DNA of 64,000 nucleotides from the NCBI GenBank assembly GCA_964450805.1, contig CAYVDD010000001.1:521288-585287 (forward strand), given 5' to 3'. Under the pieces are notes generated by a model. That model was not told the origin of the DNA, did no database searches, and saw only the letters and a list, made by a program, of their open reading frames with translations. Source of the stretch: an uncultured Candidatus Saccharibacteria bacterium (GTDB lineage: Bacteria > Patescibacteriota > Minisyncoccia > Minisyncoccales > JANBVM01). Positions 1 to 64,000 of the stretch are shown piece after piece. The translations under genes and the position numbers were made by a program. The number at the start of each line of letters is the position of its first letter. The first letter of the stretch is position 1.

Positions 1-363
1 GAAAAGAGAAAAAAATTAGAATCAACGCAACCCAGAGGGGCGCCATCTATAAAAGAATTAACAGAACAACTTAGATTGGCGCGGTTTCGTTCCGAACTTA
101 AAGAAGAAGAGGATAAACTTCAAAAGACAAAAGAAATCCTCAAATGGGAAAAACGTTTAAGACAAGCGTCCGATGTTTACGAAATTTTCTTAGTGATAGA
201 AAAGGCCCCAGAAGAGGTCAAAGAAGAAGCTTGGGAAGATTTTTTAAAACAAGGCCCTGACAAGAATGATTTAAACCTGATAATTTCTTTTTGTTCGGAA
301 AAGTACAGAAAAAAAGCTCAAGCTTTTTTGAATGAACTTTTAGAAGAAAAAAACAATATATAA
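1..363 (+). CDS. hypothetical Lys/Glu-rich protein (5' end outside window)
   Basis: The frame of track ORF 76..363 stays open back to base 1 (EKRKKLESTQPRGAPSIKELTEQLRL...), so the TTG at 76 is probably internal. No motif recognised. Confidence 0.45.
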   Translation, partial: EKRKKLESTQPRGAPSIKELTEQLRLARFRSELKEEEDKLQKTKEILKWEKRLRQASDVYEIFLVIEKAPEEVKEEAWEDFLKQGPDKNDLNLIISFCSEKYRKKAQAFLNELLEEKNNI

Positions 364-371
364 CATTTAAT

Positions 372-398
372 GGATACTCTATAGATATCCAATTTTTT
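372..398 (+). terminator. putative intrinsic terminator
   Basis: Imperfect hairpin ggatactctatagatatcc followed by aattttttat, right after the stop at 363. Confidence 0.4.
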
Positions 399-469
399 AT
401 TTTTAATTGAATTGTAATAATTCTTTTTGAAATTAAGAGTTGTAATACGTCTAATATAATATATGGCTC

Positions 470-497
470 TTGACAAAATTTCCAAAAAGTGTATAGT
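470..497 (+). promoter_or_regulatory. putative sigma70-type promoter
   Basis: TTGACA (470-475), about 16-17 nt spacer, then tgTATAGT, located upstream of the 543 ORF, which has an aaaaggag RBS. Confidence 0.4.
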
Positions 498-542
498 ATG
501 GATAGTAAATTGATAATTTAAAAAATTAAAAGGAGAAAAAAA

Positions 543-905
543 ATGGTAACCGAAAAAGAGATTAAAGAGGTTAAAAAATCAATTGAAGATGTAGATAACA
601 AAATACGAGAAATTGAAAGATCTCTGCAAGAAGAAGAAGAAGGAGATAACATTGAATCAATGATAAAGCGCTTAGCTTTCGCCAGATTGAACGTGAAACA
701 CGAAGAAGCCTTATTAAAACTTAATAGGGTGAAAGCCAAAATTAAGGAGGAGCTCGAAACAGAAGCGCTGAAGGCAGAAATACTGAAGTATCATAGAGCA
801 GGCAATGAAGCGGAAAGGGACGCTAAACTAGCGGAATTGGAAGGGATAAATCAGGGATTGGCTACATCTTTAAGGGATAGACTGGGAATTGCAATTATTC
901 CTTAA
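543..905 (+). CDS. hypothetical coiled-coil protein
   Basis: ATG preceded by aaaggag. Charged heptad-like sequence. Terminator follows. No family recognised. Confidence 0.55.
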   Translation: MVTEKEIKEVKKSIEDVDNKIREIERSLQEEEEGDNIESMIKRLAFARLNVKHEEALLKLNRVKAKIKEELETEALKAEILKYHRAGNEAERDAKLAELEGINQGLATSLRDRLGIAIIP

Positions 906-938
906 AAAATTTTAATTTTTTTTATTTTTATGGGTTAT

Positions 939-975
939 AGCACAGATACAAGATTGTCTGTGCTCGATTTGTTTT
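939..975 (+). terminator. intrinsic terminator
   Basis: agcacaga...tctgtgct 8-bp stem (939-964) followed by cgatttgttttt. Confidence 0.5.
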
Positions 976-1103
976 TAGGGAAGGATTTTTATGATTTTTT
1001 GCCATCTTTTTTAATGTTTTTTTTCCTTTTGCTCCTTGGGTATAGTTTTCCTTAACTTAGCTCCTATATCTTCATTTTTTTAATTTTAAATATCCCTAAG
1101 ACA

Positions 1104-3332
1104 TTATTTTCTCTTTAATCTTTGTAATTCTCGCCAAGCGGTTTTTAGTTTTGGTGGGAAAGCCTTCCACACTCTATTAGTTTCTTCCGCCAGAGATACG
1201 CTTTTTTTACCTTCTTCCATCATTTTTAATAACATTTCTTTGTTTTTGCTATATTCTAATATAAGCCTTCTTTCCTTTTCTGGTAATTTTTGCAGAATAT
1301 TTATTCCTTTCCGCGCATTGCTAACTATTTTCTTTATTTCTTTTCGCTTTAAATCTTCTTCTCCAGGAAGGCTAAGTCCTAGATTCTGCGCGGCATTTCC
1401 ATGAAGCCAAAGAACGAGGTCAGGATTTTTCTCAGCAATTTTTTTAGCCGTCCCTCTGCTTGTAATTTCTCCTTGAATACCATCTATAATATCTCTTCCG
1501 AAATTTTTACCAACCTCAGCCATTTGATTACCATTAAATGTATCAACAAGAACTTCTTTTAATATATCATTTGTAAGAGCCTTTCCGGACATTAATTTTA
1601 CGTCCGAAGGTTTCATTTTAGCAAGTACTTCTGATATCATTTCTTTTTGCACTTCTTTGCCCTCCCATTCTGCTCCTTGCTCTATTAATTCTTGAGTCGC
1701 CTCCCATTTTTCTGGGTTTAATATTTTAGCTGTTTTCGCTGGATCATAAGAGTTAAGAGTTTTTATTCCCATTTTGTTAGCTTCTTCTATATACTTTTCA
1801 ACTCCTTCTTTTCCAAAAAAACCATCCTTGTCAGCTTTTTCTAAATTTCTATCTTTCAGCATAGCTCCCATTACTCCTACTGTTCTAGAATCGTCTTTGC
1901 TTTTTAGAGCAGCTTGTAATTCAGCTCTTTGTATTTGTTCTGTTTGTCCTTCCACCTTCTTTTTCGTTTCCTCTGCGCGTGCTGTCTTAGATTCTTTTCT
2001 TGCCATTGCCGCCATTTCAGGCGTAGTGCCAGCCATCCGATATGCCCAACGTGTTGGTACTGCAATAGCCTTTCTTGCTCCTGCATATCTTCTTCCTACC
2101 CAACCTTTTAATCCTTTTACATCCTTCCATTTTTCTTCTACCTTCTCTTGTGTTATTGCTGCTTGCCTAGCCATCATTCCAGCTTGCCTGCCAATTGGTT
2201 TTACTACTCTTGACACCGCCATTTTTCCAACAGCTTTGCCTTGATCAATTATTGATTGGGCCATGGTTGGCATAGATTTGACACTAATAAAGGAAATAAT
2301 GCCTAAATATACAATTAAGAAAAAATAATAGCTAATATAATCTGCTATATATATCCAGCCCAAAAAAGTGGGAGGATTAGCGCCTACATCAGGAACTATC
2401 CAATTTGATGCCCTCATCCCTATAATTAAAAGGAAAAGTAAAGATATACCTAAAAACATCCATTCAATTAAATGTTTTAGCCATTCAGTCCAATATTTTT
2501 TTGTTTGAGGAAGCACATAGGTTAAAAAGGCTAGCGGAGATATGATTGCCAGTATTTGTATTATGAATACACGAGCGCTAAACAAGAAAGTATACAAGAA
2601 GAAGAGAGAACTAAGGAATAAAGCAGATGCAATTTGAGCTATCCAAGTGAAAACATTAGGTAAAATAGTTATAAGCCCAACCACCAATCCAAACTGTTTA
2701 AAGGGCGCTATGAACGGTACTAAGTACGCTATGGCTAATAGAGTAAGCCATGAAAAAATGGTTGTTACAACACCCCATATTCCAATGCCAAGATTGTTGG
2801 CAATATCAAGAATCATGTATTCATTTCCTATTAAAAGTGTTTTGTAGATAATATTTGAAATATCAACTAATCCTCCGACAAAAACCAAACTAAAGTTCAT
2901 TAAAAGTGCAATCATTATTAGTCTTGGCAGTGCTTTTTTCATTGCATCAGTGTCTCTTTCTAAAATAAAAGACAGAGCAATCCATATAAGAATTAAGATT
3001 ATAAACATATTGGCAATACCAGAAATAAAATTCCAGCCGCTTAATACCATTGGATTTGTATTAATGGAAAGCCACTGAGGCGTTGACGTTATTACTGTTT
3101 GAAAAAAGTAGCCTGAAAGATAAAAAGCAATAAGACTAATCACATAAGCAAATAATATTTGGACTATATTTTTTACTACAGGGCCAGCTACCTCCTCTAT
3201 TCCTCCTAAAGCTGTGTCAAAGTAGTCAAAAATTCCAAAATCACCAACTCCTAATATTGCTTGTGTTGGCGTAGGTAATAATAAAACACCAGCCGCTGCA
3301 ATTATTATGAAATACTTGATTTTGTTTTTCAT
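1104..3332 (-). CDS. large polytopic membrane protein with VirB6/TrbL-like topology and a charged C-terminal domain
   Basis: 742 aa. N-terminal signal-like helix, then about 10 or more hydrophobic segments over the first ~390 aa, then a K/E-rich soluble tail. It sits directly upstream of pilin-like genes. The function call is topology-based only. Confidence 0.6.
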   Translation of the reverse strand: MKNKIKYFIIIAAAGVLLLPTPTQAILGVGDFGIFDYFDTALGGIEEVAGPVVKNIVQILFAYVISLIAFYLSGYFFQTVITSTPQWLSINTNPMVLSGWNFISGIANMFIILILIWIALSFILERDTDAMKKALPRLIMIALLMNFSLVFVGGLVDISNIIYKTLLIGNEYMILDIANNLGIGIWGVVTTIFSWLTLLAIAYLVPFIAPFKQFGLVVGLITILPNVFTWIAQIASALFLSSLFFLYTFLFSARVFIIQILAIISPLAFLTYVLPQTKKYWTEWLKHLIEWMFLGISLLFLLIIGMRASNWIVPDVGANPPTFLGWIYIADYISYYFFLIVYLGIISFISVKSMPTMAQSIIDQGKAVGKMAVSRVVKPIGRQAGMMARQAAITQEKVEEKWKDVKGLKGWVGRRYAGARKAIAVPTRWAYRMAGTTPEMAAMARKESKTARAEETKKKVEGQTEQIQRAELQAALKSKDDSRTVGVMGAMLKDRNLEKADKDGFFGKEGVEKYIEEANKMGIKTLNSYDPAKTAKILNPEKWEATQELIEQGAEWEGKEVQKEMISEVLAKMKPSDVKLMSGKALTNDILKEVLVDTFNGNQMAEVGKNFGRDIIDGIQGEITSRGTAKKIAEKNPDLVLWLHGNAAQNLGLSLPGEEDLKRKEIKKIVSNARKGINILQKLPEKERRLILEYSKNKEMLLKMMEEGKKSVSLAEETNRVWKAFPPKLKTAWRELQRLKRK

Positions 3333-3358
3333 ATTTATTAAAAACTAGACAATATTAT

Positions 3359-4204
3359 CTATGGAAGAATAAGAGACACACATTGCACATCTTTTTTAAC
3401 TGTATTAGTAAAATCAGATTCAGTAGCAATAACATATCCTAATCTTTCTCCGCAGCCCCATATACCCGCAAATACATTCCCTTCAGCTAATTCGAGTGTG
3501 CATCCTCCTCCTGTTGGCCCAGATTCACACTCTGTTACGCCTTTCTCACAAGTTATGATTCCAATACAATCATCACCTATATCCATGCCGTAATTACAAT
3601 GTCTTTCACTTGAGGGTTTTGTATAAAAAGCTTTCGCGGATTTAGGTTTAACGCCAATCCCAAAATCGTGACTTTCGTAGCCAGCCTGTAAAATTAAACT
3701 TTCCACTCCTCCTATATCGAGTATATTACCTTTCCAATTAATCTCTTCATAAAATTTAACATATTCGCAAGGCGGCGCGTCAGTAAACTCCCCACCAATT
3801 ACGGGCGGCAAGTTAGATATGCTAAAAGAAACGGGTTGAAAGGTTGTGAGTTCGGGATTGATTGTATTTAGGATAAGCCATGACGATAAAAGCAAAACTA
3901 ACCCCACAATAGCTGAACCTATTTTTTTTCTAGCATTAGTCATTTTCCCCACGTCTCCAGCTGAACCTAAATACTCAAATCCAGCAGAAACTAAAGCAAT
4001 AAATACCGCTAAGCCGCCTAATGCAATTCCCCATTCATAAAGATATTGAATTAGTTGAGGGAGAGTGCTGTTGTTGTTTAAATTAGTACCTCCAGGAGAG
4101 GCTGGCCAGTCAAGTTCTAAGGCAAAACCCGTTGAAATAATCCCAAAGATTCCTAAAAAGATTAATAAAAGCAGAATTTTTTTATTTTTTTTGAAAATTT
4201 CCAT
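3359..4204 (-). CDS. T4SS-pilin-like (TrbC/VirB2-type two-helix) protein with Cys-rich C-terminal domain
   Basis: Signal/TM, then LYEWGIALGGLAVFIALVSAGFEYLGSAGDVGKMTNARKKIGSAIVGLVLLLSSWLILNTI. This matches the helix-GG..S.GD..K...A+-helix pattern of CPR/Gram-positive conjugative-type pilins. The C-terminal 150 aa contain 10 Cys. Confidence 0.6.
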   Translation of the reverse strand: MEIFKKNKKILLLLIFLGIFGIISTGFALELDWPASPGGTNLNNNSTLPQLIQYLYEWGIALGGLAVFIALVSAGFEYLGSAGDVGKMTNARKKIGSAIVGLVLLLSSWLILNTINPELTTFQPVSFSISNLPPVIGGEFTDAPPCEYVKFYEEINWKGNILDIGGVESLILQAGYESHDFGIGVKPKSAKAFYTKPSSERHCNYGMDIGDDCIGIITCEKGVTECESGPTGGGCTLELAEGNVFAGIWGCGERLGYVIATESDFTNTVKKDVQCVSLILP

Positions 4205-4230
4205 ATTTTCTTTTTTAATTATAGCACAAA

Positions 4231-4881
4231 TTATTCAATTAATTGAACAGAGCTAATAATTTTTTCCGCTTCTTGTTCAAGGTCTGGCCAGTCTTTATAA
4301 GAAGCAATAAAAGAAATTAAATAAATTTTTTCATTGATAATTATCTTTTCTTTTGAATAAAACATAACAATATCACCTTGTTTGTATTTTGCTTCAAACA
4401 ATGTTTGGTTGTCTGTACTGGTTGAGTTTATAACTTCCATTTCACCTTTTTTTTCTTCAGTTTCTTTTTTCATCAATTTAATAATCTCTTCCGGATTATT
4501 AATAGAAGTAGTTGTTGATTCTAAATTTAACTCTTGAACAATTAAAGATGCAAAAGAAGATTGCTCTAAATCAAGTTTTTGAGCAGAGAATAAGACAACA
4601 GAGTTTTTAGCGGTTGCTTGTTGTGTAAGCTGTTCTAAACTTTCTTTTGGCAGTTCTATCCAATCTGAAGTGTAAGTCATTTTTAGCTTTCCATCAGCGG
4701 AAATAAATTCTCTTTTTTTTATATTTTCTTGAGGGGTGGAAATATTAAATTCGGGCATTTCAAGTTTAGGAAGATCAAGATCTGAATAAGATTCTTTGAA
4801 ATTTTTAAAATTCCAATAAGCAGCAAAACTAAGAATAAGTATTGAAACAATAGTTAAAACAAATAATCCGCGTTCTTTCAT
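4231..4881 (-). CDS. hypothetical membrane-anchored protein
   Basis: Track ORF 4231..5115 trimmed to the ATG at 4881 (MKERGLFVLTIVSILILSFAAYW...). The longer N-terminus overlaps the 3' end of the 4887..5615 gene. Confidence 0.6.
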   Translation of the reverse strand: MKERGLFVLTIVSILILSFAAYWNFKNFKESYSDLDLPKLEMPEFNISTPQENIKKREFISADGKLKMTYTSDWIELPKESLEQLTQQATAKNSVVLFSAQKLDLEQSSFASLIVQELNLESTTTSINNPEEIIKLMKKETEEKKGEMEVINSTSTDNQTLFEAKYKQGDIVMFYSKEKIIINEKIYLISFIASYKDWPDLEQEAEKIISSVQLIE

Positions 4882-4886
4882 ATTCT

Positions 4887-5615
4887 TTAAAAATTTAATT
4901 CCCACCAGCGGCCAAAAATTGTTGTTTCGTAACCTAAAATTGTGAGAACTGCGTTTACGGCCAGCCAGGCAAGAAGAATGATTAAATATCCAGTTATCGT
5001 TGATTTTAAAATTGATTTTATGCGTACGTTTATATCTGGTGAAGCAACATTGAAATAAATTATTACGCCAGCCGCTAAAATTAATAAGGCTAAAACAAAT
5101 GGTCCTATTCTCCATAAAACAAAATCAAGGACATATTTTACTAAAACAAAAATATCTGTAAATTGGCATGGCTTGCTTTCTATAATATCAGTTTGAGGTT
5201 TATCGTATTTTCTTCCACAAGGAACTAGCCCTTTTAACAGTTTATCAGGAGCTGATTCAATAGTAAAACTTTCAGTACTGCTCCAGGTTCCGCAATCTGT
5301 TCCTTGAGAATTATTGCAGGACGATACAGCCCAGGAATGACTTCCTAAACTCAAATCATAAACCTCTTGAAAAGTGGTATTGATTATCCCTTCCCTAGAC
5401 TCACCAGTCGGCAGATTGATATGATATTTGTAATAATCAGTGCCAGTATTACTCCATTTAAATTCTATTTTTCCAGCCCAAATAGGAGAATCAGAGCTTT
5501 TGGGATAGATTATATTAGGAGCGTTTAAAGAAGCATTGGCAGAAACTAAAGGAATAAAACAAGAAAGAAAAAATAAAAAAGTAAAGATAAATTTCAAAAA
5601 ATTTTTTTCTTTCAT
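4887..5615 (-). CDS. secreted beta-rich domain fused to a T4SS-pilin-like C-terminal two-helix module
   Basis: Signal peptide (FLSCFIPLVSANA) and an Ig/FN3-like region. Then LVPCGRKYD...PCQFTDIFVLVKYVLDFVLWRIGPFVLALLILAAGVIIYF...ITGYLIILLAWLAVNAVL. The LVPCGR motif is shared with ORF 49549..49956. Confidence 0.6.
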   Translation of the reverse strand: MKEKNFLKFIFTFLFFLSCFIPLVSANASLNAPNIIYPKSSDSPIWAGKIEFKWSNTGTDYYKYHINLPTGESREGIINTTFQEVYDLSLGSHSWAVSSCNNSQGTDCGTWSSTESFTIESAPDKLLKGLVPCGRKYDKPQTDIIESKPCQFTDIFVLVKYVLDFVLWRIGPFVLALLILAAGVIIYFNVASPDINVRIKSILKSTITGYLIILLAWLAVNAVLTILGYETTIFGRWWELNF

Positions 5616-6454
5616 CGTTTAATTATATAATTTTCAGCTAATTTTTTCCAATTATTAATACTTAAAGTTTCAGCTCTTTGATTTGGCTGTATTCTATTTT
5701 TTAAAAGCCATTCTTTTATTGTTTCTTTTGATGCGTGTAATTCTTTTGATAAATTGTTGATTAATTGCTTTCTGGGCTGTGAAAAACCAGCTTTTACAAT
5801 TTTAAAAAATTTTTCAGTAAGTTCAGCTGGAATTTCATTTTTTTTAGGAATTATTTTAATAATAGCAGAATCTACTTTTGGCTGGGGCCAGAATGATTTT
5901 TTTGAAACATATGAGATTATTTTTACATCAGCATAAAACTGAACTGAAACAGCTAAAAGACTCATTTTTCCTGGCTTGGCAGATATTCTTTGGCTAACTT
6001 CTTTTTGAACCATTAAAACCATTATTTCTGGAGGCTTTTTAAATTCAAGGAATTTCCTGATTACTGGAGAAGTAATGTAATAAGGTAGATTAGCCACAAT
6101 CTTATAATCATAACCATTTAACAATTTAACCATTAAGCCTTCTTCTATCTTTAATATATCTTCATTAACTAATTTGATATTTTTAATATTTTGTTCTTTT
6201 AATGCTTTTTCCAAGACCTGACACATTTTTCTATCTTTTTCTACTGCAACCACTTTTCCCGTTTTTTCAGCCATCTTTAAAGTTAGATTTCCAATACCTG
6301 GTCCAATTTCTAAGACAGTGTCAGTTTTTGAAAGCTCAGCTGCTCTGAGTATTTTATCAAAAACTTTTTTATTAATTAGAAAATTCTGCCCTAATTTTTT
6401 ATAAGGTCGTATTCCATAGTTTCTCAACAAGTTCTTAACATTTTTTACATTCAT
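5612..6454 (-). CDS. rsmA: 16S rRNA (adenine1518/1519-N6)-dimethyltransferase
   Basis: KKLGQNFLINKKVFDKI, SAM motif VLEIGPGIGNLT, NLPYYITSP. Confidence 0.9.
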   Translation of the reverse strand: MNVKNVKNLLRNYGIRPYKKLGQNFLINKKVFDKILRAAELSKTDTVLEIGPGIGNLTLKMAEKTGKVVAVEKDRKMCQVLEKALKEQNIKNIKLVNEDILKIEEGLMVKLLNGYDYKIVANLPYYITSPVIRKFLEFKKPPEIMVLMVQKEVSQRISAKPGKMSLLAVSVQFYADVKIISYVSKKSFWPQPKVDSAIIKIIPKKNEIPAELTEKFFKIVKAGFSQPRKQLINNLSKELHASKETIKEWLLKNRIQPNQRAETLSINNWKKLAENYIIKR

Positions 6455-6553
6455 AATTTATTCATATTGTAGCATAAAAATCATTGTTTTTATGTTTTCT
6501 AATCAGCTTGACAAGTCTTTTTAATAGTAGAAAATATATAAATAACTAAAAAT

Positions 6554-7630
6554 ATGTCTGATAAGCTGTCAGAAGAGATTTTAAAGTGTTTAAAGTTAGG
6601 TCTTAAAAAATCCTCAAAGCCGCTTGTAGTGGCGGTTGTTTTGATTCTATTAGTTTCTATTACTGCTTCTAAAAAAAGCAAAGATCTTGTTTTTCTGCCA
6701 ACAGACTTGCCAGAAATTGCCAGTGTAAGAGACTCATTTATCAGTGCATCCCAAAAACCTAAGCCAGAACTGCCAGAATTCATAAATATTCAGGAGAATA
6801 GTTTTAGGTCTGTTAGTCCTCCTTATGTAATAACACCTAAAGTATTAGGTGCTTTGGTAGGGGGTCTGAATGTTGATGATGTCCAGAGAACAGAAATTAC
6901 TGAATATATTGTTGAAGACAACGATACTTTATGGGCAGTAGCAAATAAATTTGATGTTTCTTTGGAAACTTTGATGTGGGCTAATGAACTAACCCACACT
7001 GTTTTAATAAGGCCTGGACAGAAATTAATTATTCCTCCTGTAACAGGTGTTATTCATCATGTAAAAGCAGGAGACACAATCACTGAGATTGCATCAACGT
7101 ATAAAACTGAAACAGAAGAAATAGTCTCCTTTAATGGATTATCATCTGAGTCTGATATTCTTATTGGTGATATTTTAATTATTCCTAATGGGAAAATGCC
7201 TGTTACAACTCAATATTCTCGTACCTGGGTGCCTCTTAGTAAAAGCTATTTTATGTGTCCTATCTCTCCTCCCTGCAGAATCACTCAGGGTCTTCATTGG
7301 TACAATGCTATTGATTTCAGTCATGGTAAGTGCGGAGAAGCAATTCGTGCTGCTGCAGGAGGACAGGTTTTAAGAGTAAATTTAACACAATCTACTTCTC
7401 GTTGGGCTTTTTCTGGAGCAGGAAATAATATAACAATTCTTCATCCAAACGGTGTTGTAACAATGTACGGACATATTGCCACTAGTTTGGTCAATCCAGG
7501 AGATACTGTTTATCAGGGCCAGACTATTGCTTTAATGGGTGGTCAACCAGGCACACCAGGAGCTGGCATGTCCACTGGCTGCCATCTTCACTTTAGTGTC
7601 CGAGGCGCCAGCAATCCATTTAGTTTTTAG
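6554..7630 (+). CDS. LysM-domain M23 family metallopeptidase
   Basis: N-terminal TM. Two LysM-like repeats (YIVEDNDTLWAVANKFDVSLETLMWAN; HHVKAGDTITEIASTYKTETEEIVSFN). M23 motifs HWYNAIDF, MYGH, GCHLHFSVRG. Confidence 0.85.
   Translation: MSDKLSEEILKCLKLGLKKSSKPLVVAVVLILLVSITASKKSKDLVFLPTDLPEIASVRDSFISASQKPKPELPEFINIQENSFRSVSPPYVITPKVLGALVGGLNVDDVQRTEITEYIVEDNDTLWAVANKFDVSLETLMWANELTHTVLIRPGQKLIIPPVTGVIHHVKAGDTITEIASTYKTETEEIVSFNGLSSESDILIGDILIIPNGKMPVTTQYSRTWVPLSKSYFMCPISPPCRITQGLHWYNAIDFSHGKCGEAIRAAAGGQVLRVNLTQSTSRWAFSGAGNNITILHPNGVVTMYGHIATSLVNPGDTVYQGQTIALMGGQPGTPGAGMSTGCHLHFSVRGASNPFSF
7593..7623 (+). repeat. copy 1 of duplicated M23 3' end
   Basis: ttagtgtccgaggcgccagcaatccatttag matches 8984-9014 at 27 of 31 positions by hand alignment. 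Confidence 0.75.
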
Positions 7631-7654
7631 GAATAATCATTTTTATATATATTA

Positions 7655-7688
7655 AAACCTCTGCAATACATTTATAGAGGTTTTTTCT
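7655..7688 (+). terminator. intrinsic terminator
   Basis: aacctct...agaggtt stem followed by ttttttc. Confidence 0.55.
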
Positions 7689-7759
7689 AATAAAAAAAAT
7701 CCCAAAAAAAATAATTCTTGGGTAGCATATTCGGGAGTAGAAAAAGAGTTTTTTGAAAT

Positions 7760-8767
7760 TTAAAATGAGAAAAATTTTTTCTTTTTGGTATTTATTTTTT
7801 TTACTTTACCGTTTTCTATTTTTCCTATAATTTCGTTGGCTTCGATTGTTTTGCCAACTTTAATTGTATATCCTGATCCGCACTTGATTTTTTCAGCTAT
7901 AATGATATCACCTGTGTTAATAGAATGACCAACATTAATATTTCCTTTAACAAGTTGAAATGTACCAATGTTTTGTTTTCTATTAATCTTTTGATTTCCT
8001 TCAACGCTTTGGAACTTGGCAACAGTTTGATTTTCAGCAACTTCTTGTTTTCCATCGATTATTTGAGATTCTTCAATGTCTTGACTTCCTAAAATTTTCT
8101 GATTTCCTCTGATCCATTGATTTCCTTTTATCGTTTGAGAGGAAAGGATTTCCTGGGATCCTGAACTTACTATTTGGTCTCCGTAAATCGTTTGTGTTCC
8201 TGTAACTTTTTGAGTTCCAACAATTCTTTGTAATTGATTTATTTCTTGATCTCCTAAGATTTCTTGATAATCATTTATTATTTGATAGTCGTCGATTTTC
8301 TGATTTCCATTGATCCATTGAAAATTTTTAATTTTTTGGTATCCATGGATTTCTTGATTTCCACCGACTAATTGGGGTCCATCGACTATTTGATGCTCAC
8401 CAATTATTTGATCTAATATAACAATCTGACGTTTTCCAATTTTTTGGTGTTTATTAATTTTTTGACTTCCATATACTTTCTGTTTTTTTCCGATTATTTG
8501 ATATCCATGTACTTTCTGATTTCCATTGATTATATCATCTTTGGCAACTATATAGTTTTTTTCGACTATAATGTCGACACCTTTTTCTCCTAATTTTATT
8601 TTTTTTGTTTCCACATTTTTTGCATTTAAAGAGCCAGTGATTATAACTGTAGCTTCGAGGTCGTAAGAATTGTTTATGAAAATCAATTTTCCATCAAAAA
8701 ACATATCTCCCTCTATAAATTTGACTTTGTCAATGTTCACTACTTTCTTTTTCAATTTCATTTTCAC
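7760..8767 (-). CDS. hexapeptide-repeat (beta-helix-type) protein with invariant Gln ladder and bactofilin-like ends
   Basis: 335 aa. Residues 82-274 form 32 tandem hexads x-x-Q-x-[IV]-x. Own RBS (aaagaggtg) and TTGACA-17-TATAAC promoter upstream on the minus strand. Confidence 0.75.
   Translation of the reverse strand: MKMKLKKKVVNIDKVKFIEGDMFFDGKLIFINNSYDLEATVIITGSLNAKNVETKKIKLGEKGVDIIVEKNYIVAKDDIINGNQKVHGYQIIGKKQKVYGSQKINKHQKIGKRQIVILDQIIGEHQIVDGPQLVGGNQEIHGYQKIKNFQWINGNQKIDDYQIINDYQEILGDQEINQLQRIVGTQKVTGTQTIYGDQIVSSGSQEILSSQTIKGNQWIRGNQKILGSQDIEESQIIDGKQEVAENQTVAKFQSVEGNQKINRKQNIGTFQLVKGNINVGHSINTGDIIIAEKIKCGSGYTIKVGKTIEANEIIGKIENGKVKKINTKKKKFFSF
7946..8524 (-). repeat. 32 tandem coding hexapeptide repeats (xxQx[IV]x)
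   Basis: GNQKVH GYQIIG KKQKVY GSQKIN KHQKIG KRQIVI LDQIIG EHQIVD GPQLVG GNQEIH ... TFQLVK. There is a single 1-residue insertion after hexad 20. Confidence 0.85.
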
Positions 8768-8833
8768 CTCTTTAATTTTTATGTACTTGCCTAGTTAATT
8801 TCTAGAGATTAATATAGGCTTGTTTATACTGTT

Positions 8834-8866
8834 GATGTTATAATATTTTATCAAAAAATTGTCAAA
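8834..8866 (-). promoter_or_regulatory. putative promoter of the hexapeptide-repeat gene
   Basis: The minus strand reads TTGACA attttttgataaaatat TATAAC. Confidence 0.45.
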
Positions 8867-8983
8867 TAAAATTAAAGACCCCAATTTTAAAAAGCCCATC
8901 ACTGTGCAGTTTTAGTTTATGAATTTTTAATGAAAACTGGAAGGCGAAATAGAAAAAGAAGAGAAGTCAAAGTTAACATTTTA

Positions 8984-9028
8984 TTAGTGTCCGAGGCGTC
9001 AGTAATCCGTTTGGATGGTCTGTAAATT
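8984..9028 (+). pseudogene. orphan 3' fragment of an M23 peptidase gene (copy 2 of the duplication)
   Basis: agt gtc cga ggc gtc agt aat ccg ttt gga tgg tct gta aat taa translates to SVRGVSNPFGWSVN*. The live gene ends HFSVRGASNPFSF*. Confidence 0.65.
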
Positions 9029-9035
9029 AAGATTT

Positions 9036-9075
9036 AAAAACTGCTTCTAGAAAGAGCAGTAAAGAGCAGTTTTTA
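9036..9075. terminator. bidirectional intrinsic terminator
   Basis: aaaaactgct ... agcagttttt with an A-run and a T-run on the flanks. Includes a tandem 10-nt duplication aaagagcagt x2 (9051-9070). Confidence 0.5.
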
Positions 9076-9104
9076 AATATCAAATCTAAATAATATTGTT
9101 AAGA

Positions 9105-9467
9105 TTAGGTTTTTAATCGGCAATCCATACAAATTCTTGCCTCTGGATAAATATTTAGTCTTTCATCAGGGATTTGTTTTTTGCATTTTTCACAAATACC
9201 GTAATCACCCTTTTCTATTTTTTTCAGTGCATTATTAATATTTTTAAGCCTGAGCTCCAAATTATGTTCAATCGGTAAAAGACTATTATATTCTTCTACT
9301 TCATCAGCAGCAGTTTCTAAATCTGAGCTGCCTAAACTGGGGAACTTGGTGTCCCAGTCTCCCTTTACTTTTTCGTCTTTAGTAGCAAAAGTTTTAAGTT
9401 GTTTTTCAATTTGTTGTTTTTCTTTTTCTAATCTTTCTTTTAAATGTTCAATCGTTTTTTTATCCAT
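9105..9467 (-). CDS. DksA/TraR-family C4 zinc-finger protein
   Basis: Coiled-coil N-terminus and CEKCKKQIPDERLNIYPEARICMDC. Confidence 0.8.
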   Translation of the reverse strand: MDKKTIEHLKERLEKEKQQIEKQLKTFATKDEKVKGDWDTKFPSLGSSDLETAADEVEEYNSLLPIEHNLELRLKNINNALKKIEKGDYGICEKCKKQIPDERLNIYPEARICMDCRLKT

Positions 9468-9481
9468 AATTTCAATGTTTC

Positions 9482-11800
9482 TTATTCTAAGCCTTGTTTA
9501 AGCTGATTTATTCTTGAAAAAGCGCTGTTTATAATTTGTTCAGAAATTTGTTTTTGCTCTATTGCTTTAAAAAACTCATCAAACGCTTGTTCAACAGAAG
9601 AACGCCAGCCAGAGAAAATCAAAATATCATTTCCAGATAAAACAGGCTTGGTTATTATTTCATTTAAGGTGAAATTATTAAGCAGGGAATTTTGACTCAA
9701 ATCATCAGAAATAATTAAAATTTCAGAGCCTAAACTGCTTTTCAAAAACTCAATACCTGCTGATGAAAAGCTGAACGGCAAAACTGGATCAATATCCTGA
9801 TAAATAACATTTGCTGTCATAATTATTTCAGGATCTGCCTCAAGTGCTTTTTGAAAATGTGATGTCTCAGGCAGATCAGTTGTTGCTAGTTTGTCTTCTG
9901 GATTAAAGTCAATATTAACATAGCCAGGGAAGTGTTTAACAGCAGTTAAAATACCAGCGTCTTTCTGTCCTTTAATAAGAGATTTGGCTAATTCACCTGA
10001 CAATTCAGTTGATTTTTGAAATGAACGTTTAAAAAGAAAATCATTATTCTGAGCATTATCCAAGACAGGAGAAAGATTAAGATTAATTCCTAGAGACTTT
10101 AATTCTTCACCTCTCTTTAATCCAACTGCATAAGCATAATTTTGAGTTGGGATTTCAGATTGAGCAGTTTTCTCTTTTAAAAATTCAATCCTTGAAACAG
10201 AGCCTCCTTCCTGGTCAACAGCAATCAAAAGAGGCAGTCCAGTTTCTTTTTTTGAAAGAGTTTGAAGTTCATCTGTTAAAGTTTTTAGCTGTTCTTCATT
10301 TTCAATATTTTCAGAAAGAAGCAGAACTCCTCCTGGCTTGTATTTTTTAAAGAATTGTTCAACTTCAGCAGTAACAGCCTTGCCTTCAAAACCAACAATA
10401 AATAACTGACCAGCTTTGTTTTTTAACTCACTAATTACAGCTTGTTCTTTTAATGCTTTTATTGTTTCTTCTATACTTTTAAAGGAAGTGCTGAGAGCAA
10501 AGTAGTTATCAAATACAACATAACAAATGCCCAAATCATTGATTGAAATTGTTAAAAAGCGAAAAGCAACGTTTTCAAAAGCATAATCTTTAAATTTAGT
10601 AGAAGCAGTCGTAATTTTATTTCCAGCAATTAATAATCCGTTTGTAATTATATCATTCTCCCAGCTGGTTAAAGCTGTGTTTAATTTTTCTTTATCTTTA
10701 ATTTCAGCAATAATCACACCTCTTTTGCCGTGTTCTTGAGGGTAAACCAATAAATTTGAAGTATCAATATCTAAACTTTCTAAAACTTCTGTTGGTATTG
10801 TTATTTGAAATACTTGAGCAATATCATTTAAACTGAACAAGTATTTTTCCTCTTCGTTTTTAATGATAATACGTATAAATTCGTTTTCTGTTAATTCTTG
10901 GGCTATTATCTGGCTGTAAATATTTCTTATATTCTCGCTACTTGTAGCATTAAAAGTAAGAGTATTTTTAACAGCAATTAAAGATTTAGGAATAGAGATT
11001 GCCGGTTCTTCTACTTCTTTAATAATTTCTTCTTCTTGAGGAGTTTCTTGGTCAACAGTTAATTGTTGTTTTTGAGAAAAAAACCAACAACCAAAACTTA
11101 TAATAAAAACAACAAACATAAAAATACCAACTCTTACAAAAACCTTTTTTAAAGGAGAAGGTCTTTTTGGAGGCTTTGGAATAAGAATTTCTTCTGGTAA
11201 AGGTTTTTTGACTGGTTCTGGTCTGGTTTTTTGTTCAGTTTTCGGTTTTTCTGGTTCAGCTTGAAGCCCAACAATTCTCTCTCTTTCTTTTTTAGCCTCA
11301 GATTCTCTTAGGCTTTTAATGTCTTTTTTCATTGTTTTTATCTCTTCTCTTCTCAGGAGTTTTAATTTTTCACTTTCTTCTCGTAAGGGAGCTGTTTTTG
11401 GTTTTTCAAAAGAAGGCCTTATTTCTTCTTTAATTTCAGGCTCAGGTTTTTGAGGTTCTACTGCCTGCTTTTGGGTTGGTTTTTGTTCCAGGGCTTGCTC
11501 TAATTCTTGTTTTGCTTGCTCTTCTGACACTCTAGGTGCTGGCGCAGGAGAAGGTGTTGGTTGAGGAGTTTCTATTTTTTCTGAAGGTTCAGAAACAGCT
11601 GGCTCTGGTATAGTCGGCATTTTAACTGGAGATGGTTGTTCTTGAGGAATCTGTGGTTTAGCATCTGTTTCGGTAGCTTCACCTAAAGGAGCTCTTCTTA
11701 ATTTTTCTCGAGCTCTTTCTAAAGGAGTTTTAGTTTTAGTCTTAAGAAGTTTTAATTCTTTTTTTTCTAATTGGTTATTTTCTTGTTCTATGTTTGGCAT
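9482..11800 (-). CDS. membrane-anchored glycoside hydrolase family 3 (NagZ-like beta-N-acetylhexosaminidase) with long Pro/Glu/Lys-rich N-terminal region
   Basis: About 220 aa low-complexity PEK-rich region, one TM (VGIFMFVVFIISFGCWFF), a middle domain, then GH3 motifs LLIAVDQEGGSVSRI and KHFPGYVNID. Confidence 0.75.
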   Translation of the reverse strand: MPNIEQENNQLEKKELKLLKTKTKTPLERAREKLRRAPLGEATETDAKPQIPQEQPSPVKMPTIPEPAVSEPSEKIETPQPTPSPAPAPRVSEEQAKQELEQALEQKPTQKQAVEPQKPEPEIKEEIRPSFEKPKTAPLREESEKLKLLRREEIKTMKKDIKSLRESEAKKERERIVGLQAEPEKPKTEQKTRPEPVKKPLPEEILIPKPPKRPSPLKKVFVRVGIFMFVVFIISFGCWFFSQKQQLTVDQETPQEEEIIKEVEEPAISIPKSLIAVKNTLTFNATSSENIRNIYSQIIAQELTENEFIRIIIKNEEEKYLFSLNDIAQVFQITIPTEVLESLDIDTSNLLVYPQEHGKRGVIIAEIKDKEKLNTALTSWENDIITNGLLIAGNKITTASTKFKDYAFENVAFRFLTISINDLGICYVVFDNYFALSTSFKSIEETIKALKEQAVISELKNKAGQLFIVGFEGKAVTAEVEQFFKKYKPGGVLLLSENIENEEQLKTLTDELQTLSKKETGLPLLIAVDQEGGSVSRIEFLKEKTAQSEIPTQNYAYAVGLKRGEELKSLGINLNLSPVLDNAQNNDFLFKRSFQKSTELSGELAKSLIKGQKDAGILTAVKHFPGYVNIDFNPEDKLATTDLPETSHFQKALEADPEIIMTANVIYQDIDPVLPFSFSSAGIEFLKSSLGSEILIISDDLSQNSLLNNFTLNEIITKPVLSGNDILIFSGWRSSVEQAFDEFFKAIEQKQISEQIINSAFSRINQLKQGLE

Positions 11801-13910
11801 GCTCTTTTTTGTTTAAAGATAAATTAATTCTTCCTTGCTCATCAATGGAAATTATTTTAACTTCCACCATATCTCCTATTTTAACAATATCTGTAACTTT
11901 TTTCACCCTATAAGGGGCTAATTTAGAAATGTGAATCATGCCATCCTGGCCAGGTAAGATTTCAACAAAGGCTCCAAAGTCTAAAATCTTTATTACTTTC
12001 CCCTGAAAAACCTGTCCAACTTTTACCTCTTTTGTAATATTTTTCACCCATTCAGCAGCTTTTTTGACAGCTTCTTCTTCCTCAGCAGTAATAAAAACTT
12101 TTCCTGTTTCTTCAATGTCAATAGAAACATTGCATTCTTCAATAATTTCGTTTATTATTTTTCCTCCTGGTCCAATAACCTTGCCGATTTTTTCTGGATT
12201 AATATTAATAACCAATATCCTGGGAGCATAAGGAGAAAGTTTTGCTCTTGGTTTTTCCAAAGTTTTTTTCATTTCATCCAAGATTTCAATCCGTGATTTT
12301 TTAGCTTTTTCTAAAGATTCTTTAAACATCTTTGCTGTAATCCCAGCAACTTTTACATCCATCTGAATAGCTGTTGCTCCTTTTCTGCTGCCTGCTAATT
12401 TGAAATCCATGTCGCCGTTATGGTCTTCAGGGCCCTGAATATCAGTTAAAAGCTTATAATTAGTTTTACTGGTTGGAAACTTTATCCCATGTTCAACTAC
12501 TAGACCTATAGAAATTCCAGCTACAGGCGATTTTAATGGAACTCCGGCATCAAATAGAGCCAAAGAAGAGCTGCAGACTGAAGCCATACTGGTTGAGCCG
12601 TTTGAAGATAAAATCTCAGAAACAACTCTTATTGTATAAGGAAAATCATCAGAACAAGGAACTAGGGGCGCAAGAGATTTTTCAGCCAATACACCGTGAC
12701 CAATTTCTCTTCTGCCTGGTCCTCTAATTGGTCTTACTTCTCCTACTGAATAAGGGGGAAAATTATAATGATGCATAAATCTTTTTTTTCCCACAATTTC
12801 CATGCCTTCAATTAATTGAACATCACCAGGAGCTCCTAAAGTAAGAATTGATAAAGATTTCGTTTGTCCCCTTAAAAAAACTCCAGAACCATGAGTTCTT
12901 GGTACAAGGCCTACCTGGCAGTCAATCTTCCTTATTTCGTTTAATTTTCTTCCATCAATTCTTTTTTCTTTTTCCAGTATATTGGTTCGGACAATGTTTT
13001 TGATTTCTTCTTCAAAAACCTCAACAGCATAGCTTATTTTCTCTGGATAATTGTCCTGGACAAAAGCAATCACTTCTTCTTTCAATTGGTTAACTTCATA
13101 TTTCCTTAATCTTTTATCTTTTTGATAGAGTGCTTTTTCTAATTTGTCTTTTGTTATTTTGTTTATTTCATTTTCCAGCTCTGTTTCTTTTACGGTTTCT
13201 GGTATAATAATTTTCTCTTTCCTTTTTTCTTTTATAATCTTATTTTCAAAATCAATTATCTTTTTAAGATAAGGTTTTGCAAAATTATAGGCATCTAAAA
13301 TCAAGTTTTCATTCACTTCATTAAAATCGCCTTCTATCATATTAATTAAAACATCTTCTTCTTTTTGCACAGCAGTAAAAACAATATTCATATCGCTTTC
13401 TTCTTTTTGTTCATAGGTTGGATTTAAAATAAATTTATTTTCAATTCTTCCAACTCTAATTGCTGTTATTGGTCCCTGCCAGGGGATATCAGATATTGAA
13501 AGAGCTAAAGATGATGCCAAAAGAGCTACAGTATCAGGATCATTCTGGCCGTCCCATGAAAGAACTGTAGCCACAACCTGTATTTCTCTCTTCATTTTTT
13601 TATCAAAAAGCGGCCTGATGGCTCTATCAATTAATCTTGAATTGCAAATTGCCTCATCTGTAGGTCTGCCTTCTCTTTTTATGTATCTAGGGCCTTTAAT
13701 CTTGCCAGCTGCATAAAACTTTTCTTCGTAGTTTACACTAAGAGGAAAAAAATTAAGACCTTTTTTTTCTCCTCCAGACATTACTGCTGTAGCTAAAACC
13801 TGGGTGTCTCCATAACGAACAAAAACAGAACCATTACTTTGTTCTGCTAAATTTGAAGTTTCAACTATTAGATTTCTTTTAGCGATTTCTATTTTAAATT
13901 TTTCAGCCAC
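11775..13910 (-). CDS. pnp: polyribonucleotide nucleotidyltransferase (PNPase)
   Basis: Two RNase PH domains, KH (GKVIGPGGKIINEI) and S1 (GQVFQGKVIKILDFGAFVEI), 711 aa. Confidence 0.95.
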   Translation of the reverse strand: MAEKFKIEIAKRNLIVETSNLAEQSNGSVFVRYGDTQVLATAVMSGGEKKGLNFFPLSVNYEEKFYAAGKIKGPRYIKREGRPTDEAICNSRLIDRAIRPLFDKKMKREIQVVATVLSWDGQNDPDTVALLASSLALSISDIPWQGPITAIRVGRIENKFILNPTYEQKEESDMNIVFTAVQKEEDVLINMIEGDFNEVNENLILDAYNFAKPYLKKIIDFENKIIKEKRKEKIIIPETVKETELENEINKITKDKLEKALYQKDKRLRKYEVNQLKEEVIAFVQDNYPEKISYAVEVFEEEIKNIVRTNILEKEKRIDGRKLNEIRKIDCQVGLVPRTHGSGVFLRGQTKSLSILTLGAPGDVQLIEGMEIVGKKRFMHHYNFPPYSVGEVRPIRGPGRREIGHGVLAEKSLAPLVPCSDDFPYTIRVVSEILSSNGSTSMASVCSSSLALFDAGVPLKSPVAGISIGLVVEHGIKFPTSKTNYKLLTDIQGPEDHNGDMDFKLAGSRKGATAIQMDVKVAGITAKMFKESLEKAKKSRIEILDEMKKTLEKPRAKLSPYAPRILVININPEKIGKVIGPGGKIINEIIEECNVSIDIEETGKVFITAEEEEAVKKAAEWVKNITKEVKVGQVFQGKVIKILDFGAFVEILPGQDGMIHISKLAPYRVKKVTDIVKIGDMVEVKIISIDEQGRINLSLNKKEHAKHRTRK

Positions 13911-13924
13911 AATAATATTTTTAA

Positions 13925-14428
13925 TTACTTTTTTAACAAATATTTTCTTGGATTTTTATCGATATCAATGAATTCATCAGCTTCTTTTTTAAGCATTAAA
14001 GAAGCTGACCTTCCAAAAGCAATAACCTCAACTCTTTTTCCTCGGTTTTTTAAATATTCAATCAATTGAAGAAAATCTCCATCTCCTGAAGCTAAAACAA
14101 TTGTATCAACAGTAGGAGATATTCTAATGGCGTCAACAGTAATGCCTACATCCCAATCAGCTTTTTTATGACCTCCATAAAATTCCTGTAAATCCCGTAC
14201 CTTTGTTTCTATTCCCAAACCTGTTAAAGCCTCAAAAAAAGGTTTTTCTTCACCAGTTTTTGTTCTAACCACATAACCAAAAGCTCTTATCAGGCTTCTT
14301 TTACTGACTGCTATTTTAAGAATTTCCTTGAAATTTACTCTGGCATTATAAAGATTTTTAGCAGAATGATAAAGATTTTGTACATCTATTAAAAGCGCTA
14401 CTCTTTGACTGGTATGCTTTATTGTCAT
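13925..14428 (-). CDS. NYN-domain (LabA/DUF88-like) putative RNase
   Basis: VALLIDVQNLYHSAK..., ...IVLASGDGDFLQLIEYLKNRGKRVEVIAF. The ATGA start/stop overlaps rpsO. Confidence 0.7.
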   Translation of the reverse strand: MTIKHTSQRVALLIDVQNLYHSAKNLYNARVNFKEILKIAVSKRSLIRAFGYVVRTKTGEEKPFFEALTGLGIETKVRDLQEFYGGHKKADWDVGITVDAIRISPTVDTIVLASGDGDFLQLIEYLKNRGKRVEVIAFGRSASLMLKKEADEFIDIDKNPRKYLLKK

Positions 14429-14697
14429 AATGATTTTTTAAGCCCTACTTTTTTCATGATTGCATTATATCTTCTTGTGCTTTCATTTTCCAGGAATTTC
14501 AAAAGCTTTCTTCTTTTTGAAACCATTTTCAAAAGCCCCTTTTTTGAATGAAGGTCTTTAGGATGTTTTTTTAAATGAGACAAAAGCTCTTTAATTTGTT
14601 CGGAAAGCAAACCAATCTGGACTTCAGGAGAGCCAGTATCTGCTCCATGCTTTTTATGCTCTTTTATAATTTTTTCTTTTTTCTTTGAAATTAACAT
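14425..14697 (-). CDS. rpsO: 30S ribosomal protein S15
   Basis: GADTGSPEVQIGLLSEQIKELLSHLKKHPKDLHSKKGLLKMVSKRRKLLKFL. Confidence 0.95.
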   Translation of the reverse strand: MLISKKKEKIIKEHKKHGADTGSPEVQIGLLSEQIKELLSHLKKHPKDLHSKKGLLKMVSKRRKLLKFLENESTRRYNAIMKKVGLKKSL

Positions 14698-14732
14698 ATT
14701 TTTAAATCATTTAACTTATATTAAGGAGGTTG

Positions 14733-14804
14733 TGTCCCCGGAGGGAATCGAACCCCCATATCCGGCTTAGAAGGCCGGTGTTCTATCCGTTGAACTACGG
14801 GGAC
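14733..14804 (-). tRNA. tRNA-Arg(TCT)
   Basis: Hand-folded cloverleaf. Acceptor GTCCCCG/CGGGGAC, anticodon arm ccggc-CTTCTAA-gccgg, T-loop GGTTCGATT. No encoded CCA. Confidence 0.85.
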
Positions 14805-14861
14805 TTTAGGATAAAATGATATCATTATTTTAGCTGAAAATCAAAAAAAATCAAACCTTTT

Positions 14862-15164
14862 TTATCTTATAAAAAAGTTAAAGTATTGTTTGTCATCGGT
14901 TTTTTCAAATTGTTCTTCATTATTTTGCCAGGCTTGGAGAATTTTCTGATATGTTTCTGATTTAAATTTTAATTCTACTTTTACATCCTCTACAGCTTCT
15001 GATTGAGGCATGACGCTGTATCTGTAAAATATGAAACTGCCAAATATTAAAGAAAGTGCAAAAAGCCCTAAAAAAGTAAGAAATGCTTTTTTCGCCAGTT
15101 TTTTAGATAGTTTTTTAATAAAAATCTTTATTTTCTTTAATTTTATGATTTTTTGTTTTGTCAT
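14862..15164 (-). CDS. hypothetical single-pass membrane protein (last gene of the pilus cluster)
   Basis: One TM (AFLTFLGLFALSLIFGSFIFY). Same strand as pilO and directly downstream of it. Confidence 0.5.
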   Translation of the reverse strand: MTKQKIIKLKKIKIFIKKLSKKLAKKAFLTFLGLFALSLIFGSFIFYRYSVMPQSEAVEDVKVELKFKSETYQKILQAWQNNEEQFEKTDDKQYFNFFIR

Positions 15165-15175
15165 AATTCAGAGAT

Positions 15176-15736
15176 TTAATTAGCAAAAGATTTTATTGAA
15201 AAGCTGGCCCTGGTATCGCCAACAGAATATCCTGCAAACTCTTTTGATCTCACATCATTTACAGTCAAACGTATAATGTCCAGTGTTTCAATCTGGGTTA
15301 AATAAGGTCCTGACTCTAATTTTTCAATGAATTTTAAAATATCAGGGAATCTGCCGCTAGCATTGATCTGAAACATAATTGAATACCAGAAATCATCCAT
15401 TTTTATAACTGCTGCAGAAGGAGAAATTTTAATAGACACATCAGAGTTTTCTGAGATTTTTTCCAAGAAGCCAATGAAATTTACAGGTGCTTCTGATTTA
15501 ATAAATAAACTTTCGCCTTTTTCAAGATTTGCCTTTATTTCTTTATAGTTTTTTTTGAATTCTTCAATATTACTCAACTTATTATCTATATAGAGTGAAT
15601 CCTGTTTTTTTAAAGATAATTCTATAGCATTGTCTTTTATGTTTTTATAAATAGGATAAACCAAAAAAATGAGTATAAAAATACTTAAAGCAAGAAAAAC
15701 AATTAATGATAGTTTGATTTTGTCCTTTAGAATCAT
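15176..15736 (-). CDS. pilO: PilO-like type IV pilus assembly protein
   Basis: N-terminal TM plus coiled coil, positioned after pilM-pilN. Start overlaps the pilN stop. Assigned by position and topology. Confidence 0.55.
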   Translation of the reverse strand: MILKDKIKLSLIVFLALSIFILIFLVYPIYKNIKDNAIELSLKKQDSLYIDNKLSNIEEFKKNYKEIKANLEKGESLFIKSEAPVNFIGFLEKISENSDVSIKISPSAAVIKMDDFWYSIMFQINASGRFPDILKFIEKLESGPYLTQIETLDIIRLTVNDVRSKEFAGYSVGDTRASFSIKSFAN

Positions 15737-16287
15737 TGAGTTTCTTTGTTAAATCTGAATCTAATATTAAAATCAATGTTTTCTGGTTCCACCCAGCTTT
15801 CAGGAGAAAAATAAATATCAGAAAAACTCTGTTCTTTTTTAAGATTTTCCTGAAGAATTAAAAGTGTTTCTCTGTCAGGACTAAAGCCGCTAATTGATAC
15901 GCGCGGATTCTCTTTGCCTTTTATTCTTGGAAGCGCAAAGTTAAAACTGGTCAAATAAACCTCAGAAGTAAGAGTTGCGTCAATGCTTTCTAAAAGCTGA
16001 GTTATACTTGTGCTCTCCTGATAAAAAGAATCCAGTTCAGAAAGAAAAGTATTTGCTTCTTTTATTTCTTTCTCTAATTCCTCATTCAAAGAAAGAGTTT
16101 TCTGTTTTTCCTGAAGCAGTATTTTTTCAGCTTCCAAGTCCCATAAGGTATAATTTTTAATTAAAAAAAGAATCAAAGATAAACAAATCAAGAAACACAA
16201 AAAAAGAGTTCCTAAAATTAAAGACAGTCTAAAGAGTTCCTCTTCTAAAAGCCTTTGTTTCTGTTTTATTGGCAATAGATTAATCAT
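15733..16287 (-). CDS. pilN: PilN-like fimbrial assembly protein
   Basis: MINLLPIKQKQ... N-terminus, TM and coiled coil. Confidence 0.7.
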   Translation of the reverse strand: MINLLPIKQKQRLLEEELFRLSLILGTLFLCFLICLSLILFLIKNYTLWDLEAEKILLQEKQKTLSLNEELEKEIKEANTFLSELDSFYQESTSITQLLESIDATLTSEVYLTSFNFALPRIKGKENPRVSISGFSPDRETLLILQENLKKEQSFSDIYFSPESWVEPENIDFNIRFRFNKETQ

Positions 16288-17419
16288 ATGTCAGTGAAAA
16301 TTTGTTATTTCCTTTTACTGCTCTAATAGCCAATCCCAGCGCAGTGCTGTATCCTAAAAATTGTTCACTTTTCTGCTGTTTTAATTCAGTTTTGCCAGGA
16401 GAAACGTTTATCCAAGGGTTTCCGATTTCAACCGGTAGTTTTAATTCCATTGAAAGCAATTCAGGAAAACCTTTTAAATTAGAGCCTCCTCCACAAAGCA
16501 TAATCTTTGAAACTTTTTTATATTTAAGAGAAAGATGTTCATTGCTGGAATGAGTTTGATAATATTCCAGATATTTTCTGATTTGCTGAGTTAAATCAAC
16601 TAAAGCTGGGATTAGAGCTTCAAAAATCTTTTTCTCTTCTTTTTTGTTTGTTTTTTCCTGGTTATTTATTTTTCCTGTTAAGCCGTATTTAATTTTTAAA
16701 CCTTCAGCTTTTTCTAGACTTACACCTATGGCTTTAGCGATAATTTCAGTAAAGTGATTTGAAGAAACTGAAATAGAGGAAGTAAACCTTAAGCTATGGC
16801 CGGAAAATATGATAAAACTGGTTCTTGTTGCCCCAAAATCAATTAAAAGAACTGGTGAAATTGCTGTTTCATCTTTTATTAAAGCTCTAATAATAGCCAA
16901 GGATTCAATCTCCAGAGCAAAGGGTTCTAATCCTGCCAGCTTTAATGAAGAAACATAGGGGTCAACGGTTTGTTTAGGCAAAGCAGCAATTAAAATATCA
17001 TAATGGTCTAAATGATTCTGTATTGGTTTGACAATCTGAAAATCTAAATAAACTTTTTCTAAAGGTGTGGGTATATAGTTTTCAGCCTCGTAAATTACAG
17101 CTGAGTCTAAATCTTCTTCTGGCACTTTTGGCATTTGTATTACCTGCAGGAATGCTTTTTCTTCTGGCAAAGAAGTGATTACGTATTTTGTTTTTATTTT
17201 TTCTCCTTTTACCTGCCTGATAGCTGTTTCAATTGTTCGTGCTAGCTTGTTGTCATCTATAATCTCCCCAGCTTTAATTATGCCTGGCTTCATTTTCGTT
17301 TCTCCAAAAGAAACAAGTTTTAATTTTCCTTCTTTCTTTTTAATCTGGGCAATTTTCAACGACAAGTCTGATATGTCCAGTCCAAATATTTCCCGTTTTA
17401 TACTAAAATATTCCAACAT
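16280..17419 (-). CDS. pilM: type IV pilus assembly protein PilM (actin-like ATPase fold)
   Basis: FGLDISDLSLKIAQ, LIDFGATRTSF, MLCGGGSNLKGF. Confidence 0.85.
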   Translation of the reverse strand: MLEYFSIKREIFGLDISDLSLKIAQIKKKEGKLKLVSFGETKMKPGIIKAGEIIDDNKLARTIETAIRQVKGEKIKTKYVITSLPEEKAFLQVIQMPKVPEEDLDSAVIYEAENYIPTPLEKVYLDFQIVKPIQNHLDHYDILIAALPKQTVDPYVSSLKLAGLEPFALEIESLAIIRALIKDETAISPVLLIDFGATRTSFIIFSGHSLRFTSSISVSSNHFTEIIAKAIGVSLEKAEGLKIKYGLTGKINNQEKTNKKEEKKIFEALIPALVDLTQQIRKYLEYYQTHSSNEHLSLKYKKVSKIMLCGGGSNLKGFPELLSMELKLPVEIGNPWINVSPGKTELKQQKSEQFLGYSTALGLAIRAVKGNNKFSLTYD

Positions 17420-17499
17420 TTTTATTCTTAATTCTATATTTTTTAAAAATCAAAACTCTTCAGTAGAATTAGAATTTCTTATTTTAATATTTTACATTT

Positions 17500-18771
17500 T
17501 TATTCTATCTCTTGCCAGCTTATTAGTTGCCAAGAAGCTCCTGGTCCAGAGGAAAACAGTGTATTTTCCAGACCTGATTCATAATCAATCTCAGCATTGT
17601 TATCAAGATATATCTTGTAGCCTGTCAGTTCCTTGACTGAAACACCGTTGCGAAGTCTGACTAACCCATTGCTGGCATAAAATATTCCATCTCCAATGCT
17701 GACATTGCCAACATCAATAGCAGGGTCAGATTCCTGCAGGGAATCATTGGTGGATAAAAGCATGATATAGCTTCCTTCAGTTCCAGATCCTCTGAGCCAA
17801 GTCCCATTTCCCACAACAATCTGTCCATCAATAACTATGAGACCGCTTTTGTTGCCATAGCTTGAGTCCAGCCGAATCATGGAAAGGTTTTTTAAAGTGA
17901 GGTCTCCTGTAACCCAGACAGTTCCAGTCAAATTGAGCAGAGACAGATTTTGTATGAGCACATTGCCATTAACTTTTGCAGGGCCCAGAGAATCTGAGCT
18001 TAGAAATTCCAATGTGTAGTTTCCTTCAATTACTTCACCTGCTTGGGCTTCCTGCTTCCAGTTATTGATTTTTTCTTGAGTAATAGGCAGGTCTTGAGAT
18101 TGTATTTCTTCAGACTGCTCGGTGACAAAACCATCAATATCGCAGTTATCAAGAGTTCCTCCAGTTACATAAGTGAAATCACCTCCAATTTCACAATCTA
18201 TGCAGCTGTAAGCCTTGGCATTGTCGCCAATTTCCAGTTCTTCAATCTTATTTCCATTCCCAGCAACAATAATTGAATTATCTATTTCTGCTCCAAACCC
18301 TCCAGTAACACTAGCATTGGAAAAAATACTGCCTTTTACAAAAGAATTGTTGTGCATTTCCATGCCTCCGTCTCCAACCTGAGCTCCGTAATAAAAGGAA
18401 ACTTGGGTGGTAGATAATTCGTAGACCACGCTCACTTTTCTGGTTTTATCTGTTTTTTCCCCTTGTCCAGTAATGATTTTAGCTCCACTCATATCATCAG
18501 TAACTATTGTATTTGTCACAGAAGCACTGCCTGCATTAAAGGAATAAGGGCTGGACCAGTTCATGTCATTTTTGATCCTTAAAAGAGCATCTTCCACTCC
18601 AGCTTCAGCAGCATAATATGCTTGGGTTGAGTTAACAATGTCTTTAAATGATTTCTGCTGAGTATAGGTTAAAAAAGAAATGCTCATAGATGCAGCAATG
18701 ATTACTGACAAAACCAGCATTGCAACATAGAATAATGCAAATCCCTTTTGATTGTTGAAAATATTGTTCAT
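17500..18771 (-). CDS. large pilus-associated protein with PilX-like N-terminal helix
   Basis: QKGFALFYVAMLVLSVIIAASMS N-terminus followed by a Gly/Asn-rich, beta-helix-like region. Located in the minor-pilin operon. Confidence 0.6.
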   Translation of the reverse strand: MNNIFNNQKGFALFYVAMLVLSVIIAASMSISFLTYTQQKSFKDIVNSTQAYYAAEAGVEDALLRIKNDMNWSSPYSFNAGSASVTNTIVTDDMSGAKIITGQGEKTDKTRKVSVVYELSTTQVSFYYGAQVGDGGMEMHNNSFVKGSIFSNASVTGGFGAEIDNSIIVAGNGNKIEELEIGDNAKAYSCIDCEIGGDFTYVTGGTLDNCDIDGFVTEQSEEIQSQDLPITQEKINNWKQEAQAGEVIEGNYTLEFLSSDSLGPAKVNGNVLIQNLSLLNLTGTVWVTGDLTLKNLSMIRLDSSYGNKSGLIVIDGQIVVGNGTWLRGSGTEGSYIMLLSTNDSLQESDPAIDVGNVSIGDGIFYASNGLVRLRNGVSVKELTGYKIYLDNNAEIDYESGLENTLFSSGPGASWQLISWQEIE

Positions 18772-19295
18772 TGTCTTACTGAAAAAGTTGAAGTTGTGTT
18801 GATTGATGCCTGGTGTTCCTGTTTTTCAGAAGGAGTGACATAGCTTAATTCCAAACTGACCTGCACAGAATCTGTGGTTGTGGTGTTGTTCACCTGATAA
18901 AACCTTATCTTATCAATCTTCACATTGTCAGAACTCATAATCACTGGATTCTGGCCTTCTTTTTTCAAACACAATTTGTTTTCACAGATAAAAAAATCAA
19001 TGTATCCTACAGATTCATTGGCTTGTTTGTAATTGGTTGTTTCCAGGGATAATTGTCCTGTATCACTTGAAAAATCTGATGTGGGGGAGTATATACTTCG
19101 AGCATGCTTTAATTCATAGCCAATTGTTTCCATGATTCTCTGGCTTTCAGCCAATACCTCTCGTATAGCCTTGGCTTTGGCATGGGATTTATTTGACCAT
19201 AGGAAAAAGGCAGACACAGCTGAAATGATAAGCGAGGAAACAGCAATGTATACTAGGACTTCTATTAAGGTGAATCCTTTTTTTGTCATTTCCAA
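18768..19295 (-). CDS. prepilin-type N-terminal cleavage/methylation domain protein (minor pilin)
   Basis: KKGFTLIEVLVYIAVSSLII. Confidence 0.8.
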   Translation of the reverse strand: MEMTKKGFTLIEVLVYIAVSSLIISAVSAFFLWSNKSHAKAKAIREVLAESQRIMETIGYELKHARSIYSPTSDFSSDTGQLSLETTNYKQANESVGYIDFFICENKLCLKKEGQNPVIMSSDNVKIDKIRFYQVNNTTTTDSVQVSLELSYVTPSEKQEHQASINTTSTFSVRQ

Positions 19296-19777
19296 TTGGT
19301 TAGATAAGTAATTATTTGAACTTCATGGCTTTTATCTCTTTCCTGCCAACTGACAAGAGCAGTGATTTTTTTTGTATCTGGGTCCACTGTTCCCCCAGTT
19401 TCAACAATATCATCATTGCTGTCTCTTCTTCCATCTGCAATAACCATGCTTCTGGTAAAGCCGTCAATGAATTCAGTGCCTTCTAGTATTTGCCAGGTAA
19501 AAGGTGTTCCTGATTTTTCAATGTGAAAATCAATTCCTGTTGCCGCTGAACCCAGGCCATCAGTATCCCAGTCAGTTGCATCTCTAAAGCTTCTGAGCTG
19601 CTCTATCATTTCCTGGGCAAGATTATTAGCTTTGAAAGTTTGCTTAGTCAAGCTGGCAGCATTCAGAGAAAAAGAAGTTAATCCCAAAAGGCCAGTTAAG
19701 GCAAAACCAATGATTGAGATTACAATTAATATTTCTATTAAGGTTATTCCTTTATTGCCAGACAGGTTCTGATACAT
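19286..19777 (-). CDS. prepilin-type N-terminal cleavage/methylation domain protein (minor pilin)
   Basis: NKGITLIEILIVISIIGFAL. Confidence 0.8.
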   Translation of the reverse strand: MYQNLSGNKGITLIEILIVISIIGFALTGLLGLTSFSLNAASLTKQTFKANNLAQEMIEQLRSFRDATDWDTDGLGSAATGIDFHIEKSGTPFTWQILEGTEFIDGFTRSMVIADGRRDSNDDIVETGGTVDPDTKKITALVSWQERDKSHEVQIITYLTNWK

Positions 19778-20648
19778 AAATAGAAGTTCCTTTGATGGTT
19801 AGTCCATTTTCATCATAATTAATCAAGTCACCAGTGGCATCAGCATCCAATTCAATTTTCAGAGCTTTGTTGTTGTATCTTTGGTCTCTGTGGATACAGA
19901 ATTGGGTGTAAAGCACTGGATCATTTAAGGCATGAGTGTAGATTTTTACATTCTGATTCTCTCCGTTAACCTCAACCTGTCCTTCCCAGAATATTTGTCC
20001 AGCCTGCATATTGTCAGCAATAGCAATGTTTTCAATCACACTAGAGCTGTCATAAGTAAAGGTGAGCACTAAAGTTTCAGTTTCAGTGTCAATAGTTCGG
20101 TCATAATTAAAATGAATATGGCGTGAGTCTTTGATTCTGTTTTCATCGCTTGCTGTAAGTTGCTGATAAAATATTTGTCCAGAGGATTCAATAATAATAT
20201 CCTGTGTTTTGGAATGATTAGATGCAATCCTTAAAGAGATTGTCCCAGGAAAATCAGTGGTTCCGGTCAAGCGATTGAAAATCACATCTGAACTGGTTCC
20301 AAGGTCAATATTGTGAACTTCAATAGTGTTGGGAACAATGATTTTTTGGTCAAACGAGGTTTCCCTGCTTGAATAGTTAGAGCCTTTAAATAGAGTGTAT
20401 TCATAATCAGTACCAGGGTTTGGGAAATGGACTCCCCATTGGTCACTGTGCTCTGAAGACAAGGTTTTGCTGCGTGCTAATCTCAAAATATTTAAAATTT
20501 CTTCAGAGCTGTCTGTTAAAGCGGATATGTTTTGAAAACGTTTGTAAGCTGCAACAGCTGTTCCAATAATAACTAGCAGTATTCCAATAATTGTGAGCAG
20601 TTCAACAAGCGTAAATCCTGATTCTTTTTTTTGCCTGACTCCAATCAT
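19752..20648 (-). CDS. prepilin-type protein, GspH/FimT-like minor pilin
   Basis: ESGFTLVELLTIIGILLVIIGTAV and ...ILRLARSKTLS. Confidence 0.75.
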   Translation of the reverse strand: MIGVRQKKESGFTLVELLTIIGILLVIIGTAVAAYKRFQNISALTDSSEEILNILRLARSKTLSSEHSDQWGVHFPNPGTDYEYTLFKGSNYSSRETSFDQKIIVPNTIEVHNIDLGTSSDVIFNRLTGTTDFPGTISLRIASNHSKTQDIIIESSGQIFYQQLTASDENRIKDSRHIHFNYDRTIDTETETLVLTFTYDSSSVIENIAIADNMQAGQIFWEGQVEVNGENQNVKIYTHALNDPVLYTQFCIHRDQRYNNKALKIELDADATGDLINYDENGLTIKGTSIYVSEPVWQ

Positions 20649-21862
20649 AGATTCCCAAGCATACTATACATTGGCTGAACCATTGAAACTGCAAAAAAGC
20701 CAATTGTAATTCCAATGATAATCATCAAAATAGGTTCAATAACAGCAGTTAAGTTTTTTGTAACATTAGCCACTTCTTCTTCAAAAAAATCCGCTAATTC
20801 TCCTAAAACTCTTGAGGTTTCACCAGTCTCTTCTCCCACAGCCATCATTTGAATAACAATTGAAGGATAAACATTTTCATAATCTGCCAAAACTTCAGAA
20901 AGCTTGCTTCCTTTCCTTACTTTTTCTGCTGCTTCTTTCATTGCTGATTTAAAATAGTAATTTCCCAGAGTGCCGGAAGTTATCTCTAAAGATTTTGGCA
21001 AGGAAATTCCTGCGCCAATCAAGGAACTTAAATTCCTTGTTGCATATGCTGAGTTAGTTATTTTAATAATTGAATCAATAACAGGAATTTTTAAAAGAAC
21101 CCTGTCAACTATTTTTTTAACTGCCTCTATTTTTAAAATTCGTGCAAAAACAATAGCAAACAGTATTAAAAACAGAAAAACTAAATGCCAGTTACCTGCC
21201 ATAAAAGTGCCAAAACCAATTACAGCTTTAGTACTGGCCGGAAGTTCAAGCTTTAAATCTTCAAACGTTTCCGCAAGTTTTGGAACGACCATAATAAGCA
21301 TTAAGGTTCCAACAGCTATCATAGCGCAGATAATAATAGCTGGATAAATCATTGCGCTTGTTACTTTTGATTTTAAAAGATGTTGTTTTTCCATCTGCGT
21401 GCCTAATGTTTCTAAAACCTTTTCCAAAGTTCCTGATTCTTCACCCACCTTTATCATGTTTACAAAAAGTTCAGGGAAAATAGCTGGATAATAAACCAAT
21501 GATTCAGAAAGGCTTTTTCCTTCCACTATTTTGTCTTCAATTTCTGACAAAGCTTTTCTGAACTCAGGATTCTTTACTTGTTTTGATAAACTCTTTATTG
21601 CGCGGGGCAAGGGCAGGCCAGCAGTAATCATTACCTGTAAATTTCTGATAAAAAACATTTTTTCAGTTAAAGACACCCCGCCAAAAGTAGGAAGAACAAT
21701 ATTAAATCTATCTTTTTTTAATTGTTCTTCTAATCGGGCATTAATTAAAGTAAAGCCCTGACTGTGCAGTTCTCGAGATAGTTGATGAATGTCTTTTGTT
21801 TCTATGAATCCTGATTTTTCCTCTCCTTTAATAGATTTGGCTTTGTAAAAATACCTTGGCAT
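20645..21862 (-). CDS. pilC: type IV pilus platform protein PilC (GspF family)
   Basis: Two GspF repeats with 3 or more TM segments, 405 aa. Confidence 0.9.
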   Translation of the reverse strand: MPRYFYKAKSIKGEEKSGFIETKDIHQLSRELHSQGFTLINARLEEQLKKDRFNIVLPTFGGVSLTEKMFFIRNLQVMITAGLPLPRAIKSLSKQVKNPEFRKALSEIEDKIVEGKSLSESLVYYPAIFPELFVNMIKVGEESGTLEKVLETLGTQMEKQHLLKSKVTSAMIYPAIIICAMIAVGTLMLIMVVPKLAETFEDLKLELPASTKAVIGFGTFMAGNWHLVFLFLILFAIVFARILKIEAVKKIVDRVLLKIPVIDSIIKITNSAYATRNLSSLIGAGISLPKSLEITSGTLGNYYFKSAMKEAAEKVRKGSKLSEVLADYENVYPSIVIQMMAVGEETGETSRVLGELADFFEEEVANVTKNLTAVIEPILMIIIGITIGFFAVSMVQPMYSMLGNL

Positions 21863-21910
21863 TCTTATTAGGGTTTAGTTATTTAGAGGCTAAAAACCTA
21901 AATTCTAAAC

Positions 21911-23656
21911 TTATTCAGCTGTTGCTCTTAATACTTCCTCAATAGAAGTTATTCCCTGAGCTGCCTTGATAAATCCGTCTTCAATCATTGTTCTCATTCC
22001 TTCACTTTTAGCCTGCTCATGGATTCGGCTTGAGGTTGCCTTATTAATAATCAATTCTTTTATTGTTTCTGTAACTGGTAAAACCTCAAAAATTCCAATC
22101 CTTCCTTTGTAACCGTCAGGACATTCTTTGCTAGGTTTGGGTCTGTAAAAAGGAATGTTTTTCCAGGTTGCGCGGGGTTTAACAATTTTTTCTTGTTTTA
22201 AAATTGTCAAAATTGCTTCTAAATTACAATATTTTGCTGTTTCTTTTATTTCAGAATCTTTCAACGTATATTTTTCTTTTTCGCCGTAGAGTCTTCTTAC
22301 TAATCGTTGGGCCAGAATAGAATTTAGAGTTGATGCAATTAAAAACGGTTCGCATTTCATATCCATTAATCTGGGCAGAGAGCCAGCAGCAGAGTTAGTA
22401 TGAAGTGTTGATAAAACTAAATGACCTGTCAAAGAAGCATTAACACAAAGCATGGCAGTTTCATTATCTCTTATTTCTCCAACCATAATTACATCAGGGT
22501 CTTGTCTTAACAGTGACCTTAGACCATTTGCAAATGTAAGCCCGATTTTCGCATTAACCTGAGTTTGGTTGATTCTTGGCATTCGGTATTCAATAGGATC
22601 TTCAACAGTAGAAATGTTAATTCCTGGATTATTTAATATTTCCATCATTGAATAAAGTGTAGTTGTTTTTCCAGAACCAGTGGGGCCTGTTATTAAGATC
22701 ATTCCTATTGGTTTACGCAAAGAATTCTGGATTTTTTCCAGATTTTCATCTCTTAAACCCAATTGTTCTAAAGTGAGAGACTTGGTAGTTTCCGGCAAAA
22801 GTCTCATTACAACCTTTTCGCCATCAAAAACCGGCAATATTGAGACTCTGACTGAGTATTTGTAGTCTTCAGTCTCTATTTTAAAACGGCCGTCTTGTGG
22901 CAGACGATGTTCGTCTAATTTCAAATTAGAAAGCACCTTTATTCGTGCTACAATGCCTGAAGATGCTAATTTCGGCAAAGTCATGGTATCTCTTAAAATT
23001 CCATCAATTCTGTATCTGACTAAAATTTCTTTTTCAGTTGGTTCAATGTGAATATCTGAACCGCGCTGCAGAATTGCATGCTTCATTAAAGTATCAACAA
23101 TCCTAATAACAGGCAGTTCTTCTGCTATTTTTTTCAGTTCAGATTTTTTCTTGATTTTTTCTTCTTCAACTGGCTTAATTACTCCAACTTCTTTTTTAAT
23201 AATTTCTCCGAATTCAGCCTGTAAAGTTTTTTGATACTGGCGCAAAACGCTTTTTATTGATTTTGGGTTGGTAAGACGTGGTAGAATCTTCAGGTTGGTT
23301 GTTTTTTTAATGAACTCAATAGTTCTCAGGTCTTTTGGGTCAAGCATTGCTACTTCCAGATTGTTTCCTGATTTTCTAAAAGCAACAATATTATGAGAGC
23401 GGGCAATTGGCTCTGGAACAATTTTCAGAATCTTAGGGTCAATAGCTTCTTTTTCCAAATCAACAAATGGAATGCCTAAAATATAGGCTTCAAGCTTGAT
23501 TAACTGCTCCTGATTGATCAGTTTTTCTGAAACCAAAACCTCGTTGATTTCTTGCTTGTTTTTTTTAGCTTTTTTATAAGCTTGGTCAAACTGTTTTCCT
23601 GTAATTAAACCAGCATCAACTAAAAAGGCTTTTAATTGTTGGGGTTCTACTTTCAT
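21911..23656 (-). CDS. pilB: type IV pilus assembly ATPase PilB (GspE family)
   Basis: Walker A GPTGSGKTTT, Asp box, Walker B DPDVIMVGEIRD, His box. N-terminal MshEN/GSPII-like domain. Confidence 0.92.
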   Translation of the reverse strand: MKVEPQQLKAFLVDAGLITGKQFDQAYKKAKKNKQEINEVLVSEKLINQEQLIKLEAYILGIPFVDLEKEAIDPKILKIVPEPIARSHNIVAFRKSGNNLEVAMLDPKDLRTIEFIKKTTNLKILPRLTNPKSIKSVLRQYQKTLQAEFGEIIKKEVGVIKPVEEEKIKKKSELKKIAEELPVIRIVDTLMKHAILQRGSDIHIEPTEKEILVRYRIDGILRDTMTLPKLASSGIVARIKVLSNLKLDEHRLPQDGRFKIETEDYKYSVRVSILPVFDGEKVVMRLLPETTKSLTLEQLGLRDENLEKIQNSLRKPIGMILITGPTGSGKTTTLYSMMEILNNPGINISTVEDPIEYRMPRINQTQVNAKIGLTFANGLRSLLRQDPDVIMVGEIRDNETAMLCVNASLTGHLVLSTLHTNSAAGSLPRLMDMKCEPFLIASTLNSILAQRLVRRLYGEKEKYTLKDSEIKETAKYCNLEAILTILKQEKIVKPRATWKNIPFYRPKPSKECPDGYKGRIGIFEVLPVTETIKELIINKATSSRIHEQAKSEGMRTMIEDGFIKAAQGITSIEEVLRATAE

Positions 23657-23679
23657 TTTTATATATTAATGGCTGATAT

Positions 23680-24051
23680 TTAGCTACCAGCCAAGGTTTT
23701 TTTAATTTTTTCTACAACTTCTTTTAGGTCGTATTGAGCCTTTACTAAATAAGTTGTAGCTCCTAATTCAATTGCTTTATCTATGTCTTTAACTCCTTCA
23801 AGGTTAGTTAAAATAATTACAGGAATGTTTTTTGTTTCAACATTTTCTTTGAGCTTCTTTAAAACATCAAAACCATGCATTTTTGGCAGAACTAAATCAA
23901 GGATTATCAGGTCAGGTTTTTCTTTCTGAGCTAATTTTAGTCCTATTTCTCCATCAATTGCGGAGATTATCTCATAGTTTTCTTGTTCCAAACTTTCACC
24001 AATTATTTTCTGAAGGGCAGACTCGTCTTCAATAAATAATATTTTTTTCAT
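23680..24051 (-). CDS. response regulator, receiver domain only
   Basis: KILFIEDE..., DLIILDLVLPKMHG, and K in ATTYLVKAQ. Confidence 0.85.
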   Translation of the reverse strand: MKKILFIEDESALQKIIGESLEQENYEIISAIDGEIGLKLAQKEKPDLIILDLVLPKMHGFDVLKKLKENVETKNIPVIILTNLEGVKDIDKAIELGATTYLVKAQYDLKEVVEKIKKTLAGS

Positions 24052-24065
24052 ACTGCTGATAATTT

Positions 24066-24120
24066 CACGAATTAATGTTGCAAATATTTCTTAATACTTA
24101 TTTGCAGCAGTTTGTTCGTG
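24066..24120 (-). promoter_or_regulatory. intercistronic stem-loop between the kinase and regulator genes
   Basis: Nested inverted repeats cacgaa(24066-71)/ttcgtg(24115-20) and tgcaaata(24079-86)/tatttgca(24099-106). Confidence 0.3.
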
Positions 24121-24134
24121 ATAATTAATAAAAA

Positions 24135-25091
24135 TCAACCTTTTTTTAATGGAAGGGTGAACCAAAATGTCGACCCCTGGTTTTCTGCTGACTGAAAACC
24201 TATTTTTCCTTTCGCTTTTTTAATAATTGATCTGGAGATATATAATCCTAATCCTGAACCTTTTGTCTGGTACTTTAAAGCGTTTTCAGAACGGAAAAAC
24301 TTCTGAAAAATGTATTTTTGGTCTTTTTTTGGGATTCCCACTCCACTGTCTTTTATTGAAAACCTAATATTGTCATTTTCTTTAAAAAGCTCTATTTTGA
24401 TTTTCCCTCTTTTTTTTGTATATCTGATAGCATTATCTAATAGATTTTCTATAACTAGTTTAATGCGCGAAGGGTCAGAAAAAACATGCGGCAAATCATT
24501 GTTTTCGTTAAAAACTACTTCTACATTATAAGCAGCAATAAGCGGTTTATATTCATTAATCAAATTTTTGACAAGTTCCTGTATTGAGAACTCTTGTTCC
24601 TGAAAAAGAAGTTTAGCACTTTCAATTCTTGAAACAGTTAAAAGATCAGACACCAGCTCATGCATTCTATAAGTGTTTTCTTTTATAATCTTAAAATACT
24701 CTGTTTGCTGTTCTTCAATTCTGCCTAACTTGCCAGACATAAGCAGCTCAATAGTCCATTTTAAGTTAGAAAGAGGGGATCGAAGCTGATGAGAAACAAT
24801 AGAAATAAACTCTGATTTTAAACGGTTTGCTTCTGCTAATCTTTCAAAACTGCGCGTAATAATGACATCAATAACTAATAAAAGTATTGCTAAAAATTGT
24901 ATAATTAATGCAACAACTAAAGGGTCTTCGATATAGCGAGTGCCAAAAGCATATGCAAATAGACTGGAGATTATAATAATTAGTCCCATAACCAAAAAAA
25001 GAAATTGGGGACACTGCCATAAAGAAAGATTGTATTTTTTACACTGAGCAAAGACATTCAAGTCTGAAACAATTCTTTTAAATAAATTCAT
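24135..25091 (-). CDS. sensor histidine kinase
   Basis: Trimmed to the ATG at 25091 (MNLFKRIV...) because the longer ORF runs into tRNA-Pro. Two TMs, HisKA box SHQLRSPLS, HATPase motifs DNAIRYT and GSGLGL. Confidence 0.85.
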   Translation of the reverse strand: MNLFKRIVSDLNVFAQCKKYNLSLWQCPQFLFLVMGLIIIISSLFAYAFGTRYIEDPLVVALIIQFLAILLLVIDVIITRSFERLAEANRLKSEFISIVSHQLRSPLSNLKWTIELLMSGKLGRIEEQQTEYFKIIKENTYRMHELVSDLLTVSRIESAKLLFQEQEFSIQELVKNLINEYKPLIAAYNVEVVFNENNDLPHVFSDPSRIKLVIENLLDNAIRYTKKRGKIKIELFKENDNIRFSIKDSGVGIPKKDQKYIFQKFFRSENALKYQTKGSGLGLYISRSIIKKAKGKIGFQSAENQGSTFWFTLPLKKG

Positions 25092-25175
25092 AGTATTTAT
25101 TTTACCACAGTAATTGACCAAACAGAAACAAACTGTTAAAATTTTAAAGCGAAAATGATTATCTTTTGAATTCAC

Positions 25176-25246
25176 CGGGATATGGTGTAATGGCAGCACG
25201 AGTCCTTTGGGAGGATTTAGTCCGAGTTCGAGTCTCGGTATCCCGA
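25176..25246 (+). tRNA. tRNA-Pro(TGG)
   Basis: CGGGATA/TATCCCG acceptor, agtcc-TTTGGGA-ggatt, T-arm ccgag-TTCGAGT-ctcgg. Confidence 0.85.
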
Positions 25247-25256
25247 CTAAACAAAA

Positions 25257-25328
25257 GCGGGTGTAGTATAACGGCTATTATGCGACCCTTCCAAGGTCGA
25301 GACGAGGGTTCGATTCCCTTCACCCGCT
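25257..25328 (+). tRNA. tRNA-Gly(TCC)
   Basis: GCGGGTG/CACCCGC acceptor, cgacc-CTTCCAA-ggtcg, T-arm gaggg-TTCGATT-ccctt. Confidence 0.85.
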
Positions 25329-25337
25329 CAAAAAAAA

Positions 25338-25368
25338 CAAAAACAGCGGAATTTTTCGCTGTTTTTTG
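25338..25368. terminator. bidirectional intrinsic terminator
   Basis: aacagcg gaattttt cgctgtt flanked by an A-run and a T-run, between the tRNAs (+) and rny (-). Confidence 0.6.
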
Positions 25369-25382
25369 TTTTGAGAATTATT

Positions 25383-26912
25383 TTACTTTGCGTATTCTAT
25401 CACTCTTGTTTCTCTTATCACATTGACTTTAATTTCTCCTGGATATCTTAGTTCTTTCTGAATTTTTCTAGCAATTTCTCTTGCCAAAACCTTTGCTTTA
25501 AAATCATCTATTTCTTCTGGTTTAACAAAAATCCTGATTTCTCTTCCTGCCTGAAGAGCCCAGGCTTTTTCTACTCCATCAAAAGCAAGAGCTATATTTT
25601 CTAAATTTGATAATCTTTTAAGATAATTTTCAAGTGTATCTTTTCTTGCTCCTGGTCTTGTGCCTGAAATCTGGTCTCCAACCTGAACTAAAACTGATTC
25701 AATACTTGTACTCGGATATTCTTCATGGTGAGATTTCATTGCATCAATAACCTCTTTTTCTATTTTGAATTTTTCCAGTATCTTTATTCCAATATCAACA
25801 TGAGATCCTTCAATCTGATGGTCAACTGCTTTTCCAATATCATGAAATAAACCTGCTTTTTTACAAATTAAAGAATTAGCCCCGATTTCATCAGCTAAAA
25901 ATGAAGATAGATAAGCTACTTCAATTGAGTGAAGCAGGACATTTTGGCCGTAACTTGTTCTAAACTTAAGTCTGCCAAGTAGCTGCATTAGTTTAGGGTC
26001 CAGTCCAACAAAACCAAATTCATAAGCTGCTATTTCTCCAGCTTTTTTAATTTGTATATCTATTTCTTGTTTTGCCTCTTTTACTTTTTCTTCAATTCTA
26101 GCTGGCTGAATTCTTCCATCTAATATGAGTTTATCCAGAGCAAGCTTAGCTATTCTTCTCCTTACTGGGTCAAAGCCGGAAATCATAACTGTTTCTGGTG
26201 TTTCATCAACTATTATTTCTACTCCTGTTAATTTTTCAAGAGTTTTAATATTTCTTCCTTCCTTGCCGATTATTCTTCCTTTAATATCTTCGTTGGGCAG
26301 GCTAATAGTAGTAGTAGTTATTTCCTGGGCCTGAGAAAGAGCGTATTTTTGAATTGCAGTAGCTAAAATCTCTTTAGCTTTTTTTTCATATCTTTCGTGA
26401 CCTTCAGTTTCTAATTTTCTCAGTTTTTCCAAAATGTCCAGTTGATGTTTGTCTTCTAAAGCTTTGAAAAGCTCTTCTTTGGCTTGTTTTTTACTTATGC
26501 CTGAAACATTTTCTAGTTTTTTGGAGATTTGATCTTTTAAGTCCTCTAAAGATAGTTTGATTTTTTTTACTCCTTCTAATTTTTCTTCAAAGTCTTTTTG
26601 TTTCAAATCAAAATCAGATATTTTTTCATTAAAAATACTCTCTCTTTTTAGAAGCAACTGTTCGCTTCTATTTAGCCTTTTTCTTGTAATATATACTTCT
26701 TTTTTTGCGTCTTCTAAGATTAAAGAAGCTTTGTTTTTCGCCTGAGAAATAGTGTTATTAGCTTCTTTGTTGGTTTTTTCAATCCTTTTTTTGATTTTTC
26801 CTTCAATTGTTTTCCAGTCTCTTCGCGCTATTGATTGACGGGCATAATAACCTAAAATTGTTCCTATTGAAAGGGATATAATCCCTACGATTAATAAAGT
26901 TAATTGAGTCAT
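25383..26912 (-). CDS. rny: ribonuclease Y
   Basis: N-terminal TM, coiled coil, KH (GRIIGKEGRNIKTLE) and HD domain (LFHDIGKAVDH). Confidence 0.92.
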   Translation of the reverse strand: MTQLTLLIVGIISLSIGTILGYYARQSIARRDWKTIEGKIKKRIEKTNKEANNTISQAKNKASLILEDAKKEVYITRKRLNRSEQLLLKRESIFNEKISDFDLKQKDFEEKLEGVKKIKLSLEDLKDQISKKLENVSGISKKQAKEELFKALEDKHQLDILEKLRKLETEGHERYEKKAKEILATAIQKYALSQAQEITTTTISLPNEDIKGRIIGKEGRNIKTLEKLTGVEIIVDETPETVMISGFDPVRRRIAKLALDKLILDGRIQPARIEEKVKEAKQEIDIQIKKAGEIAAYEFGFVGLDPKLMQLLGRLKFRTSYGQNVLLHSIEVAYLSSFLADEIGANSLICKKAGLFHDIGKAVDHQIEGSHVDIGIKILEKFKIEKEVIDAMKSHHEEYPSTSIESVLVQVGDQISGTRPGARKDTLENYLKRLSNLENIALAFDGVEKAWALQAGREIRIFVKPEEIDDFKAKVLAREIARKIQKELRYPGEIKVNVIRETRVIEYAK

Positions 26913-27057
26913 GTTCCAAAACAGGAAATTGGCTATTTAGCACAATTTCAGCTAATTCTGAAGTTGTTTTTTTTAATACTGACATTGTTTTAATAGTTCC
27001 AAATTCCAAATTATTTTTACATTTTAATTATATCAAACATTCCTCAAAAGTCAAACT

Positions 27058-27130
27058 CTGTAGTAGAATTTTAACTGTTTTGCCGAAAACAAAACAAGTA
27101 AAGCAAAGCTCTGTTAAAATCTCACTACAG
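27058..27130 (-). terminator. long stem-loop downstream of the pilin-like/PKD gene pair (possible terminator)
   Basis: ctgtagt..aattttaac (27058-27075) pairs with gttaaaat..actacag (27113-27130). That is 7+8 bp with a 3-nt internal mismatch and a loop of about 33 nt. Confidence 0.4.
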
Positions 27131-27132
27131 AA

Positions 27133-27804
27133 TTAACTGATAAATGCACCTTTAATAATTGACGGTAATATTTTGGCAGACAAGATGACTGCCAAAGCTA
27201 CAAGAGTCCAAGTGATGATTGATTTCGCCTTGTTTATTTTTACTGCGTCTCCACCCGCAAAAATCATTAAAAGAGCAGCATAGATTATAAGGATTGGAGC
27301 AATGGCAAAACTAGTTATAACAAGAAAGTCAATTACTGCATTTATTGCATCCCAAAGACTGTCCTGATCTAAAGGATTTTTTAGTTTTATAGGGCCCATA
27401 TATCCACTATCGTCAGGCGGAGGAACTGAGGATTGTTTTGTTATAAAGTTTTCACCATCAACAAAATTACTGTCATTTGCCGGATTTTGTGCTTCAGCTT
27501 TAACTCTCCATTCATATTCAGTGTTTCCATTTAAGCCCATTAAAATATAGTTTGTAATGCCAGCAACTCCTATGGGATATTTTGCTGTCCAATAAGTTGA
27601 TTCTGTAGTTTTATATAAAACTTTGAATTGTTTAAGAGTGCCGCCATTTTTATTCCATTCCCATTGAAGAAGGACACTGCCTTCACCAATATCCAGTACT
27701 AAAGGGTCTTTTGGATTTTTTAGTTTTGCCAAGCAAAAATCAGCATTGAAAAATATTAATCCAAGAATAACAGTTAAGAAAATAATAAAAAGTTTTTTCT
27801 TCAT
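27133..27804 (-). CDS. FN3-like ectodomain fused to a T4SS-pilin-like two-helix module
   Basis: Signal peptide, FN3-like LVLDIGEGSVLLQWEW...YEWRVKA. C-terminus AINAVIDFLVITSFAIAPILIIYAALLMIFAGGDAVKINKAKSIITWTLVALAVILSA. Confidence 0.6.
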   Translation of the reverse strand: MKKKLFIIFLTVILGLIFFNADFCLAKLKNPKDPLVLDIGEGSVLLQWEWNKNGGTLKQFKVLYKTTESTYWTAKYPIGVAGITNYILMGLNGNTEYEWRVKAEAQNPANDSNFVDGENFITKQSSVPPPDDSGYMGPIKLKNPLDQDSLWDAINAVIDFLVITSFAIAPILIIYAALLMIFAGGDAVKINKAKSIITWTLVALAVILSAKILPSIIKGAFIS

Positions 27805-27828
27805 AATACTTTATTATATTAACATGTT

Positions 27829-28896
27829 TTAATTTTTTGAAACACTAACCCAGGCAGTCAAGCAAGAATCACTAACTCCTTGATTATCAGAAACAGTAAT
27901 TTTCGGTTTATATGTACCTGGATTTTTATAATAATGAACTGCATTTTTTGAATCAGAAAATTCTCCATCATCAAAATCCCAATAAAAAGAAAGAGGGTCA
28001 TTGTCTGGATTTAATACTTCAACAAAGAAACTAAATTCAGTGTTCAGATTGCCTAAAGCTGGATTAACTCTACATGATATGATCTCTGGAGCTAAATTTG
28101 TTTTTGCCTCAATAGTTTCACTTTTTGAAATATTCCCCGCAGCGTCTTTGCAGGCAGCAAAAACTTGATAAGAACCAGCTTGTTCTGGAGTAAATTCTTT
28201 TCTGAATAAACATTCTTTATTACAGCCAGGATTTAAAACTGTCATTATTCCCTGATCTTGATTGTTAATATAAAGATTGCATCCTATAATTTTTAAATTA
28301 TCAGATACATTTGTTTTGAAATTGTACAGCTTTTTTTCCTCTATATTAACAGGATAAATCTGTTCCTGTTGAATGTCAGTAGTAAAAACTTTACCAATAA
28401 CAGGCTTGTTCCAGTCAATATTAAGATAAACAACAGATTTATCTTCTAAACTAGGATTATGCTGATTATTATCCTTATCTTTTGAGCGGACATATATCCA
28501 GCAGGCATTTATTCCTTCAAAACCGCACATTTTTCCTTCTCCAACTGAAACACTGAAACTGGAATTGCATTTTCTTTTCAGCCAGTCAGTAGAATATTCT
28601 TTATTATTGTCATAAGTTAAAATTTTATATTCACAGGAATTATAGTTAATGCCTGATTCTAAATCCTCGTCTAAAACATCAATGACAAAGTTTTTGCTGT
28701 GCCATGAATTAGCAATAGGAGATTTTATTTGGGAAGCAGGCTGGTTTTTATCTTTTTTTTCCTCAACTCCTCCATTTGAGGGAATGTGGTTAAAGTCAAT
28801 TATGTCTTGGTTTAGAAAGATGAAATAAATTAAAAGCCCTATTACAACAAGGGCTAGTATAGTTAACCAAAACTTTTTGGATTTCAAAAGTTTCAT
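27829..28896 (-). CDS. membrane-anchored PKD-domain protein
   Basis: N-terminal TM. C-terminal PKD signature FYWDFDDGEFSDSKNAVHYYKNPGTYKPKITVSDNQG. Confidence 0.75.
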   Translation of the reverse strand: MKLLKSKKFWLTILALVVIGLLIYFIFLNQDIIDFNHIPSNGGVEEKKDKNQPASQIKSPIANSWHSKNFVIDVLDEDLESGINYNSCEYKILTYDNNKEYSTDWLKRKCNSSFSVSVGEGKMCGFEGINACWIYVRSKDKDNNQHNPSLEDKSVVYLNIDWNKPVIGKVFTTDIQQEQIYPVNIEEKKLYNFKTNVSDNLKIIGCNLYINNQDQGIMTVLNPGCNKECLFRKEFTPEQAGSYQVFAACKDAAGNISKSETIEAKTNLAPEIISCRVNPALGNLNTEFSFFVEVLNPDNDPLSFYWDFDDGEFSDSKNAVHYYKNPGTYKPKITVSDNQGVSDSCLTAWVSVSKN

Positions 28897-28903
28897 TTCA
28901 AAG

Positions 28904-29512
28904 TTATTTTTTTGTTTTAATTACTTGGTCAATAAGTCCGTAATTCTTAGCGTCTTCGCCAGAAAGATAAAAATCACGGTCAGTATCTTTTTCAATTTTT
29001 TCTAATTTCTGGCCAGTATGTTTTGCTAAAATTTTATTCACCTGCTGTTTTAATTTAACAATTTGTTTGGCAGCAATTTCAACTTCAACTGCCTGACCGC
29101 TGATACCGCTTACAGCTACCTGATGAAGTAAAATCTGGGAGTTAGGCAAAGCAAATCTTTTTCCTTTTGCTCCTGCGCCTAATAAAACTGCAGCTCCTGA
29201 AGCAGCAGAGCCAACACAGACTGTTGAAACAGGACACTTTACATACTGCATAGTATCATAAATGGCTAAAGCTGAAGTTAGAACTCCACCTGGTGAATTA
29301 ATGTAAAACTGGATGTCTTTTTTAGAGTTTTGAGAGGCTAAAAAAAGCATTTGAGCAATAATTGAGTTTGCAACTGTATCAACAATAGGTGCGCCCAAAA
29401 AAACAATTCTTTCTTTTAAAAGACGTGAATAAATATCATAAGCTCTTTCTCCGCGTTGTGTTTTTTCAATAACAGTAGGAATTAAATTCATATTTTTAAT
29501 TATTTTTTTCAC
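28904..29512 (-). CDS. clpP: ATP-dependent Clp protease proteolytic subunit
   Basis: [19 protein letters not shown], catalytic Ser context [16 protein letters not shown]. Confidence 0.95.
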
Positions 29513-30722
29513 TTTTTTTTATTTTTTTAGATTCTTTTTTCTTTTTTGTTGTTTTCGGTTTTTTAATTTTTTCTTTCTTTTTTTCTTTTACCTCTTCTTG
29601 TTCTTTTTGTAAAGAACTTCTTATATCAATTTTCCAGCCGGTTAATTTTGCAGCCAGTCTGACGTTTTGTCCGTCTTTACCAATAGCTAAAGATAATTGG
29701 TCATAAGGGACAATGGCTAAAGCTGTGTTTTTTGGCATAACTTTAACTTCTTCAACTTTAGCTGGACTTAAAGAGTTAGATATAAATTCTTTAGGGTCGT
29801 CAGAATATTCAATAATGTCAATTTTCTCTCCTCCTAGCTCATTGATTACTACTTGAATTCTTGTTCCTCTTTGTCCTACAACTGCTCCAATTGGGTCAAT
29901 CCCTTCTTCTAAAGAACTTACAGCAACCTTTGTTCTTGAACCGGATTCTCTGGCTATTGATTTTATTATTACTGTGCCAGCAGAAATTTCTGGAACTTCC
30001 AATTCAAAGAGCTTTGAAACCAGCTTAGGATAGGCGCGGGATAAAAAGATTTTAGGGCCTTTTGAAGTTATTTCAACTTTTAAAACATAAAGTTTTAATC
30101 TTTGTCCAGCCCTGTAAAATTCTCCAGGAACTTGTTCTTCCTTTGCCAGAACCCCTAAAGTTTTTCCAATATCAAAAAATACATTTCTACCTTCTATTCT
30201 TTGGACAATACCTGAAACAATGCCGCCTTCTTTTGATTTATATTCATTAAAGATGCTTTCTTTTTCTGCTTCTCTTATTCTTTGTATTATGACCTGTTTT
30301 GCTGTTTGAGCAGCAATCCTGCCATAATCTTTTTTAGCTTCCAAAGGAATAACTATTTCTTCTTCCAGTTTTATTTTAGGATTTATTTTTTTGGCTTCTT
30401 CAATCAGAATATGTTTTTCAGCATTAAAGCGGATTTTCCCTTTGCTATCAGTATCTTTAGGGGATTGCTGTTTTTCTGTTAATTTTTTCAGCTCTTCTTC
30501 TGAATAAATCATTTTTTCATCTACCACTGTTTTTACCTGCCAAAATTTAACATGGCCTGACTTTTCATCAAGCTTAGCTTTTATAATTTGTCCTTTTTTT
30601 CCGTAATCTTTTTTATAAGCTGCAGCCAGAGCCTGTTCAATAGTTTCTAAGACTTTTTCTGAAGAAATTCCTTTTTCTTCAGCAATTTGGGCAATAGCTG
30701 AAGCAAAATTTTTCATGTCCAT
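29496..30722 (-). CDS. nusA: transcription termination/antitermination factor NusA with Lys-rich tail
   Basis: NusA N-terminal domain, S1 and two KH domains ([21 protein letters not shown]; [20 protein letters not shown]). Confidence 0.92.
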
Positions 30723-30753
30723 AACTTAAATTATATGTATTGTTAATAAAAAT

Positions 30754-30775
30754 GTCCGCATTTTGACGGACTAAT
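30754..30775 (-). terminator. intrinsic terminator at the end of the lipid operon
   Basis: The minus strand reads gtccgtcaaaatgcggac followed by attttta. Confidence 0.5.
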
Positions 30776-30820
30776 CTTTATTTTGCCAAATAAACATTAA
30801 TCTGTCAACCCCATTTCAGT

Positions 30821-31504
30821 TTACCACCATCCTGATTTTTTTATTATTCTTTTAATCCTTAGACCAGATGCTTCGTCATTATCAAAAACAAGCCGGTTTT
30901 TGAATAAAAGAACCTTGTTTTCTGCTGACTTTATTTCTTCTATAGGACTTAATCTTTTAATAAATATTGGTATTAAAGAAGCTGATATTAAAACTCCTAC
31001 TGTTTCAATCTGGTTAAATTTTACTGCTAAATATAATGAAAGTATTAAAAAAACAATTGTGCCAATTGCTGCATTCCAGATTACTGCCAAAATAATTAAA
31101 CCAGCTACTGGAAGCCAGAGAAGTTCAGGATATAAGGAAAAAAAAGCACCAGCTAGAGTTCCTATTCCTCTTCCGCCAGAAAATTTCAAAAAACAAGACC
31201 AGTTATGACCAACAACTGCTGCTGCTCCTGATAAAGCTTGAAATTGAGGAGCCAGTCCAAAAGATTGAGCAAAATAAACTGCTAAATATCCTTTTCCAAT
31301 ATCTAAAACTCCTGTTATTATTCCCTGCCAGAGTCCAATATTTTTAAAGACATTTGAGCCAGATGTTTTTCTCCAGCCGATTTTTAAAATATTTTTTCCT
31401 GTAGAAATTTTTGTGAGTAAATAACCAGAAGGAAAAGAACCTATGATATACGAGGTAATTATCCATAAAAAGCTAAAATAATTATTTGTTAGCGCGCAGT
31501 TCAT
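30821..31504 (-). CDS. plsY: acyl-phosphate:glycerol-3-phosphate acyltransferase
   Basis: Polytopic membrane protein. SGSNVFKNIG and VVGHNWSCFLKFSGGRGIGT match PlsY motifs. Confidence 0.75.
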   Translation of the reverse strand: MNCALTNNYFSFLWIITSYIIGSFPSGYLLTKISTGKNILKIGWRKTSGSNVFKNIGLWQGIITGVLDIGKGYLAVYFAQSFGLAPQFQALSGAAAVVGHNWSCFLKFSGGRGIGTLAGAFFSLYPELLWLPVAGLIILAVIWNAAIGTIVFLILSLYLAVKFNQIETVGVLISASLIPIFIKRLSPIEEIKSAENKVLLFKNRLVFDNDEASGLRIKRIIKKSGWW

Positions 31505-33042
31505 AAAGGAATATTTCCATGTTTTCTTGGTATTTTACTCTCTCTTTTATTGAACAAGGATTTTAAGCACTTAATTAGAGTTATTCTTGTGTCTTTTGGA
31601 TGAATTATCATATCAACTTGCCCAAGCTTAGCTGCTTGATATGGGTCTAAAAATAACTGCTTTAATTCTTCTATCTTTTCTTTTTCCAGTTTTTTAGGGT
31701 CTTTTGCCTTTGCTAAATCTTTTTTAAATATTATTTTAACTGCTTGTTTAGGTCCCATAACCGCAATCTGGGCTGATGGCCAGGCAATAACTTTATCATA
31801 ACCAAGTTTTCTTGAACAAAGAGCTATATATGCTCCACCATATGCTTTTCTGAGAATTAAACTTATTTTTGGAACAGTTGCTTCAGCAAAAGCATAAAGC
31901 ACTTTTGCTCCGTGGCGTATTATTCCTTTTGTTTCCTGCCCTGCGCCAGGAAGATAACCAGGCGTATCAACTAAATTAATTAAAGGAATATTAAAAGCAT
32001 CGGCAAACCTGACGAAACGAGCAATTTTATCAGAAGAATCAACGTCCAGAGTGCCGGCCATATGTTTTGTTTGGTTTGCTATTAGAGCAACAACAAAACC
32101 TGCCAGTTTACTGAAGCCCACAATTGAATTGGTTGCGAAATTCGGCTGCACTTCAAAAAATGTTCCTCTATCAAAAATTTCTTCGATCACTTGTTTTATA
32201 TCATAGCTTTTCTCCTCTTTTTCAGGAACAATTTCTGCAAGTTTAAGGCTTTCCTCTTTTTCAAAAAAATCAGCCAAAAAACTTCTTTCTTGAGGCGGAT
32301 TTTCCAGGTTGTTTTGCGGTAAATAAGAGAGAAGTTTCTTTACTGCCAGAAAACAATCTTTTTCATTTTCATATACAAAATGAGCGCAGCCGCTTTTTGA
32401 AGAGTGGACTGATGCGCCTCCTAAATCTTCAAAAGAAATAGTTTCTCCTGTTACTTTTTTAACTACCTTAGGGCCTGTGATATACATTTGAGAGATTCCA
32501 GAAACCATGAAAATAAAGTCCGATAGTCCAGGAGCATAACAGGCTCCTCCTGCAGAAGGCCCTGCAATCACAGAAATTTGGGGAATAAGACCAGAAGCTT
32601 TAGTCATTGATTTGAAAATTTCCGCATAGCCATCAAGGCTTGATATGCCTTCCTGAATTCTTGCTCCTCCAGAATCAATTATTCCGATTACAGGGCAGCC
32701 TGTTTTTGCAGCCAAATCAATAATTTTAACGATTTTTTTACCATGCATTTCTCCTAAAGAACCGCCGATTTTAGAGAAATCCTGGCTAAAAACATAAACC
32801 TGACGGTTATTAATTGTTCCAAAACCAGTAATAACAGCATCTCCTGGAAATTTCTTTTTATTCATTTCCAGAGCATTAAAACGGCTTTCAACAAAAGCAT
32901 CTAGTTCTACAAAACTGTTTGGGTCTAAAAGCAAATCAATTCTTTCTTTAGCGCTTAGTTTTCCTTTTTGGTGTTGTTTTTCAATTAGTGTTTTATTCTC
33001 GTTCTTTAATTTCCTGTTAAATTTTTTAATGTTTTTTTTCAT
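31501..33042 (-). CDS. acyl-CoA carboxylase carboxyltransferase subunit (fused alpha/beta, PccB/AccD5-like)
   Basis: 513 aa. KGKLSAKERIDLLLDPNSFVELD, GGARIQEG, and a second CT half GGAYIAL. Confidence 0.88.
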   Translation of the reverse strand: MKKNIKKFNRKLKNENKTLIEKQHQKGKLSAKERIDLLLDPNSFVELDAFVESRFNALEMNKKKFPGDAVITGFGTINNRQVYVFSQDFSKIGGSLGEMHGKKIVKIIDLAAKTGCPVIGIIDSGGARIQEGISSLDGYAEIFKSMTKASGLIPQISVIAGPSAGGACYAPGLSDFIFMVSGISQMYITGPKVVKKVTGETISFEDLGGASVHSSKSGCAHFVYENEKDCFLAVKKLLSYLPQNNLENPPQERSFLADFFEKEESLKLAEIVPEKEEKSYDIKQVIEEIFDRGTFFEVQPNFATNSIVGFSKLAGFVVALIANQTKHMAGTLDVDSSDKIARFVRFADAFNIPLINLVDTPGYLPGAGQETKGIIRHGAKVLYAFAEATVPKISLILRKAYGGAYIALCSRKLGYDKVIAWPSAQIAVMGPKQAVKIIFKKDLAKAKDPKKLEKEKIEELKQLFLDPYQAAKLGQVDMIIHPKDTRITLIKCLKSLFNKRESKIPRKHGNIPL

Positions 33043-33046
33043 AAAT

Positions 33047-33565
33047 TTATTCGCTAATAGTTTTTAGTTGTTTTTTTATGCCGTTAACAATTTGGGTCAT
33101 GATCTTTTTGTTGTCAATTTTTTTGTTCAATTCTATTTTAAGTGATGTGGCGGTATTTTCCAAATCTTCTGGAAATTTGTCAATATTTGTATTTAAACCA
33201 ATTCCCATTACAGAAAACTTCACGTCATTTGCTAAGACATTTTCAGTTAAAATACCGGCAACTTTTTTTTGTTTAACATAAACATCATTCGGCAGTTTAA
33301 TAAAGCTCTCCAGATTAAAATTTTCCTTTATTGTTTTTGCCACAACAAAAGCAGCTAAAATAGTTAAGGTTTGTAAATCATCAATATTTGATTTAGGCAG
33401 AATGATAGAAAAGTAAAGCCCTCCTTTTGGAGAAAACCAATAATCTTTTTTTCTTCCATAGCCAGCGCTTTGCTCTTCTGCCCAAACAACCAGCCAATCC
33501 TCAGGCTTTATTTTTTTTGCCAAAGCATTGGTTGAATCAATAATTTTTTCTTTTCTTATTTTCAT
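33047..33565 (-). CDS. birA: biotin-[acetyl-CoA-carboxylase] ligase, short catalytic-domain form
   Basis: GYGRKKDYWFSPKGGLYFS matches the GRGRxGRxWxSPxGxLYxS motif. Only 172 aa, with no HTH or C-terminal domain evident. Confidence 0.7.
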   Translation of the reverse strand: MKIRKEKIIDSTNALAKKIKPEDWLVVWAEEQSAGYGRKKDYWFSPKGGLYFSIILPKSNIDDLQTLTILAAFVVAKTIKENFNLESFIKLPNDVYVKQKKVAGILTENVLANDVKFSVMGIGLNTNIDKFPEDLENTATSLKIELNKKIDNKKIMTQIVNGIKKQLKTISE

Positions 33566-33580
33566 TTATTAAGATAAGTT

Positions 33581-33970
33581 TTATTCTAAAATAACTAATG
33601 TTTCATTACTGCTTACCTTTTTGTTTTTAGTCACTAGAATTTTTTTAACTTTTCCCTCAAAGCTTGAAATTATTTCGTTTTCCATTTTCATTGCAGAAAG
33701 AAGAATAACTTTTTGATTTTTTTTAATAAGGTCGCCAACCTTTACAAATATTTCTGAGACTTCACCAGTGATCGGTGTTTTGATTTCTTTTTTTGAGAAA
33801 TCTTTTTTTGGAATTGAACTTTTAGCAACTGAAATTTGTTTTTTCTCTTGTTCTTGTTTCTCAAAAACAAAGTCTTTATCATCTACTTTTATTTTGATTT
33901 TATTTGCATTCTCTTTTAGAATTTCAACCTCATAGTCTTTGTTATTAATTTTCAGTTTTAGTTTTTTCAT
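33581..33970 (-). CDS. accB: biotin carboxyl carrier protein
   Basis: Biotinyl-Lys motif LSAMKMENEI in a lipoyl-like C-terminal domain. Confidence 0.85.
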   Translation of the reverse strand: MKKLKLKINNKDYEVEILKENANKIKIKVDDKDFVFEKQEQEKKQISVAKSSIPKKDFSKKEIKTPITGEVSEIFVKVGDLIKKNQKVILLSAMKMENEIISSFEGKVKKILVTKNKKVSSNETLVILE

Positions 33971-33987
33971 ACTTAAGAAATGAACAT

Positions 33988-35517
33988 CTACTCAAACATT
34001 TTTAATCTTTCAGCCATCAGCCAGTTTGATGCAGAAGCTTCTTTTTCCGAAATATCTGGTTTTTCCATGGCTTCATAAATCTTAAATACAAGTTCAGCAA
34101 TGTCTTTTTCCTCTATTTTTCTGCTTATAACTGGTTTGCAGGATGGTTGCGGCAGTAATCTATCTAAAATTCTTGTTTTCTCAATGAAATTAGTATTAAA
34201 GTTGCCCTTTAAGAATTCACTGTCATTTAAAAGCAGCTTGAAAAATGGGATTGTTGTTGGAATTCCTTCAATGGCAATTTCATCTAAAGCATTTTTAAGT
34301 CTTTTAATTGCACCTTCTCTTGTTTTATTGTGAGCAATCAGTTTTGCCAGAAGAGAATCAAAATAAGGATAAATTTCTTGACCTTCATGGATGAAAGTGT
34401 GGACAAATATTCCACGACCTCCAGGAGCAAGGTATTTCTGAATTGTTCCTGGGCTAGGCCTGAAATTATTTTTAGGATTTTCAGCATTAATTCTTGCTTC
34501 CATAGCCCAGCCGTTAAAAGAAATGTCCTCTTGAAAGAAGGGAAGCTGCTGTCCCTGGCTAATTTTTATCTGCTGTTCTACTATATCAACACCAGTTATT
34601 GCCTCTGTGATAGGATGTTCTACTTGGATTCTTGGGTTAACTTCTAAAAAGTAGAAGTTTTTATCTTCATCCACTAGAAATTCAACAGTTCCTGCTCCTT
34701 GATATTTTAATTGTTTTGTTAGTTTAACTGATAAGTTAGCCATTTCTTCTCTTGTTTTTTTGTCCAGAAACGGAGAAGGTGCCTCTTCAAGTAATTTTTG
34801 AAATCTTCTTTGGATTGTGCATTCTCTTTCTCCAAGATGAATAATATTTTTTCCATCTCCTAAAATCTGAAATTCAATGTGTCTGGCATCTCTTAATTGT
34901 TTTTCAAGGAAGAAATCAGTGTCAGAAAAAGATTTTGCCATTTGTCTTTGAAGTCCAGCAGAAATTGAGAAAATATCTCCAAAATCAATATTAGAACCAA
35001 TAACCCTGATACCAATACCTCCGCCTCCTTTTCTGGCTTTTAAAATAAATGGAGGTTTGATTTTCAAAACCCATTTTACCAAATCACTCTTGGTTTTAAT
35101 GGAGCCTCTGCTTGCTGGTAGTGTTGGGATTCCTACTTTTCTGGCAACTTTTTTTGCTTCAATCTTGTCTTCCAGTTTTTTTAAGGTTTTAAAATGAGGG
35201 CCAATAAACTCCATTTTGTTTTTCCGAACTAATCTGGCAAATTTCCAGCTTTCAGACAAAAACCCATAACCAGGATGAATGGCATCAACCTTAGCTTTTT
35301 TAGCGATTTCAATTATTTTTTTTTGGTCCAGATAGCCAGAAGAACCTTCTTTTTCTAAAAAATAATACTCGTCAGCCAGCCTGGTTTCAAGGAAATTTGA
35401 TTCCTGTCCCTTTAAAGGACAAAGAGCCACGGTTTTAATTCCCATGTCCTGACAAGTTCTTATTATTCTTAAGGCTATTTCGCCTCTATTAGCAATTAGG
35501 ATTTTTTTAATTTCCAT
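33988..35517 (-). CDS. accC: biotin carboxylase
   Basis: KILIANRGEIALRIIRT, ATP-grasp, EVNPRIQVEHPITE. About 50 aa C-terminal extension. Confidence 0.92.
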   Translation of the reverse strand: MEIKKILIANRGEIALRIIRTCQDMGIKTVALCPLKGQESNFLETRLADEYYFLEKEGSSGYLDQKKIIEIAKKAKVDAIHPGYGFLSESWKFARLVRKNKMEFIGPHFKTLKKLEDKIEAKKVARKVGIPTLPASRGSIKTKSDLVKWVLKIKPPFILKARKGGGGIGIRVIGSNIDFGDIFSISAGLQRQMAKSFSDTDFFLEKQLRDARHIEFQILGDGKNIIHLGERECTIQRRFQKLLEEAPSPFLDKKTREEMANLSVKLTKQLKYQGAGTVEFLVDEDKNFYFLEVNPRIQVEHPITEAITGVDIVEQQIKISQGQQLPFFQEDISFNGWAMEARINAENPKNNFRPSPGTIQKYLAPGGRGIFVHTFIHEGQEIYPYFDSLLAKLIAHNKTREGAIKRLKNALDEIAIEGIPTTIPFFKLLLNDSEFLKGNFNTNFIEKTRILDRLLPQPSCKPVISRKIEEKDIAELVFKIYEAMEKPDISEKEASASNWLMAERLKMFE

Positions 35518-36151
35518 ATTGATAGGGTTTTTGAGATAATTTAGAAATTTCCTGCATTATTTTATCTGTCACTTTTCTTAAAAGCACCTTATATTTATCT
35601 TTATTTTTTTTAATAACTTTTATATCTTCTCTTTCTTTCAAGAAATACAAGGGTTTTCCTATTTTAATAATCCTTTTAAAAGAATTAGCAACTACTTGTA
35701 TTCCTACTGGAATTACAGGAACTCCTGTTCTGAGAGTTAATTCTGCTATACCTGTTTTACCCTTTAAAAGGTTTTTTTTATTATTACTATCTCCTTCAGG
35801 ATAAATAACAATAATTTTATTTTCCCTTATATTTCTAGCCAGTATGTTTATGAAATTTTTCCTATCAACGTTTTTTCTGTTCAGCTTGATTGTATTTGTA
35901 AAATAATAAAGTCCTCCTGATATAAATAAAGTTTTCAAGCTGTCCATAGCACCGACAAAACGAACATTTTTCAATCTTTCTTTTAATAGAGAAATAATAA
36001 ACCAGTGGTCTTTGCCGTCAAGGTGGTTTGGGGCAAGAATAAAATTACTCTGTTCAGGAATATTCTCCTTTCCTTCTACTTTTTTCAAAAAAAATTTTTC
36101 AATAAAAGGAGAAGATATATATCTACAGAAATAAATAAAAGATGTTTTCAT
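35507..36151 (-). CDS. plsC: 1-acyl-sn-glycerol-3-phosphate acyltransferase family protein
   Basis: HX4D motif NHLDGKD and IYPEGDSN. Confidence 0.8.
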   Translation of the reverse strand: MKTSFIYFCRYISSPFIEKFFLKKVEGKENIPEQSNFILAPNHLDGKDHWFIISLLKERLKNVRFVGAMDSLKTLFISGGLYYFTNTIKLNRKNVDRKNFINILARNIRENKIIVIYPEGDSNNKKNLLKGKTGIAELTLRTGVPVIPVGIQVVANSFKRIIKIGKPLYFLKEREDIKVIKKNKDKYKVLLRKVTDKIMQEISKLSQKPYQYGN

Positions 36152-36819
36152 GCTTTTAAATCCAGTCTTGATTTCAAATAGATTATCTCTTCCATTATTT
36201 TATCAGTAATTTCCTGAAGTAGTAACCTGTAATCATCTGATTCCTTGTCTATATTCTTACCTTTTTCGTATTCTTCGTGAAAATATAGGGGTTTGCCAAT
36301 GTTAATTTCAACAATTCTTTTTATTTTAAGATTACCTTCTGGAGGCAGAATATCAAATGTGCCCTTGATTGCTACAGGAAGAATCGGTTTCCCTGTTTCT
36401 AAAAAGATATTAGCTGCACCATACTTGCCTTTTCCTATTTCTCCAGTCCTGGTTCTTGTTCCTTCAGGATAAATTATCAAGCAATCTCCTTTCTTGACTG
36501 ATTCTATGGCTTCTTTCATCATATTTTTCTTTGAAGCCTTACTTTTTCTATTTAAACGAATGACCCCAGCCAGGAAATATATAATATAAAGAGACAATTT
36601 CGTCAATCCTGTGTATTGGTCTGTTTGGCCAATAAAATGAAATCTTCTTGGGACACAAATATAGCCAGTAGCTACCTGGTCTAAGTGGCTTTGATGATTT
36701 GATGCCAGGATAAAGTTTTCTTTAGGTATGTTATCAAGTCCTGTAATTTTTTTAATGAAAAGTATTCTGGCAATAGGAGCAATAAAAATTTTACAAAACC
36801 AAGAAATTAGTCTATTCAT
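36148..36819 (-). CDS. plsC: 1-acyl-sn-glycerol-3-phosphate acyltransferase family protein (paralog)
   Basis: HX4D motif NHQSHLD and IYPEGTRT. Confidence 0.8.
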   Translation of the reverse strand: MNRLISWFCKIFIAPIARILFIKKITGLDNIPKENFILASNHQSHLDQVATGYICVPRRFHFIGQTDQYTGLTKLSLYIIYFLAGVIRLNRKSKASKKNMMKEAIESVKKGDCLIIYPEGTRTRTGEIGKGKYGAANIFLETGKPILPVAIKGTFDILPPEGNLKIKRIVEINIGKPLYFHEEYEKGKNIDKESDDYRLLLQEITDKIMEEIIYLKSRLDLKA

Positions 36820-36824
36820 TTAAT

Positions 36825-37760
36825 TTAATTTAAGCTTCTTTTTTTAAGAATCTTTTGTGCGTCTTTCATAGTTTGTTCAATAATTTCTTTACATGTTTTA
36901 ATCTCTGAAATATCTCCAGCACAAAGGCCACAAAGAAGCGGAGCTTTTTCAACGTCAGCGTTTAATAATTTTGAAGATGAGTATGCGTCAGCTCTGACTT
37001 CTTCAGGAAAAGGATTTTTTTCTTCTAATTTTTTCACTCTTTCAACTAATTCATTTTTTATTAATCTTACTGGATGGCCAGTGAATTCTGCTACAGTTAC
37101 CACATTTTCATCGGTAGCATTTAAGATTGCTTTCTTATAATCTTCATTAATATCACATTCTTTGCTTGCTAAAAATCTAGTTCCCATTTGAACTCCATCT
37201 GCACCTAAAACAAACATTGCTGCTGTGGTTTTTCCATTATAGATACCGCCAGCTGCAACTAAAGGAATATTCCTGAGCACTTTTTTTGCTTGAGGCACTA
37301 AACTCAGTGTTGTTTTTTGGCCGATATGACCTCCTGACTCCATTCCTTCTACTACAATAATGTCAGCGCCATTTTCCTCCATTTTTTTAGCCAATCTTGT
37401 AATAGCAACAACAGTAATAATTTTAATTCCAGCTCTTTTTAAATGAGGGAGTAAAGGAAGGGGATTGCCTCCTCCGGTTGAAACAATAGACACTTTTTTC
37501 TTAATTATTACTTTTACTAAATCAGGAATGTTTGGGTTTTGGAGCATTAAATTTACTGCAAACGGTTTATCAGTTAATTTTTTAGTTTTATCAATCTCCT
37601 GTTTCAGCCATTTAGTAGGTAAAAAACCAGAACCAATTGTTCCTAATCCTCCGGCATTTGAAACAGCTGAAACTAAAATAGAATCTGAAATTCCAGCCAT
37701 TGCTCCCTGGATAATAGGATATTTAATATTTAAGACTTCTGTTAATTTTTCACCAAGCAT
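36825..37760 (-). CDS. fabK: enoyl-[acyl-carrier-protein] reductase II / nitronate monooxygenase family
   Basis: YPIIQGAMAGISD...NAGGLGTIG, GADIIVVEGMESGGH, AAGGI. Confidence 0.8.
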   Translation of the reverse strand: MLGEKLTEVLNIKYPIIQGAMAGISDSILVSAVSNAGGLGTIGSGFLPTKWLKQEIDKTKKLTDKPFAVNLMLQNPNIPDLVKVIIKKKVSIVSTGGGNPLPLLPHLKRAGIKIITVVAITRLAKKMEENGADIIVVEGMESGGHIGQKTTLSLVPQAKKVLRNIPLVAAGGIYNGKTTAAMFVLGADGVQMGTRFLASKECDINEDYKKAILNATDENVVTVAEFTGHPVRLIKNELVERVKKLEEKNPFPEEVRADAYSSSKLLNADVEKAPLLCGLCAGDISEIKTCKEIIEQTMKDAQKILKKRSLN

Positions 37761-37784
37761 AATTTTTTATACAAGGCTGGATTT

Positions 37785-39275
37785 TTAAGCAGTTATTATT
37801 AAAGGTTGTTTTTTTAAAATTTGATTTGCTTCTGTTGTTAATTCATGAATTAGTTCTTTTACAGAAATTATTTTATCAATTCGCCAGACATTTGAACCAG
37901 CAAAAAATAGTCCTTTTTCAAAATCACCTTTTCGGGCTTTTTCTAAAGCCTCTAAAATACAATAGCTTTTATCGCAGGTCATACCTATACATCCCTTGCA
38001 TTTCAGAGGGTCTGGTTTTGGAGCTTTACCTTCTAGAATTTTTTCAACTAAAGGAGTTTTGATTGCTCTGCCAGGCAGTCCAACAGGGGAATGGATAATT
38101 ACAACATCTTCTTTTTTAGCTTTCAAATGAGCTTCCTTAAATCTTTGATGGACATCGCATTCTTTTGTTGATACAAATCTTGTTGCCATTTGAACTCCTT
38201 TTGCTCCTGCTCTTAGCATTTCTACAATGTCTTTTCCATTAAATACGCCGCCAGCAGCAATTATCGGAGTTTTTACAGCCTTTACAACATCTTTGACAAT
38301 ATCAATAGTTTTTCTAAATTCATGACCTTTTGGGAATCCAAGATGTCCTCCTGCATCCATTCCTTCAACAACTATGGCTGCTGCACCCATTTCTTCACCT
38401 TTTTTAGCAACCTTAACAGATGAGGCCATTGAAAATATGGGAACATTATATTTTCTTCCCGTTTCAAAAATATCTTTTCTAAACCCTGCTCCTTGAATTA
38501 TTAAATCAACCTTTTCTTCCATAGCTGCTTTAACTAATTCAGTAAAGTGATTTATTACTCCCATAATATTTATTCCTATTAATCCTTTGGGTCCAGCAAT
38601 TTCTCTGGCTTTTCTAATTTCTGATTTAATTTCTTCTGGATCAGTCATTCCTGAAGCAGCAATAATACCTATTCCTCCATGTTTTGCTACATTTCCAGCT
38701 AAATTATGTAAAGAGACTCTGACTGCCATACCGCCTTGAATAATAGGGATTTTAGCAAAAAGACTGCCAATTTTTAAAGGTGGTAATGTAGTCTGGGCTT
38801 GGGGATTGTCCTCTTTTTTTTCAATGCTTTTTTGAAACTCGTCTTTATCTATAATAGCAACACTAAATCTTGCTTCACCTTTCATTCTATTATTTACAAA
38901 AACCTCTCCTTTCATATTAGCAATTTTATTGCCATAAAACCCAATAAGCTTTACTTTGTATTGCATTCTATCTCCAGGAAAAATTGGCTCATAAAAAAAA
39001 GCACTTCTGATTTGATAGGCTAGCAGGTGCTTGCTTTTATGAGAAGAGCCCAATTTTTTCCTTAAAAGGATTGTTCCTGTTTGAGCAATGCCTTCAAGAA
39101 CCAAAACTCCAGGCATTATTGGATAGCCGACAAAATGACCTTTAAAATAAGGGTCGTCTTTTGATGTTTTTTTATAACTAACAATATTATGAGTTGAAAT
39201 ACTTTCTACTTCATCAACCCATAAAAAAGGCTCGTCATAAGGAATTATTTTTTTAATTTGGTTTTTAGTTAACAT
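37785..39275 (-). CDS. fusion protein: FabZ/FabA-type hotdog dehydratase (N-term) plus FabK/NMO-like FMN oxidoreductase (C-term)
   Basis: aa 1-150: PYDEPFLWVDEV...DPYFKGHFVGYPIMPGVLVLEGIAQTG (catalytic His/Glu context). aa 170-496: PIIQGGMAVRVS, VVEGMDAGGHLG, AAGGV, and a C-terminal Cys cluster CKGCIGMTCDKSYC. Confidence 0.8.
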   Translation of the reverse strand: MLTKNQIKKIIPYDEPFLWVDEVESISTHNIVSYKKTSKDDPYFKGHFVGYPIMPGVLVLEGIAQTGTILLRKKLGSSHKSKHLLAYQIRSAFFYEPIFPGDRMQYKVKLIGFYGNKIANMKGEVFVNNRMKGEARFSVAIIDKDEFQKSIEKKEDNPQAQTTLPPLKIGSLFAKIPIIQGGMAVRVSLHNLAGNVAKHGGIGIIAASGMTDPEEIKSEIRKAREIAGPKGLIGINIMGVINHFTELVKAAMEEKVDLIIQGAGFRKDIFETGRKYNVPIFSMASSVKVAKKGEEMGAAAIVVEGMDAGGHLGFPKGHEFRKTIDIVKDVVKAVKTPIIAAGGVFNGKDIVEMLRAGAKGVQMATRFVSTKECDVHQRFKEAHLKAKKEDVVIIHSPVGLPGRAIKTPLVEKILEGKAPKPDPLKCKGCIGMTCDKSYCILEALEKARKGDFEKGLFFAGSNVWRIDKIISVKELIHELTTEANQILKKQPLIITA

Positions 39276-40012
39276 TAAAGAGATAATCCTCCATCAATAT
39301 TAATTATTGTTCCAGTAATGAAGCTAGCTTTATCTGAAGCTAAGAATGCGACTAAATCTGCCACTTCTTCTGGTTTTCCAAATCTGCCCAGTGAAGTGAG
39401 TTTTTTAATCATTAATTTTAATTGTAAAGGTATGTTATTAGTTAATTTTGTTTCAATGAAACCAGGAGCAATAGCATTAACAAGAACACCATGTTTCCCA
39501 ACTTCTTTGCTTAAAGCTTTTGTGAAACCAATTATTCCAGCTTTGGCTGCTGCATAATTTGTTTGACCAAAACTTCCTCGCTGTCCTACTACTGAAGAAA
39601 CATTAATTATTTTTCCTTTACTTGAAATGATTAAAGGAAGACAGGAATTGGTTACATTAAAGACTCCTGTTAAATCAATATCAATTACTTTTTGCCATTC
39701 TTCTTTTGTCATTTTTGCCAGAGTTCTGTCTTTACATATTCCTGCATTGTTTATTAAAGCATTTAATCGTCCAAACTCCTGCTTTATTTCTTCAGTCATT
39801 TCCTGGCACTGAGTTAAATTTGAGACATCAGCTAAAAAATATTGGGCTTTAACTCCAATTTCTTCAATTTCAGATTTTAATTTTTTTAAATTTTCTTCTT
39901 GATAAGGGATGTCGTTTAGAGCAATGTTCATGCCTGAGGAGGCAAGTTTTAGAGCAATTGCTTTTCCAATCCCTTGAGATGAACCTGTTATTAAAGCTGC
40001 TTTTCCTTTCAT
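39275..40012 (-). CDS. fabG: 3-oxoacyl-[ACP] reductase (SDR)
   Basis: TGSSQGIGKAIALKLA, NNAG, S...YAAAKAG. Confidence 0.9.
   Translation of the reverse strand: MKGKAALITGSSQGIGKAIALKLASSGMNIALNDIPYQEENLKKLKSEIEEIGVKAQYFLADVSNLTQCQEMTEEIKQEFGRLNALINNAGICKDRTLAKMTKEEWQKVIDIDLTGVFNVTNSCLPLIISSKGKIINVSSVVGQRGSFGQTNYAAAKAGIIGFTKALSKEVGKHGVLVNAIAPGFIETKLTNNIPLQLKLMIKKLTSLGRFGKPEEVADLVAFLASDKASFITGTIINIDGGLSL
39956..40012 (-). repeat. 57-bp fabG 5' coding segment (copy 1)
   Basis: 53 of 57 positions identical to 40538-40594 by hand alignment. Encodes MKGKAALITGSSQGIGKAI. Confidence 0.85.
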
Positions 40013-40027
40013 GAATTAGTTTTTAAA

Positions 40028-40594
40028 TTATTTAATTTTTTTTGAATTTAGAGACAGAATCAGTACAACTAGAGATATTTTTAATATGTCTCCTATGATA
40101 AAAGGATATAGACCGACTGTTAAGATTTTTGAAAATCCAACAAATCTTGTCAACCACAAAAGTCCAGGAATATAGATAGAAAAGTTGGCAATTAATATTG
40201 CTAAGGTAGATTTTTTGATGCTTTTATTCCAGCTTTTTTCAAGCAATAAACCCGCTAAGTAAGCTGCTATCACAAAACCTAAGATATAGCCAAAAGTAGG
40301 GCTCATAATATATATTATTCCTCCGCCTCGAGAAAACCACGGCAAACCAATCAACCCTGCCAGCAGATAAGTGATTTGAGATACAGCTCCTTTTTGGGCT
40401 CCCAGTAAAACTCCACTCAGTAAAACAATTAATGTTTGCATAGTTACTGGGACAGGACCTATTTCGATTTTAAATCCAGCACTTATTCCAGTTAAAACTG
40501 CGAAGCCTAAAACTTGAACAATATTTTTAGTCAAAATAATTGCTTTCCCAATCCCCTGAGACGAACCTGTTATTAAAGCTGTTTTTCCTTTCAT
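40028..40594 (-). CDS. bioY: biotin transporter BioY carrying a duplicated FabG N-terminus
   Basis: From residue ~20: VLGFAVLTGISAGFKIEIGPVPVTMQTLIVLLSGVLLGAQKG...GLPWFSRGGG (BioY pattern). Residues 1-19 MKGKTALITGSSQGIGKAI copy FabG. An internal TTG about 21 codons in could be the ancestral start. Confidence 0.75.
   Translation of the reverse strand: MKGKTALITGSSQGIGKAIILTKNIVQVLGFAVLTGISAGFKIEIGPVPVTMQTLIVLLSGVLLGAQKGAVSQITYLLAGLIGLPWFSRGGGIIYIMSPTFGYILGFVIAAYLAGLLLEKSWNKSIKKSTLAILIANFSIYIPGLLWLTRFVGFSKILTVGLYPFIIGDILKISLVVLILSLNSKKIK
40538..40594 (-). repeat. 57-bp fabG 5' coding segment (copy 2, fused to bioY)
   Basis: See 39956-40012. The flanks outside the 57 bp are unrelated. Confidence 0.85.
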
Positions 40595-40598
40595 AACT

Positions 40599-41657
40599 TT
40601 AGTAAAGTTTTTCTACATTATATTGTACTTCATCTGGATGTCTTCCTGCTGTTGGAATATGTTCAATTTTAATATCTTTTAAATGTTCTGGCAAATTTTC
40701 AATAATTGCAATTTCAGCAAAGATTCTATCCAAATTTAAAGAATTAAAGCTGGCAAAAGCCAGTCCTAAAGACACCACAACTTTATCACTTCTTTGAATT
40801 GATATTCCTTCAGCCAAAGTCAAATATTCTGGCAGAGTTTCGTTTATCTTCTTAAGTAGTCTTTCATAATTTTCGTCTTTTAAAGAAAGAAAAGATTTTT
40901 TACTAAGCATCGTTAAAATATTATTAGTTGCGCCTTTAATTATTGCTTTAGGTCCAAGTTTTAATTTTGGCAGATTGATTATTAAATCATTTTCAAATGC
41001 TTGTTCTGAAATTTGAACAGTTAAGCCATTTATTTCTTTTTTTCTAAATCTGGTTTTTGCTAGATCTAAAACAGCTATTTTGTATTTTAAGGCAATATCT
41101 AAGAGCTGGGATTTCTGAGCAGAAGCTTTAATCGGCAGATCATCAAAACTCTGACCAGCTATTTTGATGTTTTTTAAATCAGCCCCGCATTGAACCAAGA
41201 ACTTGATTGCAGCCTCCATAAATTCTGGAGTTGTATTATCAGCCAGATAAGGATGCTTAGCAGATATTAATGTAGGCAAAATCAGGATTTTGGAATTTTT
41301 GTCTATTTTCAGTCCTCCAATCAGTTCAATGGTTTTTTCAATTGCCTCTAAAATATCATACTTTACTTTCCATAAAGATACAGTTTTTTTGTCTTGAGAA
41401 CATTTCAGGTCAAAATCATCGTTAATCTTGTATTCTTTAAAAGATTTCTGTGTCCAGCGGTTTCCCTGTTCATCTTCTAAAACCAAAACAAAGTAAGGTG
41501 TTTTAAGATGTAAAAGAGTTGGGATTTTTACCTTGCTAATACCAATCACTTTAGCCTTCTTGCTTTTTAATCTTTTGACACCTGAAAAACAATCAGGACA
41601 TTTGCCGATGTTGTGCTGCCACTTATTTTCACATTTGGGACATTGAAAAAATGCCAT
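40599..41657 (-). CDS. DUF35-like (Zn-ribbon + OB fold) N-terminal module fused to a DUF362-like domain
   Basis: CPKCENKWQHNIGKCPDC, then an OB-like VIGISKVKIPT...YFVLVLEDEQGNRW. The C-terminal ~250 aa (KILILPTLISAKHPYLADNTTPEFMEAAIKFLVQCGA) resemble DUF362. Confidence 0.55.
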   Translation of the reverse strand: MAFFQCPKCENKWQHNIGKCPDCFSGVKRLKSKKAKVIGISKVKIPTLLHLKTPYFVLVLEDEQGNRWTQKSFKEYKINDDFDLKCSQDKKTVSLWKVKYDILEAIEKTIELIGGLKIDKNSKILILPTLISAKHPYLADNTTPEFMEAAIKFLVQCGADLKNIKIAGQSFDDLPIKASAQKSQLLDIALKYKIAVLDLAKTRFRKKEINGLTVQISEQAFENDLIINLPKLKLGPKAIIKGATNNILTMLSKKSFLSLKDENYERLLKKINETLPEYLTLAEGISIQRSDKVVVSLGLAFASFNSLNLDRIFAEIAIIENLPEHLKDIKIEHIPTAGRHPDEVQYNVEKLY

Positions 41658-41680
41658 AGATGAATTATATATAATAGTAT

Positions 41681-42187
41681 ATGAATGTAAATGATATTAC
41701 AAAAACATATTATTTGCCTGAAAAGCTCAGGCCGGAATTAAAAAAGATTTGGGGAACAGCTATTTTGGGCAAAAATAATGAAGTTTTTAAGAAGTGTCAG
41801 AAATTTATTAAAGAAAGGGGATTTAAAAAAATAATTACAGTAGGTGATTATTGTTCTTTGTCTCTTTATTCTAATGTTAAGATCTTTGACGGCAAGATAA
41901 AAAGAGAACAGGTTAAAAATACTTTACCTTTTTCTCTGGAATGTACTAATCCTGCTGGTGTCATTAATGTGGGGGTTTGGCCGATTATTGACCAGGCAAT
42001 TAAAGAAGAAAAAAACCTTTTTGTTAAAGGAGAGGAGGATCTGTTGGTTATTCCTGCTGTTTTGCTTTCTGAAAAAGGAACTGCAATAATTTATGGCCTG
42101 CCAGACAAGGGGATTGGTATAATTGAATCTTCAGAAGAAATCAAAAAGAATTTAAAAGAACTTCTTGAAAAATTTGAAACTAGGTAA
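41681..42187 (+). CDS. DUF359/COG1909 family, archaeal-type GTP-dependent dephospho-CoA kinase homolog
   Basis: LRPELKKIWG, ITVGDYCS, FDGKIKRE, NPAGVI, VKGEEDLLVIPAVL, IIYGLPDKG. These are the motifs I associate with the Thermococcus TK1697 family. Confidence 0.6.
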   Translation: MNVNDITKTYYLPEKLRPELKKIWGTAILGKNNEVFKKCQKFIKERGFKKIITVGDYCSLSLYSNVKIFDGKIKREQVKNTLPFSLECTNPAGVINVGVWPIIDQAIKEEKNLFVKGEEDLLVIPAVLLSEKGTAIIYGLPDKGIGIIESSEEIKKNLKELLEKFETR

Positions 42188-43304
42188 GTCTTTTAAAAAT
42201 ATGAACAGTAACACTTCCTCCTGCTCCACCTACGTTATGACAGAGTCCGATTTCAGGGGTTGGATTTACCTGTCTTTTATCGCATTTACCTCTTAATTGA
42301 TTTACGATTTCATATATCTGGGCCAATCCTGTTACTGATATGGGATGGCCTTTTGCCTTTAATCCTCCTGAAGGATTAACTGGCATTTCACCATTTAAGT
42401 TTATTTTACCTGACCTTATCAGTTCTTTTCCTTTACCAATTGGCGCAAATCCTAAATCCTCATAAGAAAATAATTCTACAGAAGTAAAGGCATCATGGAT
42501 TTCAGCTACATCAATGTCGTTTGGCTTTAACTTCGCTTCTTTAAACGCTTGTTTTGCTGCTAATCTTGTTGCTTTAAAATGAGTAATGTCATCACGCAGG
42601 AAAGTTAAAAGATAATCAGTGGCAAAACCAGAACCAATAATTTCAATATCAGTTTTTTCAGAAGAAACAATAACAGCAGCGCCTCCATTAATTGATAAAG
42701 AACAATCAAGCAGCCTTAAAGGCGAGGCTACAACTGGTGAGTTTTTAATTTTTTCCAATGAAACGGGTCGTTTGTAAAAATAGGCTTTGGGATTTAATAC
42801 AGCATTTTGATGATTTTTAAAAGCAATTAAAGCCAGATCATCCATTGTAGCGCCGTATTTTTCCATATACTGCTGCCAGACCAATGCATTTTGAACAGGG
42901 AAAAGCATGCCTTCTGGCTGTTCAATTACTTTTTCAGCTGCTGACATTATATTGTCTGTTGTTATTTCGCTGATGTTGTAGACTATTCTTTCACCACTTA
43001 AAACCAGAACATTTTTAAGGCCTAATCTAGCGCCTGTCCAGGTTGCCACACCTCCACCAGAGCAGACTGAAGGAGTTTCAATAATTGGTACATTGGTTTT
43101 AAATAAATCAGAAATAAGAGATATTTTATGGGTTTGATGCTCTCCAGCAGCAGCGCTTGACATTCCTGTAAGAACAATTCCATTAATTTGAGAGATTTTC
43201 ATTTTAGAGTCCTCAAGCGCTTCTATTGCTGCTTCATAGGCCTGTTTCCACCAGGGTTTTTGAGAATAATCAAATTTTGTCATTCCTACGCCTTTAATAT
43301 ACAT
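42180..43304 (-). CDS. thiolase-fold protein (SCP-x / archaeal acetoacetyl-CoA thiolase type)
   Basis: Nucleophile context ETPSVCSGGG, AEIHDAFTSVEL, NPSGGLKAKGHPISVTG, CHNVGGAG. Confidence 0.8.
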   Translation of the reverse strand: MYIKGVGMTKFDYSQKPWWKQAYEAAIEALEDSKMKISQINGIVLTGMSSAAAGEHQTHKISLISDLFKTNVPIIETPSVCSGGGVATWTGARLGLKNVLVLSGERIVYNISEITTDNIMSAAEKVIEQPEGMLFPVQNALVWQQYMEKYGATMDDLALIAFKNHQNAVLNPKAYFYKRPVSLEKIKNSPVVASPLRLLDCSLSINGGAAVIVSSEKTDIEIIGSGFATDYLLTFLRDDITHFKATRLAAKQAFKEAKLKPNDIDVAEIHDAFTSVELFSYEDLGFAPIGKGKELIRSGKINLNGEMPVNPSGGLKAKGHPISVTGLAQIYEIVNQLRGKCDKRQVNPTPEIGLCHNVGGAGGSVTVHIFKRLT

Positions 43305-43332
43305 GTTGTTGAAATTTATCTTGTATTTATTA

Positions 43333-45042
43333 TTATTTTTTTTGAATTCCTGTCCAGCTCGCAGTTATAGATTGGCTCCCTATCACCTTACTAACAGATA
43401 AAGGTATTAAATTCGTGAAAGAGATATCAGCTTTAGTTTTTAATTTTAAACTATCCTTTACTTTTTTGATAGCTTCAATGCTTTTAGAATATCCTAATAT
43501 TACTCTGATTTTTTTAAATTTTTTAGAATCTTTTAAGATCTTTTTTGTTAAAGCTTCAGTACTATTCTGGGCTAAAACAATCCCTGTTTTTAGAACCTTG
43601 CCGTTTTTAAGCTTCAGTACTGGATAGAGCTTTATTTTATCAGTTCTAGTCGTTTGTTTGAAGTTTTCAGAAATTACATAGTGGTGTATTTTAGAAACAA
43701 AACTTTTAAGCTCTTTTAAAATATCATCTACACTTCTTTGTTCTTGTATCAGCTCAATGGATTTTAAAACAACTAATGCCTGGCCAGTTCCTGTGTTTAA
43801 TGAATCAAAAACAAATATTTTTTTGGGTTTGGAGCTTGCTAGTTTTGCTTTTACTGCTAAATCATAGCAATTGTACAGGTTTGATGAGTTTACAATACAT
43901 AAAACACTGTTGAATTTTTTAAGCTGTTTTTCAAAAGCACTTAAATAATTATTATAAGTCAAACCAGAAACTTTTACCTTTCTTTTTTTAAGCTTTTGAA
44001 AGATATTTTGATTTAATATTTTCTCTTCTGATAACTTTTTCTCACAATCAATTAATTCTATCTGGTATCTTTCAATAATCTTAGACAAAAGCATTGATGA
44101 AGTTTCAGTAACAAGCCCTACTGACACAGCTTTTATTGATTCTTCACCAACTATTTCTTTTGTTACATCTTCAATCCTCAAACTTTTTATTTCTCCTACT
44201 TCTTTTAAAACAGATCTTACTTCGTCAGGATAGTCGGTGTGAATATGAATTTTTACCCTGTTTTTAACCTGAACAATATCAATAGAATTTCCTAATTTCT
44301 TTAATTTTTCTTTTATTTCTTTTTTTTCTAAAACAGGACTCGCAATTAAAGCAACAACTTCATAGCGATTGGAAATAATCTGAATAAATCTTTTAACTTT
44401 TTCTGAAGGCTTGTCTTGTTTCTTTGCTTCTTTACTCCTGCCTTTTAAAGCTTCTAAATGGCTTTCTAAAATAATTAAAAAGGCCATCCCACCCGCATCA
44501 ACCACATTTGCTTTTTTCAAAATCTCCATTTTCTCTCTGGTCTCAAGCAGTGCTTTGTCTGCATTTTTGACTGCTTTTTCAAATACAGAAATAATATTTT
44601 TTTCTTTACCAGATGCTTTTTTAAACACTGAAGCTGCAGCATCAATAACATCTAAAATTGTGCCTTGTTGTGGATTTTGAATGCTTTCTTTGGCTCTTTT
44701 AGCACCTTTATCAAAAGCCAATGCTAAATTATTAATATCAATTATTTCAGTTAGCTTTGGTAAAAAACCAGCTAAAAAACCGGTAAAAATAACACCGGCA
44801 TTTCCCTGAGCATTGGTTAAGGCTCCGTCTAAAATTGCTTCTGATAGATCGCTAAAGGTTTTAAAGTCTTTATTTTCAATTGCTTCTTTTATTCCAAGCA
44901 ATGTTTTTGCAACATTATTTCCAGTATCCTGATCTGGAACTGGGAAAACATTAATTTTGTTTATTTCTTCCTTTTCTTTCTCAATTCTTTCATAAGAAAG
45001 AAGCATCATCTTTTTAAAATCATTTTGAGTGAGATTTTGCAT
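43333..45042 (-). CDS. DAK2-domain/DegV-like fusion protein (YloV / FakA-like fatty-acid kinase subunit)
   Basis: N-terminus INVFPVPDQDTGNNV (Dak2/DhaL), and a C-terminal DegV-like alpha/beta region, 569 aa. Confidence 0.7.
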   Translation of the reverse strand: MQNLTQNDFKKMMLLSYERIEKEKEEINKINVFPVPDQDTGNNVAKTLLGIKEAIENKDFKTFSDLSEAILDGALTNAQGNAGVIFTGFLAGFLPKLTEIIDINNLALAFDKGAKRAKESIQNPQQGTILDVIDAAASVFKKASGKEKNIISVFEKAVKNADKALLETREKMEILKKANVVDAGGMAFLIILESHLEALKGRSKEAKKQDKPSEKVKRFIQIISNRYEVVALIASPVLEKKEIKEKLKKLGNSIDIVQVKNRVKIHIHTDYPDEVRSVLKEVGEIKSLRIEDVTKEIVGEESIKAVSVGLVTETSSMLLSKIIERYQIELIDCEKKLSEEKILNQNIFQKLKKRKVKVSGLTYNNYLSAFEKQLKKFNSVLCIVNSSNLYNCYDLAVKAKLASSKPKKIFVFDSLNTGTGQALVVLKSIELIQEQRSVDDILKELKSFVSKIHHYVISENFKQTTRTDKIKLYPVLKLKNGKVLKTGIVLAQNSTEALTKKILKDSKKFKKIRVILGYSKSIEAIKKVKDSLKLKTKADISFTNLIPLSVSKVIGSQSITASWTGIQKK

Positions 45043-45049
45043 GGTTCTT

Positions 45050-45105
45050 AATTCAAAGAATCATTCTTCTTTGAATAGTTCTTTGGATAGGCTGGGCCTA
45101 TCCAA
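45050..45105. promoter_or_regulatory. two adjacent perfect 10-bp-arm palindromes in the 5' region of the FakA-like gene
   Basis: ATTCAAAGAA-N6-TTCTTTGAAT (45050-45075) and TTTGGATAGG-N5-CCTATCCAAA (45081-45105). Neither is followed by a T-run on either strand. Confidence 0.5.
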
Positions 45106-45136
45106 ACTTCAGTAAGGTTTTGACAAGGTCAGTTTC

Positions 45137-45790
45137 TTATTTAAATTTTTCTTCCAGTTCTTTAAGGATTCTGGCAGCCAGGTCTTTTCCTCCTAATCCA
45201 AATGCAATTCCAACAGAAATAGAAACAGCAGCTACCATGCCAATAAAAACAACCAAAATTAAAGAAGGGGTAATCTGAAGCTGGTATAAAACAGCCAGCA
45301 GCGCAAAAAACCAGATTCCCCAATGGATTAATCTTCCCAGAAATTTAGAATAAACTATTCTTTCTTTTTCTAATGTTCCAATAACAATCTTTCTGGAAAA
45401 GTCAGCAATAAAGGTTGCCGCAACAAATATCAGAAAAGCAATGAAAATATTTGGAAAATACTCAATCACTCTTTCAAGGAATTGACTGAATTGGGTCAGC
45501 CCCATTATCTCTGAAGATGCCATTAAAAATACAAAAATGAAAAACCATTTAACTAGGTCTCCAAAAAAATTAGTTGCATTAAAACGGACATCTATTTTTG
45601 ATAAGGTATTATCAAGACCCAATCTTTTTAAAACCTGGTTTAACCTGATTCTTTTAAGAAAAGCAACTGCCAGCTTCTTTAAAGAACCAGCAATAATGAA
45701 TCCAAATAAAAGAAACAGGATTCCTCCGAAAATAGCAGGAAAAATTTCAGCTATATTTTCCCAAACTAAATTAATTATTTCTTGAATCAT
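45137..45790 (-). CDS. hypothetical multi-pass membrane protein
   Basis: Four or more hydrophobic helices. No catalytic motif recognised. Confidence 0.6.
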   Translation of the reverse strand: MIQEIINLVWENIAEIFPAIFGGILFLLFGFIIAGSLKKLAVAFLKRIRLNQVLKRLGLDNTLSKIDVRFNATNFFGDLVKWFFIFVFLMASSEIMGLTQFSQFLERVIEYFPNIFIAFLIFVAATFIADFSRKIVIGTLEKERIVYSKFLGRLIHWGIWFFALLAVLYQLQITPSLILVVFIGMVAAVSISVGIAFGLGGKDLAARILKELEEKFK

Positions 45791-45821
45791 ATTGTTTTAG
45801 TGTTTATTTTAATCTTTAATC

Positions 45822-46397
45822 TTACCATTTTGCCTTATGTAATCTCAAGTGATAACCGAATCGATTCACTATAATATGAAGGAAAAATGTTAATATTAAA
45901 AGGGTTATCCAGACTAAATTATCAATTTTAAAGCCTGACGTCAAGGAGAAAAAAACATAAGCTCCTATAACATAATTTATTTGGTCAAATGGAATAAATT
46001 TTGCACCTGGTTTCAGATCTAATCTTCTTTTAATAAATGCGAAAAATAAGTCACCAAAAACAGCGCCAGAAGATAATAAAAGACCTAAAATCAAGATGTT
46101 AATTTTTTCATAATCAAAAAAAGAAATTCCCTTAATCCAGGAAAACTGATAAAGCCGTTTTTGAGTATAAGCTACTAAAACACCAATTATTATTCCTGTT
46201 ATTGCTCCCCGCCAGGTTTTGTGAGTTCCTAATATAGGCTTGTTTTTAAATGTTTTATTGAAATCAATAGGTTTGTCTAAAAAATCAAAAACATTAGCTT
46301 TTTTAGCCAGAGGAGGAATCATATTGGTAAAATAAGCAGGAAGAAAAAAGTATAAGCAGGAAAGAATAAATCTAAACATATTTAATACATTATACAA
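45822..46397 (-). CDS. CarS-family (DUF46) CDP-archaeol synthase-like cytidylyltransferase
   Basis: FFLPAYFTNMIPP, PIDFNKTF...ILGTHKTWRG, FGDLFFAFIKRRL, FIPFDQ, and a C-terminal ...LHKAKW. These match the archaeal CarS pattern as I recall it. Confidence 0.65.
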   Translation of the reverse strand: MYNVLNMFRFILSCLYFFLPAYFTNMIPPLAKKANVFDFLDKPIDFNKTFKNKPILGTHKTWRGAITGIIIGVLVAYTQKRLYQFSWIKGISFFDYEKINILILGLLLSSGAVFGDLFFAFIKRRLDLKPGAKFIPFDQINYVIGAYVFFSLTSGFKIDNLVWITLLILTFFLHIIVNRFGYHLRLHKAKW

Positions 46398-46455
46398 TCA
46401 AAATAATGGTAAATAAAATCATTGAAACCTTTTTGCATTGTGTTAAGATTATCAA

Positions 46456-47115
46456 ATGAAATGCGACCTGCACGTGCATACCTATTATTCCTATGACAGT
46501 AATGCTTCAGTTGAAGCTATGGTTGATGCTGCAATTAAAAAAAACATTGATTGCTTGGCTATTACTGATCATAATGAAATAAAGGGAGTGTTTGAAGCTC
46601 AACAGTATGCGCAAGGTAAGCCAATTCTAATTATGCCAGGAATTGAAGTAAAAAGCAGGGAAGGTGATATTTTAGCATTAAACGTTAAAGAATTGATTCC
46701 AAAAGATTTATCAGCAGAAGAAACTATTGAGAAAATCAAAGAACAAGGCGGACTGGCTATTATTGCCCATCCTTTTGGCGACTGGCATCCTTTTAAAAAA
46801 GATTTGAAAGATTTTGTTGATAAAGCTGATGGAGTTGAAGCATTAAACGCCTCTATTTTTACTGGCAATAAAAAAATTCAAGCGTTTGTTAAAAAATACA
46901 ACATAGCCTTTACTGCTGGTTCTGATGCTCATTATCCAAGATTTGTTGGCAGGGCTTATCTGGAAATTCCAGGCAAGAATTTATCAGTTGAACAAATCTT
47001 AGAAGCAATAAAGAATAAAAAATGTAAAGCTTGCGGTAAGGAACTTTTTTTGATTGAAAAAATAACAGAACGAATTAATAGAGGGTTAATTAGGTTTTCA
47101 AAAATCTTTAAATAA
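46456..47115 (+). CDS. PHP-domain metal-dependent phosphoesterase
   Basis: MKCDLHVHTYYSYDS, ITDHN, IAHPF, GSDAH. Confidence 0.8.
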   Translation: MKCDLHVHTYYSYDSNASVEAMVDAAIKKNIDCLAITDHNEIKGVFEAQQYAQGKPILIMPGIEVKSREGDILALNVKELIPKDLSAEETIEKIKEQGGLAIIAHPFGDWHPFKKDLKDFVDKADGVEALNASIFTGNKKIQAFVKKYNIAFTAGSDAHYPRFVGRAYLEIPGKNLSVEQILEAIKNKKCKACGKELFLIEKITERINRGLIRFSKIFK

Positions 47116-47118
47116 TTT

Positions 47119-47718
47119 ATGTTAAATGAGATAAGAAATAAATTTAAATTCCTTGATGGTATACTTGGAAAAATATTTTCTAAAACTGGATTAACAGCTA
47201 ACCAGTTTACTTTAATCTCTATTGTTTTTGCTTTTATTTCTTTTTATTTTTTAATTAATCTTAATTTTATTTTAGCTTTTGCTTTATTTATCCTGGCAGG
47301 CATTTTGGATCTTATTGACGGCGCTGTAGCAAGGAAAACAGGGGAGACGTCAAATAAAGGAGCATATTTAGACACAATTTGTGATAGATATGTTGAGGGA
47401 ATTGTTTTACTTGGATTTTTGTTTTTACCTTTAACCTATTTTCTTTTGCCTCCAGAAATCTGGATTGGTTTATCGTTTTTAGGAGGTTTGATGACAACTT
47501 ACGCAAAAGCAGCAGCTAAAGAAAAAGAACTAATAATGAAAAAGCCAGCCCCAGCTTTTTTTGGCAGAACAGAAAGAATAATTTCAATAGCTCTTGCAAT
47601 ATTCTTAGGGATTTTTAATATTTCTTTAGTAATTTATCCAATAATAATTTTAGCTATTTTTTCAAACCTTTCTGCTTTACAAAGAGTGTTTTTAAGCTTT
47701 AATTCAGATAAAACTTGA
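47119..47718 (+). CDS. CDP-alcohol phosphatidyltransferase
   Basis: DLIDGAVARKTGETSNKGAYLDTICDR fits DGxxAR..G...D...D. Polytopic. Confidence 0.85.
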   Translation: MLNEIRNKFKFLDGILGKIFSKTGLTANQFTLISIVFAFISFYFLINLNFILAFALFILAGILDLIDGAVARKTGETSNKGAYLDTICDRYVEGIVLLGFLFLPLTYFLLPPEIWIGLSFLGGLMTTYAKAAAKEKELIMKKPAPAFFGRTERIISIALAIFLGIFNISLVIYPIIILAIFSNLSALQRVFLSFNSDKT

Positions 47719-47733
47719 GCTTTTTAGAAATAG

Positions 47734-47804
47734 TGGACCTAATGAGAATCGAACTCATATTTCTACAATGCGAATGTAGCGCTCTACCACTAAGCTATAG
47801 GCCC
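47734..47804 (-). tRNA. tRNA-Ala(CGC)
   Basis: GGGCCTA acceptor with G3:U70, ctaca-TTCGCAT-tgtag, T-arm atgag-TTCGATT-ctcat. Confidence 0.8.
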
Positions 47805-47805
47805 T

Positions 47806-47876
47806 TCGGGGTACCGAGACTTGAACTCGGACTAAATCCTCCCGATGGACTCGTGCTGCCATTACACTATACCCCG
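47806..47876 (-). tRNA. tRNA-Pro(CGG)
   Basis: CGGGGTA/TACCCCG, agtcc-ATCGGGA-ggatt. Near-copy of tRNA-Pro(TGG) at 25176. Confidence 0.85.
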
Positions 47877-47878
47877 GA

Positions 47879-49342
47879 TTATGTTACCCAATATTTCTTT
47901 TTTGTCATCTCATCTCTTTTCATTTCAATTTTTTGTCTTTCTTTTCTTGATTTTTGAGCTAAACTTAATAATTCTTTTTCGTTTAGTTTTCCTAATTTTT
48001 TGACTTCTTTTCTTAAGAATTCTTTTTTATTTTTTTCAGGTTTTTCTAAAATATGTCCAAGTAAAATATCCAGTATTTGTCCTACTTTTGGCCCTGGTTT
48101 TATTTTTAAAATTTCCATTATGTCATTTCCGCTAATTTTAAGCATTTTAGATGAAATAGGATCCTGGCTAACTTTTTCTATTACATATTTTAAATGACGT
48201 AGCTTGTAAGGTTCAGCTTTTGGAACGCCAGAGCCAATTCTATCAGACATTCTTACTTGTAATAATTCTTCCATATTTTCTGGTCCTGCCTGACGAACTA
48301 ATCTTCTTACTGAACTTTCACCAACCTCATCAGTGTTGTAGTAAAAAAGATGATATCTAACCAACTTGGTAATTTTTTCAATATCTTTTTTAGGAAACTT
48401 CAAACGATTTAAGATTTGAGCAGTTATTTTTGCTCCAACTGTTTCATGTGAATAAAAAGTAGCATCCTTTCCTTTGCCTTGTTTTACACGAGGCTTGCCT
48501 ATATCATGAAGCAAGGCTGCTATTCTAACATATTTGTTAAAACCTTTTTTGGCTGCGTAATCTAAAGAACGGATATAATGTTCATAACAATCGTAAATAT
48601 GATGTTTGTTTTGAGGAACCTTATATCCTTCTTCTAGTTCCGGAATAATATATTTTAAAAGTCCTAACTTTCTTAAAGTTTCAATACCATCAGCCGCGTT
48701 TTTACTCATAATCATTTTCATTAATTCATCTCTTATTCTTTCTTTTGAGATTGCCTGAAGCCAGACAGCATTTTTTTTAATTGCCCGAGCAGTTTTTGAT
48801 TCAATCTTCCATTCTTTATTTAGACTTACACTAAATCTTACTGCTCTCATCATTCTTAAAGCATCTTCTGAAAAACGTTGTTCTGGATTTCCTGCTGCTT
48901 TTATAATTTTATTCTTTAAGTCTTTTTGGCCATTAAAAGGGTCAATAATGTTGTATTTTGAATCTTTGACTTCTAATGCCATTGCATTAACAGTAAAATC
49001 CCTTCTGGCTAAGTCTTGTTTGATTGTTTTAGCAAATTTAATCTGTTCTGGGTGACGCTTGTCAGTGTATTTTGTTTCCAGACGATAAGTAGTAATCTCA
49101 ATTTCTTTTAGCTCCTTTTCCTTGCTTTTAGTTTGAACAGTAACAGTAAAAAATTTGTTTTTATAAAAACTATTTGGAAATAATTTTTGAATTTCCTTTG
49201 GTTTAGCGCTGGTTGCAATATCCCAGTCATTAGGTTTGACGCCTCTTAAAAAATCTCTGGCGCAACCTCCAACAATATGCGCTTTAAATTTGTTTTTCTC
49301 TAATTTTTCTATAATAGCTTTTACTTCTTTTGGAATATTCAT
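47879..49342 (-). CDS. cca: CCA-adding tRNA nucleotidyltransferase with HD domain
   Basis: VGGCARDFLRG, DWDIAT, RDFTVNAMA, HD motif LLHDIGKP. Confidence 0.88.
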   Translation of the reverse strand: MNIPKEVKAIIEKLEKNKFKAHIVGGCARDFLRGVKPNDWDIATSAKPKEIQKLFPNSFYKNKFFTVTVQTKSKEKELKEIEITTYRLETKYTDKRHPEQIKFAKTIKQDLARRDFTVNAMALEVKDSKYNIIDPFNGQKDLKNKIIKAAGNPEQRFSEDALRMMRAVRFSVSLNKEWKIESKTARAIKKNAVWLQAISKERIRDELMKMIMSKNAADGIETLRKLGLLKYIIPELEEGYKVPQNKHHIYDCYEHYIRSLDYAAKKGFNKYVRIAALLHDIGKPRVKQGKGKDATFYSHETVGAKITAQILNRLKFPKKDIEKITKLVRYHLFYYNTDEVGESSVRRLVRQAGPENMEELLQVRMSDRIGSGVPKAEPYKLRHLKYVIEKVSQDPISSKMLKISGNDIMEILKIKPGPKVGQILDILLGHILEKPEKNKKEFLRKEVKKLGKLNEKELLSLAQKSRKERQKIEMKRDEMTKKKYWVT

Positions 49343-49390
49343 ATTTAAAGATTTTATCTTAAAAATCTGTTTTTTTCAATTTATTTAAAG

Positions 49391-49419
49391 TTGCTGAAAA
49401 GACCTTTTTCTGGTATAAT
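49391..49419 (+). promoter_or_regulatory. strong extended -10 promoter placed to start transcription at or next to tRNA +1
   Basis: TTGCTG (49391-96), 17 nt spacer, TGgTATAAT (49411-19). The tRNA 5' end is at 49426, 6 nt after the -10. Confidence 0.55.
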
Positions 49420-49425
49420 TTTTTT

Positions 49426-49497
49426 GCCCCTGTAGCTTAATGGATAGAGTGCTGCGCTTCGGACGCAGTGGTGAGGGTTCGAGTCCTTCCAGGGGCA
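49426..49497 (+). tRNA. tRNA-Arg(TCG)
   Basis: GCCCCTG/CAGGGGC, ctgcg-CTTCGGA-cgcag, T-loop TTCGAGT. Confidence 0.85.
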
Positions 49498-49548
49498 CCC
49501 GTATCAATCGGGTGAAGTTTGTTGATAATCTTTAATTAGAACATTATA

Positions 49549-49956
49549 ATGAAATTAATGAATAAAAAAATTTTAACAATTCTATTATTTTTTTTGTTAG
49601 TCCCTGGTCAGATTTTTGCAATTTGCGAAGGTAATTTGGTTCCTTGTGGTCGCGAGGGAACACCTCCATGTAATCTTTGTCATCTCTTTGAGCTTATTAA
49701 CAATATTCTTTCATTTGTTCTAACTTGTTTGGTTCCTATTGTAGGAGCTATAATGTTGGTCTGGGGAGGATTTACTTTTCTTTCAGCTGGTTCATCTCCA
49801 GGGCAAGTTGAACAGGCTAGAAATATCATTACTGCTGTGGTTATAGGTATTGTTATTATATTTATTGCCTGGGTATTTTTAAATACCTTTTTGAGCAGTA
49901 TTGGTGTGGCTGAATGGACTGGGTTGGAGAGTTGGTGGAAGATTCAGTGTCAATAA
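49549..49956 (+). CDS. small T4SS-pilin-like protein
   Basis: Signal peptide, LVPCGREGTPPCNLCHLFELINNILSFVLTCLVPIVGAIMLVWGGFTFLSAGSSPGQVEQARNIITAVVIGIVIIFIAWVFLNTF. Confidence 0.7.
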   Translation: MKLMNKKILTILLFFLLVPGQIFAICEGNLVPCGREGTPPCNLCHLFELINNILSFVLTCLVPIVGAIMLVWGGFTFLSAGSSPGQVEQARNIITAVVIGIVIIFIAWVFLNTFLSSIGVAEWTGLESWWKIQCQ

Positions 49957-49961
49957 AATAA

Positions 49962-50034
49962 GCCCCTATAGCTCAATTGGCAGAGCAGTTGCCTCTTAAG
50001 CAATTGGTTTCAGGTTCGAATCCTGGTAGGGGCA
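49962..50034 (+). tRNA. tRNA-Lys(CTT)
   Basis: GCCCCTA/TAGGGGC, gttgc-CTCTTAA-gcaat, T-arm tcagg-TTCGAAT-cctgg. Starts 5 nt after the pilin stop. Confidence 0.88.
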
Positions 50035-50075
50035 CTTGTTTCTATTTAGTATTTAATATATTGTAATTTGTATAT

Positions 50076-50150
50076 GGTGGGCGTAGCTCAATTGGTTAGA
50101 GCTTCGGGTTGTGGACCCGAAGGTTGCGGGTTCGAGTCCCGTCGCTCACC
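50076..50150 (+). tRNA. tRNA-His(GTG) with encoded G-1
   Basis: G-1 + GTGGGCG/CGCTCAC + C73, tcggg-TTGTGGA-cccga, T-loop TTCGAGT. Confidence 0.85.
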
Positions 50151-50180
50151 CATCCTTCGCCAAGGCTTCGGATGACAAAG

Positions 50181-50220
50181 CCTGGCAGCCCGAGATTGTT
50201 TCTCGGGTTTTTGGTTGACA
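50181..50220 (+). repeat. junction J0 (right half only)
   Basis: cctggcag + hairpin cccgagattgtttctcggg (50189-50207) + ttttt gg TTGACA. Confidence 0.8.
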
Positions 50221-50282
50221 AATTTAATTTATATGATATAGTTTATATAATAAAAATGCAGTTTAAAAATTTAACGTGAAAA

Positions 50283-50798
50283 ATGAAAGAGAAAGAAAAA
50301 ATTAAGTCTGATAAAAAGCCCGTTGCTCATATGATTCATGGGTTCGTCGGTGCTGGTAAAACTACATTTGCTAAAAAGCTTGAAAAGGAAATAGGTGCTT
50401 TGCGATTTACAAACGATGAGTGGATGATTTCTCTCTACGGGACTAATCCACCCGCTGAAAAGTTTGCCGAGTATTATGAAAGAACTACTAAACTTTTGTT
50501 AGATACCGCTTTTAAATGTCTGAAAGCTGGTGTTGATATTATCCTGGACGCTGGTTTTTGGAGTAGGTCTCAACGAGATGAAATAAGAGCTCGCATCACA
50601 AAAGCAGGGGCAAATTTTCAGCTCTATTACATTAAATGCTCCGATGAAATGATGAAGCAACGAACTTTAAAACGTAGCGATGATTCACCAAAAGATGCTT
50701 TTTATATAAACGAGGCAGCAATTAAAACTTTCAAAAAACGTTTTGAGCCACTATACGATGACGAGGAACATATAGTAATTGAGAACTGTGGAGAATAA
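50283..50798 (+). CDS. P-loop NTPase/kinase (AAA_33 / zeta-toxin-like fold)
   Basis: Walker A HGFVGAGKTTFAKKL, 171 aa. Followed by hairpin aaccacct/aggtggtt + ttttt (50872-50897). Confidence 0.7.
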   Translation: MKEKEKIKSDKKPVAHMIHGFVGAGKTTFAKKLEKEIGALRFTNDEWMISLYGTNPPAEKFAEYYERTTKLLLDTAFKCLKAGVDIILDAGFWSRSQRDEIRARITKAGANFQLYYIKCSDEMMKQRTLKRSDDSPKDAFYINEAAIKTFKKRFEPLYDDEEHIVIENCGE

Positions 50799-50903
50799 CC
50801 TTTTTTATAGTTCCTTGACAATCTTTTATTTTTTCAAACCCATAATAAGCTTATGAACTTGAAAAAGCCCGAAACCACCTAAAACAGGTGGTTTTTGGTT
50901 GGT

Positions 50904-51056
50904 TTAAGTTATAAAACAGCTTCTAAAATCGTCCAATCGGGGGCTACGATTAAATTCCATTATTAACCTAAATTTCTGCCTCAAGCCTTCCATATACTCA
51001 TAATCCTCCAGAACTTTCATGATATTAGTTATAATAATCTCTCGTTCCTGACCTGG
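50904..51056 (-). pseudogene. remnant A of an unknown gene family (C-terminal ~50 codons)
   Basis: The minus strand reads PGQEREIIITNIMKVLEDYEYMEGLRQKFRLIMEFNRSPRLDDFRSCFIT*. It is in the same frame as ORF 51105..51416, separated by its TAG. Confidence 0.55.
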
Positions 51057-51092
51057 TAGGCCCGAGATTATTTCTCGGGTTTTATGGTATAA
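50915..51092 (+). repeat. junction J1 (long form)
   Basis: Core aacagcttctaaaatcgtccaa (50915-36), coding remnant A, cctggtagg, hairpin cccgagattatttctcggg (51061-79), ttttatggtataa. Confidence 0.8.
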
Positions 51093-51104
51093 AAAAAAAG
51101 AGTT

Positions 51105-51416
51105 CTAAGGACTCTCAAACTTTCTTATTAAGATTATTTTATCAATTTTAATTTCCTTATCGTGATATTTTAGTTTGATTGAGTTATCTTTAACTTTTTG
51201 AAGGATTCCTTTTTTTCCCCATTTCATATGCCCAACTGTTCTATTTTTGTAACTTGTAACTACTATCCCTATTTTACTTCCTATTAAACTTAATAGAATT
51301 TTAGTTTTTCTCTTCATTAATTCAGATTCAATTTTAAAAATTTCTTTATTAGATGTTACGATTTCTTTCTCTTTCTCAAAATTCCAGACCTTCGTTACTA
51401 CTTCTTCTTCTTTCAT
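51105..51416 (-). CDS. hypothetical protein (only minus-strand ORF in the array)
   Basis: 103 aa ending at TAG. The frame continues without stops for 66 codons through hairpin J1 into remnant A. Confidence 0.5.
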   Translation of the reverse strand: MKEEEVVTKVWNFEKEKEIVTSNKEIFKIESELMKRKTKILLSLIGSKIGIVVTSYKNRTVGHMKWGKKGILQKVKDNSIKLKYHDKEIKIDKIILIRKFESP

Positions 51417-51475
51417 TAAATCACTTTATTTTAATTTTCTGCATTTACTTCTAATCTATCTTTAATTTTTTGTCA

Positions 51476-51540
51476 AACAGATTCTAATATCGTCCAGTTG
51501 GGAATCCATTTTGAGGCCCGAGCCAAAAGCTCGGGTTTTT
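51476..51540 (+). repeat. junction J2 (short form, variant hairpin)
   Basis: Core aacagattctaatatcgtccag. Hairpin cccgagc caaaa gctcggg (51517-35) has a compensatory A-T to C-G change. Followed by ttttt. Confidence 0.75.
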
Positions 51541-51656
51541 CTGATTTTATCCAATATTATTGATTTTTTATTTTGTTTTATTAAACTTAAAGGAGATTAA
51601 TTAAAAATAAAGAGGTGTAAATTATCGTAAAAACAAAACTCCCAGATTTAGATTAT

Positions 51657-52118
51657 TTGCTTACACGAGAAGAAAAAGACAAATTCGAAGAATATGTAGA
51701 GTCACTAAGCTCAAAGTCAAAAGAAATTCCACCGAGAAAAAAGAAAGATTGGATAGAACAACAGAAAATAGTTTACTTGCAAAATATCGCTCGTCAGAAA
51801 AAGATGATTGTTGATGATTGGAAGTGGTATAGATGTCAGAATTGTGGAACTCTGATTGTACAGGCCGTATTAGTAAGAGATGAAGAATATTTTGAATATG
51901 TACAAAAGGATGAAGATGATTGGGTTTCTCGAGATGTTCTAGTACAGGGCAAAAGAAGAACTTGCTATTGTAGAATTTGTGGTGACATCATAGGGCATGA
52001 TCCTAAACTTCTTCCGTATGAGATATATAGAGAAAAATTACATGCCGAACTTGATAAAAAATACCCAGGATGGAGATTAACCTCCGGAGCCTTGCATAAC
52101 GCAATAAAAGGGCTGTAA
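51657..52118 (+). CDS. hypothetical zinc-ribbon protein
   Basis: CQNCG...CYCRICG Cys pairs. The start is uncertain: TTG at 51657, while the frame opens at 51621 just after an agaggtg RBS. Confidence 0.55.
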   Translation: MLTREEKDKFEEYVESLSSKSKEIPPRKKKDWIEQQKIVYLQNIARQKKMIVDDWKWYRCQNCGTLIVQAVLVRDEEYFEYVQKDEDDWVSRDVLVQGKRRTCYCRICGDIIGHDPKLLPYEIYREKLHAELDKKYPGWRLTSGALHNAIKGL

Positions 52119-52172
52119 TTAAATATACTTTAAAGGGTTAATAACCTTTTTTTTATTAGAAAGTGCACCAAA

Positions 52173-52289
52173 AACAGGTTCTAATAAAGTTCCGTAGATC
52201 ACCCTGGCAAAATTCCTTTTAGGCGATTTTTAGATATTAGTAATGAGTTTTTGGTGTTGAGAGTTTTCTCTCTAGGTTTTTGCTTGACA
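52173..52289 (+). repeat. junction J3 (type-2 middle, variant hairpin)
   Basis: aacaggttctaataaagttccgtagatcaccctggcaa..., hairpin gagag tttt ctctc (52259-72), tttttg c TTGACA. Confidence 0.7.
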
Positions 52290-52353
52290 AAACTATTCAG
52301 ACTTTATAACGTAACAACGAAACTTATTTTTAAAACTAAAGAGGAATGAAAAA

Positions 52354-52746
52354 ATGAAATTGATAGTAATTAAAGAGGAAAAATTTATAGAGGAAGGAAA
52401 CAGCCTTACCATCGAAGATTTAAATGTGGAACTCACCAAAGAAGATGGAATTAAAGAAACGAAGGGTATAGATTTAGAAAACCTAAGTTTACATATAGAA
52501 AATAATCCTGAATTGGGACGTCTCACCTTGGATTTTTTCAGAGAAAAGTATTCAATTTTTAAAATCATAATTTCAAGTGGTGAAATATTCTTTAGCCGGC
52601 TTGTCCAGAGACCAAACCATGACCATGATGACACTCAAGAGGTATATATTGATAAAGAAACAGAATTGAAATGGCTTACTCGTGATTATGAGGGAAAGCG
52701 AAAAAAAGTAAAAATCCCTTTTGGTGATATTATTAAGGAATATTAG
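52354..52746 (+). CDS. hypothetical protein
   Basis: RBS aagagga. 130 aa, no motif recognised. Terminator agacta/tagtct + T-run follows. Confidence 0.6.
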   Translation: MKLIVIKEEKFIEEGNSLTIEDLNVELTKEDGIKETKGIDLENLSLHIENNPELGRLTLDFFREKYSIFKIIISSGEIFFSRLVQRPNHDHDDTQEVYIDKETELKWLTRDYEGKRKKVKIPFGDIIKEY

Positions 52747-52804
52747 ATAATTTTTAAATTCAGAGACTATATTTTTAGTCTTTTTTTTTATCCCAAAGAC
52801 ACTA

Positions 52805-52980
52805 AACAGGCCCTAACATCGTCCAACTGGAGAGGCATTATGATTAAATTCGTTTATTAGGTTAAATTTACGTTTTAACTCCTCTATATACTCATAATCC
52901 TTCAGAACCTTCAAAAGGCTGGTTATAATAATCTCTCGTTCTTGACCACTCGAAAAACCCGAGATTGTTTCTCGGGTTTT
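52805..52980 (+). repeat. junction J4 (long form)
   Basis: Core aacaggccctaacatcgtccaa, remnant B, hairpin cccgagattgtttctcggg (52958-76), tttt. Confidence 0.8.
52813..52950 (-). pseudogene. remnant B of the same gene family
   Basis: SGQEREIIITSLLKVLKDYEYIEELKRKFNLINEFNHNASPVGRC*. Confidence 0.55.
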
Positions 52981-53051
52981 GACTTTTTAAAAAGATTATT
53001 TTACTTTTAAATAATCAAAGCATATTTCAAAAACAAAAAAGGGATGATTGG

Positions 53052-53435
53052 ATGTTAAACGTCAATGAATTTTTGAAAGAATTCTTAAAACCAAATGAAT
53101 ATTATACCTTGTATTTTCATCATTATTTAAAAGACAAATGGGAAGATGAAAATACAAGGGCAGCAGGTTTAAAAATAGGCACGAAGGTTGAAGGAATTTT
53201 TAAAAGGGAGATGCTTGAAAAAATAGCAAAGAAGTATAATGTTTCTTTGGAAGAGTGGAATATAAGCAAAAGGGGTAGTGATCCTCCACTCAACTGTTAT
53301 TTTTTTTGTCTTCCTTTATCGGAAGAGGAGGCTGAAGCTAAAGCAGAAAAATCAATAGAAGAAAAAGCGAAGGAACTCATGAAAAATCTCATTGAGTGCA
53401 TGAGAGAATGTCGTGAATTGGACTGTAGAGAATAG
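53052..53435 (+). CDS. hypothetical protein
   Basis: RBS aaaggga. 127 aa, acidic C-terminus. Terminator agcc gaaa ggct + T-run follows. Confidence 0.6.
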   Translation: MLNVNEFLKEFLKPNEYYTLYFHHYLKDKWEDENTRAAGLKIGTKVEGIFKREMLEKIAKKYNVSLEEWNISKRGSDPPLNCYFFCLPLSEEEAEAKAEKSIEEKAKELMKNLIECMRECRELDCRE

Positions 53436-53496
53436 ATATTAGCAATATAGTTATTAAAAAAGCCGAAAGGCTCTTTTTTTTATCCCAAAATTCAAA

Positions 53497-53607
53497 TCAA
53501 ATAACTCCTAACAATAAGTTAAATTTTTGTGTCAAACCCTCCATGTATTCATAATCCTCCAGAACCTTCAGAATATCAGTTATAATAATTTCTCGTCGTT
53601 GACCCTG
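53497..53607 (-). pseudogene. remnant C of the same gene family
   Basis: QGQRREIIITDILKVLEDYEYMEGLTQKFNLLLGVI*. Confidence 0.5.
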
Positions 53608-53612
53608 TATAA
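53497..53612 (+). repeat. junction J5 (degenerate: remnant only, no consensus hairpin)
   Basis: Aligns to J1/J4/J6 across ...ccatgtattcataatcctccagaaccttcagaatatcagttataataatttctcgtcgttgaccctg. Confidence 0.6.
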
Positions 53613-53765
53613 TTTTATTATAAATTGTATTAGCCTCTTAGCTTAGACAAAAATCACTTCTTGGGGAGATAGTTTTTGGTTGGATTGACAAGAAAGATAA
53701 AAATGTGGAATATAGAAATGGTTTCATTAACATTTTATTTAAAATATTCAAAAGGAGTGAAAAAA

Positions 53766-54224
53766 ATGTCCGAATCTAAATGTTTAGAAAGATTTTTCGC
53801 CGTAACAAAAAATTCACTTTACAAGGTAGTTGTTTTTGGCGAAGAAGATGTTCCGTATGCAGAAAAGGTAGCCGGTGAGGGCACTATCAAGATAGGAGAT
53901 AAAATAAAGGGCTCAATGCTCGCTGTAGCCAAATGGCTACAGTTTTATGTGCCAGAAAAGTACGGTATGGCTTCTCCATTAGTGGGCACAGAACGTAGGT
54001 TGGAATATGTGAACACGAGGTTTTGGCAAGGCAAAACATCGTTAATTGTGGCCTTATTTATGAGTGAAGAAGAGGCTATGTTTTGTTTTGGGCAAAAACA
54101 ATTAGAAGCATGTGACAAGCGGTGGATTGAACAAACCAAGGAAGTTATTGGTAAGGTTCATGAGAATCACCCGAACCTTACGGTTTGCAAGTGGCACGAG
54201 CTGAGTTTAATTCCTGTTTCATGA
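53766..54224 (+). CDS. hypothetical protein
   Basis: Track ORF 53676 trimmed to the ATG at 53766, which follows the aaaggag RBS (MSESKCLERFF...). No motif recognised. Confidence 0.6.
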   Translation: MSESKCLERFFAVTKNSLYKVVVFGEEDVPYAEKVAGEGTIKIGDKIKGSMLAVAKWLQFYVPEKYGMASPLVGTERRLEYVNTRFWQGKTSLIVALFMSEEEAMFCFGQKQLEACDKRWIEQTKEVIGKVHENHPNLTVCKWHELSLIPVS

Positions 54225-54326
54225 CCTTTTCTGTGTTTTTGATCAAGCCCTTTTTGATTGAATTGACAAAAGAAAAGTACGAGGTAGATCCTACTATTTT
54301 GGAAACGACCTCTTTTTTTTGTAAAA

Positions 54327-54502
54327 AATGTTCTAACCTCGTTCAACTGGGGCATTATAATTAAATTCGTTTATCAACTTAAATTTTTGCCTTAATCCTT
54401 CCGTATACTCATAATCCTCCAGAACATTCATAATATCAGTTATGATGATCTCTGGTCGCTGACCCTGGAAGAATAGCTTAACAAGCGGTTTTTTGGTATA
54501 AT
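54327..54502 (+). repeat. junction J6 (long form, weak hairpin)
   Basis: Core aatgttctaacctcgttcaa, remnant D, gaccctgg, gctt aac aagc, ttttttGGTATAAT (-10 at 54497-502). Confidence 0.75.
54333..54473 (-). pseudogene. remnant D of the same gene family
   Basis: FFQGQRPEIIITDIMNVLEDYEYTEGLRQKFKLINEFNYNAPVERG*. This is the only conserved part of track ORF 54333..54791. Confidence 0.55.
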
Positions 54503-54510
54503 AGAATAAT

Positions 54511-54984
54511 ATGGAAACCGAGATACCAATTTTCCCAGCGAAGATAAAAAAAGTAATTTCTTGGATGAAAATAATAGGAGTTATTTTTATTCTAATTGGG
54601 ATAATGCCTATAACACCTATAACAGAGGATATCCTGATAACAGAGGAGATCCTGGGAGCTTTTACTTTTCCCGAAATAAATAATAAGGATCCCGATGAAC
54701 CAGTATTATTTTTAACGATTGGATTATTATTTATTTTTTCTTCTGTATTTTTATTAAAAAAGAAAAGATGGGCGTTTGGATTCTCAATCATTTTACTTAT
54801 TACATCTTTTCTTTTCGTATTAATTAACGCTTTTATTAGCCTTGTCGGTGCTTTTTGGATGAGATTTTGGTCGGGTGAATTTTATCTTATAACTGTTCCA
54901 TTATTTACTTTTGCAATAATTATTTTTATTCCTTTTATTCTATTACTTAGTGACTGCAAGAACTTCTTTAAAATTGCTGAATAA
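54511..54984 (+). CDS. hypothetical multi-pass membrane protein (paralog of 55705..56505)
   Basis: The ATG lies 8 nt after TATAAT with no SD. Four or more TMs. The C-terminus ...KKKRWAFGFSI...CKNFFKIAE* is shared with 55705..56505. Confidence 0.65.
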   Translation: METEIPIFPAKIKKVISWMKIIGVIFILIGIMPITPITEDILITEEILGAFTFPEINNKDPDEPVLFLTIGLLFIFSSVFLLKKKRWAFGFSIILLITSFLFVLINAFISLVGAFWMRFWSGEFYLITVPLFTFAIIIFIPFILLLSDCKNFFKIAE

Positions 54985-55097
54985 AACAGGTTCGAACAAA
55001 GTTCCATAGACCACCTTGGCAATTGACATTCTATTGATTCTTCATTGATTAATACTTTACATTATCCCGAGATTGTTTCTCGGGTTTTTGATATAAT
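54985..55097 (+). repeat. junction J7 (type-2 middle)
   Basis: aacaggttcgaacaaagttccatagaccaccttggcaa..., hairpin cccgagattgtttctcggg (55066-84), tttttgaTATAAT (55092-97). Confidence 0.8.
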
Positions 55098-55105
55098 ATG
55101 AGAAT

Positions 55106-55534
55106 ATGGAAGAAGAAAAAGAAAATAATCTTTTGGTTAAAAAAATTACCAATTGGTTCTTAATTGCATTAATTTTGCTTGGCGTTAGTTTTAATATTTA
55201 TTTTTTATTTAATTGGAGTAAAGGAGCTTTGGCTAATTTATTTTGGTTTGGACTACCTTCGGTTCTTTATCCAGTGGTTATGTATCTTATTGTTAAGTTT
55301 TTTTATTCCTCAAAGATAGAAAAACTTCTTATTAAAGTAGCTGTAGTAATAGCAGTAGTTGGACTGGTACTTTTATTTAAAGGTTTTAAACTTGGGGATT
55401 ACGGCGGAGCTGGCGCTTTTCTTATTTCTTTACCTATTCTTTTGCTTTCAGGCTCCTTAGTTTTTCTTGGAATAATCATTTTTTTAATTAGAAAATTTAT
55501 AACTCTGTTCGTAAAGAAAAAAAATAATTATTAA
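55106..55534 (+). CDS. hypothetical multi-pass membrane protein
   Basis: The ATG lies 8 nt after TATAAT. Four TMs, 142 aa. Confidence 0.65.
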   Translation: MEEEKENNLLVKKITNWFLIALILLGVSFNIYFLFNWSKGALANLFWFGLPSVLYPVVMYLIVKFFYSSKIEKLLIKVAVVIAVVGLVLLFKGFKLGDYGGAGAFLISLPILLLSGSLVFLGIIIFLIRKFITLFVKKKNNY

Positions 55535-55629
55535 AAAGACTTTTTATGTATTGGTGATTTTGCAAATATTTCCTTGCCAATTCTTGGATTAATTTCGGTA
55601 TTTATTATTTATTTGATTTATTCCCAACA

Positions 55630-55696
55630 AACAGGTTCTAAAATCGTCCAAGACCCTGGGATAGCCCGAGATTGTTTCTCGGGTTTTTGGTATAAT
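55630..55696 (+). repeat. junction J8 (minimal form, 67 nt)
   Basis: aacaggttctaaaatcgtccaa gac cctgg gata g cccgagattgtttctcggg tttttgg TATAAT. Confidence 0.85.
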
Positions 55697-55704
55697 GGGG
55701 CAAT

Positions 55705-56505
55705 ATGAATTGGAAACAATTTTTAAAACCAGATATCAAAAAGATAATCGTAACAATTATTCTTATATTGGCGACAAGACCTTTTGCCGAGAGTTATATT
55801 ACAACAATGAGCGTTTATAATCCTTTTATTGTAATTCTGATGTACATTTTATCTTGTTTGGTAATTTCTGTAGGTAATAATCTTAGGAGAATAGGAATGC
55901 TATTATTCATAATTTCCATTATATCAGTATATTATTTGGCTAAAGATAGTATGTTTGGAGGTTGGAGCATTTTTTTCTTTTCAATGCCTCTTTTTGGTAT
56001 TTCCTTGTTAATATTGTTATTGTCCTTTATTTCACAAAAGATTTCAGTTCCCCAAAAGACTTCATTAGAAAAAAAAGAGTTTAACCACCAATATCCTGTA
56101 CTGACAAAAATTGCAGCTTGGTGGTTAATTTTAGTTCCTATATATATTCTGATTCTAAAACCTTTTAAGGCTTTAGAATATATGTTTGTTGCTTTTGGAG
56201 ACTGTATGATTGCACATGAGAATTCAAGTTGCTATATTTTAACTCTCTTAGCTTCTTCTAGTTTCTTTAGCTTCTATTTTATTAATTTTTCTTTAGGAGT
56301 TTTTCTTTTGAAAAGAAGAAAACGAGCTTGGTGGATGAGTATAACTATATTAACCCTTGCACTACTTTCTGATAAGATAATATTCCTAGAAGATCTTTTT
56401 TTTCTATTTTTTCTTTTTCTCTCAGATGTACCTATTTTATTTTTTATAGTGCCTGTATTTCTTCTTTTAGTTGATCGCAAGAACTTCTTTAAAATTGCTG
56501 AATAA
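55705..56505 (+). CDS. hypothetical multi-pass membrane protein (paralog of 54511..54984)
   Basis: The ATG lies 8 nt after TATAAT. About 8 TMs. C-terminus ...LKRRKRAWWMSI...RKNFFKIAE*. Confidence 0.65.
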   Translation: MNWKQFLKPDIKKIIVTIILILATRPFAESYITTMSVYNPFIVILMYILSCLVISVGNNLRRIGMLLFIISIISVYYLAKDSMFGGWSIFFFSMPLFGISLLILLLSFISQKISVPQKTSLEKKEFNHQYPVLTKIAAWWLILVPIYILILKPFKALEYMFVAFGDCMIAHENSSCYILTLLASSSFFSFYFINFSLGVFLLKRRKRAWWMSITILTLALLSDKIIFLEDLFFLFFLFLSDVPILFFIVPVFLLLVDRKNFFKIAE

Positions 56506-56612
56506 AACAGGTTCTAATCCTAGTAGTTGAGTAAAGCTCACTACAGGACTACGTATCGTTCAATTGGAGGCCCTGGCATAACCGAGATTGTCTCTCGGGT
56601 TTTTGGTATAAT
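56506..56612 (+). repeat. junction J9 (core split by an extra ~37-nt hairpin insert)
   Basis: aacaggttctaa | tcctagtagttgagtaaagctcactacaggactacgt | atcgttcaattggaggccctggcata + accgagattgtctctcggg + tttttggTATAAT (56607-12). Confidence 0.75.
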
Positions 56613-56620
56613 AGAATAGC

Positions 56621-57085
56621 ATGCTTAAGAAATTCAACAGAGGAATATATACTCCACTACTAATTGGGATTATTTTAGTTTTAGTTATTTCGGTGAGAGG
56701 TTTTATTTTATGGCAGTATCAAGAGTTGAAAACTTTAGATGAGAAGAAAGAAAAGGCTAAGCTTGTAAGTTTTGAAATTATTCCTTCTTGCGAAAGAGGA
56801 GATTTATGGATTATTTATCCAAAAGGAGCAAAAGCAATAGCTAAGGGAGAAAATTTAAGTAAAGTAGAGTTTTGGATATCTCCTACTGGAACCGGGATGG
56901 AGGATTATTTATTCGAAAAAAACGAATTAATAAGAAAGGGTAATCAATGGGAAATGTTACTTCCAGATATGATGTTTGCAGCTGACTTTTATGCGACTGG
57001 TTATGATTCTGAAGGGAAAGAAGTAGGCAAAATTTCTCTTGGTACTGTGTCTGGTTCCATAGGATACCCTGAAGACTGCGAATAG
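56621..57085 (+). CDS. hypothetical membrane-anchored protein (possibly the N-terminal part of a decayed longer gene)
   Basis: The ATG lies 8 nt after TATAAT. One TM. Ends at TAG 57083-85. Confidence 0.55.
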   Translation: MLKKFNRGIYTPLLIGIILVLVISVRGFILWQYQELKTLDEKKEKAKLVSFEIIPSCERGDLWIIYPKGAKAIAKGENLSKVEFWISPTGTGMEDYLFEKNELIRKGNQWEMLLPDMMFAADFYATGYDSEGKEVGKISLGTVSGSIGYPEDCE

Positions 57086-57536
57086 AACGACTTTGTAGGC
57101 TGGAAGATTTATAAAAACGAGGAGTATGGTTATGAATTTAAGTATCCAACAGGTTTTAACCAGAAATATATAAAAGAACATAACTGGCCCCCAAAAATAA
57201 CAGTCAGACATTTTGATCCTATTTTTTTTTGCGAAGAGCTCGAAAGGGTTAGAACCTCCAATCGGTTACGGTACTCAAAAAGAGATAGTGTTAAATGGTT
57301 CTAAGTACTGCGTCCTTATTGTAAGCGAGGGTGCGGCTGGAACTTCTTATGTAACTTACAATTATGTAACCAAAAAAGATGATAAACATTTAACTCTTGA
57401 GTTTATATTAAGATTTCCTGGCTGTGGTGCACTATCTGGAATTGACAAGATGGAAGAATGTGAAGAAGAGCGTGATAATTTTGATCCAATTAATATAGTT
57501 GACAAAATACTTTCTACTTTTAAGTTTTTAGATTAA
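57086..57536 (+). pseudogene. start-less, frameshifted domain continuing in frame after the TAG at 57083
   Basis: NDFVGWKIYKNEEYGYEFKYP... reads on in the frame of 56621..57085. It then switches frame at or near the T9 run (57225-57233) to ...EGAAGTSYVTYNY...ILSTFKFLD*. No RBS or ATG for either piece. Confidence 0.45.
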
Positions 57537-57612
57537 AATAAGTTCTAAAGTCGTTTGGAATATTGTTTGGCCTGTATTTTGGATTGTTTTTGGTTTAAAG
57601 ATAATAATGAAA
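57537..57612 (+). repeat. junction J10 (decayed terminal copy)
   Basis: aataagttctaaagtcgtttgg ... ggattgtttttggtttaaagataat aligns to the consensus with the hairpin 3' arm deleted. Confidence 0.55.
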
Positions 57613-57672
57613 TACAAAAAGTATGGATATCATTGCTGCGGAGAAAAAAACAAAAAGACTTTCAAATAAAAA

Positions 57673-57695
57673 ACCGCCTCAAAGGCAGTTTTTTA
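57673..57695. terminator. putative terminator downstream of htrA
   Basis: aaaaaaccgcctcaaaggcagtttttt (imperfect stem ccgcct/aggcag, with an A-run and a T-run). Confidence 0.4.
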
Positions 57696-57705
57696 ATAAA
57701 ACAGA

Positions 57706-58731
57706 CTATTTTCTTTCTCCCAGCTTTATCCTAATATCTATTTTTTTCCCTTCTCTTAAAATTTTTAAAACTATTTCATCTCCAATGTTTTGTTTCTGCA
57801 GTAAGTCAGCCAAAGGAGCTTCTTCATTAATTTTTTCACCATTACATTCCAAGACAATATCATATTCCTTTAAGCCTGCCTTGTCAGCTGGAGAGCCTTT
57901 AACAATTGCGCTTTCTCCCAGATTTTCCCTGACAATTAAAGCTCCATAGTCAACAGGAAGTTTATTGGCTTCAGCTGCCTGTTTGTTTAGAATAAAATAT
58001 CTTACGCCTAAAAATGGTTTTTTTATTTTTCCAAACTTCATTACCTCTTCTAAATCTTTTCTGGCGTAATTAATTGGAATAGCAAAGCCAATATTTTGAG
58101 CGCCCATAACCATTGCTGTATTGACCCCAATTGCTTTTCCTTCCATATCCACCAAAGGTCCTCCGCTGTTCCCTGGATTAATTGCAGCATCTGTCTGAAT
58201 TAATCCTCTTAAGCTTGTTGTTTTATGATCTGGTCCTGCATAAGCCTTTATTCTTCTGCTTAATCCGGAAATAATTCCTGCTGAGATTGTATCTTCAAAT
58301 TCTCCTAAAGGATTTCCTACTGCTATTACTGTTTCTCCTAAATCAATTTTCGATGAATCACCCATTTCTATGTAGGGCAAGCTATGGTCTTTTATTTTTA
58401 AAATAGCAACATCAATTAACGGATTTTTTGCCAGAACTTTAGCTGGATATTTCTTTGTTGGTTCTACAATTACAGTATAATCAGCTGTTGGATCTCTGAC
58501 TACGTGGTTACAAGTTAAAACATAGCCGTCTTTTGATACAATAAATCCTGAACCTCCTCCGATTTTTGTTTTTTGTTTTTTATTTTTTTCAATCTGGGGA
58601 ACAATGAATTGGCGTCCTCCAAAAGGAAGAAAATAAAAACCTTCAACTTTAGGCAAGTCTTTTGAAACAATAATAGTGATAACAGCTGGATTAACTTTTT
58701 TTGCAATTTCAACGATTGGTGATTTTTCCAT
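57706..58731 (-). CDS. htrA: HtrA/DegP-family serine protease with PDZ domain
   Basis: GSGFIVSKDGYVLTCNHVV, D in DVAILKI, GNSGGPLVD, C-terminal PDZ. Confidence 0.9.
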   Translation of the reverse strand: MEKSPIVEIAKKVNPAVITIIVSKDLPKVEGFYFLPFGGRQFIVPQIEKNKKQKTKIGGGSGFIVSKDGYVLTCNHVVRDPTADYTVIVEPTKKYPAKVLAKNPLIDVAILKIKDHSLPYIEMGDSSKIDLGETVIAVGNPLGEFEDTISAGIISGLSRRIKAYAGPDHKTTSLRGLIQTDAAINPGNSGGPLVDMEGKAIGVNTAMVMGAQNIGFAIPINYARKDLEEVMKFGKIKKPFLGVRYFILNKQAAEANKLPVDYGALIVRENLGESAIVKGSPADKAGLKEYDIVLECNGEKINEEAPLADLLQKQNIGDEIVLKILREGKKIDIRIKLGERK

Positions 58732-58783
58732 TTTTTTAATTATTTTATATTGATTATATTTTTTATTTTATCATTAACCTACA

Positions 58784-58812
58784 TTGTCAACAAGAGGAAA
58801 AGCTGATAAAAT
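58784..58812 (+). promoter_or_regulatory. putative promoter of the four-tRNA operon
   Basis: TTGTCA, 17 nt spacer, TAAAAT. Confidence 0.45.
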
Positions 58813-58842
58813 GTTATTTGTCCCTGTGAATGAATAGTATCT

Positions 58843-58914
58843 GTCCCTGTAGTTCAATGGATAGAACGGTGGCCTCCTAAGCCATAAATAGAGGTTCAAC
58901 TCCTCTCGGGGACA
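58843..58914 (+). tRNA. tRNA-Arg(CCT)
   Basis: GTCCCTG/CGGGGAC, gtggc-CTCCTAA-gccat, T-arm agagg-TTCAACT-cctct. Confidence 0.8.
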
Positions 58915-58950
58915 CAACTTTAAACTTGTATTAGTATTTAGTTAATAATG

Positions 58951-59024
58951 GGGCCCATAGCTCATTTGGCTAGAGCGCATGCATGGCATGTATGAGGTGG
59001 TGGGTTCGAATCCCACTGGGTCCA
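58951..59024 (+). tRNA. tRNA-Ala(GGC)
   Basis: GGGCCCA with G3:U70, catgc-ATGGCAT-gtatg, T-arm gtggg-TTCGAAT-cccac. Confidence 0.8.
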
Positions 59025-59032
59025 CTAAATAA

Positions 59033-59104
59033 GCCGCGGTAGCTCATTGGTAGAGCATTTCTCTGAAAAAGAAAGGGTAGGTGGTTCGATTCCACTCCGC
59101 GGCA
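59033..59104 (+). tRNA. tRNA-Phe(GAA)
   Basis: GCCGCGG/CCGCGGC, tttct-CTGAAAA-agaaa. Confidence 0.85.
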
Positions 59105-59107
59105 CAT

Positions 59108-59179
59108 GCGGGCGTAGTATAGTGGCTATTATATCGGCTTGCCAAGTCGAGGACGGCGGTTCAATTCCGCTCGCCCGCT
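59108..59179 (+). tRNA. tRNA-Gly(GCC)
   Basis: GCGGGCG/CGCCCGC, tcggc-TTGCCAA-gtcga. Confidence 0.85.
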
Positions 59180-59238
59180 CTAGAAAAAACTTATTCACAG
59201 CCATTAAAAATTGCTTTTTGAAGCGTTTTTTTCGACTC

Positions 59239-59267
59239 TTGACATCTGTTTTTGAGCAAGCTAATAT
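59239..59267 (+). promoter_or_regulatory. putative promoter of the 3D-domain gene
   Basis: TTGACA (59239-44), 17 nt spacer, TAATAT (59262-67). Confidence 0.5.
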
Positions 59268-59297
59268 GCTAAAACTCTTAATTTTAAGGGTTTTAAT

Positions 59298-59810
59298 ATG
59301 AGAAATTCTATTACTAGTAAGTATAACAAGCGTCTTTTTATTGAGGCGCTGAAAATCATCATACTTTTAGCTTTATTTGGAGTCTTGTCCCAGCTGTATT
59401 CTCAGATAGGACAAGGAAAGGATATTTCACTTGATACAATATCCAGTTTTGCATTTGTCCAGGGAAACGCTTTAAACTCTTTATCTAATCCAAACAATCC
59501 TCCTCCAAAAGTTGTAAAAAAATTGCCAGTAGTTATTACTGCTTATTCAAGTACAGAATCTCAAACAGATGATACTCCATTTATTACTGCTTCTGGCTCT
59601 TATGTTAGGGATGGAATTGTAGCAAACAATCTGTTGCCTTTTGGAACAAGAATCAGAATTCCTGATGTTTATGGAGATAAAATCTTTGTTGTTGAAGATA
59701 GAATGAACAGAAAAAAGGGATATTATCATATTGATGTCTGGTGTTCTGACTATTGGCAGGCAAAGAGTTTTGGAGCAAAAAGAACTACAATTGAAATATT
59801 GGAAAGCTAA
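59298..59810 (+). CDS. 3D-domain (MltA/RlpA-like double-psi beta-barrel) cell-wall protein
   Basis: N-terminal TM. ITAYSSTESQTDDTPFITASGSYVRDGIVANNLLPFGTRIRIP...FVVEDRMN...IDVW. Confidence 0.8.
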   Translation: MRNSITSKYNKRLFIEALKIIILLALFGVLSQLYSQIGQGKDISLDTISSFAFVQGNALNSLSNPNNPPPKVVKKLPVVITAYSSTESQTDDTPFITASGSYVRDGIVANNLLPFGTRIRIPDVYGDKIFVVEDRMNRKKGYYHIDVWCSDYWQAKSFGAKRTTIEILES

Positions 59811-59829
59811 TAAGATTAAAAACTATTCA

Positions 59830-59860
59830 AAAGCCGCTGCATTTAGTGCAGCGGTTTTTG
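59830..59860 (+). terminator. intrinsic terminator
   Basis: ccgctgca tttag tgcagcgg followed by ttttt. Confidence 0.65.
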
Positions 59861-59864
59861 TTTG

Positions 59865-59947
59865 TGCCGCGGGTGGGACTCGAACCCACACGGGATTTCT
59901 CCCACTTGATTTTAAGTCAAGCACGTAAGCCATTCCGTCACCGCGGC
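59865..59947 (-). tRNA. tRNA-Leu(TAA)
   Basis: GCCGCGG/CCGCGGC, cttga-CTTAAAA-tcaag, long variable arm, 83 nt. Confidence 0.85.
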
Positions 59948-59953
59948 TTGCTT

Positions 59954-60025
59954 AGGCCTGGATGGGAATCGAACCCATGTTATTGGTTTTGCAGACCAAT
60001 GCCTCAGCCACTTGGCTACCAGGCC
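59954..60025 (-). tRNA. tRNA-Cys(GCA)
   Basis: GGCCTGG/CCAGGCC, ttggt-CTGCAAA-accaa. Confidence 0.85.
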
Positions 60026-60031
60026 ATAACC

Positions 60032-60400
60032 TTATTCTTTAGTTTGAATATTATCTGTTTTTCCCTTATTTTTCAACTCATCCAACAGTTTTTCAATCCT
60101 GTCAGCTTCAGCTGTTTTTGTTTCTACTTTGAATATAATGTTAGGAACACGCTTCATTACCAGCTTTTTATTTATTTTCTGCTGTAAATGATAGATGTTT
60201 CTATTTAAAGAACGAAGAACTAATTCAATTTTTTCTTCTGGCATCACGCTAATAAAAACACTGGCTTTACTTAAATCAGAAGCAGTTTCTACTCTGGTCA
60301 GTGTAATTAAAACATCTTTTTCAAAATCCAGCTCTTTTAAAAGAAGCTTGGAGAGAGTTTTTTTGATTAATTGATTAACCCTGTCTATGCGTTTAGACAT
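60032..60400 (-). CDS. rbfA: ribosome-binding factor A
   Basis: RIDRVNQLIKKTLSKLLLKE...ITLTRVETASDLSKASVFISV. Located downstream of infB. Confidence 0.88.
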   Translation of the reverse strand: MSKRIDRVNQLIKKTLSKLLLKELDFEKDVLITLTRVETASDLSKASVFISVMPEEKIELVLRSLNRNIYHLQQKINKKLVMKRVPNIIFKVETKTAEADRIEKLLDELKNKGKTDNIQTKE

Positions 60401-60401
60401 T

Positions 60402-61892
60402 TCACAATTTTCCTTTTTTTCTTTCTTTTATAAATATTATTAACTCATCACCTTTTTCAATCTTTTTTTCTCCTTCATAGAGTATTCCCACTTCATCTCC
60501 TTTGGATGCTTTTTCAATATCTTTTTTATTCTTCTGGAGATTTATTAACCTGCCCTGGTCGATTACTTCGCCATCTCTTGTTACTTCAATTAGAACACTT
60601 TTTTTAATTTCTCCTTCAGTCATTCTTCCGCCGACAATCTGGCGTTTTTTATCACTCCAAAAACTGACCAGCACTTTAAGTTTTCCCAAATCAGTTTTTA
60701 CAACTTCAGGCTCTAATATTTTTTCCATGTACTTTCTGATTTCTTCAACCAAATCATAAATTATTTCAAAACTCATTATTTTTATTTTTTCTTTTTCTGC
60801 AAATCTAGCAGCAGTGGAATTTGTTTTAACCCTGAAAGCTAAAACCAGAGCATTAGAGCTTTTAGCCATCTTAATATCATTTTCATTTATTTGACCTACC
60901 CCTGATTTTAAGATCCTTAAAATAACTTTTTCTTGAGGAAGTGAACTTAAAACTTCTTCAATTGCTTCAATTGAACCTAAAACATCGGTTTTTAGAATTA
61001 AATTTAAAACTTTTTGTTCTGACTTGACTTCAAAGATTTGCTCTGCTTTCTTTTTTCCAAGAGGTTTGATATAAGCTTTTGCTGTTTCTAAATCATTAAA
61101 CACTTTAAATGTTTCTCCAACTCTTGGCGCTTGTTCTAATCCTAAAACAACTACTGGATCAGAGGCCATTGCTTTATTAATTCGTTTTCCCTGCCAGTTT
61201 TCCAATCCTTTTATTTTTCCAAAAGTTGAGGGTGTAGCAATAATATCACCTGACTTTAAGACTCCTTCGTTTAAAAGAAGGGTTCCTATTGGTCCTCTTT
61301 GGCTGTCTAAATATGATTCAATAACAACACCTTCAGCTGTTTTTGAAGTATCAGCTGAAAACTTTTCCATATCAGCTATTAAAAGTATTAATTCTAAGAG
61401 TTCTTCAATGCCTTGCCCTGTTTTTGCTGAAACATTAACTGAAGGAATTTTTCCACCCAAAGACTCAACTAAAATATCTTCTTTTTTTAACTGGCCTTTA
61501 GCTTTTTCCGGGTCAGATTCTGGCCTGTCTATTTTATTGAAAGCAATTATTGGCAAAACCTTGGCTTTTTTAATGTGGTTAATAGCCTCTTTTGTTTGAA
61601 TTTGCACTCCTTTTGCACTGTCTATTACTAAAACAGCAATATCAGCTATTTTTGCTCCCCGCGACCTCATTTGAGAAAAAGCCTCATGACCAGGAGTATC
61701 AATAAAAGTAATCTTTTTATCATCCTTTTTAACCTGGTAAGCTCCAATGTGCTGGGTGATTCCGCCAGATTCTTTTTCAGCAACCCTTGTCTTTCTTATT
61801 TGGTCAAGTAAGCTGGTTTTCCCGCTGTCAATATGACCTAAAACCACTACAACCGGAGGCCGGTTTGTTAATTTGTTTTTATTTTTTATCAT
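60402..61892 (-). CDS. infB: translation initiation factor IF-2 (short form lacking the N-terminal region)
   Basis: RPPVVVVLGHIDSGKTSLLD, DTPGHEAF, NKID. 496 aa. Confidence 0.93.
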   Translation of the reverse strand: MIKNKNKLTNRPPVVVVLGHIDSGKTSLLDQIRKTRVAEKESGGITQHIGAYQVKKDDKKITFIDTPGHEAFSQMRSRGAKIADIAVLVIDSAKGVQIQTKEAINHIKKAKVLPIIAFNKIDRPESDPEKAKGQLKKEDILVESLGGKIPSVNVSAKTGQGIEELLELILLIADMEKFSADTSKTAEGVVIESYLDSQRGPIGTLLLNEGVLKSGDIIATPSTFGKIKGLENWQGKRINKAMASDPVVVLGLEQAPRVGETFKVFNDLETAKAYIKPLGKKKAEQIFEVKSEQKVLNLILKTDVLGSIEAIEEVLSSLPQEKVILRILKSGVGQINENDIKMAKSSNALVLAFRVKTNSTAARFAEKEKIKIMSFEIIYDLVEEIRKYMEKILEPEVVKTDLGKLKVLVSFWSDKKRQIVGGRMTEGEIKKSVLIEVTRDGEVIDQGRLINLQKNKKDIEKASKGDEVGILYEGEKKIEKGDELIIFIKERKKGKL

Positions 61893-62285
61893 TTAAATTT
61901 CTTTTCTTTTAATCCTGGTTTTTTTAGCAGATTCTATTGCTTTTTTTTCTTCTTCAGACAAAACGTGTGAAGAATGTCCTTTTCTAATTGGTTTTCCAAA
62001 TATTCTGTTTCCATCTCTGCTGTAGAAACTGGTAATTACTATTCCGTCATTATTACCGTCAAGCAATGCAACCGAAAAACTTTGATTGCCACCCAGATTT
62101 TTAAAAGGATTAAATCTTATGACACCAACTTTTTGAACAGAAAATTTAGATTCTTTTTTTAAATTCTCCAGTTCCTTGGAAATTTTTCTGAAGTTCTGTT
62201 TTAGACCTTTTAACTGACAAAGCAGTTCCTCTAAGTTTTTCGGCTCTATTTCTTCATCTTTTTTAAATAATTCAAATATTGACAT
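61893..62285 (-). CDS. DUF4446-family protein
   Basis: VGVIRFNPFKNLGGNQSFSVALLDGNNDGIVITSFYSRDGNRIFGKPI. Confidence 0.65.
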   Translation of the reverse strand: MSIFELFKKDEEIEPKNLEELLCQLKGLKQNFRKISKELENLKKESKFSVQKVGVIRFNPFKNLGGNQSFSVALLDGNNDGIVITSFYSRDGNRIFGKPIRKGHSSHVLSEEEKKAIESAKKTRIKRKEI

Positions 62286-62342
62286 AGGTTTATTTTTTTA
62301 ATTTATATATAATTATTCGCTTATGTTTGAAGCGAAGTAGGG

Positions 62343-62431
62343 CGGAGAGGGTGGGATTCGAACCCACGTGCCGTTTAAACGACCATCGGTTTTCGAAACC
62401 GTGCCGGTATGACCAACTTCGGTACCTCTCC
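62343..62431 (-). tRNA. tRNA-Ser(CGA)
   Basis: GGAGAGG/CCTCTCC + G73, anticodon loop TTCGAAA, long variable arm, 89 nt. One A.A mismatch at the top of the anticodon stem. Confidence 0.75.
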
Positions 62432-62513
62432 TCTGCCGATATTTATAAACTATCATTTTTTAAGCTTAAAATCAATTTTGTAAGGATCGTAAAAATGATA
62501 TACTTTATTAAAT

Positions 62514-63515
62514 ATGAACAAGATTAAGATAGCAATAATTGGAGCAGGAGGAAGAACAGGAACCATGTTTGCTTATGAATTAAGGGGTTTTGCTAATGTT
62601 TTAGGCGTGACAAAAGAAGAACAGATGGAATCAATAGCTCAAAAAAGACTTTATATTCAAAGAAAAAAGCAAAGTTTTCAATTATTTGATTGTAAAGTTA
62701 TAAGAGACAGTGATTTTAAAGCAGACTTATCTCCAGATATTATTTTTATAACAACAAAAAATCCAATTTATAATATTGTTAAGTATTATTTTGAAAAATT
62801 TAAAAATGAAGATATACCTGCTCTTTTTATTTCTCAAAACGGCATCAATGCTTTATCTGAAGCTAAGCAGGCCTTAAAAGAAGTTTTTGGAGAAAAATCA
62901 GAAAATATTCAAATAATCAGATGTGTTTTATTTAATCCGATAGACAGCGAACATAAAAAAAACAAAGCATATATAAAATATTCTTTGCCAGTAAGAATTG
63001 CTGTTTCCAAAGCCCAGGGTTATGGAGACATTAAAAAACTTATTAAAACTTTTAAATCTGCTGGTTTTGAAGTGAGCGAATTTTCTGAAAAAAATGCGGA
63101 GAATTTAGAATTTTCAAAACTATTTTTGAACTTAATTGGCATGGCCTCAGCTTCACATGGATTTTCAATAAGAGATGGTTTTGAAAATAAAGAAATATTT
63201 AAAGAAGAAGTACAATCTTTAAAAGAATATATTAAAGCTGTTAAAAAATCTCACGGAAAATTCCTCAATTTTTCTCATTATCCAGTAAAATTTTTATCTG
63301 TTTTCATTGAATTAATTCCAATATTTTTTTTAGTATCAATCCGTAATGTTTTAGCTAGATTCATCAGTAAAGAGAGGGGAGGAAAATTAAAGGATTTAGA
63401 CGAGATTGATTATTATAATGGAGGGGTAGTTAAACTTGGAAAAAAAATAGGAGTTGAAACTCCTGTTAATGAGAGAGTTTATAAAAGAGTACTGGGGAAA
63501 TTAAACAGAGCTTAG
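62514..63515 (+). CDS. NAD(P)-binding oxidoreductase, ketopantoate reductase (PanE/ApbA)-like
   Basis: KIAIIGAGGRTG Rossmann motif, IFITTK, ISQNGI. Family-level guess only. Confidence 0.5.
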   Translation: MNKIKIAIIGAGGRTGTMFAYELRGFANVLGVTKEEQMESIAQKRLYIQRKKQSFQLFDCKVIRDSDFKADLSPDIIFITTKNPIYNIVKYYFEKFKNEDIPALFISQNGINALSEAKQALKEVFGEKSENIQIIRCVLFNPIDSEHKKNKAYIKYSLPVRIAVSKAQGYGDIKKLIKTFKSAGFEVSEFSEKNAENLEFSKLFLNLIGMASASHGFSIRDGFENKEIFKEEVQSLKEYIKAVKKSHGKFLNFSHYPVKFLSVFIELIPIFFLVSIRNVLARFISKERGGKLKDLDEIDYYNGGVVKLGKKIGVETPVNERVYKRVLGKLNRA

Positions 63516-63572
63516 ACTTAATTCGTAGAATATTCTTCTTTGGACAGGTTGAGCCTGTTCAAATTTGTTATG

Positions 63573-63646
63573 TGGGCACTGAGGGAGTTGAACCCCCGAC
63601 CTCCGCGATGTAAGCGCGACGCGCTAGCCAACTGCGCCAAGTGCCC
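63573..63646 (-). tRNA. tRNA-Val(TAC)
   Basis: GGGCACT/AGTGCCC, tcgcg-CTTACAT-cgcgg. Confidence 0.85.
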
Positions 63647-63652
63647 AAATTG

Positions 63653-63736
63653 TGCCCAGAGTGGGACTCGAACCCACAAGGAGTTGCCCCCACTACCACC
63701 TCAAGGTAGCATGTTTACCGGTTTCATCATCTGGGC
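63653..63736 (-). tRNA. tRNA-Leu(GAG)
   Basis: GCCCAGA/TCTGGGC, ctacc-TTGAGGT-ggtag, long variable arm, 84 nt. Confidence 0.85.
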
Positions 63737-63754
63737 ATGAGTTTAATTAAGTAG

Positions 63755-64000
63755 CTATTTTTCTTCTGACTTTACTCCAATCTCTTTTTTTTCTGAAACT
63801 TCGGTCTTTTCTTTTATTTTCACCTCCTTTTTTGGTTCTTCTGCTATTGCTTCAATGAAATCTTTTTTCTTTAATCTTGCTCTTTTACCTTTAGCTGTTC
63901 TTAAATAATAAAGTTTAGCTCTTCTTGTTTTACTTCTTCTTAAAACTTCTATTTTTTCAATCGACGGCAAATGAATGGGAAAAATTCTTTCAACACCAAC
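63755..64000 (-). CDS. rplS: 50S ribosomal protein L19 (5' end outside window) with Lys/Glu-rich C-terminal extension
   Basis: The frame is open to the window edge: [34 protein letters not shown], then about a 40-aa K/E tail. Confidence 0.85.

What the first reader, a model, noticed from the sequence alone, without database searches (positions are those of the whole stretch)
45822..47718. CarS-like (CDP-archaeol synthase family) gene divergently paired with a PHP phosphoesterase and a CDP-alcohol phosphatidyltransferase
The 191-aa membrane protein matches the archaeal CarS pattern: LPAY..N, PID....F.....ILG..KTWRG, FGDL...FIKRR, ..DQ, and a C-terminal ...W. It does not match bacterial CdsA.

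Across a 58-bp divergent region lie two further genes.

- A PHP-family phosphoesterase (HVHT...DHN...AHP...SDAH).
- Four nt downstream of it, a CDP-alcohol phosphatidyltransferase (DGxxAR-G-D-D).

This trio could form a complete head-group pathway in three steps.

1. Activation of a phosphatidate or archaetidate-like lipid to the CDP form.
2. Transfer to an alcohol phosphate.
3. Dephosphorylation by the PHP enzyme.

A PHP-type phospholipid-phosphate phosphatase has not been described to my knowledge. It also bears on the bacterial/archaeal lipid-divide question.
Basis: partly seen in the sequence, partly recalled or inferred. Interest (0 to 1): 0.6.

Follow-up and report, generated by a model that had tools for sequence, protein, structure and literature searches.

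The report
CPR bacterial CarS–PHP–inositol-lipid head-group module
A tiny-genome (CPR) bacterium carries an archaeal-type lipid-activating enzyme next to an inositol-phosphate transferase and a PHP phosphatase, inside a bacterial fatty-acid lipid cluster; this probably forms a hybrid pathway to inositol phospholipids and points to a long-missing phosphatase.

Summary
All three genes, their motifs and their spacing are real.

**Host and context.** The host is a Nealsonbacteria-like Patescibacteria (CPR) bacterium. The trio caps a roughly 17-kb acyl-lipid supercluster containing PlsY, two PlsC, ACC, FabG/Z/K and FakA.

**The three proteins**
- The 185–191-aa protein is a true CarS-fold enzyme: Pfam 114 bits, and TM-score 0.73/0.85 to ApCarS. 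It is not a CdsA.
- The transferase is closest to archaetidyl-/phosphatidyl-inositol-phosphate synthases. It keeps their phosphate-pocket residues.
- The PHP protein has an intact metal site. Its nearest solved relative is uncharacterised.

**Conservation**
- In 80 species-level Parcubacteria loci, CarS→membrane protein→FakA is nearly universal.
- The divergent PHP→transferase pair is present in 28 of these loci. The transferase never occurs there without PHP.
- A PHP-anchored metagenome sample repeats the trio in 37–38 of about 60 informative loci.
- A Nanoarchaeota-labelled contig holds the same PHP→transferase pair next to UbiA and CarS.
- Three CPR contigs place orthologous transferase and PHP genes beside myo-inositol-1-phosphate synthase.

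**Reading.** The proposed route is CDP-lipid → (phosphatidyl/archaetidyl)inositol phosphate → inositol lipid, with PHP as the phosphatase.

**Open question.** It is unresolved whether CarS acts on diacyl-PA or on isoprenoid ether lipid. Four to eight relatives carry GGGPS, DGGGPS or GGR beside it.

I rate it a new variant of known kinds, interest about 0.68.

The parts
45822..46397 (-). CarS-family CTP:lipid-phosphate cytidylyltransferase. The likely true start is the ATG at 46379, giving 185 aa.
   Evidence: - PF01864: 114.4 bits.
- NCBIfam CarS equivalog: 139.9 against a cut-off of 148.
- AF2 model pLDDT 89.8. The top PDB hit is ApCarS 5GUF (TM 0.73/0.85, rmsd 1.9 Å); TmCdsA is only TM 0.39.
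- The GD…KRR…DQ motif aligns with 5GUF and is invariant in 35 homologs.
46398..46455 (.). Divergent intergenic region between the CarS-like and PHP genes (58 bp, or 76 bp with the ATG start).
   Evidence: Sequence read. Consensus-level sigma-70-like hexamers occur on both strands. These are weak evidence only: 17 sites found against 10.6±3.3 expected in the 3-kb region.
46456..47115 (+). PHP-family metal-dependent phosphoesterase, the candidate (phosphatidyl/archaetidyl)inositol-phosphate phosphatase. It carries a C-terminal cationic amphipathic helix at residues 199-218.
   Evidence: - PHP and PHP_C domains.
- Invariant H6, H8, D14, D38, H39, E64, H105, D157 and H159 in 27 homologs.
- AF2 pLDDT 95.9.
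- The best structural match is the uncharacterised TM0559/2ANU, TM 0.76.
- The C-terminal helix has the protein's highest hydrophobic moment (0.75) and net charge +3.
47119..47718 (+). Class I CDP-alcohol phosphatidyltransferase of the AIP/PIP-synthase type. It starts 3 nt after the PHP stop codon.
   Evidence: - PF01066: 66.6 bits.
- Best NCBIfam hits all use inositol-1-phosphate: AIP synthase 114.6, PIP synthase 69.2, BT1523-type 60.5, DIPP synthase 51.6. PgsA scores about 28-30.
- Motif D64…D89, with R90, T127, Y128, K130, R150 and R153 matching the MtPgsA1 inositol-phosphate pocket.
45137..45790 (-). Small membrane protein with MscS-type TM-helix repeats. It is the most conserved neighbour immediately downstream of the CarS-like gene.
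   Evidence: PF05552: 51 bits. It is adjacent in 63 of 76 loci that have room. Its function is unknown.
43333..45042 (-). FakA/YloV-like fatty-acid kinase (Dak2, FakA middle domain and DegV-type C-terminal domain).
   Evidence: Pfam and NCBIfam hits. It lies within 5 kb downstream of CarS in 56 of 66 loci with room.
30821..43304 (-). The rest of the acyl-lipid supercluster.
- PlsY 30821-31504
- ACC carboxyltransferase 31501-33042
- BirA 33047-33565
- BCCP 33581-33970
- biotin carboxylase 33988-35517
- two PlsC-type acyltransferases 35507-36819
- FabK 36825-37760
- FabZ–FabK fusion 37785-39275
- FabG 39275-40012
- BioY 40028-40594
- Zn-ribbon/DUF362 40599-41657
- DUF359 41681-42187 (+ strand)
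- archaeal-type thiolase 42180-43304
   Evidence: Pfam and NCBIfam scans. The same order is found in the complete Nealsonbacteria genomes CP179889 and CP179890.

Best explanation
The three genes are the head-group end of a membrane-lipid pathway in a Nealsonbacteria-like CPR bacterium.

**Step 1 (family and fold shown; activity inferred).** The CarS-family enzyme transfers CMP from CTP to a lipid phosphate, giving a CDP-activated lipid. Given the surrounding FakA–PlsY–PlsC genes, I infer the lipid is mainly diacyl phosphatidate. On that reading CarS would stand in for CdsA.

**Step 2 (family shown; acceptor inferred from profile ranking, pocket residues and MIPS linkage of orthologs).** The CDP-alcohol phosphatidyltransferase moves the lipid-phosphate onto L-myo-inositol-1-phosphate. 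The product is phosphatidyl- (or archaetidyl-) inositol phosphate.

**Step 3 (inferred from conserved operon structure only).** The cytoplasmic PHP metallo-phosphoesterase is probably held at the membrane by its C-terminal amphipathic helix. It removes the inositol phosphate to give the mature inositol lipid.

**Origin (inferred).** The module is shared with DPANN-labelled archaea and was probably exchanged between the two ultra-small radiations.
For: **Identity of the three proteins**
- CarS.
- Transferase.
- PHP with a complete metal site.

**Bacterial host**
- NusA, RNase Y, ClpP, IF2, class II CCA enzyme and T4SS pilin are present.
- dnaA/dnaN lie 10 kb to the left of the window.
- Top homologs are Nealsonbacteria/Patescibacteria.

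**Linkage of CarS to the acyl route, in 80 species-level loci**
- CarS→Msc-TM protein in 63 of 76 loci with room.
- FakA within 5 kb in 56 of 66 loci with room.
- PlsY in the locus in 51 of 80.
- PlsY directly upstream on the same strand in about 7.

**Linkage of PHP to the transferase**
- Both adjacent in 28 loci, PHP alone in 5, transferase without PHP in 0.
- PHP and transferase ORFs overlap by 17-38 nt or are spaced 3-19 nt apart in most loci.
- PHP-anchored metagenome sample: transferase directly downstream in 37 of 60 loci with room, CarS divergent upstream in 38 of 63.

**Cross-domain conservation**
- Nanoarchaeota-labelled contig L092 reads PHP→AIPS-like transferase, UbiA, CarS, two further transferases, PIG-L, GT4.
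- Its PHP is 39% identical to the window's over 198 aa, E 1e-39.

**Inositol link**
- L094, L098 and L107 carry MIPS together with PHP relatives. In L094 and L098 the transferase is 44-46% identical to the window's. L107's transferase is more distant (29%). L094's NCBIfam profile matches the window's.
- L100 has a 51%-identical transferase next to PHP, but no MIPS was found on that contig.

**Need for a phosphatase**
- The pocket residues that bind the acceptor's phosphate in MtPgsA1 (S132, Y133, K135, R152, R155, R94) are T127, Y128, K130, R150, R153 and R90 here.
- The PIP/AIP phosphatase gene is described as unidentified in mycobacteria and archaea (PMC6506517, PMC9385802).

**Functional coupling of CarS and a transferase in CPR**
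- A single-polypeptide CDP-OH_P_transf–CarS fusion occurs in a complete Nomurabacteria genome.

**CdsA search**
- No CdsA-type gene in the roughly 84 kb examined.
Against: - No biochemistry exists for any of the three proteins.
- Characterised CarS (A. fulgidus) strongly prefers DGGGP over PA and cannot complement an E. coli cdsA mutant (PMC9385802, citing Jain 2014). Use of PA would therefore require a changed specificity.
- Four Parcubacteria loci carry GGGPS (which passes the NCBIfam equivalog cut-off), a DGGGPS-like UbiA, GGR and GGPP synthase 3-8 kb from the CarS gene. Four more carry GGR, three of them also UbiA and two of those also polyprenyl synthase. The ancestral role may therefore be the archaeal one.
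- No MIPS was found in the window, in the 10 kb on each side, or in any CarS-linked locus.
- The transferase scores below the AIPS and PIPS equivalog cut-offs.
- The trio is absent from the more distant CarS-bearing CPR clade: 30 of 33 loci at 40-55% CarS identity have neither gene adjacent.
- HAD phosphatases also sit in the MIPS-containing loci and could be the phosphatase there.
- The 12-kb contig L092 has no domain-diagnostic gene, so its archaeal label rests on binning.
Confidence: 0.55

Rival explanations
1. The module works on archaeal-type lipid. The CarS-like enzyme is a genuine CDP-archaeol synthase acting on isoprenoid ether lipid. That lipid is either made by GGGPS/DGGGPS genes elsewhere in the genome or scavenged from an archaeal host. 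The transferase and PHP then make archaetidylinositol.
For: - Best profile hits are the archaeal enzymes: CarS 139.9 bits and AIP synthase 114.6 bits.
- The nearest named non-CPR relatives are DPANN archaea, at about 40-51% identity.
- GGGPS, DGGGPS-like, GGR and GGPPS lie beside the CarS gene in 4 Parcubacteria loci, and partial sets in 4 more.
- Characterised CarS discriminates against PA (PMC9385802).
- Nealsonbacteria and Minisyncoccus live attached to methanogens (bioRxiv 10.1101/2022.04.20.488981; PMC12281837).
Against: - No GGGPS, UbiA, GGR or polyprenyl synthase in the window (tblastn E<=1e-3) or in the 10 kb either side.
- The window's supercluster holds PlsY, two PlsC, ACC and Fab genes instead.
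- CarS is linked to FakA/PlsY in most loci.
- E. coli lysate supported Nealsonbacteria growth, which the authors took to rule out culture-specific substrates such as archaeal lipids (10.1101/2022.04.20.488981).
Confidence: 0.25
2. The head group is glycerol rather than inositol. The transferase would be a PGP synthase using glycerol-3-phosphate, and PHP would be a PGP phosphatase, giving phosphatidylglycerol.
For: - No MIPS near the trio.
- The conserved phosphate pocket is shared by all CDP-alcohol transferases that use phosphorylated acceptors (PMC6506517).
- PG is the commonest bacterial anionic lipid (general knowledge).
Against: - PgsA profiles score only 27.8-30 bits, against 114.6 for AIP synthase. 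The top four families all use inositol-1-phosphate.
- In L092 a separate PgsA that passes its cut-off (149 against 109) coexists with the PHP-linked AIPS-like transferase.
- Orthologous transferases are linked to MIPS.
Confidence: 0.12
3. The PHP protein is not a lipid enzyme. It could be a housekeeping nucleotidase or nuclease of the TrpH / RNase AM / pAp-phosphatase type. Alternatively it could be a pyrophosphatase that pulls the CarS reaction forward. On either view it merely shares a regulatory region with the lipid genes.
For: - Its characterised structural and sequence relatives are RNase AM (7UG9, 9ETK) and the pAp phosphatase Cv1693 (2YB1).
- JGI names homologs 'TrpH'.
- PHP stays next to CarS in 5 loci that lack the transferase. 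That fits a CarS-coupled role such as pyrophosphate removal.
Against: - Scores against the RNase RNM and nucleoside-bisphosphate phosphatase equivalogs are far below cut-off: 63 against 375 and 52 against 400.
- The nearest structure, TM0559, is uncharacterised.
- The PHP and transferase ORFs overlap or are spaced 3-19 nt apart in most loci where spacing was measured, and PHP precedes the transferase in 28 species-level loci. The pair also occurs on the DPANN-labelled contig and near MIPS.
- The conserved cationic amphipathic C-terminal helix suggests work at the membrane surface.
Confidence: 0.15

Closest known systems
CDP-archaeol synthase CarS (PF01864; Aeropyrum pernix structure 5GUF; A. 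fulgidus enzyme of Jain et al. 2014)
   Same: - Same family and the same five-helix fold (TM 0.73/0.85, rmsd 1.9 Å).
- Same size, about 180 aa.
- Conserved GD…KRR…DQ catalytic motif.
   Different: - It is encoded in a bacterium.
- It is embedded in a FakA/PlsY/PlsC/Fab cluster rather than next to GGGPS/DGGGPS.
- It scores just below NCBI's equivalog cut-off.
- Its substrate may be diacyl-PA, which characterised CarS rejects (PMC9385802).
Bacterial CDP-diacylglycerol synthase CdsA (PF01148; TmCdsA 4Q2E)
   Same: It probably performs the same chemical step at the same position in the pathway, and it shares the catalytic core (partial Pfam hit of 35 bits).
   Different: - It lacks the N-terminal and dimerisation domains: 185 aa against about 260-290 aa.
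- The CdsA equivalog scores 15.8 against a cut-off of 385.
- The structural match is weak, TM 0.39/0.29.
Archaetidylinositol-phosphate synthase / phosphatidylinositol-phosphate synthase (M. thermautotrophicus AIPS; M. tuberculosis PgsA1, 6H53)
   Same: - It has the class I CDP-alcohol transferase motif.
- These are the best-scoring families.
- The inositol-phosphate pocket residues are conserved.
- Orthologs are linked to MIPS.
   Different: - It scores below both equivalog cut-offs (114.6 against 180; 69.2 against 170).
- It lacks the counterpart of R137 (A132 here).
- No MIPS has been found in this genome region.
Bacteroides inositol-lipid cluster (MIPS BT_1526, PIPS BT_1523, PIP phosphatase BT_1525; PMC9246714)
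   Same: The same three-enzyme logic applies: inositol-phosphate supply, a PIP synthase and a dedicated PIP phosphatase, all clustered.
   Different: The phosphatase there belongs to the PgpA family. Here it is a PHP-family protein with no similarity to PgpA, PAP2 or HAD phosphatases. In Bacteroides the activating enzyme is a normal CdsA encoded elsewhere.
PHP phosphoesterases TM0559 (2ANU), RNase AM/TrpH (7UG9, 9ETK), Cv1693 pAp phosphatase (2YB1)
   Same: The PHP barrel has a complete set of metal ligands, and the PHP_C extension is present.
   Different: - Only 16-25% identity over the structural alignments.
- It has a C-terminal amphipathic helix.
- It is consistently co-transcribed with a membrane lipid transferase.
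- None of these relatives is known to act on lipids.

Membership tests
CarS / CDP-archaeol synthase family (PF01864) | Full-length match to the family profile above the curated threshold | tested here: met
   Pfam scores 114.4 bits against a cut-off of 22, over residues 7-191 and profile positions 1-175 of 175.
CarS / CDP-archaeol synthase family (PF01864) | NCBIfam equivalog NF003114 (same function as archaeal CarS) above its cut-off | tested here: not met
   139.9 bits against a cut-off of 148. The Nanoarchaeota-labelled relative scores 146.8. Both are near-threshold.
CarS / CDP-archaeol synthase family (PF01864) | Five-transmembrane-helix fold of ApCarS without the CdsA dimerisation domain | tested here: met
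   AF2 model pLDDT 89.8. Foldseek against 5GUF gives TM 0.73/0.85 and rmsd 1.9 Å over 169 columns. The next hit, 4Q2E, has TM 0.39/0.29.
CarS / CDP-archaeol synthase family (PF01864) | Conserved CTP/metal-binding motif (GD…KRR…DQ) | tested here: met
   It aligns with 5GUF residues 90-174. G109, D110, K117, R118, D132 and Q133 are invariant in 35 CPR homologs.
CarS / CDP-archaeol synthase family (PF01864) | Substrate is unsaturated archaetidic acid (DGGGP) | not testable with these tools
   This needs an enzyme assay. Context in the window argues for PA. Context in 4-8 relatives argues for DGGGP.
CarS / CDP-archaeol synthase family (PF01864) | Co-occurrence with GGGP and DGGGP synthases | tested here: inconclusive
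   Neither is present in the window or the 10 kb on each side. Both are present beside the ortholog in L036, L037, L042 and L048. The rest of the 636-kb genome could not be read.
CdsA (CDP-diacylglycerol synthase, PF01148 / NF008635) | Full-length profile match and nine-helix architecture | tested here: not met
   NF008635 scores 15.8 against 385. The Pfam hit covers only profile positions 169-238 of 264. The protein is 185 aa.
Class I CDP-alcohol phosphatidyltransferase (PF01066) | Signature D1xxD2G1xxAR…G2xxxD3xxxD4 | tested here: met
   D64-D67-G68-A71-R72-G81-D85-D89. Pfam scores 66.6 bits against 22.
AIP synthase / PIP synthase | Equivalog profile above cut-off | tested here: not met
   AIPS 114.6 against 180; PIPS 69.2 against 170. 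These are nevertheless the two best hits, far above PgsA and PssA.
AIP synthase / PIP synthase | Residues lining the inositol-phosphate pocket of MtPgsA1 (R94, S132, Y133, K135, R152, R155, R195; R137 from the partner chain) | tested here: met
   R90, T127, Y128, K130, R150 and R153 align directly. R189 aligns by way of the AF2299 alignment. R137 corresponds to A132.
AIP synthase / PIP synthase | Genomic association with myo-inositol-1-phosphate synthase | tested here: inconclusive
   Orthologs at 44-46% identity lie within 1 kb of MIPS in L094 and L098. A more distant transferase (29% identity) lies about 3 kb from MIPS in L107. No MIPS was found in the window, its flanks or any CarS-linked locus.
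PHP superfamily phosphoesterase (PF02811 + PF13263) | PHP fold with a complete set of metal-binding His/Asp/Glu residues | tested here: met
   PHP 55.3 bits and PHP_C 59.4 bits. H6, H8, D14, H39, E64, H105, D157 and H159 are invariant. pLDDT is 95.9, and the model matches 2ANU at TM 0.76.
RNase AM / TrpH and 3',5'-nucleoside bisphosphate phosphatase | Equivalog profile above cut-off | tested here: not met
   RNase RNM 63.2 against 375. Nucleoside bisphosphate phosphatase 52.1 against 400.
Known phospholipid-phosphate phosphatases (PgpA, PgpB/PAP2, PgpC/HAD) | Homology to one of these families | tested here: not met
   The PHP protein gives no Pfam or NCBIfam hit to any of them. If it has this activity, it is a non-homologous type.

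The most novel reading that the evidence does not exclude
Many Parcubacteria (CPR) would run a natural chimeric membrane-lipid pathway. An archaeal-derived head-group module (CarS, an AIPS-type transferase and a PHP phosphatase) would be plugged onto bacterial acyl-phosphate lipid synthesis (FakA/PlsY/PlsC). In some lineages it would sit alongside GGGPS/DGGGPS.

This has two consequences:
- A CarS enzyme would accept diacyl-phosphatidate.
- The PHP protein would be the first PHP-type phospholipid-phosphate phosphatase. It would also be a candidate for the long-unidentified AIP/PIP phosphatase of archaea.
Probability: 0.35. Interest if true: 0.85.

Novelty: new variant of a known kind. Interest (0 to 1): 0.68.

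Why it matters
**CPR lipid capacity.** CPR bacteria are usually described as unable to make lipids (for example 10.1101/2022.04.20.488981 and PMC13293708). This locus and its relatives show a conserved and fairly complete route from fatty acid to head group.

**The lipid divide.** CarS and CdsA are regarded as gatekeepers of the bacterial/archaeal lipid divide (PMC9385802). Two findings offer a natural system for testing how strict that gate is:
- A CarS gene sits inside a PlsY/PlsC cluster.
- In sister lineages it sits next to GGGPS and DGGGPS.

**The missing phosphatase.** The phosphatase that finishes inositol-lipid synthesis is described as unidentified in mycobacteria and archaea (PMC6506517, PMC9385802). 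The only assigned one is a PgpA-type enzyme in Bacteroides (PMC9246714). A PHP-type enzyme would be a new, testable candidate.

**Gene exchange.** The shared module also documents gene exchange between the CPR and DPANN radiations.

Tried and rejected
1. **Gene fusions of PHP with the transferase.** None appear among the top 120 homologs of either protein.

2. **Phosphatase–CarS fusions as support.** PAP2–CarS and DUF212–CarS fusions exist. One has a PgsA-like neighbour, but the other sits beside a PssA-type transferase that needs no phosphatase. I therefore do not count these fusions as clean support for a head-group phosphatase.

3. **Function transfer for PHP from structure.** The best match, TM0559, is uncharacterised.

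4. **Literature on a PHP-type lipid phosphatase, or on CarS in CPR.** I found nothing. Only open-access text is searchable.

5. **Other lipid genes in the window and its flanks.** I looked for MIPS, GGGPS, UbiA, GGR, polyprenyl synthase and CdsA in the window and 10 kb on each side. None was found. The remaining ~550 kb of the genome could not be reached with these tools.

6. **A discarded count.** A first ORF- and regex-based count of adjacency undercounted, because my overlap filter removed real ORFs. I replaced it with tblastn-based counts.

7. **Promoter scan of the divergent spacer.** It gave only consensus-level matches, not clearly above background.

8. **Formal phylogeny.** I did not attempt one. 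The 50%-representative library carries no taxon labels, and only six representatives could be named.


Full report
**1. Observation.**

- A 191-aa ORF lies at 45822-46397 on the minus strand.
- A 219-aa ORF lies at 46456-47115 on the plus strand.
- A 199-aa ORF at 47119-47718 starts 3 nt after the previous stop codon.

Every quoted motif is present.

- The CarS-like Pfam family scores 114.4 bits over the full profile.
- PHP plus PHP_C scores 55.3 and 59.4 bits.
- CDP-OH_P_transf scores 66.6 bits.
- The CdsA equivalog scores only 15.8 bits against a cut-off of 385.

Homologs are 183-186 aa long, so the CarS start is probably the ATG at 46379.

**2. Host and neighbourhood.**

The window is bacterial. 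It carries NusA, RNase Y, ClpP, IF2, a class II CCA enzyme, type IV pilus genes and T4SS pilins. dnaA and dnaN lie just beyond its left end.

All three proteins have 100% matches on a 636,475-bp NCBI contig. Their close relatives are named Candidatus Nealsonbacteria or Patescibacteria.

Downstream of the CarS-like gene, on its strand, lies a long lipid supercluster. In order it contains:
- an MscS-TM-type membrane protein;
- a FakA/YloV-like fatty-acid kinase;
- an archaeal-type thiolase;
- a DUF359 protein on the opposite strand;
- a Zn-ribbon/DUF362 protein;
- BioY;
- FabG;
- a FabZ–FabK fusion;
- FabK;
- two PlsC-type acyltransferases;
- the acetyl-CoA carboxylase parts with BirA;
- PlsY.

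The complete Nealsonbacteria genomes CP179889 and CP179890 have the same order.

**3. The proteins themselves.**

*CarS-like protein.*
- The AlphaFold model has pLDDT 89.8.
- It superposes on A. pernix CarS (5GUF) with TM 0.73/0.85 and rmsd 1.9 Å.
- T. maritima CdsA is a distant second.
- The GD…KRR…DQ segment aligns with 5GUF and is invariant among 35 CPR homologs.
- The NCBIfam CarS equivalog is narrowly missed, at 139.9 against 148.

*Transferase.*
- It has the full class I signature, D64 to D89.
- Its four best NCBIfam families all use L-myo-inositol-1-phosphate: AIP synthase 114.6, PIP synthase 69.2, BT1523-type 60.5 and DIPP synthase 51.6 bits.
- PgsA models score about 28-30 bits.
- I mapped the alignment to M. 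tuberculosis PgsA1 onto the published pocket (PMC6506517).
- R94, S132, Y133, K135, R152 and R155 correspond to R90, T127, Y128, K130, R150 and R153 here.
- The acceptor is therefore almost certainly a phosphorylated alcohol, and the product needs a phosphatase.

*PHP protein.*
- Its metal ligands are invariant in 27 homologs.
- The model has pLDDT 95.9.
- Its closest structure is the uncharacterised TM0559, followed by RNase AM.
- It scores far below the RNase RNM and pAp-phosphatase equivalog cut-offs.
- Its last 20 residues form a conserved cationic amphipathic helix. This segment has the highest hydrophobic moment in the protein.
- That fits a peripheral membrane enzyme, but this is an inference.

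**4. Conservation of gene order.**

A scan of one genome per species returned 80 CarS-bearing loci. All come from Parcubacteria/Paceibacterota-type CPR; two carry a Pacearchaeota label.

tblastn of the window's proteins against these loci gave the following:
- The Msc-TM protein is adjacent in 63 of 76 loci with room.
- FakA lies within 5 kb in 56 of 66 loci with room.
- PlsY is somewhere in the locus in 51 of 80. In about seven it lies directly upstream on the same strand.
- PHP is divergently adjacent in 33 loci.
- PHP plus the transferase are both adjacent in 28 loci.
- The transferase is never adjacent without PHP.

The trio is concentrated in loci whose CarS is at least 55% identical to the window's. 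It is almost absent from the more distant clade.

In most loci where spacing was measured, the PHP and transferase ORFs overlap by 17-38 nt or are separated by 3-19 nt.

**5. Independent samples.**

I anchored a metagenome scan on PHP, with a Nanoarchaeota-labelled PHP as the lead sequence. This gave 80 further loci.
- The transferase is directly downstream in 37 of 60 loci with room.
- CarS is divergently upstream in 38 of 63 loci with room.

Among the loci without the trio, four carry a myo-inositol-1-phosphate synthase close to the PHP gene. This was confirmed by Pfam at 118-122 bits.
- L094 and L098 also carry a transferase 44-46% identical to the window's. L094's has the same NCBIfam profile as the window's.
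- L107 carries a more distant CAPT-like transferase (29% identity).
- L096 has no detected transferase.
- L100 has a 51%-identical transferase next to PHP, but no MIPS on that contig.

L094, L098 and L100 are bacterial: MurC, MurG, MraY and GatB are readable in their ORFs (my reading of the N-termini).

This ties both the transferase and this PHP subfamily to inositol-phosphate metabolism. HAD phosphatases are also present in two of these loci and are a caveat.

**6. Cross-domain picture.**

The named nearest non-CPR relatives of the CarS-like protein are DPANN archaea: Nanoarchaeota at 51% identity and Woesearchaeota at about 40%.

The Nanoarchaeota-labelled contig L092 holds the following:
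- a radical SAM gene;
- two PHP genes, one of which is followed 2 nt later by an AIPS-like transferase;
- a UbiA prenyltransferase;
- CarS;
- two more transferases, one of them a PgsA that passes its cut-off;
- a PIG-L deacetylase;
- a GT4 glycosyltransferase.

Its PHP is 39% identical to the window's (E 1e-39).

The contig is only 12 kb and has no domain-diagnostic marker. Its archaeal assignment therefore rests on binning.

Elsewhere:
- A complete Nomurabacteria genome encodes a single CDP-OH_P_transf–CarS polypeptide between gyrB and secE-nusG.
- Archaeal-looking contigs encode PAP2–CarS and DUF212–CarS fusions beside a transferase. One of those transferases is PssA-like, so these fusions are not clean evidence for a head-group phosphatase.

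**7. The open substrate question.**

Four Parcubacteria loci (L036, L037, L042, L048) carry the following 3-8 kb from the CarS gene, while keeping FakA and PlsY:
- GGGP synthase, which passes TIGR01769 and NF003198;
- a DGGGPS-like UbiA, at 249 against 296 bits;
- a geranylgeranyl reductase family protein;
- a GGPP-synthase-like gene.

Four more loci carry GGR; three of them also carry UbiA and two of those also polyprenyl synthase.

None of these genes is in the window or its 10-kb flanks.

Characterised CarS prefers DGGGP and cannot replace CdsA in E. coli (PMC9385802). Bacterial CdsA, by contrast, can make CDP-archaeol (PMC7852524).

Three possibilities remain for the CPR enzyme:
- It has shifted to PA.
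- It is promiscuous.
- In this organism it acts on isoprenoid lipid made or acquired elsewhere.

I favour PA for this genome because of the PlsY/PlsC/Fab context, but only moderately.

**8. Comparison with what is known.**

The pathway logic matches the Bacteroides inositol-lipid cluster of MIPS, PIPS and a PgpA-type PIP phosphatase (PMC9246714). It also matches the archaeal AIP route.

Reviews and structural papers state that the PIP/AIP phosphatase is unidentified in mycobacteria and archaea (PMC6506517, PMC9385802).

I found no text linking a PHP protein to phospholipid dephosphorylation. I also found none discussing CarS in CPR. NCBI already names these proteins 'CDP-archaeol synthase'.

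The cultured relative Minisyncoccus archaeiphilus has the same partial Fab/Acc cluster. Its authors call that cluster's role unclear (PMC12281837).

**9. Verdict.**

All three proteins belong to known families. What is new is the combination:
- a CarS enzyme in a bacterial acyl-lipid cluster;
- a conserved PHP phosphoesterase in the phosphatase position;
- a module shared between CPR and DPANN-labelled contigs.

I rate it a new variant of known kinds, with interest 0.68. My confidence in the full three-step model is 0.55.

Noticed in passing
L036 13848-17678; L037 13547-17440; L042 3813-7853; L048 10002-13916; partial sets in L012, L016, L020, L021: Parcubacteria loci carry archaeal-type ether-lipid genes 3-8 kb from the CarS-like gene, while keeping FakA and PlsY. 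The genes are:
- GGGP synthase, which passes NCBIfam cut-offs;
- a DGGGPS-like UbiA;
- a geranylgeranyl reductase;
- a GGPP-synthase-like gene.

These organisms are candidates for mixed or archaeal-type membranes in CPR.
   Followed up: partly
window 31501-43304: The fatty-acid synthesis cluster (ACC, FabG, FabZ–FabK, FabK) has no FabH/FabF, ACP or FabD in the window. It does have an archaeal-type thiolase (42180-43304), a Zn-ribbon/DUF362 protein (40599-41657) and an archaeal-type DUF359 dephospho-CoA kinase homolog (41681-42187). This may be an ACP-independent, CoA-based chain-building route. The thiolase is unusually conserved, at 67-94% identity across CPR loci.
   Followed up: no
window 45137-45790 (-): A 217-aa membrane protein made of MscS-type TM-helix repeats (PF05552) is the most conserved neighbour of the CarS-like gene. 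It always lies between CarS and FakA (63 of 76 loci). Its role is unknown. It could be a partner of CarS or FakA, or a lipid-handling protein.
   Followed up: partly
L087 8001-8993 (CP060223.1, Candidatus Nomurabacteria); L089 3191-4123; L090 1630-2607: Domain fusions occur in the CarS family:
- CDP-OH_P_transf–CarS in a complete CPR genome;
- DUF212 (divergent PAP2)–CarS on an archaeal-looking contig, next to a CDP-alcohol transferase;
- PAP2–CarS on another archaeal-looking contig, also next to a CDP-alcohol transferase.
   Followed up: partly
L094 2494-6672; L107 645-7298; L098 5992-11559: Other CPR contigs hold divergent units [MIPS – PadR-like – AIPS-like transferase] and [PadR-like – AMMECR1 – PHP]. 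L098 and L107 also contain several HAD_2 phosphatases, and L107 contains a second PHP copy. Inositol-lipid capacity may be widespread in CPR.
   Followed up: partly
L092 1261-9371 (JBHPDN010000020.1, labelled Nanoarchaeota): A dense lipid cluster contains three CDP-alcohol transferases, two PHP genes, UbiA, CarS, a radical SAM protein, a PIG-L-family deacetylase and a GT4 glycosyltransferase. The GT4's best hit is GlcNAc-phosphatidylglycerol synthase. This suggests glucosaminyl head groups. The domain assignment of the contig is unverified.
   Followed up: partly
L019 7774-9264; L020 15185-16705; L025 16088-17599; L028 15252-16742: A B12-binding radical SAM protein with a DUF4070 domain sits inside the lipid supercluster of four Parcubacteria loci. 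It may modify lipid chains.
   Followed up: no
window 62514-63515 (+); homologs in L018, L033, L035, L043, L046: An ApbA/PanE-like NAD(P) reductase occurs in the window. In five other loci it lies within about 1-3 kb of the thiolase in the lipid cluster. It is a possible glycerol-phosphate or ketoacyl reductase, but this was not examined.
   Followed up: no
window 45822-46397: Start-codon ambiguity. The mechanical ORF starts at a TTG (191 aa). Most homologs are 183-186 aa, which points to the ATG at 46379. The identical public protein is annotated as only 166 aa, which would remove the first transmembrane helix including the conserved LPAY motif.
   Followed up: yes
window 47733-47876, 49425-50151, 58843-59180 and L174: The region is tRNA-rich: 17 tRNAs in 64 kb. 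It lies about 10 kb from dnaA-dnaN. It also holds several T4SS-pilin-domain proteins and type IV pilus genes, as is typical of CPR.
   Followed up: no

Follow-up and report, generated by a model that had tools for sequence, protein, structure and literature searches.

The interval at positions 50152–57663 of the 64-kb stretch of DNA analysed here (hereafter designated the window) spans about 7.5 kb and holds about ten small self-transcribed gene cassettes, which, with an estimated probability of roughly 0.68, accumulated at the 3' end of a tRNA-His gene through the action of a large serine recombinase (LSR; serine integrase) supplied in trans. Judging from its sequence, the junction repeated along the interval is probably an LSR integration scar, in which a recombinase gene has its 3' end joined to that of a displaced tRNA, and the stretch would thus represent an array of single-gene cassettes that is anchored at a tRNA and changes rapidly. 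Arrays of this kind, of which we found no description, are widespread in ultra-small (CPR) bacteria and form a variant of tRNA-targeted tandem islands.

Organization of the array and its junctions

Calls of tRNA genes and protein domains confirmed the flanks given in a preliminary description of this DNA: tRNA-Lys (49962–50035, plus strand) and tRNA-His(GTG) (50077–50151, plus strand) on the left, and on the right the conserved htrA gene (57706–58731, minus strand; HtrA-type protease with Trypsin_2 and PDZ domains), which lies outside the array. The tRNA-His gene is the array anchor, its T-arm and 3' end constituting the putative B half-site of the attachment site. Between tRNA-His and htrA lie ten or eleven short transcription units, with the junction repeated among them.

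The left core of the junction consists of AACAGGTTCTAAC.TCGTCC plus about 15 nt; its left arm reads AACAGGTTCTAA.ATCGTCC, and in the long forms a further 110 nt or so stand before it. Only four window copies passed at ≤3 mismatches. A profile of foreign copies detected nine, all on the plus strand (50913, 51475, 52172, 52804, 54324, 54984, 55629, 56505, and 57536), with no other significant match in the 64 kb, and a tenth near 53497 was seen solely through alignment of the long junctions, so that the nine copies and one degenerate copy near 53500 listed earlier were all recovered. Together with a scan of the window for the hairpin, the profile also upheld the earlier statement that the junction is absent elsewhere in the 64 kb. 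Several left arms in the window are degenerate (2–5 mismatches) and one is barely recognisable, which is compatible with decay as well as with function.

The hairpin CCCGAGATTGTTTCTCGGG is present exactly at 50189, 52958, 55066, and 55665, four identical copies as reported previously, with one mismatch at 51061 and two at 56581, and had zero matches in shuffled sequence. At 51517 the sequence is instead CCCGAGCCAAAAGCTCGGG, in which the stem is preserved by replacement of an A-T pair with C-G. A T-run follows each of the seven copies, and the scan for intrinsic terminators lists six of them, all but the one at 51061. Since the hairpin is an ordinary intrinsic terminator, homologous to the one after tRNA-His in a syntenic relative of the same genus (L066), the earlier proposal that the structure itself is selected is true but unremarkable; the junction hairpin is a duplicated terminator of the tRNA-His gene itself. 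The CCTGG previously placed at the head of the right module does not form a separate module but is a tRNA-His-like 3' end (..ACC/C) plus TGG, the first trailer bases of the L066 tRNA-His. The right part of the junction is thus a displaced or copied tRNA 3' end followed by the tRNA trailer and terminator (B' half), after which comes the promoter of the next cassette. Single-strand DNA folds of the junction yielded the terminator alone.

All junction elements lie on the plus strand. The first, J0 (50152–50242), lacks a left arm, its position being filled by the tRNA itself; it comprises the tRNA-His trailer, a hairpin (50189–50207), a T-run, and a promoter-like TTGACA(50215)-16-TATAGT(50242), and both trailer and terminator have homologous counterparts after tRNA-His in L066. 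Cassette 1 (50283–50798, plus strand, like all others except cassette 2) encodes a P-loop kinase (AAA_33, Zeta-toxin-like) and has its own terminator (50871–50895). It is followed by E1, a long form (50915–51053) with a left arm at 50915–50936, an insert of about 113 nt whose minus-strand reading ..GQEREIIITNIMKVLEDYEYMEGLRQKF.. resembles the remnant of a recombinase tail, a core end GACC at 51050–51053, and a hairpin at 51061–51079. The unit at 51105–51416 (cassette 2; 103 aa) lies on the minus strand, which corrects an earlier reading, and is the sole reverse-oriented cassette. E2 (51476–51535) combines a left arm (51476–51497), a degenerate core, and the variant hairpin (51517–51535), and precedes cassette 3 (51657–52118; 153 aa), which has CxxC pairs and is zinc-ribbon-like. 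The short form E3 (52173–52207) consists of the left arm and a tRNA-His-like core, GTTCCGTAGATCACCC, then TGG; this core matches the 3' end of the same genome's tRNA-His at 12 of the first 15 positions, and its end lies 20 nt from the GGTTCTAA motif, which is a P-type spacing.

Cassette 4 (52354–52746; 130 aa) is followed by E4, a long form (52805–52976) with a left arm at 52805–52826, an insert reading ..SGQEREIIITSLLKVLKDYEYIEELKRKF..VGRC* on the minus strand, and a hairpin at 52958–52976. After cassette 5 (53052–53435; 127 aa), the degenerate long form E5 (53497–53611) has a decayed left arm and no CCCGAG hairpin, with the insert (..QGQRREIIITDILKVLEDYEYMEGL..) and GACCC kept. Cassette 6 (53766–54224) codes for 152 aa from the ATG at 53766, its ORF being open from 53676. 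A family search gave no family for cassettes 2, 4, 5, and 6 and none significant for cassette 3. The long form E6 (54325–54502) contains a left arm (54325–54346), an insert ..QGQRPEIIITDIMNVLEDYEYTEGLRQKF.., GACCCTGG at 54461–54468, a weak terminator, and an extended −10 TGGTATAAT at 54494–54502. Cassettes 7 (54511–54984; 157 aa), 8 (55106–55534; 142 aa), and 9 (55705–56505; 266 aa) encode membrane proteins, and cassettes 7 and 9 are related at their 3' ends, over 80 nt in cassette 7. Cassettes 7 and 8 are separated by E7, a short form (54985–55097) with a left arm, a tRNA-His-like core GTTCCATAGACCACC(T)TGG, a hairpin (55066–55084), and then GATATAAT; cassettes 8 and 9 by E8, the minimal form (55630–55696), with a perfect left arm, a shortened core GTCCAAGACCC, TGG, a hairpin (55665–55683), and TGGTATAAT (55688–55696) 8 nt ahead of an ATG. 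In E9 (56506–56612), the left arm is split by a 36-nt hairpin insertion, and the core end ..GGCCC is followed by TGG, a hairpin (56581–56599), and TGGTATAAT (56604–56612). One short ORF per interval, as described previously, holds except for the last interval (56621–57536), where cassette 10 (56621–57085; 154 aa, N-terminal membrane anchor) is accompanied by a second ORF (57213–57536; 107 aa) that may be its broken continuation. The array closes at 57537–57663 with the degenerate element E10 (AATAAGTTCTAAAGTCGTTTGG..), followed by a spacer.

Relation of the junctions to tRNA and recombinase genes

The junction is not special to the tRNA-His locus; its left core represents a family found in at least 120 metagenome loci (contigs) and in several CPR genomes (Nealsonbacteria, Portnoybacteria, and other Patescibacteria), nearly always in one orientation and with up to nine copies in 5.9 kb. 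The tRNA ahead of the first element was co-oriented with it in 19 of 19 cases (18 fetched loci and the window), the anchors being tRNA-Gln (eight), tRNA-His (five), tRNA-Asn (four), tRNA-Glu, and tRNA-Trp. Moreover, 41% of the element cores agreed with a tRNA 3' end in at least 12 of 15 positions, compared with 3% of control 15-mers; four copies matched tRNA-Gln at 15/15, and the core type partly tracks the anchor tRNA.

Located in the 3' UTR of every cassette, where it mimics a tRNA 3' half ahead of a terminator, the element might also act as RNA, either structured or as a tRNA-like signal for 3'-UTR processing, or might be a generic repeat of the REP/terminator type. We consider this highly improbable, because the element has no Rfam match and no consensus structure, upstream pairing partners for its acceptor-like 7-mer do not exceed chance (30 observed versus 26.7 expected), the T-stem is broken, the same sequence is coding in recombinase genes, and within the 64 kb the element is restricted to the array; it did not prove to be a genome-wide generic repeat.

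The array behaves like an integron, with one-gene cassettes in one orientation, and GTTCTAACATCGTCCAAG presumably resembles the left half of the aadA1 attC. The likeness is superficial, however, and the probability that the array is an integron or CALIN, with the junctions as attC sites for an IntI tyrosine recombinase, is practically negligible: RNAalifold on 40 diverse elements gave 0 pairs and no conserved inverted-repeat hairpin, no conserved R' GTTRRRY was detected in the junction elements, and neither the window nor the roughly 140 loci encode a XerD-like tyrosine recombinase. Membership was rejected on these searches, and the array is not an integron; its cassettes, in contrast to those of integrons, carry their own promoters.

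Searches and reading of the ORFs revealed no recombinase gene in the 64-kb window, and to this extent the earlier remark that no integrase is nearby stands; yet the left core is an LSR gene 3' end, and the same genome encodes an LSR. Specifically, reading the left arm in reverse complement gives the final codons of the LSR gene (..DDVRTCL..). In two loci (L043 and L095), LSR ORFs run through the element, ending ..LHGLDDVRTCL.., and in L168 an LSR gene located between tRNA-His and the array reads into tRNA-His. Six near-identical elements follow a few kb past the 5' end of the LSR gene in L170, on the backbone side of the LSR element; two LSR elements lie in tandem at a tRNA-Asn-like gene in L172; and LSR elements are found directly upstream of arrays in other contigs. 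The C-termini of LSR homologues (5719, with sources named as Patescibacteria lineages) continue either as tRNA complement (..RGxDSNxxP) or as ..D(D/A)(F/V)RT... The linked recombinase looked for since the preliminary description was found at other arrays and in the window's genome, whose LSR (P0060) is integrated at tRNA-Asn, not at the array's tRNA-His, ends inside the tRNA-Asn complement, and has a P' arm (AACGTTGGACTTTGAG) matching that of L043. The contig with P0060 measures 636,475 bp, equal in length to the contig bearing the window's proteins. No full-length LSR with a tRNA-His-type tail (..GQRSKVIIT..) was found among 5.8 billion proteins.

The geometry of the elements agrees with this link. 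The distance from GGTTC.AA to GGAGC is 15 nt in the element and 10 nt in tRNA-Asn, and the corresponding spacing in the window is 20 nt in the element and 15 nt in the tRNA. The outer GGTTC.AA motif is hence 5 bp further from the centre in the element, whereas the inner GTCC motif, common to both, lies equally distant from the predicted crossover (AC for tRNA-His, GA for tRNA-Asn, and CA for tRNA-Gln). As a 5-bp motif offset is what distinguishes attP from attB half-sites for serine integrases (PMC3783163), the layout of each junction is attR-like, composed of a P arm and a B' arm.

Cassette turnover and its possible routes

Accretion at one attachment site, the tRNA-His 3' end, with fast turnover is supported by L066, which has the same flanks (flank proteins 81–86% identical) and no detectable homology to the window between tRNA-His and htrA. 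Homology stops at 50142, inside tRNA-His, and resumes at 57664, and the L066 cassettes are entirely different; the same cassettes in the same order are thus not retained in this relative. Two other loci, the relatives L071 and L088, differ by insertion or deletion of one cassette between aligned flanks of 86–94% identity, with both ends inside the repeated terminator/promoter module. Some cassettes are common to unrelated arrays, where the homologous cassettes are flanked by differing elements; this is no less compatible with homologous recombination or concerted evolution than with a crossover at one fixed point.

A possible, though unlikely, explanation is that tRNA-His was the repeated target of whole LSR elements, each of which eroded to its last gene and attR, leaving functionless junctions, with cassettes gained and lost purely by RecA-type recombination and deletion between them. 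The degenerate left arms and decayed terminal element of the window fit such scars, the ends of the L071/L088 difference are those expected of unequal crossing-over, and both the differing elements around homologous cassettes and the near-identical elements often found within one array (L170, L154, and L060) suit concerted evolution. Nevertheless, ten erosions each sparing exactly one intact gene with promoter and terminator are unparsimonious, and the 20-nt left arm is nearly invariant outside any coding context, across lineages with GC contents of 26%–59% in which the neighbouring sequence is lost. Furthermore, the tRNA carries attL, not attB, after LSR integration, so that repeated integration needs precise regeneration of attB, which comes from excision and not from erosion.

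Accumulation of cassettes by an LSR acting in trans would proceed as follows. The left arm would be the P half of the LSR attP, namely the last LSR codons on the opposite strand, and the recombinase would come from outside the array, from LSR elements integrating at tRNA genes. An LSR element at the anchor tRNA could be excised via any downstream attR-like junction rather than its own, and would thereby either remove resident cassettes or deposit its cargo as cassettes. Present activity of the junctions as sites, movement of single cassettes by this route, and active cassette exchange are inferred. Canonical serine integrases recombine attP with attB only, or attL with attR when a directionality factor takes part; LSR behaviour of another kind would be needed for a distal attR to be used and for the tandem accretion in L172.

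It is improbable that the junction is mere short homology by which DNA from relatives enters through double crossover or nuclease-stimulated gene conversion, the left arm on one side and the T-run with the −10 box on the other acting as handles and the recombinase link being historical. Homology between shared cassettes does span promoter to stop codon, with flanking junction parts that look resident, and homing-type nucleases occur near the loci (GIY-YIG cassettes in five loci; a LAGLIDADG-like ORF with a replacement tRNA-Gln in L073). The shared stretches of 14–20 nt are, however, very short for RecA-dependent exchange, and the strict tRNA anchoring, the 5-bp attP/attB geometry, and the LSR elements at array heads would be left unexplained. 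Alongside LSR action, homologous recombination between the repeated junctions of about 100 nt would presumably add deletions and duplications.

Organization of the cassette array behind tRNA-His

Downstream of the genes for tRNA-Lys (49962–50035) and an intact tRNA-His (50077–50151), both on the plus strand, and before the gene for an HtrA-type protease (57706–58731, minus strand), the window contains 10 or 11 short ORFs, of which only that at 51105–51416 is not on the plus strand. The first encodes an AAA_33/Zeta-toxin-like P-loop kinase, the sole product with a clear family; the remaining array ORFs, three of which encode multi-pass membrane proteins, gave no significant match in Pfam or PADLOC, and a comparison of the cassettes with defence-system models yielded weak matches only. 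ORFs of the window at large were read from their translations as housekeeping genes (type IV pilus, PNPase, NusA, fatty-acid synthesis, and others). Between tRNA-Arg and tRNA-Lys (49549–49956), there is a gene for a small secreted or membrane protein with a precomputed T4SS_pilin match (PF18895), which is 63% identical to its counterpart in L066, a syntenic relative of the same genus, a value far below those of the neighbouring housekeeping proteins.

The left core of the junction that closes the cassettes was found on the plus strand at 50915, 51476, 52173, 52805, 54325, 54985, 55630, 56506, and 57537, with a degenerate copy near 53497. The accompanying hairpin, CCCGAGATTGTTTCTCGGG, is exact at 50189, 52958, 55066, and 55665, carries one or two changes at 51061 and 56581, and occurs at 51517 as a variant with the stem preserved; shuffled sequence contained no match to it. 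Within the 64 kb, nothing comparable to the left core or the hairpin was present outside 50.1–57.6 kb. Therefore, the observation made in the preliminary description, a repeated junction restricted to this array, is confirmed, and the generic REP or terminator repeat that it had named as the alternative is disfavoured by the confinement of all copies in the 64 kb to that interval.

All seven hairpins are followed by a T-run, and six of them score as intrinsic terminators, the copy at 51061 being unlisted in the terminator scan. At four cassettes (54497–54513, 55092–55108, 55691–55707, and 56607–56623), TATAAT is followed after exactly 8 nt by ATG without a Shine-Dalgarno sequence; the –10 element is TG-extended (TGGTATAAT) at three of the four, and the copy at 55090 reads GATATAAT. 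This spacing suggests that the four cassettes may be expressed from leaderless or near-leaderless mRNAs. A similar distance of 5–7 nt between the –10 element and ATG was found in arrays of other CPR loci (L002, L011, L088, L122, and L156).

Three further details of the array were noted. The membrane-protein cassettes 7 and 9 are alike over their last ~80 nt (54917–54996 and 56438–56517, 76% identity), and both products end with ..(C/R)KNFFKIAE*, so that they are either paralogues or cassettes whose 3′ ends were exchanged along with the junction. The segment past the stop codon of cassette 10 (57086–57536) is coding-like in other frames (..NDFVGWKIYKNEEYGYEFKYP.., followed by an ORF at 57213–57536) and probably represents a gene that has been frameshifted or is decaying, not a further cassette. 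The minimal junction (55630–55659) is exceptional in that it measures 15 nt from GGTTCTAA to the ..ACCC end, the B-type spacing of tRNA-His, and this copy could serve as a pseudo-attB.

A widespread junction family with tRNA-like cores

When species-representative genomes were scanned for the hairpin, most matches were unrelated terminators; in several CPR genomes, including Candidatus Nealsonbacteria CP179887 and CP179889 and a Patescibacteria MAG, the hairpin was preceded by the same left core, which a fuzzy search showed to be the conserved part of the junction. In Candidatus Portnoybacteria RBG_13_40_8, the left core occurs five times in 7.4 kb and is followed by differing terminators. A metagenome scan detected AAACAGGTTCTAAMNTCGTYC in at least 120 loci, on contigs of 26–59% GC, with the copies on a contig nearly always in the same orientation and arrays of up to 9 copies in 5.9 kb. 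The junction is thus no local oddity but a widespread CPR family. In some arrays (L127 and L135), it consists of the ~32-nt element alone, with the next ATG within ~10 nt, and therefore the terminator and promoter are optional additions. Full-text literature returned only unrelated, non-CPR papers for the 12-mer ACAGGTTCTAAC, and nothing relevant was found on integrons or tRNA islands in Patescibacteria/CPR.

A structured RNA or riboswitch-like element was considered and rejected. When the window was compared with Rfam, only tRNAs exceeded the gathering score and no family fell on a junction; the sub-threshold matches at E ≤ 1 (IS128, Plastid-ycf2, a cut-off tRNA, and BtsR1), none of them on a junction either, were taken as chance. 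Single-strand DNA folds of seven junctions contained the terminator hairpin only, and the RNAalifold consensus over 40 diverse elements had 0 pairs. A tRNA-like RNA with a distant acceptor partner was likewise rejected, the upstream partner of the acceptor-like 7-mer not rising above chance.

The arrays are anchored at tRNA genes. In the window and the 18 fetched loci having a tRNA before the first element, the tRNA was co-oriented with the array in 19 of 19 cases (His in 5, Asn in 4, Gln in 8, and one each of Glu and Trp), and the first element followed it within one cassette length (0.3–1.6 kb) in most loci and lay 3–5 kb downstream in four. Over its last 15 nt, the element is similar to the 3′ strand of the T-stem, the 3′ strand of the acceptor stem, and the discriminator of the anchor tRNAs: the core TCCAAGCCCCGCAGC equals a tRNA-Gln 3′ end at every position, the most frequent core, TCCAGTCCCCGGAGC, matches tRNA-Asn or tRNA-Gln at 12–13 of 15 positions, and the cores in Portnoybacteria and the window end with ..GACCC or ..CACCC, as in tRNA-His. 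A match of at least 12/15 to a tRNA 3′ end was found for 41% of the cores versus 3% of control 15-mers. The core type partly follows the anchor tRNA, Gln-like cores occurring only in tRNA-Gln arrays, His-like ones mainly in tRNA-His arrays, and Asn-like ones everywhere.

In the window, the core of the third junction copy (E3, 52173) is GTTCCGTAGATCACCC, compared with GTCCCGTCGCTCACCC in tRNA-His, and the tRNA-His-like 3′ ends of E3 and E7 have 12 and 10 matches, respectively, in the first 15 positions. The TGG.A and terminator after the E3 core are homologous to the tRNA-His trailer and terminator of L066. The upstream part of the element is T-arm-like (CAGGTTCTAA versus CAGGTTCGAA) with 5 extra nt before TCC. 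By definition (PMC4383910), a tRNA-anchored island of the Islander type keeps its target tRNA whole at one end, has a directly repeated, displaced 3′ fragment of a tRNA at the other, and contains an integrase gene. The intact tRNA-His together with the tRNA-His-like 3′ ends in E3 and E7 conforms to this pattern of ends, but no integrase gene lies between 50152 and 57663.

Relation of the junction to large serine recombinases

Long contigs carrying the small ORFs of long junctions led to L168, which encodes a 542-aa large serine recombinase (LSR; Resolvase, Recombinase, and Zn_ribbon_recom) whose gene converges on tRNA-His, has the tRNA-His complement as its last ~22 codons, and sits between that tRNA and a cassette array. 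Homologues are encoded in the motif-selected loci L043 and L095 (phmmer, 3e-33 and 2e-31), where the ORFs read through the element on the opposite strand and end with ..SPTMLHGLDDVRTCLQTKNQPVG* and ..GERDDVRTCLHK.., respectively. Translating the reverse complement of AACAGGTTCTAACATCGTCC gives DDVRTCL, and LHGL is encoded by the tRNA-like core. The left arm is the 3′ end of the LSR gene read on the opposite strand, which also explains why its variable positions are synonymous or conservative in exactly that frame (D-D/E/N-V/I-R-T-C).

A search with the L043 protein gave 5,719 relatives at E ≤ 1e-20, from sources labelled Patescibacteria, Nomurabacteria, Pacebacteria, and Minisyncoccia. Past the conserved ..Y(S/A)QSPxLL, their C-termini have three outcomes: an immediate stop; ..RGxDSNxxP.. 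or ..ERPDLNRRS.., which are translated tRNA complements and so mark the integrated state; or ..D(D/A)(F/V)RT.., the left arm, as a mark of the attP-type state. Among these relatives, P0060 (PF00239, PF07508, and PF13408; 69% identity) is assigned to the window's own genome, being encoded on a 636,475-bp contig equal in length to the one that carries the window's proteins. In L169, a Logan contig from the same sample, the P0060 ORF ends with ..SPTLLRR* inside the tRNA-Asn complement, and the join at tRNA-Asn reads ..CCGCCGGAGC|AACGTTGGACTTTGAG, the host target B being joined to P′. The same right arm follows the element in L043, which is in the attP state (element|ATCGTTGGACTTTGAG), and L168 has the same B–P′ arrangement at tRNA-His. 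Thus, in L169, L168, and L043, the att site lies beside the recombinase gene. The Resolvase, Recombinase, and zinc-ribbon set was assigned by precomputed Pfam in L168, L170, and L172, and by phmmer homology to the L168 enzyme in L043 and L095; the LSR elements also contain HTH_17 excisionase-like genes with a putative role in directionality.

The preliminary description had reported no integrase nearby, which holds for the window, where no LSR was found, but not for the genome, which encodes P0060. This LSR sits at tRNA-Asn, not at tRNA-His. A tyrosine recombinase nearby was also sought, and a crude catalytic-motif search and phmmer with an approximate XerD query found none; at E ≤ 10, the latter matched nothing in the window or among the CPR loci, its three weak matches all being in unrelated viral contigs.

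The geometry of the sites resembles that of known serine integrases. In the A118-type Listeria integrase, the recombinase domain binds at the same place in attP and attB, and the motif of the zinc-ribbon domain is the same in both but shifted 5 bp toward the centre in attB (Rutherford et al., PMC3783163). Here, the distance from the outer GGTTC(T/G)A(A/G) motif to GGAGC is 15 nt in the element versus 10 nt in tRNA-Asn, and in the window E3 and E7 have 20 nt from the outer motif to the ..ACCC end, versus 15 nt in tRNA-His; the 20-nt (P-type) spacing also occurs in short forms of other lineages. The shared motif is thus 5 bp closer to the centre in attB, as in the A118-type rule, and therefore the 5-nt T-loop insertion distinguishes the P half-site from the B half-site. 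The element and right arm of L043 form GTCCA-N16-TGGAC, and tRNA-Asn with the same right arm in L169 forms GTCCT-N16-TGGAC. Therefore, the inner GTCC(A/T), as read from L043 and L169, is equidistant from the centre (8 nt) in P-type and B-type half-sites. Taken from the symmetry in these two loci only, this equidistance predicts crossover at GA (Asn), CA (Gln), and AC (His). The inner and outer motifs may correspond to actual protein contacts. In layout, a junction of left arm, tRNA-like core, and tRNA trailer/terminator is P–B′, namely attR, and the tRNA with its native trailer is attB.

Four junctions of the window are longer, with ~110 nt between the left arm and the ..GACC core end. On the minus strand, this insert encodes ..GQ(R/E)REIIIT.I.KVLEDYEY.EGL.QKF.., and its copies differ mostly at third codon positions ([34, 42, 79]); the same long module occurs in arrays of the Portnoybacteria and Nealsonbacteria types. 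A profile search with the peptide returned only ORFs of 29–82 aa with unrelated N-termini and no conserved start, a result on which a Phd/YefM-type antitoxin or an independent micro-protein was rejected. Because the peptide always begins at the crossover region and is in frame with the tRNA-His-type LSR through shared RG codons (..RPQR|GG.. in L168 versus ..SR|GQRSK.. in L010), we infer that it is the native C-terminal tail of that LSR, left on the P side; the profile search found no full-length protein with this tail. A second tail family, ..DDFRTLDW.KVF..PE..L..MK.L, is present both in full-length recombinases (P0100, P0115, and P0127) and in long junctions (L088, L140, L063, and L011).

Cassette turnover, proposed mechanism, and related systems

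A comparison of the tRNA-His–htrA interval across relatives, proposed in the preliminary description as a check, was made with L066. Both loci have the same order of the CCA-adding enzyme gene, tRNA-Arg, the pilin-like gene, tRNA-Lys, and tRNA-His, and again from htrA onward, with flanks of 77–80% nucleotide identity and flank proteins of 81–86% identity. Homology ends at 50142 and restarts at 57664, and the cassettes in between differ wholly, those of L066 encoding, as read from translations, two ankyrin-repeat proteins, a 229-aa Nudix-like protein, a cupin-like protein, and products of small ORFs. Between L071 and L088 (86–94% identical across the aligned flanks), the difference is one kinase cassette with its elements, and both ends of the difference lie inside the repeated terminator/promoter module. 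Homologous cassettes (80–87% identical) also occur in unrelated arrays, one of them after a genuine tRNA-Gln in L131 and after a long-form element in L063; exact cassette boundaries were sought from such pairs and abandoned, the pairs being too diverged to place the crossover.

In L170, a series of six near-identical elements, each with a small cassette that it closes, is found a few kb past the 5′ end of the LSR gene, on the backbone side of its element, with type I restriction-modification and OLD-nuclease genes on the other side of the LSR gene. In L172, two LSR elements stand in tandem at a tRNA-Asn-like gene, the inner recombinase reading into the P arm of the outer element. From L170, L172, and the array comparisons, therefore, tandem accretion at these tRNAs counts as observed directly. 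The P-side cargo of L170 (11680–21674) is a defence island with an OLD-family nuclease (AAA_15 and TOPRIM), HsdR/S/M, and a NucS-like protein. In L172 (18060–18460), the second LSR reads into the tRNA-Asn-like gene (3′ half, ..GGGTTCGAATCCCTCCCCCGGAGC), whose halves are ~300 nt apart; ARAGORN made no call on it, and it may be an intron-containing tRNA. Of two genomes that are 94% identical in the region compared (L073, 1488–2329, and L124, 3556–3627), that of L073 has its tRNA-Gln cut after ~nt 24 and followed by a LAGLIDADG-like ORF (read from translation) and a different complete tRNA-Gln, which looks like the insertion of a homing-endonuclease element bringing a replacement tRNA.

CPR genomes are only ~0.6–1 Mb with few recognised mobile elements. 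We propose, at about one chance in three, that the arrays are a CPR serine-recombinase counterpart of the integron, in which visiting LSR elements would move single self-expressed cassettes by attL × any attR on a tRNA platform with attR-like sites in series, and that this would be a main gene-exchange route. The most likely working of the arrays is as follows. LSR elements integrate at the last bases of tRNA-Asn, tRNA-Gln, or tRNA-His, producing attL on the tRNA side and attR on the far side, and an array consists of attR-like sites in series behind a tRNA with restored attB. Excision of an element at the tRNA could then pair attL with any downstream attR: with a distal attR, resident cassettes would be carried off as cargo, and an element with internal attR sites would leave cargo cassettes behind. 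Homologous recombination among the ~100-nt junction repeats would add deletions and duplications. With the duplicated tRNA terminator and a promoter, either brought along or gained later, each cassette is an insulated transcription unit.

The same arrays might instead be pure scars of past integration, rearranged by homologous recombination. Several left arms in the window are decayed, diverged shared cassettes keep different flanking elements, the use of a distal attR and accretion by attP × attL exceed canonical serine-integrase behaviour, and no tRNA-His-type recombinase is known from the window's genome; therefore, scars with homologous recombination stay a serious rival to this mechanism. 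If the junctions are active, they would constitute a cassette system with integron-like logic, another enzyme class, and another kind of site, and the accessory gene pool of CPR would become easy to locate and study; a true integron counterpart would be a main gene-exchange route in ultra-small, episymbiotic bacteria. If they are scars and no more, the motif nevertheless serves as a practical marker of hypervariable regions and accounts for assembly breaks there. The 32-nt motif flags at least 120 variable loci beside tRNA genes and is tied to a serine recombinase family with more than 5,700 relatives, and the natural matched attP- and attB-type half-sites for tRNA-Asn, tRNA-Gln, and tRNA-His are useful for tests of site reading by serine integrases.

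The outcome is integron-like: as in integrons and CALINs, a variable array in one orientation holds cassettes of unknown function, most with a single gene and each ending in a repeat that resembles a recombination site, and the content differs among relatives. The recombinase is, however, a serine rather than a tyrosine enzyme and not adjacent, the site is not a folded hairpin, each cassette has its own promoter and terminator, and the platform is a tRNA gene instead of attI with Pc. Sites of the attC type are imperfect inverted repeats (R″/L″ with L′/R′, R′ being GTTRRRY) that as single-stranded DNA form a hairpin. The left core bears a superficial resemblance to the left half of the aadA1 attC site, and attC was rejected for lack of R′/L′ partners, a fold, and IntI. 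Conserved GTTRRRY was not found after the element. Lacking a hairpin site, IntI, and a common promoter, the array is not an integron; its place is among serine-integrase integration systems and tRNA-anchored tandem islands.

Among serine integrases (A118/LI, Bxb1, and phiC31), the LSRs share the domain set, an att site adjoining (here overlapping) the 3′ end of the recombinase gene, half-sites with the outer motif shifted by 5 bp and the inner one at a fixed distance, and an HTH_17 excisionase-like gene in the same elements. They differ in targeting the last bases of a tRNA gene, in a recombinase ORF that runs over the crossover point, in up to ten serial attR-like sites downstream, each closing a recombinase-less one-gene cassette, and in tandem elements with internal P–P′ junctions, which canonical enzymes would not form.

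In behaviour, the nearest analogues are SCC composites with recombinase-less units, islands seeded by tycheposons, and the accretion of cis-mobilisable elements (CIMEs). Staphylococcal composite SCC and pseudo-SCC elements are located at the 3′ end of rlmH (orfX) and moved by Ccr large serine recombinases; they likewise accrete in tandem at the 3′ end of one conserved gene, with direct repeats of the integration site between units, some of which lack a recombinase that is supplied in trans. Here, by contrast, the target is a tRNA, the units are 0.4–1.5 kb with one gene compared with 3–60 kb, a piece of the recombinase gene itself forms part of the repeat, and the host lineage is CPR. Streptococcal CIMEs next to integrative conjugative elements are recombinase-less att-flanked units that stand in tandem with a recombinase-encoding element and are co-excisable through a distal att site, but they depend on tyrosine recombinases, lie at the 3′ end of a protein-coding gene, and number one or two units instead of the long single-gene arrays here. 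In Prochlorococcus, tycheposons integrate at tRNA genes, later arrivals push earlier ones deeper into the island, which also contains scattered partial tRNAs and degraded remnants (bioRxiv 10.1101/2020.12.28.424599). The tRNA integration, pushing-in, remnants, and small streamlined host genomes are shared, whereas tycheposons are multi-gene with their own integrase and replication genes, and the present single-gene units have repeats with a conserved non-tRNA arm in far more regular arrays. New are the regular single-gene cassette array, the fusion of a recombinase-gene end to a tRNA end as the site, and the breadth of the family among CPR bacteria.

In the IMG/VR contig L035 (14690–14730), low-GC CPR-like sequence stops exactly at the element's ..CCCGGAGC and is followed by phage-like DNA of 52% GC, which points to a chimeric assembly or else to a genuine junction at the crossover region predicted above. 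Of two Logan contigs from the window's population, L031 ends inside the array junction at window position ~56506, and L169, in whose 11 kb there is no left arm, ends ~130 nt past its anchor tRNA-Asn; these ends suggest that CPR assemblies fragment at such loci partly because of the repeated junctions.
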